NCBI GenBank assembly: GCA_039586795.1
Contig: JBDHJS010000064.1
Location: forward strand, 1 to 32,503
DNA: 32,503 nt
Direction of reading: 5' to 3'
From: Gemmatimonadota bacterium
GTDB taxonomy: Bacteria > Gemmatimonadota > Gemmatimonadetes > Palauibacterales > KS3-K002
In this document: piece after piece, positions 1-32,503 of the stretch
Layout of the letters: each line of letters opens with the position of its first letter
Numbering within the stretch: the first letter of the stretch is position 1
Notes under the pieces: model-generated
Database searches by the model: none
The model's input: the letters and a program-made list of their open reading frames with translations, nothing else
Told to the model about the DNA's origin: nothing
Position numbers and translations under genes: made by a program

Positions 1-1
1 G

Positions 2-325
2 CTCGAGGGGCTGATGGGGTCGGCCTACCCCGGCTTTCGGCCGAGCTTCTTGATGATGATCGCCGCCGTACTGGCCCGGGCCGGCGAGGCGGACAGCGCT
101 CACGCCCTCATGCGCAGTGCGCGCGAGGAGATGGATCCTACAGATCCTTGGCCCGTGTACTTCCAGGCCAACGTGCACCTGAACCTGGGGGAGGCGGACT
201 CGGCCCTAACGTTGCTGAGTCAGTTCCTCGAGGCGGTGCCGGACCGCAAGGCGTATATCGCCACCGACTATTGGTGGCGGCCACTCCGGGAAGACCCTCG
301 CTTCAAGGCGATGGTTGAGGAGTAG
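2..325 (+). CDS. C-terminal fragment of a TPR-containing protein (TolB-like/kinase-TPR type), truncated by the window start
   Basis: Frame is open from position 2. Helical TPR-like text and terminal 'DYWWRPLREDPRFKAMV', matching the 'LRxDPRF' ending also seen in the 11897-13684 protein. Confidence 0.75.
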   Translation, partial: LEGLMGSAYPGFRPSFLMMIAAVLARAGEADSAHALMRSAREEMDPTDPWPVYFQANVHLNLGEADSALTLLSQFLEAVPDRKAYIATDYWWRPLREDPRFKAMVEE

Positions 326-378
326 CCGCCACTGTCCGGATGTGTTCCTGATTAGCCGCCACCGGCTCGGACTTGACT

Positions 379-732
379 CTACTTACTAGGTTTCACGATG
401 AGCTCCGGGTCGAGATAGTCTATACCTCCGCCCTCGCTCCTCGTCGCCGCGACGCAGTACTTCACTCTACGTCCCTTCTGGGGATCAGGATTGTCGTCCT
501 CGGCGCGGCGTGCCGTTCCTGTGATTGTCGCGGTGGGTTTTTTTTCATTTGGCGTCTTGTTATTGACAGGCGCACCATCCGAGAAAAACACAACCCAGTC
601 GCCCACACTCGTGTCCTTCTGCCACTTGACCTTATGGTCCTTCTTGCAGTCCGGTTCGGGGTCGGGCTTGCACGTCAAGGTGTCCCCGGCGAAGGAGATA
701 GTGATGATGTGATCTGCATCTTGACTAGCCAT
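379..732 (-). CDS. small all-beta hypothetical protein (117 aa), cupredoxin-like/DP-EP-like C-terminus
   Basis: ATG preceded by AGGAGG on the minus strand. Beta-strand pattern ending 'KYCVAA...YLDPELIV'. The family resemblance is by eye only. Confidence 0.65.
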   Translation of the reverse strand: MASQDADHIITISFAGDTLTCKPDPEPDCKKDHKVKWQKDTSVGDWVVFFSDGAPVNNKTPNEKKPTATITGTARRAEDDNPDPQKGRRVKYCVAATRSEGGGIDYLDPELIVKPSK

Positions 733-1200
733 TTGCGGTACCTCCTGATTTCTCTTGATGAGCTGGCGGCTTGGACCTCTCGAAATGGAAGCGCGCTAGC
801 GCCTCCACCACCTGACGGACTGCATCTATGGAAAAAAGACTGCGCGTGACCTCCGGAACCAAGTGGCGCCGGAATGAAGAAACAGGTGCGCGTGAATTGA
901 CGACGGGCGGTGAGAACGAACGCCCAGGGTGTGAAGCCGGCGTGGGCAGAGTGGGGCCTGCCACTTGTTCTTCTCGGGGCTAGAAGTTACTGCACAGCCC
1001 CTGCACCGATGACGAGTATAGACAGTATAGCGCTTGCCGTGGCACCGAACAACAAGAAAGAAATGGTATGGGAATTGGGAGCAAGTATGATGAGCCGGCA
1101 CTACGGAGGCGTGCGATCACGTAGGGTGAAGTAAGCTTGGGGCCGGACGCTAGCTCGCCCGGCCCCGGTCACTGGAAGACTGTCCGACGTGGCGGGAATT

Positions 1201-2616
1201 CTAAGGTGCTTCTTCTCGAGTGAGTTCCCCGGTCTTCGGATCGTAGTAGCGGATGACCGCCACGACGCCCGGTCGTCGGCCGTCATACACCGACACCTTG
1301 ATGTCCTGCTTCCCGCCCTTCGGCCGGAACACCAACCAGCCGGTTAGCGGCACCTGGTCAGCCAGTTGATCGCAGTCGCCCGCGGGCCCATCCTGCTCGC
1401 CCGCCGCCACGCCCGGCATCCAAACCCGGCACTCGCCCGGCTTCGGCATGTAGCGCTGCTCTATATCTAGAGTCGCCACGGCTTCGGGAACTGGATCGTC
1501 GTCCGCTTCCTCGGCCGGCGGCGGCGTTTCGTCTGCCGGAGGTGGCTCGTCGGCCGGTGGACCCTGGCCGCGACCCTGGTTGCCGGGTTCGTCGTCCTTG
1601 GGCTTCTGACCTTGCCCCTCGCGCCCACGTCCCTGGTTTCCCGGCGGTTCGTCGTTCGGCGGCTCGACCGCTGGCGGCTCGTCCGCCGGTGGTCCCTGAC
1701 CGCGACCTTGATTGCCCGGCTCGTCGTCTTTGGGCTTTTGGCCTTGCCCCTCGCGTCCGCGCCCCTGGTTGCCCGGCGGTTCGTCCTCCGGCGGTTCTAC
1801 CGCTGGCGGCTCGTCGGCCGGCGGTCCCTGGCCCCGACCCCGGTTGCCCGGTTCTTCATCCCGGTCCCGCTGACCCCAACCGCGCCCTTCGTCCTCCGCC
1901 TCGTCGTCTTTCTTCTGCTGGCCCGGCGGCTCGTCCGTCGTCCATCCCTGACCCGAACCCCAGTTGCGGTGTGGAGGCTCTTCGCGGATCAGAGCGCCGC
2001 TGGTCGAATCGTACACGCGAACCACCCGGATGACGCCGGCCCGGTCCGTGTCGAACACCCAGACCTTGATCTGCTTCCGGTTCTTGGTGGGTCGGTAGAC
2101 CAGCCAGGCGCCGGCCGGGACCTGGGTGGACAGCTGGTTGCAGTCGCCCTCCAGTCCGTCACGCTGCTGGCCCGCCGGCACGCCGGGGAGCCAGACGCGG
2201 CAGAGGCCCGGCGGCGGCAGATGGCCCGGCGGAATGCCGAGGGTTGCCGCGGGGCTTGGCTTCGGATCGCCGTTCGAGCCCTCGGGTGGCGGCTCATCGG
2301 CGGCCGGGTCTTCGGTTGGCGGCTGCGGCCCGCCGGGATCGATCACCGGAGGTGGCGCTTGCGAGTCCGGCGGCAGCGGCCCGCCCGGGTCGATCACCGG
2401 GGGCGGCGTCGCCTGAGAGTCCGGCGGCTGGGGCCCGCCGGGATCGATCACCGGTGGCTCCGCCGGCTGCGGCTCCGGGTTCGGCGGCCGGTAGACCGGG
2501 GGCTCGGAGTCCCGGGTCTCGGCGTCTGAGTTGTCTGACTCCGAGGCGGGATAGATGTGCACGGTGCAGCCGCTTAGTGCCAGGGCGGCGACCAGGGTGA
2601 GAAGTCCTGCTTTCAT
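1201..2616 (-). CDS. proline-rich repeat lipoprotein with a duplicated ~90-aa Cys-containing domain
   Basis: GGAGGAG RBS before ATG at 2616. Lipobox 'LALSG|C'. Two 'PxPGxCRVWxPGVxAGxQ...GDC' domains separated by Pro/Gly/Glu/Gln repeats. Confidence 0.85.
   Translation of the reverse strand: MKAGLLTLVAALALSGCTVHIYPASESDNSDAETRDSEPPVYRPPNPEPQPAEPPVIDPGGPQPPDSQATPPPVIDPGGPLPPDSQAPPPVIDPGGPQPPTEDPAADEPPPEGSNGDPKPSPAATLGIPPGHLPPPGLCRVWLPGVPAGQQRDGLEGDCNQLSTQVPAGAWLVYRPTKNRKQIKVWVFDTDRAGVIRVVRVYDSTSGALIREEPPHRNWGSGQGWTTDEPPGQQKKDDEAEDEGRGWGQRDRDEEPGNRGRGQGPPADEPPAVEPPEDEPPGNQGRGREGQGQKPKDDEPGNQGRGQGPPADEPPAVEPPNDEPPGNQGRGREGQGQKPKDDEPGNQGRGQGPPADEPPPADETPPPAEEADDDPVPEAVATLDIEQRYMPKPGECRVWMPGVAAGEQDGPAGDCDQLADQVPLTGWLVFRPKGGKQDIKVSVYDGRRPGVVAVIRYYDPKTGELTREEAP
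1541..1860 (-). repeat. intragenic tandem repeat, 132-bp (44-aa) unit, two full copies plus a partial
   Basis: GRGQGPPADEPPAVEPP(E/N)DEPPGNQGRGREGQGQKPKDDEPGNQ is repeated. DNA 'ccgctggcggctcgtc' recurs at 1668 and 1800. Confidence 0.85.
2318..2460 (-). repeat. intragenic tandem repeat PPVIDPGGP(Q/L)PP x3
   Basis: Three copies are visible in the translation and as recurring 'cgatcaccgg' in the DNA. Confidence 0.85.
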
Positions 2617-2896
2617 CGCAACTCCTCCTGCGAGGGCGCGTGTGCCTCCCACTCTTATATAGAGAAGGTGGCGGAACGCTTCGAATTGCATGGGGAGGTT
2701 GCGGCGAGGGGTAGAGATTAGACCCCGGGAGGAGCGGGTTGTTCCGCAGTTTGAGGGCACCGAATCTCGTGATCCCCGAATCCCCGAATCCCACCCGGGA
2801 ACGGTCGCCTGAAGGGATTTGTTCTTACCGCGTACCGCGCCGGGAGACGCTGCCTCCGCAGCCCGGCGGGACACAGGCCCCAACAGGAGAAACCCC

Positions 2897-3652
2897 ATGA
2901 ATGTGAGATTAGCCCTCCGCGCCGCCCCAGCGGCCCTGGCGCTCGCCGTACTTGCGACGACCGCGAGTGCCCAACTTCCCGATCCCGGGATCGATATCGA
3001 CTACGAGCGGATCGCCGTGGTCATCACCGATCCACAAAACGACTTCCTCAGCCCCGATGGCGTCACCTGGGGTGTCGTCGGCGAGAGCGTCACCGAGAAC
3101 AACACGGTGGCAAACATCGAGGCGCTATTGGAGACGGCCAAGGCGCACGGTATTCCCGTCTTCATCTCGCCGCATTACTACTACCCGACTGACCACGGCT
3201 GGCAGTTCGGCGGAGCGCTCGAAGTACTGATGCACAACATCGGGATGTTCGATCGTGCCGACGCGCTCAGCTTGGAAGGGTTCGAGGGTTCCGGCGCCGA
3301 CTGGCTGGAGATCTATAAGCCGTACATCCAGGACGGCGAAACGGTCGTGTCGAGCCCCCACAAGGTCTACGGCCCCGAGACCAACGACCTGGTACTCCAA
3401 CTCCGCAAGCGCGGCATCGACCAGGTCATCCTCGCCGGCATGTCGGCGAACCTCTGCACCGAAGCCCACATGCGCGAGCTATTGGAGCAAGGCTTCGAGG
3501 TCGCGGTAGTGAAAGACGCCACCGCAGCCGCCAAGCTCCCCGAACTGAACGGCTACGAGGCCGCGGTGCTCAACTTCCGCTTCATGGCCAACGCGGTCTG
3601 GACGACCGAGGAAGCCACCGCGAAGCTGAGCATGGGAACGCCGACCCACTAG
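2897..3652 (+). CDS. cysteine hydrolase (isochorismatase family) with signal peptide
   Basis: AGGAGA RBS before ATG 2897. Signal peptide ending 'TASA'. Motifs 'VITDPQNDF' (Asp), 'PHKVY' (Lys) and 'AGMSANLCTE' (Cys). Confidence 0.9.
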   Translation: MNVRLALRAAPAALALAVLATTASAQLPDPGIDIDYERIAVVITDPQNDFLSPDGVTWGVVGESVTENNTVANIEALLETAKAHGIPVFISPHYYYPTDHGWQFGGALEVLMHNIGMFDRADALSLEGFEGSGADWLEIYKPYIQDGETVVSSPHKVYGPETNDLVLQLRKRGIDQVILAGMSANLCTEAHMRELLEQGFEVAVVKDATAAAKLPELNGYEAAVLNFRFMANAVWTTEEATAKLSMGTPTH

Positions 3653-3677
3653 GCGCCCGAGAAGGAAACTCGAGGAA

Positions 3678-3709
3678 AAGGCTCGGTCCGCGCACGCAGG
3701 CCGGGCCTT
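3678..3709 (+). terminator. possible intrinsic terminator hairpin
   Basis: AAGGCTCGGTC...GGCCGGGCCTT stem (with G-U pairs) 25 bp after the hydrolase stop. The T tail is weak. Confidence 0.35.
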
Positions 3710-3800
3710 CCTTCCATCGTGCTTGCGCCAATCCAACCTCGTCACATCTTACCACCCCAACACAACAACGAATCTCGTAATCACAGAACCACAGAATCAA

Positions 3801-5234
3801 ATGAACAAAGTCACTGCATTAGGGCTGATACTGGCATTGGGTGGCGCCTTCGGGTGCGCCGAGCGCAACGACGTCGTCGTGATACGCAACGTCACCGTCA
3901 TCGACGGTACAGGCGCCGACCCGCGACCCGGAATGACGGTGGTCGTCGAGGGGGCGCAGATCGATGCGATGGGCGCGGAGGGCTCGGTGAGCTATCCGCC
4001 CTCGGCCCGGGTCATCGATGGGACGGACCGCTTTCTCATCCCCGGCCTCTGGGACATGCACGTGCACCTGCGCGACCTCGAGGGCACGCTGCCGCTTTTT
4101 GTCGTAAACGGCGTGACCACGGTGCGGGACATGGGCAGCCAGCTTGAGAACTCGGTGGCTCTGAGGGAGGAGGTCGAGGCCGGGACGCGGGTTGGGCCAC
4201 GCATCAAGACCTCGGGCATGGTGGTGGAGAGTTCCAGCTGGGTGGCGCAGTACGTGGAGCTGATGCGCGAGCAGGGTGCGAACGAGGCGGAGGTGGAGGA
4301 GTTTTTGGAAACGCGGATCACGGCGGGTGACCCGGAAGAGGGAAAGGCGGTCGTCGATTCGCTGATCGGGCAGGGCGCTGACTTCATCAAGATCCGCCAC
4401 GCGGAGTCGCCGGAGGTCTTCGCGGCTATCGCGAATGCGGCGTCCGCCGCCGGCACGCACCTGGCGGGCCACTACGTTTGGATCTTGAGCCTGGAGGCAA
4501 GCGCCGACGGCGGACAGCGGAGCATCGAACACAACATCTTCCCGGGTTTCAGTCGAAAGACTCCGGAGCAGAAGCGCGAGATCTTTGACGCCCTGTTGCG
4601 TAACGATACGCATCTCGTTCCCACGCTGGTCACGAACGCGATGCAAACGGCGCCGCTCGAGGAAGTCAGCGCGATGGCCGAAGACGCCGAGGGTGCGATC
4701 GACCCTCGCAATCGCTACGTGTCGAGGGCGATCCGCGAGAGCTGGATCGAGACCGTGGCGTTGGACGCCGCCGACGACGAGCGGCCGCCGCCGCAGGTCA
4801 TCGAGGGCATGATCTCGGGCAGCAATCGGTTCCTGGTTGAAGCGCGTCAGGCTGGCGTGAAGATGCTGGCGGGCACAGACGCGCCGACAACCGGCGTGTT
4901 CTTCGGCTTCAGCCTGCACGACGAGCTGGCGTTGCTGGTCGAGCACTACGGGATGACACCGATGGAGGCGCTGCGGAGCGCCACGGCGCTGCCCGCCGCC
5001 TTCATGGGGATGGACGCGGAGGTGGGCACCATCGAGGTTGGCAAGCGCGCGGACCTGTTACTGCTGGAGGCCGACCCGCTGGCGGACATAGCGAATACGC
5101 GAAGAATCGATACGGTGATTGCCAACGGTCGCGCGTTCGACCGCGATTCGCGAGAGCGGTTGCTGGACGAAATCGAGGCGTCGATCGCCGCCGGACGCGG
5201 CGACCCGGCCGCCGGGAACGGGAGCGGGCACTAG
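3801..5234 (+). CDS. amidohydrolase-family lipoprotein (metal-dependent TIM barrel)
   Basis: Lipobox-like 'GAFG|C'. Motifs 'IPGLWDMHVH', 'GVTTVRDMG', 'SIEH', 'LAGTD' and 'GTIEVGKRADLLLL'. Confidence 0.9.
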   Translation: MNKVTALGLILALGGAFGCAERNDVVVIRNVTVIDGTGADPRPGMTVVVEGAQIDAMGAEGSVSYPPSARVIDGTDRFLIPGLWDMHVHLRDLEGTLPLFVVNGVTTVRDMGSQLENSVALREEVEAGTRVGPRIKTSGMVVESSSWVAQYVELMREQGANEAEVEEFLETRITAGDPEEGKAVVDSLIGQGADFIKIRHAESPEVFAAIANAASAAGTHLAGHYVWILSLEASADGGQRSIEHNIFPGFSRKTPEQKREIFDALLRNDTHLVPTLVTNAMQTAPLEEVSAMAEDAEGAIDPRNRYVSRAIRESWIETVALDAADDERPPPQVIEGMISGSNRFLVEARQAGVKMLAGTDAPTTGVFFGFSLHDELALLVEHYGMTPMEALRSATALPAAFMGMDAEVGTIEVGKRADLLLLEADPLADIANTRRIDTVIANGRAFDRDSRERLLDEIEASIAAGRGDPAAGNGSGH

Positions 5235-5355
5235 AACACGCTCCGCTTCCGCGTTGGGCGATCCCGCATTATCCTTGTCCCATATTCCAACCGATAACCC
5301 GGAGCGCGGTGGTGAGGGGAAGGTCGGCAGTCCACACCTTACCCGGAGGTACTCA

Positions 5356-5874
5356 ATGAGACCCAACCGTATAGTGTTCGTGGCCGTAGCCGCCCTGGCG
5401 ATCGTCATGGCGGGCTGCGCCCAGGAGGGGGCCGAGCAGGCCCAGCAGATGGAGATGGCGGCGGCCGTCGACATGGCGGCTCTCGAAGCCGCCATGGAAG
5501 AGATGCGCGGCACGTGGGAGCAGGCGTACGAGGCCGGTGACGTGGAACGTCTGGTGGCGCTCTATGCCGGCGACGGCATCTACATGATGCCCTTCGCCGA
5601 AGCGATGGAAGGCCGCGCCACCATCCAGCAGGTGCTCACCGACCAGATGATGCGGATGCCGAACCGCCAGGTCGACCTCACCCCCAGCGACTACGGCGCC
5701 AGCGGCGAGCTGGCGTACGAGATCGGCACCTACAAGCTGAGCGCCGATGTTGAGGGCGAGCCGTTCGAGGATGTCGGCAAGTACCTGATCCTGGCGAAGC
5801 GCCAGACGGACGGCAGCTGGCTCATCGTCGCGCACATCTGGAACACGAACCTGCCGCAGGTGATGCCCGGGTAG
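5356..5874 (+). CDS. NTF2-like/DUF4440 (YybH-type) lipoprotein
   Basis: GGAGG RBS before ATG 5356. Lipobox 'VMAG|C'. Motifs 'LAYEIGTY' and 'GKYLILAKRQTDGSWLI...WN'. Confidence 0.85.
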   Translation: MRPNRIVFVAVAALAIVMAGCAQEGAEQAQQMEMAAAVDMAALEAAMEEMRGTWEQAYEAGDVERLVALYAGDGIYMMPFAEAMEGRATIQQVLTDQMMRMPNRQVDLTPSDYGASGELAYEIGTYKLSADVEGEPFEDVGKYLILAKRQTDGSWLIVAHIWNTNLPQVMPG

Positions 5875-5941
5875 AAGATCAAAGGCGAAACCAAAGCTCT
5901 CGGGTCGGCGGCCGACGTGATCCTGGCCGCGCGCGCCTGCG

Positions 5942-5975
5942 AACCGGTCGGGCCGGCTCCTCGGCCCGGCCGGTT
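5942..5975. terminator. GC-rich hairpin between convergent genes, probable bidirectional terminator
   Basis: 14-bp stem AACCGGTCGGGCCG / CGGCCCGGCCGGTT (one G-T pair) with a 6-nt loop. Confidence 0.6.
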
Positions 5976-5976
5976 T

Positions 5977-8430
5977 CTACTCCCAGCGCAGCGCCTCCAC
6001 CGGATCCAACCGATTAACGCGGCGGGTCGGCAAGTAAGCGGCGAGTGCGACGATGCCGAGCAGCGCGACGGCGGCCAGGGCGAACGTCAAAGGATCTGTG
6101 CCTTTGATGCCGAACAGCAGGCTCTCCATCACGCGGGTCACGGCGAACGCGACGCCCAGCCCGAAGAGGACGCCGGCGGCCGATACCGCGAGTCCTTCCC
6201 ACGTGACCTGGCGGCGGATGTCGGCGGGGTTCGCACCCAGCGCCAGGCGGACGCCGAATTCCCGGGTGCGCCGGGCGACGGACTGTGACACCAGGCCGTA
6301 GACGCCCATCAGCGCTAGGATGAGGGCCGTCAGTCCGAAGCCGCCCACCAGCAGCGTGTTCACCCGCGCCTGCAACAACGAGCTCGCCCGCAGGTAGTCG
6401 AGGCTATAGATCCAGGAGACCGGCTGCTTGGGATCGACGCGCCAGATGGCCTCACGCAACTCGTCGGAGCCCGTGCTGGCCCCGGCGTGGACGACGATGA
6501 AGAACTCCCGGGCCACGTCCATGTCCTGCCGCTGGGGGATGTAGACGGCGGGTAACACGGCGTTCTGTGGACCGCGCCGGCGCACATCGCCCAGCACTCC
6601 GACGATGGTATACCACGGTTGAGGTTCTTCCCCCGCAGTCAACAGATGGTCGGGCAGGCCGAGCCGGATCCGGCGCCCGATCGGGGAGCCGCCGCCGTAG
6701 TGGGTCTGGGCGAACGTCTCGTTCACCAGCGCCACCAGTGCCGTGCCCGCGCCGTCCGTTCGCTGCAGGGGGCGGCCCTGGACGAGGGGAATGCCTAGCG
6801 TCTCCTCGTACCCCGGCGTGACGATCATCAAGTCGACCACGGGCACATCGGCCAGCGACTGCGCTGGCGATTCTTCCCGAGTCACCTGCTTGCCCCAGTT
6901 GATCGGCTGCAGCGGCAGGCTGACCGTCGCGGCGGCCGACCGAACGTCGGGGAGCGCCTCCAGCTCGCGAATCGATTCCTCCAGGAACGTCGCCACGCGC
7001 TGGCGATCGCCGTAGTCGGTGCGGGAGAGACTCAGGTGCAGCGCGATACGGTCGTCCGGTGTGAAGCCGGGCTCCACGCCGGACAGTCGGTCGAGGCTCC
7101 GCAGCAGCAGCCCCGCACCGATGAGCAGCACCGTCGCGACGGCCACCTGCAAGGTGACAAAGGTCCTTCGCGCTCGGGTCTCCCGGCGCGTGGAAACGGA
7201 GGGTGTCCCCGGCTGCAGCGCTTCGCCGGCCTTCACGTGCGTCGCCGCCCAGGCGGGCAACAGCCCGAACGCCAGTCCCGCGACGATGGAGATGGTGAGG
7301 GTGAACGCCAGCACCCGGGCATCCACCGAAAGATCGAACTGGGGCGGCAACCAGTTGGGCTGCCAGGCGCGCAACGCGTCGATCGCGTAGAAGCAGATCA
7401 CCAGCCCCAGTAGCCCACCCGTCACCGAAAGCAGCAGCGCTTCGTTTAGTTCGTGACCCGCCAACCGCCGCCGCCCGGCGCCCAGTGCTGCCCGCACGGT
7501 CATCTCCCGTTCGCGGCTGCTAGAGCGAGTGAGCAGTAGCGTCGCCACGTTCACGCAGGCGATGAGCAGCACGAGCCCCACGGCGGCGAACATCAACAGC
7601 ACGCTCGTGCGAACGCCCTGGACCAACACGCCATGGAGCGACTGGACGCGCGAACCGATCCCGTCGTTCCACTCCGGTTGAGCTTGCTCGAGCCGACTGG
7701 CCAGGACGGCCATCTCCCGGTCCGCCTGTTCCAGGGTGGTCCCGTCCCGCACGCGGGCGAAGACCAGCGAGTTGTGGTTCTCCCGATACCCCAGGGCGCC
7801 CGGGTCGAGGGGCAGGGGCGTGATCACGTGGAGGGCATCCGTGCCCGAGATATTCGTGCTCGGCACCTCGAAACCCGCGGGCAGTACGCCGACCACGGTA
7901 TGGCTTATGCCGTCGAGGATGAGGGGCTCATCGAGCACCGCCAGCGTGCCGCCGAATCGGGAGCGCCATAGCGCGTGGCTGATCAGGCAGACCGGCTCCG
8001 CTCCCGGCCGCCCGTCGTCCGCGCGCAACCCGCGCCCCAGCTCCGGCGCCACGCCGAAGAGCGACAGTATGCCCGGCGTCGCCTGCAAGCCGTTCACGCG
8101 GACCGGCTCGCCGGTGCCGCTCACGTTGTAGGGACGCCGCTGAACCGCCGCCATCCGCTGGAAGACGGTGTTCGAGTTCTGCCAGTCCGTGAAGTTGGCC
8201 AGCGTGACGGTGGAGAGGGCTCCGGTTTGAGTGCGGGTCTCCCAGACGATGGCCAGTTCCTCTGGTCGCTCGAAGGGGAGCGGCGAGAAGAGCAGGCCGT
8301 TGACGATGCTGAACAGGGCGCTGTTGACGCCGATCCCGAGCGCCAGCGTCAGCACGACCACCGCGCAGAAGCCCTTCGCCCGGGCCAGTCGCCGCAACGC
8401 AACTCTCATGTCCTGCCAGATCGAGCCCAT
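5977..8430 (-). CDS. ABC transporter permease, duplicated MacB/FtsX-type (ADOP family)
   Basis: 'WQDMRVALRRL...LTLALGIGVN', 'LLIACVNVA', 'VRAALGAGR', 'RRTREFGVRLALGA' and 'DPVEALRWE'. GGAGG RBS. Confidence 0.93.
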   Translation of the reverse strand: MGSIWQDMRVALRRLARAKGFCAVVVLTLALGIGVNSALFSIVNGLLFSPLPFERPEELAIVWETRTQTGALSTVTLANFTDWQNSNTVFQRMAAVQRRPYNVSGTGEPVRVNGLQATPGILSLFGVAPELGRGLRADDGRPGAEPVCLISHALWRSRFGGTLAVLDEPLILDGISHTVVGVLPAGFEVPSTNISGTDALHVITPLPLDPGALGYRENHNSLVFARVRDGTTLEQADREMAVLASRLEQAQPEWNDGIGSRVQSLHGVLVQGVRTSVLLMFAAVGLVLLIACVNVATLLLTRSSSREREMTVRAALGAGRRRLAGHELNEALLLSVTGGLLGLVICFYAIDALRAWQPNWLPPQFDLSVDARVLAFTLTISIVAGLAFGLLPAWAATHVKAGEALQPGTPSVSTRRETRARRTFVTLQVAVATVLLIGAGLLLRSLDRLSGVEPGFTPDDRIALHLSLSRTDYGDRQRVATFLEESIRELEALPDVRSAAATVSLPLQPINWGKQVTREESPAQSLADVPVVDLMIVTPGYEETLGIPLVQGRPLQRTDGAGTALVALVNETFAQTHYGGGSPIGRRIRLGLPDHLLTAGEEPQPWYTIVGVLGDVRRRGPQNAVLPAVYIPQRQDMDVAREFFIVVHAGASTGSDELREAIWRVDPKQPVSWIYSLDYLRASSLLQARVNTLLVGGFGLTALILALMGVYGLVSQSVARRTREFGVRLALGANPADIRRQVTWEGLAVSAAGVLFGLGVAFAVTRVMESLLFGIKGTDPLTFALAAVALLGIVALAAYLPTRRVNRLDPVEALRWE

Positions 8431-8600
8431 CCGTCCCTCCGAGCCGTATCGGTCGCTCAGAGAGAAGGAAAGAAGTATGCCAGCTGGCGAGTGGCGTGGA
8501 CCTGCCGTTCAATCAGGTGTTGTCGGGGTGCTCGGCGTGATCGTGCAGAGCTGGGCGTTCACTCATGGAAAGAGAAGTCCCGGAACCGGACACATGGAAC

Positions 8601-8867
8601 TCACCGATAGACGTCCTTCCGGTGACCGATCTTCACGACTGTCAGAACCCGCTCTTCGTCGTCGAGCGAGTAAACGATTCGGTAACGGCCCTGCCGCACG
8701 CGGTAGCGTTCCTGTGCCGTCAGCTTTTCGCAACCCCGTGGCCGCGGATCGGCAGCCAGGTCGCCGATGCGCGCGGCGAGGTGCTGTCTGTCTTTCTTCA
8801 CGGGGATGGCCTCCAGCTCTTTGACGGCCGAAGGCTTGATCAGGATGCGGTAGTCAGATGACGCCAC
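8601..8867 (-). CDS. relE: type II TA toxin, RelE/ParE family
   Basis: 'AVKELEAI...DPRPRGCEKL...YRVRQGRYRIVY...VVKIGHRKDVYR'. GTG start overlaps the antitoxin end. Confidence 0.92.
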   Translation of the reverse strand: MASSDYRILIKPSAVKELEAIPVKKDRQHLAARIGDLAADPRPRGCEKLTAQERYRVRQGRYRIVYSLDDEERVLTVVKIGHRKDVYR

Positions 8868-9099
8868 GCTGCTTCAAGTCTCCGAGCACCTTCTCGAAGG
8901 AGAGCGAGCGCTCGCCGGCGCGTTCCTCGAAGGCTTCCAGATCCTCGGCGTCCTCGGCCAGGTCGCGGCGCACCGCCTCGTTGACCAGATCCGAGATGGA
9001 GCGGTCGGTCTCCACCGCCTTGAGTCTGAGAGCGCGGTGAAGGGCGGGATCGAAGTAGATCGTCGCCCGCTTGGGGTGCGGGCCGTCGGAGCTGCTCAT
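8854..9099 (-). CDS. ribbon-helix-helix (CopG-like) antitoxin
   Basis: 'KRATIYFDPALHRALRLKAVETDRSISDLVNEAVR' with an acidic tail. Start placed at ATG 9099 from promoter geometry. Confidence 0.88.
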   Translation of the reverse strand: MSSSDGPHPKRATIYFDPALHRALRLKAVETDRSISDLVNEAVRRDLAEDAEDLEAFEERAGERSLSFEKVLGDLKQRGVI

Positions 9100-9106
9100 G
9101 GGTCGA

Positions 9107-9135
9107 ATCATACCGTTATAACGTTATAACGTCAA
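9107..9135 (-). promoter_or_regulatory. sigma70-type promoter with palindromic operator for the RHH/RelE operon
   Basis: Minus strand TTGACG-17bp-TATGAT. Perfect 18-bp palindrome CGTTATAACGTTATAACG (9114-9131) fills the spacer. Confidence 0.8.
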
Positions 9136-9343
9136 GACGTTGCTTTACCTTCCACGCGACCATCAAGCTAGAGCCAATCTGTTAGTGCTCCGTCAACAGG
9201 CCCTCAACGGTCGCTGGGCAGAGGCTGCGGACATTGAGTGAGCCACATCGCTGGCGGCCAGGGAGCAGCGTGCCCATAATCAGATGCCCCGGCTGGAGTA
9301 GCATCATCCCCATCTGGAGCGTCGATATGAGGTTGCCGGTTCA

Positions 9344-11590
9344 TTGAGGATTCCGGTCACGCGCAAATCTGGGTCATGGGTTGGGACCTGGCTGCTGTGC
9401 GCCCACCTCGTATTGGCAACACACGCCCTGGTCGTCGCACCCCTCGCCGCGCAGGAAGCTCAAACCGACACTGAAGCTGCCGCCGCCGCTACAACCGCCC
9501 GGCCGGCTCTCGCCGTCGGCGAACTCTCCAAGAACCTGGATATAGACGGCGTACTGGACGAGCCCGAGTGGGCGACGGCCCAGCGCATCGAGTCCCTCAC
9601 CATGATCGAGCCGGTGGTGGGTGGGCCGTTGGTCGGTAGGACCGAAGTGTGGGTCCTGGCCGATCGTGACGACCTGGTGATCGGCGTGCTCGCCCATGAC
9701 CCCGACCCGTTGGGCATCGTGGCGTTCACCAAGGTGCGGGACAGTCAGATGCAGAACGAGGACCATATCAAGATCGTCCTCGATCCGTTTCTTGACGGCC
9801 GCACCGGCTACGTGTTCGCGGTGAACCCCGGTGGCGCGCGATACGACGCGCTGGTCGCCCGCCGCGGCGAAGGAGAAGACGCGCGCTGGGACGCGATCTG
9901 GGAAGCGGGGACGGCCCGCGGCGACTACGGCTGGTCGGCTGAGATCAAGATTCCCCTCAAGAGCATCGCCTTCAATGCCCAACTCGACCAGTGGGGCTTC
10001 AATATCGAGCGTCGCACGGAGCGCATCCAGGAGGTGAGCCGCTGGTCGAGTCCTTCGCGCGACTTTCAGCTCACACAGACGAGCCGGGCCGGCCTCATCA
10101 CCCAGTTGCCGCGCTTCAGTACGGGCCTCGGGATCATCGTGAGGCCCTCGCTGGTGGGCGGAGTCGAGAAGAAGTTCATCGATGCGGCCAGCGTCGGCAC
10201 GGTGGAGCCGAGCCTCGACCTGGCGAAGCGGTTCGGTCCCAGCGTTGCGCTGATCGGTACCTTCAATACGGACTTCGCCGAGACCGAGGTCGATACGCGG
10301 CGCACGAACCTCACGCGCTTCTCTCTGTTCTTTCCTGAGAAGCGGACCTTCTTTCTCGAGGGCGCCGACCTCTACGACTTCGGGGTGGGGCTGGTGACCT
10401 TCCGCAGCCCGGACATCGTGCCGTTCTGGACGCGTCGGATCGGCCTCTTAGAGATGGAGCAGGTACCGCTCATCGTCGGCGGCAAGCTCGACGGGAGGCA
10501 CTCCAATTCCAACTTCGGGGCTCTGGTCACTCATACCGGTACGGTGGAGGGTTTGGTGGAGCCGACGACGATGGGCGCGGCGCGCTTCAAGCAGAATGTG
10601 CTGGCGGAATCTTCCGCGGGCGTGATCGCGACCTACGGCGATCCGCAAGGCCGCGCCGATAGCTATCTGGTGGGTGCCGACCTCACGTTTCAGACGTCGC
10701 GTCTGGCCGGGAACAAGAACTTCATCGTGGGCGTGTGGGGCCTGTACACCGATCGTGAAGGGCTGGTCGGTGACAAGAAGGCCATCGGCGGGAAGATCGA
10801 TTACCCGAACGATACGTGGGATGCAGCGCTCACCTACATGTACATCGGGAACGGCTTCGACCCTTCGTTGGGCTTCGTGCCGCGCCGCGGAATACACAAG
10901 GCGAGCGCCGGCGTCGACTTCACGGTCCGCCCATCCTGGACGTGGATGCGGCTGATGCGTTTCGAGCTGCGACCCACGTTCATCGCCTCGCAGAACGGTA
11001 ATTGGGAGAGCTACCGCGTGTTCACGGCGCCGATCAACTGGCGCTTCGAGAGTGGCGAGCGACTCGAATGGAACGTGATGCCGGCAGGCGAGCGTCTGGT
11101 GGAGCCGTTCGAGATTTCCGACGGCGTCGTGATCCCGCCAGGCTCCTACAGCTGGGTGCGCTACCGCGTCGAAGCGGACATCGCCGCGAAGCGCCCGATC
11201 ACCGGGCGCCTGAGCTACTGGTTCGGGGACTTCTATGACGGTTCCCTCGACCAGATCGAGGCTCGGATCGTCCTCAACTTCTGGCAGCTCGTGACCGGCG
11301 AGCTCAACGCCGTACGGAACATCGGCCGGCTGAGTGCAGGCCGGTTCACGCAAGACGTCTTCGGCGCCCGCATCAACTTCAACTTCTCGCCCGACCTCAA
11401 CGTCTCCGCCTTCGTGCAGTATGACAACCAGACCCGTCTGATCGGCGCCAATACGCGCCTACGGTGGACGTTCAGGCCGGTGGGTGACCTGTTCGTGGTC
11501 TACAACCACAATGTCATCGATTCACTGAGCCGCTGGCAGTTAGAATCGAATCAGCTGCTCATCAAGGCGCGGTACGCGCTGCGCTACTAG
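9344..11590 (+). CDS. CBM9-like domain plus DUF5916 exported/outer-membrane protein
   Basis: Signal peptide. Motifs 'IDGVLDEPEW', 'GWSAEIKIPLKSI' and 'NTDFAETEVD...NLTRFSLFFPEKRTFFLEG'. Beta-rich C-terminus. Start codon (TTG) is uncertain. Confidence 0.85.
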   Translation: MRIPVTRKSGSWVGTWLLCAHLVLATHALVVAPLAAQEAQTDTEAAAAATTARPALAVGELSKNLDIDGVLDEPEWATAQRIESLTMIEPVVGGPLVGRTEVWVLADRDDLVIGVLAHDPDPLGIVAFTKVRDSQMQNEDHIKIVLDPFLDGRTGYVFAVNPGGARYDALVARRGEGEDARWDAIWEAGTARGDYGWSAEIKIPLKSIAFNAQLDQWGFNIERRTERIQEVSRWSSPSRDFQLTQTSRAGLITQLPRFSTGLGIIVRPSLVGGVEKKFIDAASVGTVEPSLDLAKRFGPSVALIGTFNTDFAETEVDTRRTNLTRFSLFFPEKRTFFLEGADLYDFGVGLVTFRSPDIVPFWTRRIGLLEMEQVPLIVGGKLDGRHSNSNFGALVTHTGTVEGLVEPTTMGAARFKQNVLAESSAGVIATYGDPQGRADSYLVGADLTFQTSRLAGNKNFIVGVWGLYTDREGLVGDKKAIGGKIDYPNDTWDAALTYMYIGNGFDPSLGFVPRRGIHKASAGVDFTVRPSWTWMRLMRFELRPTFIASQNGNWESYRVFTAPINWRFESGERLEWNVMPAGERLVEPFEISDGVVIPPGSYSWVRYRVEADIAAKRPITGRLSYWFGDFYDGSLDQIEARIVLNFWQLVTGELNAVRNIGRLSAGRFTQDVFGARINFNFSPDLNVSAFVQYDNQTRLIGANTRLRWTFRPVGDLFVVYNHNVIDSLSRWQLESNQLLIKARYALRY

Positions 11591-11896
11591 GCTGTTCGCT
11601 AGGATCCAGCCCGCGATTCCGCCGGGATCGGTTTGAGAAGCAGGCCAGGGACGCGCTTGAAGTGTCGCACGTTCTCGGTCGATTGGATGTTCGGGCAAGG
11701 GAAGCGGGCCGTCCAGTTGTTGTCCGGGTAGACTATTGGACATAGGGGGGCTGGCGTGCCCGGGACGGCGTGCTATCTTCAGATCAGCAAAAGCCCATCT
11801 AACCCGGTACCTGGGATGTATCTCGACAGGAAGACCGACTCGTGAGGCCGTGATCGGCCACGTGTGGTGGTGTGGGCGGTGACGACGGGTGAACGA

Positions 11897-13684
11897 ATGT
11901 TAGGTCTGAGATTGTTCATAGAAAAACTCCAGAATCGCTCGGTCTGGCAGCTGCTGGGCGTGTACCTGGTGGGGTCGTGGATCGCCCTCCAGGTGGTGGA
12001 TATCCTCGCCAACAACTTCGACCTGCCCGCCTGGTTCCCCCGTTTCACTTTGGCTCTGCTGGCGATCGGTCTGCCTGTGGTCCTGGTGACCGGCCTGGTG
12101 CAGAAGCGCCTGGCGCGCTGGGCGGCTGGCGCCGTGGCCGAGACGCCGGCCGAGCGGGGCGCTCCGTCCGCTAGCGGACGGGTCTTCACCTGGCAGAACG
12201 CGATTCGGGGCGGCCTCTTCGCGTTCGCTCTCTGGGCTGTAGTGGCCGCCAGCTGGCTGTTGTTCGGGCCGAGTGCGGGGTTGCAGGCCCGCCTGGCAGG
12301 GGCTGGCGATCTGCGCTCCATCGCCGTGCTTCCGTTGGCCACCGTGCAGACCGACGAGGCGAGCCTGGCGTTCACCAGCGGCATCCACGATGACCTGCTG
12401 ACCCAGCTGTCGAAGATTGACAGCCTGACGACTATCTCGCGCACCTCGGTGATGAAGTATCGGGACACGGAGCTGGGCGTGCGCCAGATCGCCGCCGAGC
12501 TGGGCGTCGCCACCTTGCTGGAAGGCAGCGTCCAGGTGGCGGGCGACCAGGTCCAGGTGAGCGTGCAGCTGGTCGACGCGCGCCACGATCGCCAGCTGTG
12601 GGCCGAGACGTACGATGCGGAGCTCACGACGGCGAACATCTTCGCTATCCAGAGCGATATCGCCCGCCAGATCGCCCTGGCGCTCAGCGCGAAGCTGACG
12701 CCCGCCGTTCAGGTGCGCCTGGCGACGCGACCCACGGAGAGCTTGCAGGCCTACGACCTGTATACCCGGGGACGCTACCTGCACCACAAGCCGGGCGCCG
12801 GCACGAAGTCGGCGCTGGAGGGTGCGGCGCAGCTGTTCCGTCAGGCGATCGAGGTCGACCCGGGCTTCGCTCCGGCCCACGCCGGCCTGGCCGACATCTA
12901 CCTCGATCTGTGGAGCAGCGGCTACCTGCCAGCGGATTCGGCGTTGCCCGAAGCGCGGGCCGCGGCGGAGCAGGCGCTGGCGCTGGACGAGACGCTGGCT
13001 GACGCCCACACCTCGCTGGCCGACGTGTACGAGTCCGAACTGCGGTTCGAGGACGCGGAGCACCACCACCTGCGCGCCCTCGACCTCAACCCGGGCTCGG
13101 CCGAGGCGCACCGGCGCTACGCTCGCCTGCTCCTCGATCTGCGTCGCTTCGGCCAGCTGGTGGCCGAGCTGCGCCGGGCGGTGGAGCTCGACCCGCTGTC
13201 GATCAGTTACCGGCTCTCGCTGACCAGCGGGCTCTGGTTCACGGGCGACTACGCAGGCGGAATCGCCGAGGCGCGCGAGGTGCTGGAGATGGAGCCCGAC
13301 AACCCGGGCGCGCTCTACAGCCTGGGCTTCGCTTCGGTGCTGAACGGCGAGCACGAGCCGGGCATCGCGGCGCTGGAGCGGGCGTTGGAAGTGCGGCCCG
13401 AGTACCCGTTCAACGCCCCCGGTCTGGCGTGGGCCTACGCCCGAGCCGGGCGCCGGGCGGACGCGCTCCGCATGTTGGAGCGAGTGGACGCGCAGGGTCA
13501 GATGCTCAAAGAGATCGCCATCGTCTACGGCGAGCTGGGCGAGCTGGACCGAGCGTTCGAGTACCTGGAGCGGGCTTACCTGGAAGATCCCGGCAGCCTC
13601 ACGTACATCAACTCCGACCCGACGGCCGAAGCGCTCAAGAGCGACCCGCGCTTCGCCGAGCTGGTGGCGCGCCTGGGTTTGTAG
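11897..13684 (+). CDS. membrane-anchored TolB-like domain/TPR repeat protein
   Basis: N-terminal TM helices 'RSVWQLLGVYLVGSWIALQVVDIL'. 'SIAVLP', 'ISRTSVMKY' and 'LLEGSVQ', then TPRs and a 'LKSDPRF' terminus. Confidence 0.88.
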   Translation: MLGLRLFIEKLQNRSVWQLLGVYLVGSWIALQVVDILANNFDLPAWFPRFTLALLAIGLPVVLVTGLVQKRLARWAAGAVAETPAERGAPSASGRVFTWQNAIRGGLFAFALWAVVAASWLLFGPSAGLQARLAGAGDLRSIAVLPLATVQTDEASLAFTSGIHDDLLTQLSKIDSLTTISRTSVMKYRDTELGVRQIAAELGVATLLEGSVQVAGDQVQVSVQLVDARHDRQLWAETYDAELTTANIFAIQSDIARQIALALSAKLTPAVQVRLATRPTESLQAYDLYTRGRYLHHKPGAGTKSALEGAAQLFRQAIEVDPGFAPAHAGLADIYLDLWSSGYLPADSALPEARAAAEQALALDETLADAHTSLADVYESELRFEDAEHHHLRALDLNPGSAEAHRRYARLLLDLRRFGQLVAELRRAVELDPLSISYRLSLTSGLWFTGDYAGGIAEAREVLEMEPDNPGALYSLGFASVLNGEHEPGIAALERALEVRPEYPFNAPGLAWAYARAGRRADALRMLERVDAQGQMLKEIAIVYGELGELDRAFEYLERAYLEDPGSLTYINSDPTAEALKSDPRFAELVARLGL

Positions 13685-13747
13685 TCGGTTTCGGGACCTG
13701 ATGTTGTAGGTGGAAGCGGTCGCCTTTGAGTAGCTCCGGCGCGAGGG

Positions 13748-15166
13748 TCAGGGTCGGATGATGCTAAAGGGAAGGCTGACCGCGGCGGTGAGCCCCGACG
13801 CCGTGGCGATCAGCGTGTAGCCATCGGCGGGCGCGTCGATCATCAAGTCGGCAAAGAGCGCGACTCCATCCGACGCGGCAACGGAGAGCGTACCGCCCAG
13901 ATGCGCCGGCACGCAAGCGATCGCCTCGCCGTCATCGCCGTCCCCCATCGGAACGATCAGCGTCATCGATGCGTCCGTCTTGTCGACTCGCCACAGCGAT
14001 TCCGGATTCGGCGCTCCATCACCCGTAGCGGCATACAGAGTACCGTTGGGATAGAAGGCGAGGCTGGCGACGCCGTCCTCCGATAGGGTGCCCACGCGGG
14101 TCGCTGACAGAGCGTTCAAGTCAATCGTTACAAGATCGCGCTTCTTGCGGTCCAGATTATCCCGCAGTCTCACGATCGCATACACGGTGCCGTCCGTGGG
14201 ATCGGTGGCGAGCCCGTTGATCCCCAGAACGCTGTCATTCGCGATGTCGAGCGAACCCAGCAGGGTGGCGACCGCCGTCGTCGGGTTCAGCTCGTACAAT
14301 TCGTTCACATGCGGTTGACTCGCCAGCAGACGCCCCGCGCCCCCCTGCTCCCAAGCCAGACCCCGTAGTGGGAGGACCCCGTGGTTCCCTATGGTGCTGA
14401 CGGCTCCGGTCAGCGGGTCGATTTGCAGCAACTCCGTGCCGACATCTACCGCAAGGAGGTTACCTGTCGTCGCGTCTCGTGTCATCCCCGCGATCTCGGA
14501 TTGCGGCGATACCGAAATCGCGGGCAGCACTTCGGGCGTGAGCGGGTCCACGTACTGCAGTACGCGGTTGACCGCGCCGGAACCGCTGGCGTGGAATAGG
14601 ATGGCGCCCGGGTTGTCACCCAAGGCGACGGTCACCATGTCGGCCGCCCCTTCGATGCGATTGCCGAGCTGATCCTGAACCTCAATGACGAAAGCAGCGA
14701 GCGTCGTCCTCGCCGTGTCCGCCACGGGCTGCGCGACAAAGGCCAAATGGTCGGGGGGACCAGGGGTGATGGCGAAGGCCGCACTGGTATCGCGCAGTTC
14801 GCCCAGCGATGCCCACAGCGTGTAACCGGAAGCCGACTTGTCGATGGAGAGGTCGCTGAATGAAGCGATCCCGCCGACCGAGGTCACCTGCGTGGTTCCC
14901 GAAAGCCGACCGCCCCCCGGATTCGCGCCGATCCGTACCGTCACCTCTACGGTCGCGTCCGAGACCCGGCTCCCGTCGGCGCCGAGCAGTTCGACTTGGA
15001 TGGCCGGGGTGATCGTGCTACCGGCCGTTACGTCGGCAGGACCAGTCAGGAACCTGACCTCGGCGAACTCACTACCGGCTCCAGTGGGTGAGTCGCAGGC
15101 AATGAGCATTGCTGCCGCGGCGAATACGCCGACGGCGCGGTGGATCGGTTGGCGGGCCATTCGCAT
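13748..15166 (-). CDS. lipoprotein with two Ig-like domains and an inserted beta-propeller
   Basis: Lipobox 'MLIA|C'. Two homologous 'G(A/D)NPG...L(S/G)GT...F(S/A)DL(S/M)ID...GYTL' units. Propeller-like blades ('GLATDPTDGTVYA', 'SLAFYPNGTLYA'). Start is 15166 or 15160. Confidence 0.8.
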   Translation of the reverse strand: MRMARQPIHRAVGVFAAAAMLIACDSPTGAGSEFAEVRFLTGPADVTAGSTITPAIQVELLGADGSRVSDATVEVTVRIGANPGGGRLSGTTQVTSVGGIASFSDLSIDKSASGYTLWASLGELRDTSAAFAITPGPPDHLAFVAQPVADTARTTLAAFVIEVQDQLGNRIEGAADMVTVALGDNPGAILFHASGSGAVNRVLQYVDPLTPEVLPAISVSPQSEIAGMTRDATTGNLLAVDVGTELLQIDPLTGAVSTIGNHGVLPLRGLAWEQGGAGRLLASQPHVNELYELNPTTAVATLLGSLDIANDSVLGINGLATDPTDGTVYAIVRLRDNLDRKKRDLVTIDLNALSATRVGTLSEDGVASLAFYPNGTLYAATGDGAPNPESLWRVDKTDASMTLIVPMGDGDDGEAIACVPAHLGGTLSVAASDGVALFADLMIDAPADGYTLIATASGLTAAVSLPFSIIRP

Positions 15167-15184
15167 AACGGGTCTACGCAGCCT

Positions 15185-16447
15185 CTAGTCCGCGATCCCT
15201 CGCGGATGACAATCGAGGCATCTGGCGCTGTTGTACTGGTATCCGTTTTCGCCTCTGTGCTTGTCGTCCATTCGGCTCTGACTGTGGGCGTGGCAAGATA
15301 AGCAAGTGAATACGCTGTAGTCGGCCGGGTCTGTGTGACAGTCCGAGCAGCTACCCCACTTGCCTCTATGCTTCCCAGCATAGATGGGGAAGAACTGCGA
15401 GTCGTGATCGAACGTGACCTCGGTCCAGGCGTTCCGCGTGTGGCAGTCCTCACAAGTCGTGGGCGTGCCACCGCCCTGGCCATGCGCCACCGTCCACCTG
15501 TCTTCGTGGCAGGCGAAACAATCGCCATCGCCCTGTGCCTGGAAGAGCGGGGCACCGCCGGTAGGATCGTGACACTTAGTGCAGGCGATGGCGTCATGCC
15601 TCCCGGCTAGCGCGAAGCCGCCCGAAGCCGTCGCGTGATCGAAGCTGGCGTTCGACCAGGGGCCGTCAACCGTGTGACAGTCTGTGCAACCGCTGGTCGG
15701 CAAGCCGGTTCCCGCATGCTGCGCGTCGTAGTCAGATTGGTGACAGGCGATGCAAAGACCCTCGTCATTCGTCTGCCAGATAGGAACGCCGTTGTTCGGG
15801 TCGTGACAGGCCGTGCAGGAGAGGCCCGCGTGCGTGCCGATCAGATCGAAGCCGCCCGACGCCAACCCATGATCGAAGGTAACGTCGAGCCACGGGCCCG
15901 CCGCCGTGTGGCAGTCGCCGCAAGTGGTCGGAATACCGGTGCCGCTGTGCTGTCCGTTGTACTCTGCCTGATGGCAGACGATGCACTCGTTCTCGTTCTT
16001 CGTGTTGAACAGCGGCGCGCCGTTGTTCGCATCGTGACACACAGTGCAGGCGAGCCCGGCGTGCGCACCGACCAGGTCAAAGCCGCCCGAGGCGAAGCCG
16101 TGATCGAACCACACATCCGTCCACGGGCCGTTGACGGTGTGACAGTCCGTGCAGGTCGTTGGGATGCCGGAGCCGGCGTGCGGCCCATTGTAATCGGCCT
16201 GGTGACAGAAGATGCAGTTCGTCTCGTCCTTTGTATTGAACAGCGGCGTTCCATTCGGCTGATGGCAGCCGGTGCAATCCAATTGGTCGTGCGCTCCGAC
16301 AATCTCGAAACCGCCCGAGACCTGCGTGTGATCGAAGGTTGCGCCCGTCCACGTGTCGATGCTGTGACACTGCAGGCAGGTGGTCGGGAAACCGCTGCCC
16401 GAGTGCTGCGTATCATAATCGGCCTGGTGACAGGTGATGCAGTCGTT
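15185..16447 (-). CDS. C-terminal part of a giant multiheme cytochrome c (17 CXXCH), out of frame with its N-terminal part
   Basis: From 'NDCITCH' to 'CLDCHPRGIAD' there are 17 CXXCH in triheme repeats. No signal peptide or credible own start. Confidence 0.85.
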   Translation of the reverse strand, partial: NDCITCHQADYDTQHSGSGFPTTCLQCHSIDTWTGATFDHTQVSGGFEIVGAHDQLDCTGCHQPNGTPLFNTKDETNCIFCHQADYNGPHAGSGIPTTCTDCHTVNGPWTDVWFDHGFASGGFDLVGAHAGLACTVCHDANNGAPLFNTKNENECIVCHQAEYNGQHSGTGIPTTCGDCHTAAGPWLDVTFDHGLASGGFDLIGTHAGLSCTACHDPNNGVPIWQTNDEGLCIACHQSDYDAQHAGTGLPTSGCTDCHTVDGPWSNASFDHATASGGFALAGRHDAIACTKCHDPTGGAPLFQAQGDGDCFACHEDRWTVAHGQGGGTPTTCEDCHTRNAWTEVTFDHDSQFFPIYAGKHRGKWGSCSDCHTDPADYSVFTCLSCHAHSQSRMDDKHRGENGYQYNSARCLDCHPRGIAD

Positions 16448-18200
16448 GGTCGTGGCAGCTCGTACACCCCACCGCCGCATGCGCCCCCAGCAGATCAAAG
16501 CCCTGCGAGACCGCCCCGTGGTCGAAGTCCACCACGCCCCAGCCGTCGTTCGTGTGGCAGTCGAGGCACGTGGTCGGGGTCCCTGATCCCGCGTGTTGCA
16601 GGTCATAGTCGGCCTGATGACAGGTAAGGCAGTCCTCGTGACCCGCCGCGTTGAACAGGGGATTGAAGGTGGTCGGGTCGTGGCAGGACGTACAGGCGGT
16701 CTGTTGGTGTCGACCGAGGAGCGCGAAGCCGCCCGCGATCTGTGCGTGGTCGAACGTGACGTTTGACCAGGGGCCATTCACGCTATGACAGTCTGTGCAG
16801 GTTGTCGGCATGCCGGTGCCGGCATGCTGAATGTCATACTCGGCCTGGTGACAGAACAGGCAGTCCGTCTCGTTCGTGGTGGTGAAGATCGGAGTCCCGT
16901 CCAGCCGATGGCAGGCGAGGCAAGCCAATGAGTCGTGCACGCCGATCAGCGCGAAGCCGCCGGAGACCTGCGCGTGATCGAACGTGACGTTGGACCAGGG
17001 ACCGTCGACGGTGTGACAGTCCGCACATGCGGTCGGTGTGCCGGTGCCGGTGTGTTGAACGTCGTAATCGCTCCGGTGGCAGGTCAGGCAGTCATTCTCG
17101 TCCGTCGGGTGCCAGAACGGCGCGTTGTCGTTGTTGACATCGTGGCAGTTGCTGCACGCCAAAGCCGCATGGGCTCCGATCAAATCGAAGCCGCCCGAGA
17201 CGGTGGCATGGTCAAAGTCGACCACTCCCCAACCTTCATTCGTATGGCAATCCAGGCAGGCGGTTGGGATGCCCGTGCCACCATGTTGCCGCTCGTAGTC
17301 GTCCACGTGGCAGATGAAGCACTGGTTTTGCTTGGCACCTTCGAACAGCGGGGCACCCGTGTTCGCGTCGTGGCAGGACGTACATTCGATCTCCTGGTGG
17401 CGGCCGAGGAGATCGAAGCCGCCGGAGACCGTCGCATGGTCGAAGGACACGCTGTCCCAGGCCACCTGGCTGTGACAGTCGGAGCACGATGTCGGAATCC
17501 CACTGCCCCCGTGGATCGAATCGTAGGCCTCCTGATGACAGGCGATGCAATCGTTCGGGTCGGCCGCGTCCCAATAGGACGCGCCGCCCGGCACATCCAG
17601 CTGGTGACAGGCCTCGCATAGGAGCGGCGCGTGCGCGTCGACCAACGCGTAGCCATCCGACGCTCGCCTGTGGTCGACGCTGACGAGCCCGTGTCTGGCG
17701 TCATCGGGATCGCGGTTCATCAGGTGGCAGGCGGGACAGGTCTGCAAAGGAAAGCCGGTGCTGGAGTGACCCGCAGACTTGTGGCAGCCGCTGCAATAGT
17801 CCTCGAGGATCATCAGGGGATCGACGGTGATGATAGCGCTGTCAGCGCCGCCGGCGGCGCTCGCTACGATGGTGGCGTGGCCGATTCCCCTCGCCCTCAC
17901 CAGGCCGTTACCGTCAGCATCCGCGACCGTCGTGTCGGACGAAGACCACGCGACCTGGGCATCCTCCAGTCGTGAGCCGGTCTTGTCGAACGCGAAGGCG
18001 GTAAGCTGAACCGTGTCGCCGATGCTCGTCAGCATCCCGATCTCCGGCCAGACTTCGACCCGACGGCTTTCTTGCGGTTCGACACCCAAGTCCCCGCAAG
18101 CCTGAAGCGCGACAGCGAGGAGCAATCCGGCCGCGAACCCGCGCAGCCGAAGATGACCTGGGCGAACGGGGTGTTTAATGCGGGTCACCCGACCACTCAT
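16413..18200 (-). CDS. N-terminal part of a giant multiheme cytochrome c lipoprotein: lipobox, Big_2-like Ig domain, 18 CXXCH
   Basis: GGAGGGAG RBS before ATG 18200. Lipobox 'ALQA|C'. Ig motif 'GDTVQLTA...WSSSDTTVA...GLVRARGIG'. The repeat pattern is lost after the 18th heme and the frame stops at 16413. Confidence 0.88.
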   Translation of the reverse strand: MSGRVTRIKHPVRPGHLRLRGFAAGLLLAVALQACGDLGVEPQESRRVEVWPEIGMLTSIGDTVQLTAFAFDKTGSRLEDAQVAWSSSDTTVADADGNGLVRARGIGHATIVASAAGGADSAIITVDPLMILEDYCSGCHKSAGHSSTGFPLQTCPACHLMNRDPDDARHGLVSVDHRRASDGYALVDAHAPLLCEACHQLDVPGGASYWDAADPNDCIACHQEAYDSIHGGSGIPTSCSDCHSQVAWDSVSFDHATVSGGFDLLGRHQEIECTSCHDANTGAPLFEGAKQNQCFICHVDDYERQHGGTGIPTACLDCHTNEGWGVVDFDHATVSGGFDLIGAHAALACSNCHDVNNDNAPFWHPTDENDCLTCHRSDYDVQHTGTGTPTACADCHTVDGPWSNVTFDHAQVSGGFALIGVHDSLACLACHRLDGTPIFTTTNETDCLFCHQAEYDIQHAGTGMPTTCTDCHSVNGPWSNVTFDHAQIAGGFALLGRHQQTACTSCHDPTTFNPLFNAAGHEDCLTCHQADYDLQHAGSGTPTTCLDCHTNDGWGVVDFDHGAVSQGFDLLGAHAAVGCTSCHDQRLHHLSPGRL

Positions 18201-18505
18201 CTCCCTCCAGGAGCGACGTTTGCTAGATAAACAATCTGGGGTGCCTCGATCTGAGGCTCCCCTTTGTAGCAACTTCCAGTCCAATAAGTGAACGCCGGAC
18301 AGATCCGACAGCGGGCCGGGCACTCTGTAAGTCGAATGGCGGGCTAGCGTGGCGGCGAAAGCAGCCCTCGAAGGGGATCTGCGGATCGCAAGATTGTGCT
18401 TAATGTCTGCAACTTTTTCCGTCGGAGTGATCGCGGTCGCCTGACCTCTCGCGCGAAACAAACGCGCCGGCGATAGGGTTTACGGGCCCACGCTCCAGCC
18501 TTGGG

Positions 18506-18522
18506 TTGGCCTATGCTTTGCA
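18506..18522 (+). promoter_or_regulatory. candidate sigma54 (-24/-12) promoter for the rightward cytochrome operon
   Basis: TTGGCCTATGCTTTGCA has GG-N10-GC spacing with TGGC and TTGCA boxes, about 280 bp upstream of the first gene. Confidence 0.5.
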
Positions 18523-18801
18523 GCTTGCTTGGGAATCTCGTTCCCGTGGTGCTGGAGGAGCACATCCGAAGTAAGGAGGGGAGATCAGTCTTTCGCGCCT
18601 GGATTGATCCCATCTCGGCCAGTTCGGCGCCAGGGCTGATCAAAAGAAAAGACCTATCGGGTGAGCCAGCGGTTGCCAGGAGCGTGTAGCGAATCGATAC
18701 AACTGACGCGATGCGCAACACCTGCTGTGGGGCAGCAGGTGTGAGCGGAACCCACCGGTCGCGTGCGAGAGCACAATTAGCCATAGCTTGAGAGCTGGAG
18801 C

Positions 18802-20214
18802 GTGACTTCACAAGCAACCGTGTTTGATGTTACCAACGTCGACTTATTGAACGGCAAGCTCGTCCTGCGAATCACGGAGAACCGTCCCTGGCAGCAGATC
18901 GACGTGATGCATCGCGAGCTGGGTGCTAAGGTCAAGGCGTGCGTTCGGTACATTCGCAGCCAGGATTTTGCCGACGAGTACAACGCCAGGCCCGGCGATG
19001 CCGTCATTCGCCTGGTCGCCGCCGAGCGGCCCGCAGAGGCTACGCGCGAGCTGCTCCAGCGTATTCGCTACGAGCTGGCGAAGCACGATATCGAGTTCGA
19101 GTGTACCGTCGCCGGCCGGCGGGCTACCCCTCTCTCGGCGGCCGCCGACCCGAATCTCGCGCCATCACCGAAGTCGCAGAACGGAAACGGTAGATCGAGA
19201 TTGGTGGCCGACGTGAGCACCGCGACGCGCATTGTAGCGGTTCAGACTGAGGCGCCGCCGGCGCCTCGCGAGCGGGAGCGACCGGCCGCACCGGAGCGGG
19301 TGGAGAAGGCCACCGTCGCCCGGCCGGCCACGATCACCGCGCCCCGTCGGTCGCGGACGGAAGCGTTCGTTCGGATTGTCCTGTTGGCGACCTGGCTGGC
19401 GGTCGCCGGCCCAGCCACGCTGTGGGGACTCGAGTACTACCTGACGCCCATCCAGGAGCGGGCGTACTCCGAGCTCCACGAGATATTCAAGCCCAGCGGT
19501 ACGGTCGGGATCTTGTACGGCACCGTTGGCAGCGTGATGATCGTCATCGGCACGGCGATGTACTCGCTGCGCAAGCGGTTTCGGTTTCTCCAGAAAGCCG
19601 GCCGGCTCACCGGCTGGCTTCAGTTCCATATCTTCCTGTGCACACTGGGACCGTACCTCGTCTTGCTGCACTCCAGCTTCAAGTTCGCTGGCGTCGCGGG
19701 CTTCGCTTTCTGGAGCATGGTCGCCGTAGCCGCGAGCGGCGTGCTGGGACGGTACCTCTTCGCGCACATCCCCGGGACCATTAACAGTCGACGTGCCTTG
19801 GTCCTTGACCTGGAGAGGCAGCAGAAAGCGATCGTCGGCGCTTATGCTGGGAATGGACGCGTCAAGACCGATGCTCTGGATCAGGCCCTCGCGCTTGGGC
19901 GTCAACGCACGCCCAAGGGGCTCCTACACGCCTTCGTTGTCGGCATTCGCAACGACCTGACCGGACGCTGGCTCAAGCGAAAGATCAAACGCCGCCTGGC
20001 TTTGCTCGGGATGACGGCGGTTGATCGGGAGCGCGTCACAACGCTCGTTTTGGAGCAGATCGAACTAAAGCGTCGTGTTGCGCTGCTCGAGCCATTCCAA
20101 AGGATGTTCGCCTACTGGCACGTCGTGCACTTGCCGATGTCGACCGTGATGTGCGTGTCCGTATGCTTGCACATCATCATCGCGGTGCTTTTCGGGTACG
20201 CAAACTTCTTCTAG
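18802..20214 (+). CDS. inner-membrane protein with His-bearing TM helices (cytochrome b/ferric-reductase-like), fused to an N-terminal DUF6572-like domain
   Basis: About 5 hydrophobic segments. Motifs 'YSLRKR', 'WLQFHIF', 'LVLLHSSFKF', 'SGVLGRYLF' and 'YWHVVHLP...CLHI'. GTG start is uncertain. Confidence 0.75.
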   Translation: MTSQATVFDVTNVDLLNGKLVLRITENRPWQQIDVMHRELGAKVKACVRYIRSQDFADEYNARPGDAVIRLVAAERPAEATRELLQRIRYELAKHDIEFECTVAGRRATPLSAAADPNLAPSPKSQNGNGRSRLVADVSTATRIVAVQTEAPPAPRERERPAAPERVEKATVARPATITAPRRSRTEAFVRIVLLATWLAVAGPATLWGLEYYLTPIQERAYSELHEIFKPSGTVGILYGTVGSVMIVIGTAMYSLRKRFRFLQKAGRLTGWLQFHIFLCTLGPYLVLLHSSFKFAGVAGFAFWSMVAVAASGVLGRYLFAHIPGTINSRRALVLDLERQQKAIVGAYAGNGRVKTDALDQALALGRQRTPKGLLHAFVVGIRNDLTGRWLKRKIKRRLALLGMTAVDRERVTTLVLEQIELKRRVALLEPFQRMFAYWHVVHLPMSTVMCVSVCLHIIIAVLFGYANFF

Positions 20215-20225
20215 TGGCAGCTGAC

Positions 20226-20822
20226 ATGAAGCGATTGATTCCGACAATATCCGCCGTTGTCGCGGCGACCGCTTTTCTCCTCGCGATCTACCTGAGCGCG
20301 GGCGATCGGGTGCGCGCTGCACCGGGGGTGGGCGGCCGTGTGAGTTCCAGCTCGGGGATCGCGGCGCTCGACCCACTGGCGGAGCCAAGCCAGAGCAATG
20401 TGAGCGCGGGTTATCATGCCCAATTGGAGACGTTGAAGCTTCGCCTCGCCGCATCGCCGAACGATACCGCGCTACTCATGCGCACAGCCCGACTGCTCGA
20501 CGATGCGCACCAGCCGGACGCGGCCGCCACTTACTACGAGCGGTACCTGGCGGTCGATCCTCACAACAGGCAGGCGTGGCTGGACGTCGCCAGCGCTTAC
20601 GCGGCGCTGGGTCGTTGGGAGGACGCTCTCGAGGCAACGCAATCGGTATTGGACATGGACCCCGACGACTTGACGGCCATGTACAACCTGGGAGCGATCT
20701 ACGCCAACATGGGGAAGTACGAGGAAGCGCGCAGCTGGTGGGAGAGAGTGGGAGATCATGCCGACAGCTCGCTGGCCGATAGAGCGGCGGCCTCGCTCGC
20801 TAGACTCCCGAATCGATCCTGA
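20226..20822 (+). CDS. exported or membrane-anchored TPR protein
   Basis: N-terminal hydrophobic helix. TPRs 'YYERYLAVDPHNRQAWLDVASAY' and 'AMYNLGAIYANMGKYEEARSWW'. Stop overlaps the next ATG. Confidence 0.85.
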   Translation: MKRLIPTISAVVAATAFLLAIYLSAGDRVRAAPGVGGRVSSSSGIAALDPLAEPSQSNVSAGYHAQLETLKLRLAASPNDTALLMRTARLLDDAHQPDAAATYYERYLAVDPHNRQAWLDVASAYAALGRWEDALEATQSVLDMDPDDLTAMYNLGAIYANMGKYEEARSWWERVGDHADSSLADRAAASLARLPNRS

Positions 20823-22363
20823 TGATCCATGGCTACCGAGGCGGCGGCCGCGGTCGGGCTGCCGGGCATCGCATTCGTTCGTTGCTGATGGTTGCCGGCT
20901 TGCTCACGGCGGTGCTCACCTCGACCCGCGACAGCCACGGCCAGTTCATCTCTCCTGGCAAGTTGGCGAAGTCTCACGCGAACGATGCGCACCTGAACGG
21001 AATAACGAATTGCACGAAATGCCACGAGCTCCGCAGTCCCGGCGCGGCTCGAGACAAGTGTCTGGAGTGTCACGTTCCAATGCGGAACCGGTTGAACGAG
21101 CGGCTAGGGCTACACTCGACGTTCGAGGAAGAGGATTGTGGCGCGTGTCACAAGGACCATTTCGGCGCCGATTTCGACATGGTTCGGTTCGACACGGCCA
21201 GCTTCGAGCATAACGAGAAGACCGACTATGAGCTGGTGGATAGCCATGCCGAGGCCGAGTGCCGGAGCTGCCACAAGGCGGACCTGGTCGAGGCGGAGGA
21301 CGTGCGCGATTTCAAGGGCGAGCATGGAGCGTTGGACAGGACGTGGCTGGGACTGGGAACGACCTGCAACGGATGTCACTCGCCGGAGACCCCTCACGAG
21401 GGTCAATTCGGGGACAGCAGCTGCGATGAGTGTCACGCGGTGACCACCTGGGAGGAAGCGGCGTCGTTCGATCACGATCAATCACGGTTCCGACTCCTCG
21501 GTAAACACCGCGATGTAGCCTGCGAGGATTGCCACAAACCGCTCCGCAATGCCCAGCGTGAGAAGTATGTCCAGTACGTTCAGATGGAATTCGATCTTTG
21601 CCAGGACTGTCATGAAGATGAACACGAAGGTAAGCGCGGGAACGACTGCACGGAATGTCACGTCAACTCCGGCTGGCATCGTATCCGGCGCGAGACTTTC
21701 GAAGAGGGTTGGGATCATTCCCTCACCGAATTCGAGTTGGTGGGCCACCACGCGGAAGCCGAGTGCTCAACCTGTCACGGGAAGCCGCCCAAGCGAGACG
21801 AAGAGATCGATGTCCGTTTCGTGGTAACCACGCTCGATTTCACCTATCCGCGTCCGGTAGCCGAGGATTGTGTCTCCTGTCACCGTGACTACCACCGCGG
21901 AGTGTTCGAAGATTCACTAGGTGGAATCGTATGTGACGACTGCCACAGTGAGCACGATTGGCTTCCCGTCGATTACGATGTCGAACGCCACAACGAGCAA
22001 TCGCCCTTCGCATTGGAGGGCGCGCACGTCACGACTCCCTGCAATCTCTGTCACCCGGAACCGGATGACGGGCAGGAAGCGGCGCAGTTCACGATCGAGA
22101 AGCAGGACTGCGTGAGTTGCCACGCGGAAGATGAGCCTCACCAGGATCAGTTCACCGACCGGCCGTGTGAGGATTGCCACGATAGCCGCGCGTTTCTCAT
22201 CCCCGACTACGATCACTCCCAGACAGAGTTTCCCCTCGACGGCAAGCACCAGGACGTCCCGTGCGCCTCCTGCCATCCGGAAGAGTCTGATGCTGGCGGG
22301 GACCCCGTCGTCCGTTACAAACCCCTGGACTACGAGTGCAGGGACTGCCACAGGGGCGACTGA
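20822..22363 (+). CDS. periplasmic multiheme cytochrome c (c3/c7-like), 17 CXXCH
   Basis: Signal peptide then 'QFISPGKLAKSH'. 17 CXXCH with recurring 'FDH...FxLxGxH' distal His motifs. Strongly acidic. TGATG coupling at both ends. Confidence 0.92.
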   Translation: MIHGYRGGGRGRAAGHRIRSLLMVAGLLTAVLTSTRDSHGQFISPGKLAKSHANDAHLNGITNCTKCHELRSPGAARDKCLECHVPMRNRLNERLGLHSTFEEEDCGACHKDHFGADFDMVRFDTASFEHNEKTDYELVDSHAEAECRSCHKADLVEAEDVRDFKGEHGALDRTWLGLGTTCNGCHSPETPHEGQFGDSSCDECHAVTTWEEAASFDHDQSRFRLLGKHRDVACEDCHKPLRNAQREKYVQYVQMEFDLCQDCHEDEHEGKRGNDCTECHVNSGWHRIRRETFEEGWDHSLTEFELVGHHAEAECSTCHGKPPKRDEEIDVRFVVTTLDFTYPRPVAEDCVSCHRDYHRGVFEDSLGGIVCDDCHSEHDWLPVDYDVERHNEQSPFALEGAHVTTPCNLCHPEPDDGQEAAQFTIEKQDCVSCHAEDEPHQDQFTDRPCEDCHDSRAFLIPDYDHSQTEFPLDGKHQDVPCASCHPEESDAGGDPVVRYKPLDYECRDCHRGD

Positions 22364-23442
22364 TGCGTGGAACGCCAGCCCTAGCTCTCAGCTTGCTGCT
22401 ACTGGCCGTTTGGGTCGACACGGCGTCGCCACAGGAGACGGCCACGCGCAGCCCGCACGGCGAGTTGACTCAGAATATTGATTGCAGTGCTTGTCACACG
22501 CCGGACGGCTGGTCTCCTGTGAGAGACGTGATGGACTTCGAGCACGACGACGACACGAGCTTTCCCCTCGTCGGTCGTCATCAGGATGCCGGTTGCGGCG
22601 GTTGCCATCTCGGCTTGCGCTTCGATGAGCCTAGGGTAGGCCCCAGCGACTGCGGCGCCTGCCACGTCGATGTGCACCTCGGGAATCTCTCGGATAACTG
22701 CGCCGGCTGTCACAACGAGGTGTCCTATAATGATGTGGCCGGCGTGTCGATCCACACCCGGACCGCGTTTCCGCTCACCGGCGCCCATCTCCAGTTGACG
22801 TGCGAGAGCTGCCACGTCGATGATCGCGGCAGCGCGTACAGCCCGTTGGACTCGGACTGTTTCTCTTGTCACGCCGCGGACTATGAGGATGCCCAGTCGC
22901 TGGACCACACGGCCCTGGCGTTCTCCACCACCTGCGAGGAGTGCCACAATACGTTGGGCTGGGGTGGTGGCCCGTTCAATCACCTCGCCGCCTCCGGCAG
23001 TTTCGACCTCGTCGGGACCCATACGATCATTCGCTGCGAGGCCTGCCATGTCATGCCGGGGCTCGCGCTGAAGTACCAGCCCGCCGGCCAGAACGATTGC
23101 CTTACCTGCCACGAGCAAGACTACCAGCGTAAGCACGCGGGCAGTGGCTTTCCCACCGAGTGTCTCAACTGCCACGACCAGAACAGCTGGGGTGGGGCCG
23201 TGATCGTCGCGGCGCAGCACGACGCCATCTTCCCCATCTTCTCCGGCCCGCACCAGGGGAAATGGAACAACGACTGCAGCGTCTGTCACATCGTCCCGAA
23301 CAACCAGCAGGTCTTCAGCTGTTTGAACTGTCACCAGCATTCTCAAGCCCGAATGAACGACGCGCACAATGAGGTGGGCGGCTACAGCTACATCAGCACG
23401 CTGTGCTACGAATGCCATCCGAGGGGAAGAAGTGACGACTAA
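22363..23442 (+). CDS. exported multiheme cytochrome c, 13 CXXCH
   Basis: ATG 22363 overlaps the previous TGA. Signal peptide, then 'SPHGEL' and 13 CXXCH. Ends 'CYECHPRG'. Confidence 0.92.
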   Translation: MRGTPALALSLLLLAVWVDTASPQETATRSPHGELTQNIDCSACHTPDGWSPVRDVMDFEHDDDTSFPLVGRHQDAGCGGCHLGLRFDEPRVGPSDCGACHVDVHLGNLSDNCAGCHNEVSYNDVAGVSIHTRTAFPLTGAHLQLTCESCHVDDRGSAYSPLDSDCFSCHAADYEDAQSLDHTALAFSTTCEECHNTLGWGGGPFNHLAASGSFDLVGTHTIIRCEACHVMPGLALKYQPAGQNDCLTCHEQDYQRKHAGSGFPTECLNCHDQNSWGGAVIVAAQHDAIFPIFSGPHQGKWNNDCSVCHIVPNNQQVFSCLNCHQHSQARMNDAHNEVGGYSYISTLCYECHPRGRSDD

Positions 23443-25016
23443 TGGGTAACTGGGCGGACAGGACCTCGGTCAGGCTGATCTCAACAGCCGTATCGCTCAT
23501 CGTTCTGGGTCTGTTCGCTTCGTCGGCGAACGCACAGGTGCAGCGGCTGAGCGTCGTGGTGGAATACATCGCCGGCGCCACACTCTACATCGATGCGGGC
23601 ACGGAGCAGGGGATTAGCGCCGAAGACACGATTTACGTCTACGACCCAGGCGATGGGACGTTCAAGGGGAGCCTTCGGGTGCTGGAAAGTTCGAGCGGCC
23701 GGTCGGTGCTCACATTTGCCGGCCAGCCCTTCGGCATCACGCGGGGCGATGTCCTGGAGGTCTCGTTCGTGGCGGCCACACTTCCTGCAGAGGCCGATGC
23801 CCCGGTCCAGTCGGAGTACATACCGGCGACGCGAGCCCAGCCCCTTCAGGTCCACGGGCGTCTTTCGCTTAGCGTCAGCGCGCTGCAGTCGACGACCCAG
23901 GGTAGAGTCGTGGGTATAGAGCCGATCGACCGCACGTTCACAACGCCGACGGCCCGCCTGAGACTGGACGTTGCCCATCTGCCGGGCGACATCACGTTTC
24001 GAACAAACCTGCGGAGCGCTACGCGCTTCAGCTCTGAGGACCTGATTCAGCCGCCCCAGTCGTTCCGCATCTATCAGATGAGTCTGGAGCGGAGCTTCCA
24101 GAGCTTCCCGCTTTTCGTTCGGCTCGGAAGGTTCTACAGCCCCTACGAGCGATACAGCGGCTATTGGGACGGCTTGCTCGTTCGGGTGGGCCGAGAAGAT
24201 GGATTTGGAGCCGGCGTCGCTGCCGGTTTCCAGCCTGACCTGCTGAACGAGGAGCTCAATACAGAGCGGCCCAAGTACAGCGCATTCCTCAACTACAGGG
24301 CCGCCGGCCGGGGCGTCGGGTACCGGGCCGACGCCTCCGTTCATCACATTCGATCCAATACCGATCTTGTCGAGAGCACCTACGCCGGGCTGTCGCAGCG
24401 CTTGCGGCTGGGGAGATGGCTGCTAACTCAGGATCTCCAGGTCGACCGCGACGCTTCCGCCGGAACCTGGAGAATATCGCGCCTGCAAGTCAGCACATCC
24501 GTACCTCTGCACCGGAGTGCGGAATTGTACGCGCGGTACTCGCTGCGGCGCCCCTCGCTATCGCCGCTCGACACCCTGGTTGCCCAGCAGCGCCAGCAGG
24601 CCGGAGGCGGTCTGATCTTTCGGGCCTGGAGCGGCAGCATCAGCGGCGACGTGACCCTAACACGTCTGGAACATGGCGAAACGAGCTACAGCTACTCGTC
24701 GTTCTTCAGTTTCCCACGCACCGCTTTGTGGAACCTCGGTTTCAGCGCCTCGGCCAACTATTGGACGCAGACTGCCGCGAACACGCTGTACCTGTCCGGT
24801 GGACTCAGTCGGTACTTCGGGCGGGCCCAGGTAAGAGCTTTCTATCACCGATACATCACCGAGAGCATGGGGATGAGCCTGGTGACACAAGGGGGAGAGC
24901 TCGCCCTCGCCGTACCGCTCAGCCGGCGCCTCTTCTCGACGCTGCGAGCCGTCATCTCGCGGAGCGCCAACTTGACCAGCAACAGTCTGGACGCGCAGTT
25001 GGGGATGACGTTCTGA
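23442..25016 (+). CDS. putative outer-membrane beta-barrel (porin) with a small N-terminal beta domain
   Basis: Signal peptide ending 'SANA|Q'. Alternating hydrophobic strands rich in aromatic residues, Ser, Gly and Arg. Terminal 'LDAQLGMTF' with C-terminal Phe. TAATG/TGATG overlaps. Confidence 0.78.
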   Translation: MGNWADRTSVRLISTAVSLIVLGLFASSANAQVQRLSVVVEYIAGATLYIDAGTEQGISAEDTIYVYDPGDGTFKGSLRVLESSSGRSVLTFAGQPFGITRGDVLEVSFVAATLPAEADAPVQSEYIPATRAQPLQVHGRLSLSVSALQSTTQGRVVGIEPIDRTFTTPTARLRLDVAHLPGDITFRTNLRSATRFSSEDLIQPPQSFRIYQMSLERSFQSFPLFVRLGRFYSPYERYSGYWDGLLVRVGREDGFGAGVAAGFQPDLLNEELNTERPKYSAFLNYRAAGRGVGYRADASVHHIRSNTDLVESTYAGLSQRLRLGRWLLTQDLQVDRDASAGTWRISRLQVSTSVPLHRSAELYARYSLRRPSLSPLDTLVAQQRQQAGGGLIFRAWSGSISGDVTLTRLEHGETSYSYSSFFSFPRTALWNLGFSASANYWTQTAANTLYLSGGLSRYFGRAQVRAFYHRYITESMGMSLVTQGGELALAVPLSRRLFSTLRAVISRSANLTSNSLDAQLGMTF

Positions 25017-26335
25017 TGGATATCCCGGCGATTCCTACCTGGCTCATCTGTGCCGCCGTGCTGTTCGTCGCCTGCGCGCCGTTCCTTTGGGCTTATCGCC
25101 GGCGCGAGCGCAAGACGCGTGAAGCGGAACTGGAAGCCGAGAAGTACGGCTTGAAGGAGCCGGCCACCCTACACCCCATCGTCGACCCGAACCGCTGCAT
25201 CGGTATTGGCAACTGCGCCAAGGTCTGTCCCGAGCCGGACGTGCTCGGCATGCGCGCCGGCCAGGCGATCGCCGTGGCTCCCGCTCGCTGCATTGGCCAC
25301 GGGCTGTGCGAGCGGGTCTGCCCGGTCGACGCGATTCAGCTCGTGTTCGGAACCGCGACGCGTGGCGTGGACATCCCGCGCGTGAAGGAGAACTTCGAGA
25401 CCAACGTGCCGGGCATCTATATCATCGGTGAGTTGGGCGGGATGGGGCTGATCCACGCCGCGTTCGAGCAGGGCCGTCAGGTGATCGATGGAATCAGCAA
25501 AGAAAAGAGATCCGGACCGGCTGATGCCCTCGACGTCCTTATAGTAGGCTGTGGCCCCGGCGGCTTGTCCGCGTCACTGAGCTGTCTGCAAAGCAAGTTG
25601 AAGTTCGTCACCATCGACAAGGAGGAAGCCATCGGGGGCGCCGTCCGGCACTACCCCCGCAAGAAGCTGGTGATGACGTACCCGGTGAAGATCCCCGGGT
25701 ACGGAAGGATCCGCATCCGCGAGATACAAAAGGAGCAACTGATCAAGCTATGGGAGGATGTTGCTGTCAAAGTCGGGCTGAAGGTGAACACGGGCGAAAC
25801 GGTGCGCGATGTGAAGCGGCAGCCGGGCGGCGGTTTCCAGGTCATCACCGACAAAGCAACCTACAAAACCCAGCGCGTGATCCTCGCCATCGGTCGCCGC
25901 GGTATACCCAGGAAACTGAACGTACCCGGAGAGGATTCGCCGAAGGTCGCCTACGCTCTCAAGGAGCCGGAGCTGTACCAAAACGACAATATCGTCGTGG
26001 TCGGGGGCGGTGACTCCGCCGTCGAGGCCGCCCTGGCGCTCTCCGAGCAGCCGGGCAACACCGTTCGGCTCTCTTATCGGAAGGATCGTTTCTCCCGCAT
26101 CAAGCCGATGAACCACCAGCGGATAGAAAGCGCGATCTCGCAACGCCGAATCGAGCCTCTGTGGTCGACCAGCCTGAGGGTGATCGAGCCGGACGCCGTG
26201 GTCTACGGGAACGGCGGCAGCGACACGGTGCGAATTGCCAACGACTACGTCTTCGTCTTCATCGGCGGCGAGCTACCCACCAATTTCCTCAAGTCCTGCG
26301 GCATTCAGATCGACACCAAGTTCGGCCAACCTTGA
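25016..26335 (+). CDS. membrane-anchored ferredoxin-domain plus FAD/NAD(P)-binding oxidoreductase (thioredoxin-reductase-like fold)
   Basis: N-terminal TM helix. Fe-S motifs CIGIGNCAKVCP and CIGHGLCERVCP. 'IVGCGPGG' FAD motif and 'VVGGGDSAVEAA...SYRK' NAD(P) motif. No CXXC redox disulfide in the reductase part. Confidence 0.9.
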   Translation: MDIPAIPTWLICAAVLFVACAPFLWAYRRRERKTREAELEAEKYGLKEPATLHPIVDPNRCIGIGNCAKVCPEPDVLGMRAGQAIAVAPARCIGHGLCERVCPVDAIQLVFGTATRGVDIPRVKENFETNVPGIYIIGELGGMGLIHAAFEQGRQVIDGISKEKRSGPADALDVLIVGCGPGGLSASLSCLQSKLKFVTIDKEEAIGGAVRHYPRKKLVMTYPVKIPGYGRIRIREIQKEQLIKLWEDVAVKVGLKVNTGETVRDVKRQPGGGFQVITDKATYKTQRVILAIGRRGIPRKLNVPGEDSPKVAYALKEPELYQNDNIVVVGGGDSAVEAALALSEQPGNTVRLSYRKDRFSRIKPMNHQRIESAISQRRIEPLWSTSLRVIEPDAVVYGNGGSDTVRIANDYVFVFIGGELPTNFLKSCGIQIDTKFGQP

Positions 26336-26369
26336 GCGTCGTACTCTCCGGTTCCATTCGAGGGCGAGC

Positions 26370-26789
26370 CTAGCGGCGCGACTCGGCTAGGATCGGATTG
26401 AGGACGAGGCTGGGGACGCGCTCGAAGTGTCGCACGTTCCCGGTCACGAGCTCCAATCCGTGATAGATCGCTGCCGCCGCGATCTGTAGGTCGGCATCGG
26501 CCAGCGGCGCTCCCTGGTCCTCTAAGCGGGCGCGAATCTGACCGAAGACCTTGGCGACAGCGGTGTCGAAGGGCAGGGCGGTGACCGCCGCGAGGACGCG
26601 CTCCTCGATATTGGCCAGGTGGCGGTCCCGCGCTTTCGAACGAAACGCCCCGGCGTACAGCTCGCCAACGCAGACGGCGCTAGTGTACTGCTCCTCTCTC
26701 GGCACGCTCTTCAGCCAGGCCAGGTACTCCGGCGCTGGCCGCGGCCGCAACGTCTCCGAGATCGCATCGGTGTCGAACAGGTAGGCCAT
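26370..26789 (-). CDS. vapC: type II TA toxin, PIN domain (VapC family)
   Basis: 'YLFDTDAISE...SAVCVGEL...DADLQIAAAA...LVTGNVRHF'. Start at ATG 26789, 2 nt after the antitoxin stop. Confidence 0.92.
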   Translation of the reverse strand: MAYLFDTDAISETLRPRPAPEYLAWLKSVPREEQYTSAVCVGELYAGAFRSKARDRHLANIEERVLAAVTALPFDTAVAKVFGQIRARLEDQGAPLADADLQIAAAAIYHGLELVTGNVRHFERVPSLVLNPILAESRR

Positions 26790-26791
26790 GG

Positions 26792-27070
26792 CTAGTCGAG
26801 TGGTTCCGCCGGGCGGCGGCCCCGCCGAACCAACTCCTCGATCCGGCGGACCAGCTCGTCCGAACCTTCCCAGCCGCCCGCCAGGCTGGCCAGACCGCCC
26901 TCCGGCCCTGCCGCCCGCAGCCGCTCCAACTGCTCCACGTCCGCCGCTGGTACCAGCGCGGCCACCGGCTGGCCGTGCCGGGTGATGAGCACGGGCTCGC
27001 CGTTTTCGACCAGGCGGATCCAGTGGGAGAAAGTGGCCTTTGCCTCCGCTATGGGTACGGTCCTGGACAT
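26792..27070 (-). CDS. type II TA antitoxin, Phd/YefM family
   Basis: GGAG RBS. 'VPIAEAKATFSHWIRLVENGEPVLITRHGQPVAALVP'. Confidence 0.92.
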   Translation of the reverse strand: MSRTVPIAEAKATFSHWIRLVENGEPVLITRHGQPVAALVPAADVEQLERLRAAGPEGGLASLAGGWEGSDELVRRIEELVRRGRRPAEPLD

Positions 27071-27102
27071 GGGCACTCCAGCTCGTAAAGGCGTTCTTCG
27101 CA

Positions 27103-27154
27103 ATCTGACCATTCTGACTATTTTGACTATAATCATCCGAGCTCCCTTCCGCAA
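27103..27154 (-). promoter_or_regulatory. promoter and triple 9-bp direct-repeat operator of the phd-vapC operon
   Basis: Minus strand TTGCGG-17bp-TATAGT. Repeats TAGTCAAAA / TAGTCAGAA / TGGTCAGAT (27103-27129) overlap the -10 and start region. Confidence 0.65.
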
Positions 27155-27234
27155 CCGGCTGTCCTAGCTGCGACACCCGGAAGAAACATGCGATCAAGGC
27201 GGCAACGGATTGTCATCCTCGGATGGCAGCGGTC

Positions 27235-27306
27235 GAGCGGCGAGCGATTAGAGTGGAACGTGATGCCGGCGGGCGAGCGTCTGGTGGAGCCGTTCGAGAT
27301 TTCCGA
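27235..27306 (+). pseudogene. 72-bp remnant homologous to the DUF5916 gene (11050-11121)
   Basis: 67/72 nt identical. Encodes the same peptide SGERLEWNVMPAGERLVEPFEIS. Confidence 0.85.
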
Positions 27307-27397
27307 GCTCGATTGCCGCCACCGACCTCGGTTCCCATCTTCAAGCCAGGGCAACCACGCGGAAGTTCCAGCTTGACCGCCAGGTCTCTGCATTGCC

Positions 27398-28081
27398 ATG
27401 AGTGAGCGACGCTACAGCGAAGACGAGGTCGCCGCCATCTTCGAGTGGGCGGCCAAGGAACAGCACACGGGCCGGCGTCAGCTGCCGCCGGGGCAGGGCA
27501 TGACGCTGGCCGAGCTGCAGGAGATCGGCCGCGACGTCGGTCTCCCGGCTGAACTAGTGGCCCAGGGGGCGCTGGCCATCGAGAAGGGCGGGCGCCCCAC
27601 GTCTCGGAAGTTCCTCGGGCTGCCGATCGGGGTCGGCCGGACGATCGAGTTCGATCGGCGACTGACGGACGAGGAGTGGGAGCAGCTGGTGGGGGATTTG
27701 CGCCAGACCTTCGACGCGCGCGGCCACGTCAGATACGACGGGCCGTTCCGTCAGTGGACCGACGGCAACCTCGAGGCGCTGCTCGAGCCGACTCCGTCGG
27801 GACACCGGCTGCTGCTCCGGACCTACAAGGGCAACGCCCGCGGCCTGATGCTGTCGGGACTCGCCATCGCGGGCATCACGCTGGCGATGGGCGTGTTCGC
27901 CGGATCGCTGGCGGGTCTCGGTGCGATGGTGGCCATCGGACTAGGCATCTTCGGGGTCGGCGCGGCCCAGCTGCCCGGCTGGGCGCGACAACGCCGGGGC
28001 CAGATGGAGGCGGTGGCCGAGCGCCTGGCGCTGACGGCGGGCACGGGGCCGAAGGACGTCGGGCCAAGCGGGGAGAGCTGA
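27398..28081 (+). CDS. conserved-looking hypothetical membrane protein (2 C-terminal TM helices)
   Basis: 'RRYSEDEVAAIF...GMTLAELQEIGRDVG' N-terminus and a hydrophobic hairpin near the C-terminus. Strong GC3 codon bias. Confidence 0.8.
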   Translation: MSERRYSEDEVAAIFEWAAKEQHTGRRQLPPGQGMTLAELQEIGRDVGLPAELVAQGALAIEKGGRPTSRKFLGLPIGVGRTIEFDRRLTDEEWEQLVGDLRQTFDARGHVRYDGPFRQWTDGNLEALLEPTPSGHRLLLRTYKGNARGLMLSGLAIAGITLAMGVFAGSLAGLGAMVAIGLGIFGVGAAQLPGWARQRRGQMEAVAERLALTAGTGPKDVGPSGES

Positions 28082-28330
28082 GCCCGGAGCTTCCGTCACG
28101 CCTCCGCCAGCAGCCGCGCTTCCAACCGAACCCAGACAACTCCCAGCAGCGATCCATGCTGCTTCTTGTTGCCCGCGCCGTTAGCGGTCCCCGGTTGGCA
28201 CGATCTGGAACCCGCCACCCTGAAATGTCCGCGCTTCCAGGCTCTGCTGGCGAATTAGGACTCAGCGGATCAGTCGCGCTTGAAGATCCGTTGATGGCCG
28301 TGGCTGATGATCGTGTCAGTCGATCAAATG

Positions 28331-28369
28331 TTGCGCTGGAGATGGAGGGAGCATAATGTATACATTATG
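28331..28369 (+). promoter_or_regulatory. promoter and palindromic operator of the RHH-vapC operon
   Basis: TTGCGC-17bp-TAATGT. Perfect 18-bp palindrome CATAATGTATACATTATG (28352-28369) covers the -10 and the ATG. Confidence 0.7.
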
Positions 28370-28627
28370 ATGACACGTACTCAGATTACCTTATATCCAG
28401 AGCTGCTGCGCCGCGCCCGCCGCAAGGCCGCGGATGCCGGGATCTCGTTCGCCGAGTACGTCAGGCGCCTCATCGCCCAAGACTTGGGCGAGCCGACGGC
28501 GCCGGCCGACCCCTCGGCCGTGTTCAACCTCGGCGATTCCGGGGGGACCGACATCGCCCGGGATAAGGAGCGCCTGGTGGCCGAGGCGGCAGAAGCCGAG
28601 TACGAACGATCCCGGGGCTCGGAGTGA
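28367..28627 (+). CDS. ribbon-helix-helix antitoxin (VapB-like)
   Basis: 'MTRTQITLYPELLRRARRKAADAGISFAEYVRRLI'. GTGA overlap with the PIN gene. Confidence 0.85.
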   Translation: MMTRTQITLYPELLRRARRKAADAGISFAEYVRRLIAQDLGEPTAPADPSAVFNLGDSGGTDIARDKERLVAEAAEAEYERSRGSE

Positions 28628-29037
28628 GTCTGTTCGTCGACAGCTCGGTCTGGTACGCCGCGGCCGATGCCGGGGACCGCAGCAACGCGCGGGCCCGGGA
28701 GCTGCTATCGGGTGGCGAGCCTCTGGTCACCAGCGACCATGTGCTGGTGGAGAGCTGGCTGCTGCTGCGCCATCGCCTGGGGCGGGAGGCGGCGGAGCGA
28801 TTCTGGGGTGGGCTGAAAGCGGGTGTCGCCGCCATCGAGGCGGTAGGCGCGGCGGACCTGGAGACGGCCTGGGCGATCGGCGAGGCGTTTACTGACCAGG
28901 ACTTCTCGATCGTCGACCGCACCAGCTTCGCGGTGATGCAGCGCCTGGGCGTGCGACGCGTCGCCAGCTTCGACGATGACTTCGCCGTCTATCGGTTCGG
29001 TCGTGACCGGCGGCACGCGTTCGAGATCGTGCGGTAA
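28624..29037 (+). CDS. vapC: type II TA toxin, PIN domain (VapC family)
   Basis: 'LFVDSSVWYA...VTSDHVLVESW...FSIVDRTSFAVM...SFDDDF'. Confidence 0.92.
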   Translation: MSLFVDSSVWYAAADAGDRSNARARELLSGGEPLVTSDHVLVESWLLLRHRLGREAAERFWGGLKAGVAAIEAVGAADLETAWAIGEAFTDQDFSIVDRTSFAVMQRLGVRRVASFDDDFAVYRFGRDRRHAFEIVR

Positions 29038-29069
29038 CAGCACCAGCGCGACTTGGAATCCTTTCTGAA

Positions 29070-31847
29070 TCACTCGGCGCGCAACGCCTCCATCGGATCG
29101 GCGCTCGCGGCGCGGTGGGCCGGCAAGTAGCTGGCGATGGCGGCGACCGCGGCCAGCCCCAGCGCCACTGAGACGAACGTCAGCGGATCCAGCGGGCTCA
29201 CGCCGTAAAGCATCCCCGCCATCAATCGCGTCAGACCGACGGCCAGGCCCAGGCCGATCGTCACCCCAACCGCGGAGAGCACGAGGCTCTGACGCAACAC
29301 CATCAACTTGACCTGCTCGGCCCGCGCCCCCAACGCCATCCGCAGCCCCAACTCGTGGCTTCGCTGGTTGACGGCGTAAGAGATCACGCCGTAGACGCCT
29401 ACGATCCCGAGCAGCAGCGCCACGCCCGCCGCGATGGCCAGGAGGATGAGCGTGAAGGATGTACGGGCGATAGACCGCTCCATCATCTCGTTCAGCGGCT
29501 GCAGGCCGCGCACCGGCAGGTTCGGGTTGATCTCCCATATCGCGGCGCGCACCTCATCGAGGAACCCGACCGTGCCGACCCGGTCGCTGCGCACGGCGTA
29601 GCCCATCGCCCGACGGGTCCCGACCTGGTCCGGCGGGTCGTCCTCCCAGAACGCCAGCGTCACCTGCGGCCAGTAGACCTGCAGCGGTGGATCCCGGGAC
29701 AGTCCGTCCTCCCGCACGTCGGCGACCACGCCGACGATCTCGTACCAGCGGGCCGGATCCGGCTCCACCGCGATGCGTTGGCTCAACGCCGCTTCGGTCG
29801 AGCCCCAGTACTCACGCGCCAGTGCTTCGGAGACCAGCGCGACCGGGGCCCGCTGGTGGACGTCCTGCCAGGTGAGTGTGCGACCCAGGAGCAGCGGGAT
29901 CTGCAGCGTCTCGAGGTAACCGCCCCCCAACCACTTGTTGCGATGGATCGAAGCCACCTGGTCACCGGAGTAGTCGACCCCCTGTACGTAGAGCGGGTTC
30001 ACGATGCCGGTCCCGTCCATGGGAATGGAGCTGGCCAGCGCGACGGAGTGCACGCCGGGGATGTCCGCCAATCGGCGCGCGATGCGCTCGTGGGTCGCCG
30101 CGACTTCCGCCGCATCCCGCACCTCGTTGGACGGGATGTAGAGTTGGAGGGCCAGCGCGCTTTCCGGGTTGCGGACGCCGGGGTCGACGCTCCACAGAGA
30201 CAGGAAGCTGCGCAGCATGAGACCGGAAGCGATGAGCAGGACCAGGGCGAGGGCCATCTGGCTTACGGCCAGCGCGTTCAGTGCCCGGTTCCGTTCCCGG
30301 CCCGTCGTGCCGCTGCGACCGCCCTGCTTGAGCGCGGCCAACAGTTGAGATCCGCGGTGCTTGAACAGCGGGAAGATCCCGAAGAACGCGCCGGCGACCA
30401 GGGAGACCGCCAACGTGAACAGCAGGACGTGCGTGTTCAACGAAACCTCGTTCAGCCGGGGGAGGTTGGCGGCCCCCGCCGCCGCCAGCGCCTGCAGCCC
30501 GAAAGCGGCCAGCGTCAAACCGCCGGCCCCGCCCAGCAGGCCCAGCAAGAGGCTCTCCTTCAGGTACTCCCAGCCGATGCGACGCCGGTTGGCGCCCATA
30601 GCGGCTCGCACCGCCATCTCCGTCTGCCGGCCATCCGCCCGCACCAGGTAGAGGTTCGCCACGTTGGCGCAGGCGATGAGCAGGACGACGGCAACACCGG
30701 CCATGATGATCCAGAGGAGATCCGCGGCGCCGCCCAACAATGTCTCCTTCAACGGGCGGATGTTGGGTGTGTACCGAGCTCGCTCCGAGAAGTCGGCCAC
30801 CGGTCCGCCGGGAAACTTCTCGAACGCCAGCGGTAACAGGCGGGCCGCATCCGCGTTCGCTTCCTCGAGCGTCACCCCGTCTTTCAATCGCCCCAACCCT
30901 CGCCAGCCGACGTTGCCGACGAACAGTCTCGAGCGATCGAAACGCAACGGATAGATGATCGCGGCGTCGTCGCCCAGGGTCTGCAGACTCGCCGGCAGCA
31001 CGCCGACGATCTCCCATGTCGTGCCGTCTGCCTCGAGCGTCTGACCTACGACGTTCGGGTCACCGCCGAAGCGGCTTTGCCAGTACCCGTAACCCAGAGC
31101 TATGACGTCGGGCGACCCGGGCTCCTCGTCCGCTGGAGTGAAGATCCGGCCCAGCAGCGGCCGGACGCGCAGTGCCCGCAAGACGCCGCTCGTCACGCCA
31201 AGGTCCCGCACCGCCTCCGGCGCGCCGTGACCCGTGATGGTGGCCAGGGTGAACCCGTACATCCCCACGTCCTCGAATACTTGGTTCTCATCTTCGTAGG
31301 TGAAGTGCCACGCCGCGCACTGCCCGGCGCTTCGCACACCCAGGGCGGGTGCCGCGTGATCCAACGAGACCAGGCGATCTTCGTCGGCGAACGGCAGCGG
31401 CGACAGGATGATGGCTTCGACCAGCGAGAAGATTGCCGTGGTTGCCCCGATCCCCAGCGCCAGCACGATGATCACGACGCCGCTGAACAGCGGTCGACGG
31501 GCCAGCGACCGGACGGCCATCCGAAGATCGCGGGCGATGTCGGCCAGCGGGCGCCAGCCGCCGCCCCGGGCCCGCAGCCGTTCCTCCCGGCTCTCGGCCC
31601 AGCGGTTGAGTTGCGCCCGCAGGTGGGCCGGTTCGCTGCGGATCAGCTCGTCCGCCGCCGGCTTCGATTGTCCCAGCCAGGCCTCGACGAACGCTTCAGC
31701 TTCTTCCGGGCTGGCGCCCCGTGCCAGCGCTTCCTGATACAGATCCTCGAGATGATCCGCCAACTCGGCGATCACGCGCTCTTCCCGGTGACCCTTCATC
31801 TCGGGCAGGGACAGGCGCCGCCTGATATAGTCCTTCCAGTCATGCAT
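29070..31847 (-). CDS. ABC transporter permease, ADOP family, with N-terminal permease-prefix extension
   Basis: 'ELADHLED' prefix, then 'DLRMAVRSL...LALGIGATTAIFS', 'LLIACANVANL', 'ELGLRMALGA' and 'DPMEALRAE'. Confidence 0.93.
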   Translation of the reverse strand: MHDWKDYIRRRLSLPEMKGHREERVIAELADHLEDLYQEALARGASPEEAEAFVEAWLGQSKPAADELIRSEPAHLRAQLNRWAESREERLRARGGGWRPLADIARDLRMAVRSLARRPLFSGVVIIVLALGIGATTAIFSLVEAIILSPLPFADEDRLVSLDHAAPALGVRSAGQCAAWHFTYEDENQVFEDVGMYGFTLATITGHGAPEAVRDLGVTSGVLRALRVRPLLGRIFTPADEEPGSPDVIALGYGYWQSRFGGDPNVVGQTLEADGTTWEIVGVLPASLQTLGDDAAIIYPLRFDRSRLFVGNVGWRGLGRLKDGVTLEEANADAARLLPLAFEKFPGGPVADFSERARYTPNIRPLKETLLGGAADLLWIIMAGVAVVLLIACANVANLYLVRADGRQTEMAVRAAMGANRRRIGWEYLKESLLLGLLGGAGGLTLAAFGLQALAAAGAANLPRLNEVSLNTHVLLFTLAVSLVAGAFFGIFPLFKHRGSQLLAALKQGGRSGTTGRERNRALNALAVSQMALALVLLIASGLMLRSFLSLWSVDPGVRNPESALALQLYIPSNEVRDAAEVAATHERIARRLADIPGVHSVALASSIPMDGTGIVNPLYVQGVDYSGDQVASIHRNKWLGGGYLETLQIPLLLGRTLTWQDVHQRAPVALVSEALAREYWGSTEAALSQRIAVEPDPARWYEIVGVVADVREDGLSRDPPLQVYWPQVTLAFWEDDPPDQVGTRRAMGYAVRSDRVGTVGFLDEVRAAIWEINPNLPVRGLQPLNEMMERSIARTSFTLILLAIAAGVALLLGIVGVYGVISYAVNQRSHELGLRMALGARAEQVKLMVLRQSLVLSAVGVTIGLGLAVGLTRLMAGMLYGVSPLDPLTFVSVALGLAAVAAIASYLPAHRAASADPMEALRAE

Positions 31848-32256
31848 CGCTCACTCCGGGTTGGGCCGGGACGCCGCGTCACCGCCCGGGCCAGGTGTGC
31901 GGCTGATCGGCTGATACTTCGCCTGGCGGAGTATGCCTATTCTTGTGACGGCGGAGTTGGCGAAAAGGTTGTGCAACGTTGGAGGGTGCGAAAACTAGCC
32001 CACCGCCCGGCCTTCCTCGAAATCAGAGGAAGCGGGGTTCTCCACCTCCGACGCGTTCCGCAACGGACGAGGTGATGAGCGAATCAGACATTGTTCTCCA
32101 CCATTTGTTTGCTGGCGGCTCCCACTACTATCGGCGTGTCTGCCACGATGAGTAGTTTTACGTTGCTGAGCAACCGCTGCAGCGGTAGTAGGCGGTGGCG
32201 CCGTTGGGCGTGTACGGGATGGCAGTGATCAGGCCGTGGACTTGGACGAGGCGGCG

Positions 32257-32503
32257 ATGAAGACGTGGCATTGGGCACGCAGGAGCCCGTTGCAGATCGC
32301 AGCGGCGGCTATTGCGATCGTGTCCGTGCTGTCGGCCTGCGATGGCGCTCCGGGTGAGCGGGCGTCCTATATAGTGCGCGACAGCGCCGGCATCCAGATC
32401 GTCGAGAGCACGGCGCCGGCGTGGGAGCCGGGTGCGGAGTGGCGCGTGATGCCGGAGCCGGTCCTCACCGTCGGCGTGCTGGAGGGTCCCGAAGAGTACC
32501 AGC
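32257..32503 (+). CDS. N-terminus of a lipoprotein, probable 6-bladed beta-propeller type (runs off the window; absent from the ORF track)
   Basis: GAGG then ATG 32257. Reads MKTWHWARRSPLQIAAAAIAIVSVLSA|CDG...VRDSAGIQIVES...W...PVLTVGVLEGPEEYQ and stays open to the window end. Confidence 0.75.
   Translation, partial: MKTWHWARRSPLQIAAAAIAIVSVLSACDGAPGERASYIVRDSAGIQIVESTAPAWEPGAEWRVMPEPVLTVGVLEGPEEYQ

Follow-up and report, generated by a model that had tools for sequence, protein, structure and literature searches.

The window analysed here, i.e. the whole stretch of 32,503 nucleotides, comes from an uncultured sediment Gemmatimonadota bacterium. Between positions 13748 and 26335 it carries a divergent gene cluster, all nine reading frames of which are present, with the gene set and locations that an earlier, sequence-only reading of the DNA had given:

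13748..15166, minus strand: lipoprotein of 472 aa with lipobox LIAC and a DUF6923 repeat (Pfam)
15185..18200, minus strand: MHC35, a lipoprotein with lipobox LQAC, 35 CxxCH motifs and a Big_2 domain, composed of the next two ORFs
16413-18461, minus strand: ORF for the upstream half of MHC35, 18 CxxCH motifs
15185-16777, minus strand: second ORF of MHC35, 17 CxxCH motifs
18802..20214, plus strand: IMP, a PCC3-type conserved inner-membrane protein of 470 aa (motifs, AF2 model, alignment)
20226..20822, plus strand: TPR protein of 198 aa that bears a signal or anchor at its N terminus and matches multiple TPR families of Pfam
20822..22363, plus strand: MHC17, a 17-heme cytochrome c of 513 aa (17 CxxCH motifs, 30 aa per heme; Pfam)
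22363..23442, plus strand: MHC13, a 13-heme cytochrome c of 359 aa with a Sec signal (13 CxxCH motifs)
23442..25016, plus strand: predicted outer-membrane barrel of 524 aa (AF2, VIA, Foldseek)
25016..26335, plus strand: FdFAD, a membrane-anchored Fe-S flavoprotein of 439 aa, predicted to face the cytoplasm (Pfam, transmembrane prediction, alignment)

The CxxCH motifs of the cytochrome reading frames sum to 65 (17+13+18+17), as had been claimed for c-type hemes at this locus. The last five rightward genes are indeed joined by stop/start overlaps, which read TGATG for TPR/MHC17, TGATG for MHC17/MHC13, TAATG for MHC13/barrel and TGATG for barrel/FdFAD. Profile searches with NapC/NirT and NrfD gave no match among the 23 ORFs scanned, in agreement with the reported absence of such genes, and a search of the same genome, a check proposed beforehand, found System I cytochrome c maturation (Ccm) genes.

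The description of a 35-heme, Ig-anchored lipoprotein stands with respect to its 35 CxxCH motifs, its lipobox (LQAC) and the Big_2 domain of its upstream half (Pfam, E 4.2e-7), but a frameshift that the sequence-only reading did not mention splits the gene in the window: it is present as two ORFs in different frames, broken at 16447/16448. Public contigs of two runs (X1, X17) have 41 extra nucleotides between these two positions, which join the frames (41 mod 3 = 2) and restore the 21-residue heme spacing. The protein is built of repeats of ~77 aa with three hemes each (231-nt tandem period; heme spacing 21/21/34-35), and its C-terminal 330 aa are 36% identical to MHC13, of which it is a divergently encoded paralogue with a predicted surface location.

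MHC17, which has Pfam matches to Cytochrome_C7, c3 and MtrC-domain families, aligns near full-length with the first cytochrome (17-23 hemes) of loci in many other phyla (28-38% identity); related loci with 21-heme MHCs are also known from gammaproteobacterial MAGs, for which the matches have 24-28% identity. Judged by such alignments, it corresponds to the 'periplasmic MHC' of PCC3-type clusters, and its own location is predicted to be periplasmic. MHC13 is encoded directly 5' of the barrel gene, where related clusters have a second, large cytochrome, and can be aligned with the second MHC of other loci over the C-terminal part of the latter.

The porin-cytochrome type PCC3, as described by He, Barco, Emerson & Roden (2017, PMC5566968), comprises four genes, for a porin, a periplasmic MHC (median 21 hemes), an extracellular MHC (median 34 hemes) and an IMP; it is described there only from Alpha-, Beta- and Gammaproteobacteria, with a quinone-linked model. 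The present locus shares the porin, the ~20-heme periplasmic MHC, repetitive cytochromes with a low ratio of amino acids to hemes (25-32 here) and a five-helix IMP that carries SGxxG and, twice, WX3HX13H. Where PCC3 has a very large second MHC, a 13-heme protein and a separate, divergent 35-heme repeat lipoprotein are encoded here. Unlike in the published clusters, its host belongs to the Gemmatimonadota, its IMP has an extra N-terminal DUF6572-like domain, its barrel has 22 predicted strands compared with up to 42 predicted TM regions (PMC5566968), and the TPR, FdFAD and divergent lipoprotein genes are additions. When matched to the published description, the locus is a member or variant of the PCC3 type and not a new class. 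The wiring first proposed for the cluster fits its gene content and conservation, but clusters of this kind were already described as PCC3 (PMC5566968), and the FdFAD link appears to be the only unreported part. The accessible text of the PCC3 description makes no mention of a flavoprotein, with 0 hits for 'ferredoxin' or 'thioredoxin reductase'. PCC3, also covered by a Gallionellaceae survey (PMC9900912), is widespread, and its function is called experimentally untested in these papers.

The IMP of the locus has an N-terminal DUF6572-like soluble domain, a low-complexity linker and a 5-TM domain (~185-470), i.e. a TM domain of ~290 aa with an extra N-terminal part of 180 aa; a sub-threshold DUF6572 match at the N terminus is its sole match in Pfam. 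The motif WX3HX13H is present on TM3 (W272, H276 and H290, residues 272-290) and TM5 (W439, H443 and H457, residues 439-457), and TM4 carries SGVLG (312-316), as in the published PCC3 IMP, a protein of ~300 aa and five TM helices, of which TM4 has SGXXG while TM3 and TM5 each have WX3HX13H (PMC5566968). In an alignment of 63 sequences, from a family with 2395 representatives (E<=1e-3), H276, H290 and H443 are invariant, and 62 of the sequences have H457; these four conserved His are not accompanied by a conserved Cys pair. The His pattern makes it likely that IMP binds two b-type hemes.

He et al. compared the His pairs, 13 apart on TM3 and TM5, with the heme-binding pairs of NOX, STEAP and MsrQ (PMC5566968), the last of which takes electrons from an NADH oxidoreductase in the cytosol and delivers them to periplasmic MsrP (PMC12525009). 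The likeness extends to the overall arrangement, in which a cytoplasmic NAD(P)H flavoenzyme serves a His-pair membrane protein and this in turn a periplasmic acceptor. However, IMP has five helices, not six; it has no match to the ferric reductase domain PF01794 in Pfam at E<=0.01, and its AF2 model (pLDDT 90.4, helices seen) has no Foldseek match among solved folds at E<=0.001. The top VIA score (Z 9.4) is on short helical pieces, in a list dominated by unspecific pieces of this type, with 5oc0 (Z 7.6) and 4o6y (Z 7.5), both of them diheme bundles, at scores under the level that is trusted for helical proteins. The donor and acceptor also differ, being a TrxR/YpdA-like Fe-S flavoprotein, in place of an FNR-type dehydrogenase domain or Fre, and a multiheme wire, respectively.

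FdFAD comprises, in order, an N-terminal TM helix (6-24), the sequence RRRERK, two ferredoxin-like motifs and a TrxR/YpdA-like domain for FAD and NAD(P)H. Because the N-terminal TM helix is the only one and a conserved Arg/Lys run comes after it, with no Tat motif, the protein is predicted to be on the cytoplasmic side. It matches Pyr_redox_3 (PF13738) with E 1.5e-44 (152.9 bits, cut-off 30), and its Fer4_21, Fer4_2 and Fer4 matches also exceed the Pfam cut-off. The closest PDB sequences are those of YpdA/Bdr, TrxR and TrxR-type FNR (7a7b, 7a76, 3lzw, 5ygq; E 1.9e-28 to 1e-11); FdFAD has the two-dinucleotide-fold architecture and conserved NADPH-type motif of YpdA/Bdr and the TrxR-type FNRs, from which it is set apart by its TM anchor and fused ferredoxin-like domain. 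It is a TrxR/YpdA-like protein with an NADPH-type motif, its predicted specificity being for NAD(P)H. Assignment as a YpdA equivalog is ruled out by the NCBIfam score (169.2 bits, cut-off 339.9) and by the lack of conservation of the active-site Cys, Cys179 being present at this position in 16 of 40 aligned sequences.

In the same 40-sequence alignment, six Cys, R355 and R361 are invariant, as are the columns of GxGxxG (G178, G180, G183) and GGGDSA (330-335), while His95 is present in 39. The ferredoxin-like motifs read CxxIxxCxxxCP and CxxHxxCxxxCP, i.e. the Fe-S domain has six invariant Cys and one His instead of the eight Cys of the canonical 2x[4Fe-4S] pattern (two CxxCxxCxxxCP), which is not present in FdFAD. 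At the second Cys position, motif 1 has Ile here and Cys in 12/40 sequences, and motif 2 has His in 39/40. Inspection of the translated flavin domain by eye revealed no CxxC.

FdFAD and IMP are present in the same four of 41 relatives and in no others, in each case beside an MHC17-MHC13-barrel module. Whether reductase and membrane protein occur with such cytochromes elsewhere had been set beforehand as a check, and they do: of 301 Gemmatimonadota genomes, 65 have IMP, 67 FdFAD and 63 both, and in a gammaproteobacterial sample (400-401 genomes of one class) FdFAD is present in 43 of the 47 genomes with a strong IMP match, although in both sets the genomes are related by kin, such that the counts are not independent. 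Loci seeded with FdFAD (n=46), from more than eight phyla (Gemmatimonadota, Bacteroidota, Calditrichota, Gammaproteobacteria, Acidobacteriota, KSB1, Zixibacteria, Ignavibacteria and others), contain an IMP gene in 35 cases, 25 of these within ~320 bp, and a cytochrome with at least six hemes in 39. A search for FdFAD-IMP fusion proteins found none. The constancy of the FdFAD/IMP pairing suggests that NAD(P)H, and not quinol, is the likely electron source of the heme wire, a prediction for which the gene context gives good support.

Six other relatives of the 41 have the MHC17-MHC13-barrel module without IMP and FdFAD, so the outer part can run with another donor; similarly, FdFAD is missing for 20 weaker IMP relatives of the gammaproteobacterial sample, showing that the IMP fold itself needs no flavoprotein, and this may also be true of the PCC3 clusters published from iron oxidisers. 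These weaker relatives would be in accord with a quinol-fed PCC3, in which IMP is a quinone-reactive diheme cytochrome b working on the menaquinone pool and FdFAD an accessory, e.g. for redox sensing, repair or heme poising; a quinone link for IMP was proposed by He et al. (PMC5566968), and MsrQ, a functional analogue, binds ubiquinone (PMC12525009). However, the presence of FdFAD in nearly all of the IMP-bearing genomes counted above, usually with its gene adjoining that of IMP, argues against an accessory role, for which a membrane anchor and an invariant Fe-S domain would be costly, and a quinone site in IMP would be hypothetical; we consider the quinol-fed alternative unlikely. A published hint that such IMPs have Fe-S partners is provided by PCC4 subgroup II, where the gene for an Fe-S protein lies directly upstream of that for an IMP with the same motif set, with one genome annotating both as one (PMC5566968). 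The Fe-S gene in that case is of pfam13247, with no flavin domain mentioned in the account, the clusters have three periplasmic MHCs without an extracellular MHC, and the PCC3 and PCC4 IMPs have no significant overall sequence homology (PMC5566968).

On the favoured reading, to which we assign a probability of about 0.5, the predicted electron path of the PCC3-type cluster leads from a cytoplasm-facing FdFAD of NAD(P)H type into IMP, likely a two-heme protein, and from there through 65 c-hemes to the surface. NAD(P)H would first reduce the FAD of FdFAD, a step for which the TrxR/YpdA-like fold, the GGGDSA motif with two invariant Arg after it and the lack of CxxC argue. Electrons would then pass to two Fe-S clusters, one with three Cys ligands in this protein and the other with three Cys and His95. 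A His-ligated Fe-S cluster is typical of an exit site. Within IMP, transfer would be from a cytoplasm-side b-heme (H276/H443) to a periplasm-side b-heme (H290/H457), with the periplasmic 17-heme wire of MHC17 as the proposed acceptor, followed by MHC13, which would be threaded in the barrel or docked on it, and the surface 35-heme lipoprotein. It may be, though we put this at somewhat under even odds, that the inner-membrane entry still lacking for PCC3-type conduits is FdFAD-IMP, a split, NOX-like and quinone-independent device that would send NAD(P)H electrons straight over the membrane, through FAD, a His-ligated Fe-S cluster and two b-hemes, into wires with tens of c-hemes. Present in at least eight bacterial phyla, the pair would allow bacteria of sediments and soils to dump reducing power on minerals or partners with no need of a respiratory chain.

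The direction of flow is probably outward, with Fe(III)/Mn(IV) minerals, humics or partner cells as acceptors in respiration or in the disposal of electrons, since NAD(P)H (about -320 mV) lies under most acceptors and the inside-negative membrane potential favours electron exit. We do not favour operation in either direction, which the sequence-only reading had allowed, as electrons flowing inward to NAD(P)+ would be expected to oppose both the redox and the membrane potential. The inward alternative is that extracellular Fe(II), minerals or a cathode are oxidised, with the electrons going through IMP and FdFAD into NAD(P)H production. In its favour, Fe(II) oxidisers are the organisms in which PCC3 was first found and for which uptake was proposed (PMC5566968), a rise of the PCC3 IMP gene accompanied iron-oxidation activity in published work on Sideroxydans sp. 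CL21, and flavoproteins of the FdFAD class are in principle reversible. Nevertheless, we regard such uptake as improbable here, because Fe(II) couples should have potentials far higher than that of NAD(P)+/NAD(P)H, inward electron movement would also oppose the inside-negative membrane potential, and no energy-coupling device is encoded at the locus.

The barrel protein has a Sec signal and a small beta domain (36-108) in its N-terminal part, then a disordered linker, a 22-strand barrel (136-523) and a C-terminal Phe. A check on its fold, also set beforehand, returned an AF2 model (41 sequences; pLDDT 78.5, pTM 0.70) that is a barrel of 22 strands, in the size class of the TonB-dependent transporters. 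Its best VIA matches are 22-strand TonB-dependent transporters (BtuB, Z 17.3, 363 aligned, rmsd 4.1); MtrB (6r2q_B, Z 13.4, 336 aligned) is a generic large-barrel neighbour, and the top Foldseek match is the FimD usher. The barrel of MtrB has 26 strands. The smaller strand number, and the possibility that the N-terminal beta domain, of low pLDDT in the model, forms a plug, would fit a barrel that imports or exports something else, with the cytochromes storing charge or reducing soluble periplasmic substrates. By contrast, translational coupling of the barrel gene between those of MHC13 and FdFAD, its synteny with the two cytochromes in 10/41 relatives and its detection in 12/46 distant loci link the barrel to the electron path, and the 35-heme protein is a lipoprotein, as are MtrC and OmcB. 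A purely periplasmic sink is, on balance, likewise improbable.

A role of FdFAD and IMP in maturation, where exported reducing power holds the CxxCH thiols of apocytochromes, or the heme iron, in the reduced state while the cytochromes are assembled, would suit cytochromes with 13 to 35 heme attachment sites and an operon TPR protein with weak CcmH/CycH-TPR similarity, but is very improbable, given that known thiol-reducing routes (DsbD/CcdA) use cysteines and not hemes, that IMP offers four conserved His and no conserved Cys pair, and that relatives assemble the same cytochromes without either protein. The TPR protein itself, which matches TPR_CcmH_CycH under the Pfam cut-off (E 7.8e-5) and has relatives in 7 of 48 tabulated FdFAD-seeded loci (tblastn), is possibly a CcmI/CycH-like apocytochrome chaperone or assembly factor.

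With MtrCAB of Shewanella, MtoAB and PioAB, the outward path proposed for the present locus shares the idea of a cytochrome inside a barrel and a lipoprotein cytochrome outside; the families are not shared. An MtrA-family decaheme is ruled out by the DmsE/MtrA profile TIGR03508 (44.5 bits for MHC17, cut-off 192.2; no match for MHC13), and a barrel of the MtrB/PioB family by the lack of any match in Pfam or NCBIfam; the barrel sequence likewise has no match in PDB. MtrCAB is fed from quinol by CymA, whereas no NapC/NirT gene is present here.

To our knowledge, the routes of extracellular electron transfer so far characterised in diderms all start at the quinol pool (CymA, ImcH, CbcL and the like), and the inner-membrane step of PCC3 has so far been a guess. 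If FdFAD feeds IMP, the published model of PCC3, which is quinone-linked and iron-oxidising, would need revision for a large subfamily, and FdFAD, IMP and the 17-heme protein would form a three-protein target for biochemistry. Gemmatimonadota, Acidobacteriota, Bacteroidota and others would then gain a predicted means by which NAD(P)H could be re-oxidised in sediments and soils at the expense of minerals, humics or partner cells, and bioelectrochemistry a natural, modular wire from NAD(P)H to an electrode.

At the other end of the cluster, the gene for the 472-aa lipoprotein lies 3' of that for MHC35 on the same strand and is present as a single copy in the genome; its DUF6923 match (E 8e-7) scores 29.5 bits against a cut-off of 27, and the protein is possibly a surface partner or an adhesin.

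The locus at 13748-26335 is, as judged from its sequences, a Gemmatimonadota variant of an already known kind of porin-cytochrome c gene cluster, PCC3, and its most interesting feature is the conserved pairing of an inner-membrane protein (IMP) with a membrane-anchored Fe-S flavoprotein (FdFAD), a partner undescribed in the literature searched. The genes form two divergent sets, in which the multiheme cytochromes c (MHC) are named here by their heme number.

Genes of the rightward (+) and leftward (-) sets
18802-20214, +, IMP, 470-aa membrane protein
20226-20822, +, TPR protein
20822-22363, +, MHC17, cytochrome with 17 CxxCH
22363-23442, +, MHC13, cytochrome with 13 CxxCH
23442-25016, +, barrel, 524-aa predicted outer-membrane protein, no family match
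25016-26335, +, FdFAD, 439-aa Fe-S flavoprotein
18200-15185, -, MHC35, Big_2-domain lipoprotein with 35 CxxCH
15166-13748, -, 472-aa lipoprotein with a DUF6923 repeat

The sequence-only reading had counted 65 c-type heme motifs, described the last five rightward genes as overlapping by TGATG or TAATG, and noted the absence of a NapC/NirT or NrfD-type gene; these points hold, in that the CxxCH motifs total 65, the four junctions read, in order, TGATG, TGATG, TAATG and TGATG, and no NapC/NirT or NrfD match is present among the 23 ORFs of the window scanned. The flanking ORFs are unrelated, encoding MacB/FtsX permeases, a DUF5916 protein, a TPR membrane protein and a PIN-domain protein.

He et al. 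(2017, PMC5566968) defined PCC3 from Alpha-, Beta- and Gammaproteobacteria. In the available text of their paper, the cluster comprises a porin, two MHCs, one extracellular with a median of 34 hemes and one periplasmic with a median of 21, and a conserved hypothetical IMP of ~300 aa with five TM helices, SGxxG on TM4 and WX3HX13H on TM3 and TM5. The His pattern of this IMP was likened to the ferric-reductase domain of NOX, and a diheme, quinone-active cytochrome b was proposed for it. Every feature described there for the PCC3 IMP is matched by the IMP of the window, and the locus extends the PCC3 set by a TPR gene, the MHC35 lipoprotein gene and a further lipoprotein gene. Later papers (PMC9900912 and the Sideroxydans CL21 preprint), in their available parts, regard PCC3 as a complex of four genes whose function is unverified; a 2026 Nat Commun paper uses 'PCC3 architecture' with a different meaning. 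The available text of these two and of PMC5566968 contains no mention of a flavoprotein for PCC3, 'ferredoxin' and 'thioredoxin reductase' having 0 occurrences in that of He et al. (PMC5566968). Likewise, no paper tying PCC3 or its IMP to a flavoprotein or NAD(P)H enzyme came up in the literature searched. In the related PCC4 subgroup II, according to the same text (PMC5566968), the gene immediately preceding that of the IMP encodes an Fe-S protein (pfam13247).

FdFAD matches Pyr_redox_3 (E 1.5e-44), Pyr_redox_2 and 4Fe-4S dicluster families of Pfam above cut-off; its closest NCBIfam model is YpdA (169 bits, vs a cut-off of 339.9), and the closest solved sequences are YpdA/Bdr, thioredoxin reductases and TrxR-type ferredoxin-NADP+ reductases. 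RRRERK, a basic stretch conserved across 40 aligned relatives, comes right after a lone hydrophobic helix (residues 6-24), so that by the positive-inside rule the catalytic part would face the cytoplasm. The cofactor motifs GxGxxG and GGGDSA are invariant columns in the 40-sequence alignment, in which six Cys and R355/R361 are also identical in every sequence (40/40). Since these motifs are kept, the flavin domain lacks a CxxC, and Cys179 is not conserved among the 40 sequences, we read FdFAD as an NAD(P)H:Fe-S electron transferase and not as a disulfide reductase. The ferredoxin-like domain (residues 61-102) has the motifs CxxIxxCxxxCP and CxxHxxCxxxCP. In the first, the second Cys position is Ile in the protein from the window and Cys in only 12/40 relatives; in the second, the equivalent position is His in 39/40. 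FdFAD thus probably holds two clusters, one with three Cys ligands and one of the Cys3His type, and the variation at the first motif suggests a [3Fe-4S]/[4Fe-4S] switch between lineages alongside the Cys3His cluster.

The IMP belongs to a family of 2395 representative clusters (E<=1e-3) with no Pfam family, and its AF2 model is confident (pLDDT 90.4). Residues ~185-470 form five helices, of which helix 3 bears W272-x3-H276-x13-H290, helix 4 bears S312-G-V-L-G316 and helix 5 bears W439-x3-H443-x13-H457. H276, H290, W439, H443 and the two Gly show no variation in a 63-member family alignment, in which 62 members have H457. Basic residues occur before TM1, between TM2 and TM3, and in a 120-residue helical loop preceding TM5; the proposed topology follows from these by the positive-inside rule. 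No trustworthy structural neighbour was found for the fold by Foldseek or VIA-wide, the ESM Atlas gave unnamed clusters only, from Acidobacteriota and Gemmatimonadota, and PDB sequence searches with the IMP, and with the barrel, gave no match. Residues 1-110 (18802-19130) have a weak DUF6572 match, under cut-off, and this extra soluble domain is shared with the closest relatives only (P0171, P0321). A stand-alone DUF6572-like copy, 46% identical, is encoded elsewhere in the same genome (G000, C81:19987-20307).

That the reductase and membrane protein co-occur with such cytochromes elsewhere, as the sequence-only reading required, is borne out at several phylogenetic depths, the counts spanning related genomes and so not representing independent events. 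Within a set of 41 genomes sharing the host's family or order (G000 included), the barrel is present in 10, and FdFAD and the IMP are each present in the same four, in all of which they flank the MHC17-MHC13-barrel module (in G024 the pieces are spread over three short contigs). MHC17-like, MHC13-like and barrel genes also occur without FdFAD or IMP, in six other relatives and as second copies in two genomes; the outer module is therefore separable. Loci with the module and no pair are exemplified by L016-L020 (G014:C69, G024:C345, G012:C1:3676900-3681228, G009:C35 and G020:C67).

A profile search of 301 Gemmatimonadota genomes found the IMP in 65, FdFAD in 67 and both in 63; the matches in the two genomes with the IMP alone are weak (E 1.5e-24 and 6e-13), and of the four FdFAD-only genomes at least one has its match right at the end of a contig and another has a partial one. 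The two genes can lie side by side, either codirectional (G049:C19) or divergent (G065:C79), or ~5 kb apart (G097:C11 and the window). A scan with FdFAD, taking one genome per species, gave 52 loci, of which the 46 with at least 250 aligned residues were counted; two with a split or cut match (an IMP gene lies beside both) were left out, as were four fragments or unrelated matches. These 46 are distributed over Gemmatimonadota, Bacteroidota (Cytophagia, Chryseolinea, Rhodothermales), Calditrichaceae, Gammaproteobacteria, Thermodesulfobacteriota, Acidobacteriota (Terriglobia, Bryobacterales, Thermoanaerobaculia), KSB1, Zixibacteria and Ignavibacteria. An IMP gene is present at 35/46, within ~320 bp of FdFAD in 25 cases and within 7.3 kb in the rest; several of the loci lacking one have very short flanks. 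A frame with at least six CxxCH is found at 39/46, typically a 17-23-heme frame and after it one with 12-83 hemes, and the barrel was detected by tblastn at 12/46.

The gammaproteobacterial sample (400-401 genomes of the class of G325, G577 being unscored) separates the IMP relatives by match strength. FdFAD is present in 43 of the 47 genomes with a strong IMP match (E<=1e-30), but in none of the 20 with a weak match (G368, flagged unpublished, included), indicating that one IMP subfamily is almost always paired with FdFAD and that more distant IMP relatives are unpaired; a further six genomes have FdFAD without an IMP match. No fused FdFAD-IMP protein was found, the search for longer IMP-domain proteins yielding two DUF6572-IMP forms like that of the window, which is weak evidence. 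A mirror-tree comparison of FdFAD and the IMP (distance matrices r 0.75, Mantel 0.001, 26 loci plus the window) is given no weight, because MHC17 correlates equally with both and shared species ancestry explains the correlation.

The AF2 model of the 524-aa protein (41 sequences; pLDDT 78.5, pTM 0.70) has a signal peptide, and a small beta domain (residues 36-108) joined by a disordered linker to 22 antiparallel strands (136-523); the protein ends in Phe, and the model agrees with its earlier assignment as a barrel. In a VIA ranking, which is not Foldseek-based, 22-strand TonB-dependent transporters come first (BtuB, Z 17.3, 363 residues, rmsd 4.1), and MtrB of the Mtr complex scores Z 13.4 with the same aligner; the top Foldseek match is the FimD usher. 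Comparably large barrels accommodate a plug domain of ~150 residues or let folded pilins through, from which the lumen is plausibly wide enough for a slim multiheme domain. The database entry for the protein's own sequence (P0121) is 445 aa, which suggests that translation may start later than in the 524-aa frame; relatives of 513-530 aa cover all 524 aa, including the N-terminal beta domain (23442-23765, residues 1-108), in place of which two distant relatives have an AMIN domain.

The three cytochromes have 25-32 residues per heme and cytochrome c7/c3-type family matches. First cytochromes of loci in other phyla, the 21-heme proteins of gammaproteobacterial MAGs among them, align with almost all of MHC17 (28-38% identity); MHC13 and the C-terminal third of MHC35 align to the C-terminal part of the second, large cytochrome of the other loci. 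By alignment and gene order, MHC13 is a short form at the syntenic place of the PCC3 'extracellular MHC', and the MHC35 lipoprotein is its divergently encoded paralogue, a layout common to the window and an 86%-identical cluster of G014.

The single 35-heme gene of the sequence-only reading has its 35 CxxCH, but in the window these are split over two frames broken at 16447/16448: the upstream ORF terminates with ...CTSCHDQRLHHLSPGRL and a stop, and the heme repeats resume in another frame at ...TTNDCITCHQ. The protein consists of three-heme units of ~77 aa with heme spacings of 21/21/34-35 residues, corresponding to a tandem DNA period of 231 nt. Contigs from two public runs (X1 and X17) bridge the break with 41 letters absent from the window; both are from one study and X1 may be the source sample, so they are not fully independent. 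As 41 mod 3 = 2 and the shift needed is 2 mod 3, this insertion joins the frames, and the ~14 extra codons put the final heme of the first ORF and the initial heme of the second back at the expected distance of 21 residues. There has thus probably been a 41-nt loss within the 231-nt repeat, by assembly collapse or as a deletion variant, and the gene is probably intact in nature, where it would encode about 1018 residues with 35 hemes. Stretches of 15100-18500 lack contig cover in some runs; as the assemblies are repeat-fragmented, these gaps constitute no finding, and the 0.09 of MHC35-gene words in one RNA run counts as no evidence of expression.

The locus had been proposed to be a complete NAD(P)H-to-cell-surface electron conduit working in either direction; its gene content, conservation and linkage fit a conduit, but of a kind already known as PCC3, along a path that we infer, and with bidirectional flow not favoured. 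NAD(P)H would reduce the FAD of FdFAD on the cytoplasmic face, from which electrons could travel via both Fe-S clusters into two b-hemes in turn, first one on the cytoplasmic side with H276 and H443 as ligands and next one on the periplasmic side with H290 and H457, and onwards through MHC17 and MHC13, the latter in or at the barrel, to the MHC35 lipoprotein. The observed basis for this is the gene content, motifs, barrel and helix models, conservation, gene linkage and cytochrome c maturation (Ccm) genes. Outward flow is favoured because NAD(P)H is a strong reductant and the inside-negative membrane potential helps electrons to exit; on bioenergetic grounds, inward flow to NAD(P)+ is disfavoured because, for Fe(II)-type donors, it would be uphill with respect to both redox and membrane potential. 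No proton gradient would arise from this route, which looks like a means of electron disposal or redox balancing, or one working in parallel with other respiratory pathways. MsrQ/MsrP, in the available text of PMC12525009, sets a precedent: there a heme membrane protein takes electrons from a cytosolic NADH oxidoreductase and reduces a periplasmic partner.

The case for this mechanism is weaker because the IMP model has no significant structural neighbour and FdFAD and the IMP are not found fused, because the outer module exists without the pair and distant IMPs exist without FdFAD, and because the surface location of MHC13 and MHC35 is assumed by analogy. It is also weaker because the published PCC3 model invokes quinones and, to our knowledge, no PCC3 component has been characterised biochemically. 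With FdFAD as a partner, the route of electron entry into PCC3 becomes a three-protein hypothesis open to direct testing.

The window is the entire 32,503-bp contig C13 of a 4.68 Mb assembly (G000; 107 contigs, 97.8% complete), which encodes the maturation genes that such cytochromes had been expected to have: a CcmE beside a 715-aa CcmF-like frame and two further CcmC/CcsA-type frames, i.e. System I, ResB (System II) not being found in the genome. Genome-wide there are 38 open frames with at least four CxxCH, and contigs C53, C79, C80 and C97 hold further multiheme cytochrome islands, whose frames reach up to 21 CxxCH. The PIN-domain (VapC-like) gene (26370-27197, -) comes immediately after the cluster in the opposite orientation, and its listed ORF has a long Gly/Arg-rich N-terminal extension that is probably untranslated. 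MacB-PCD/FtsX-type ABC permeases are common in Gemmatimonadota and Acidobacteriota, and two large genes of this type (5977-8430, -, and 29070-31847, -), seemingly with no relation to the cluster, lie on either side of the region.
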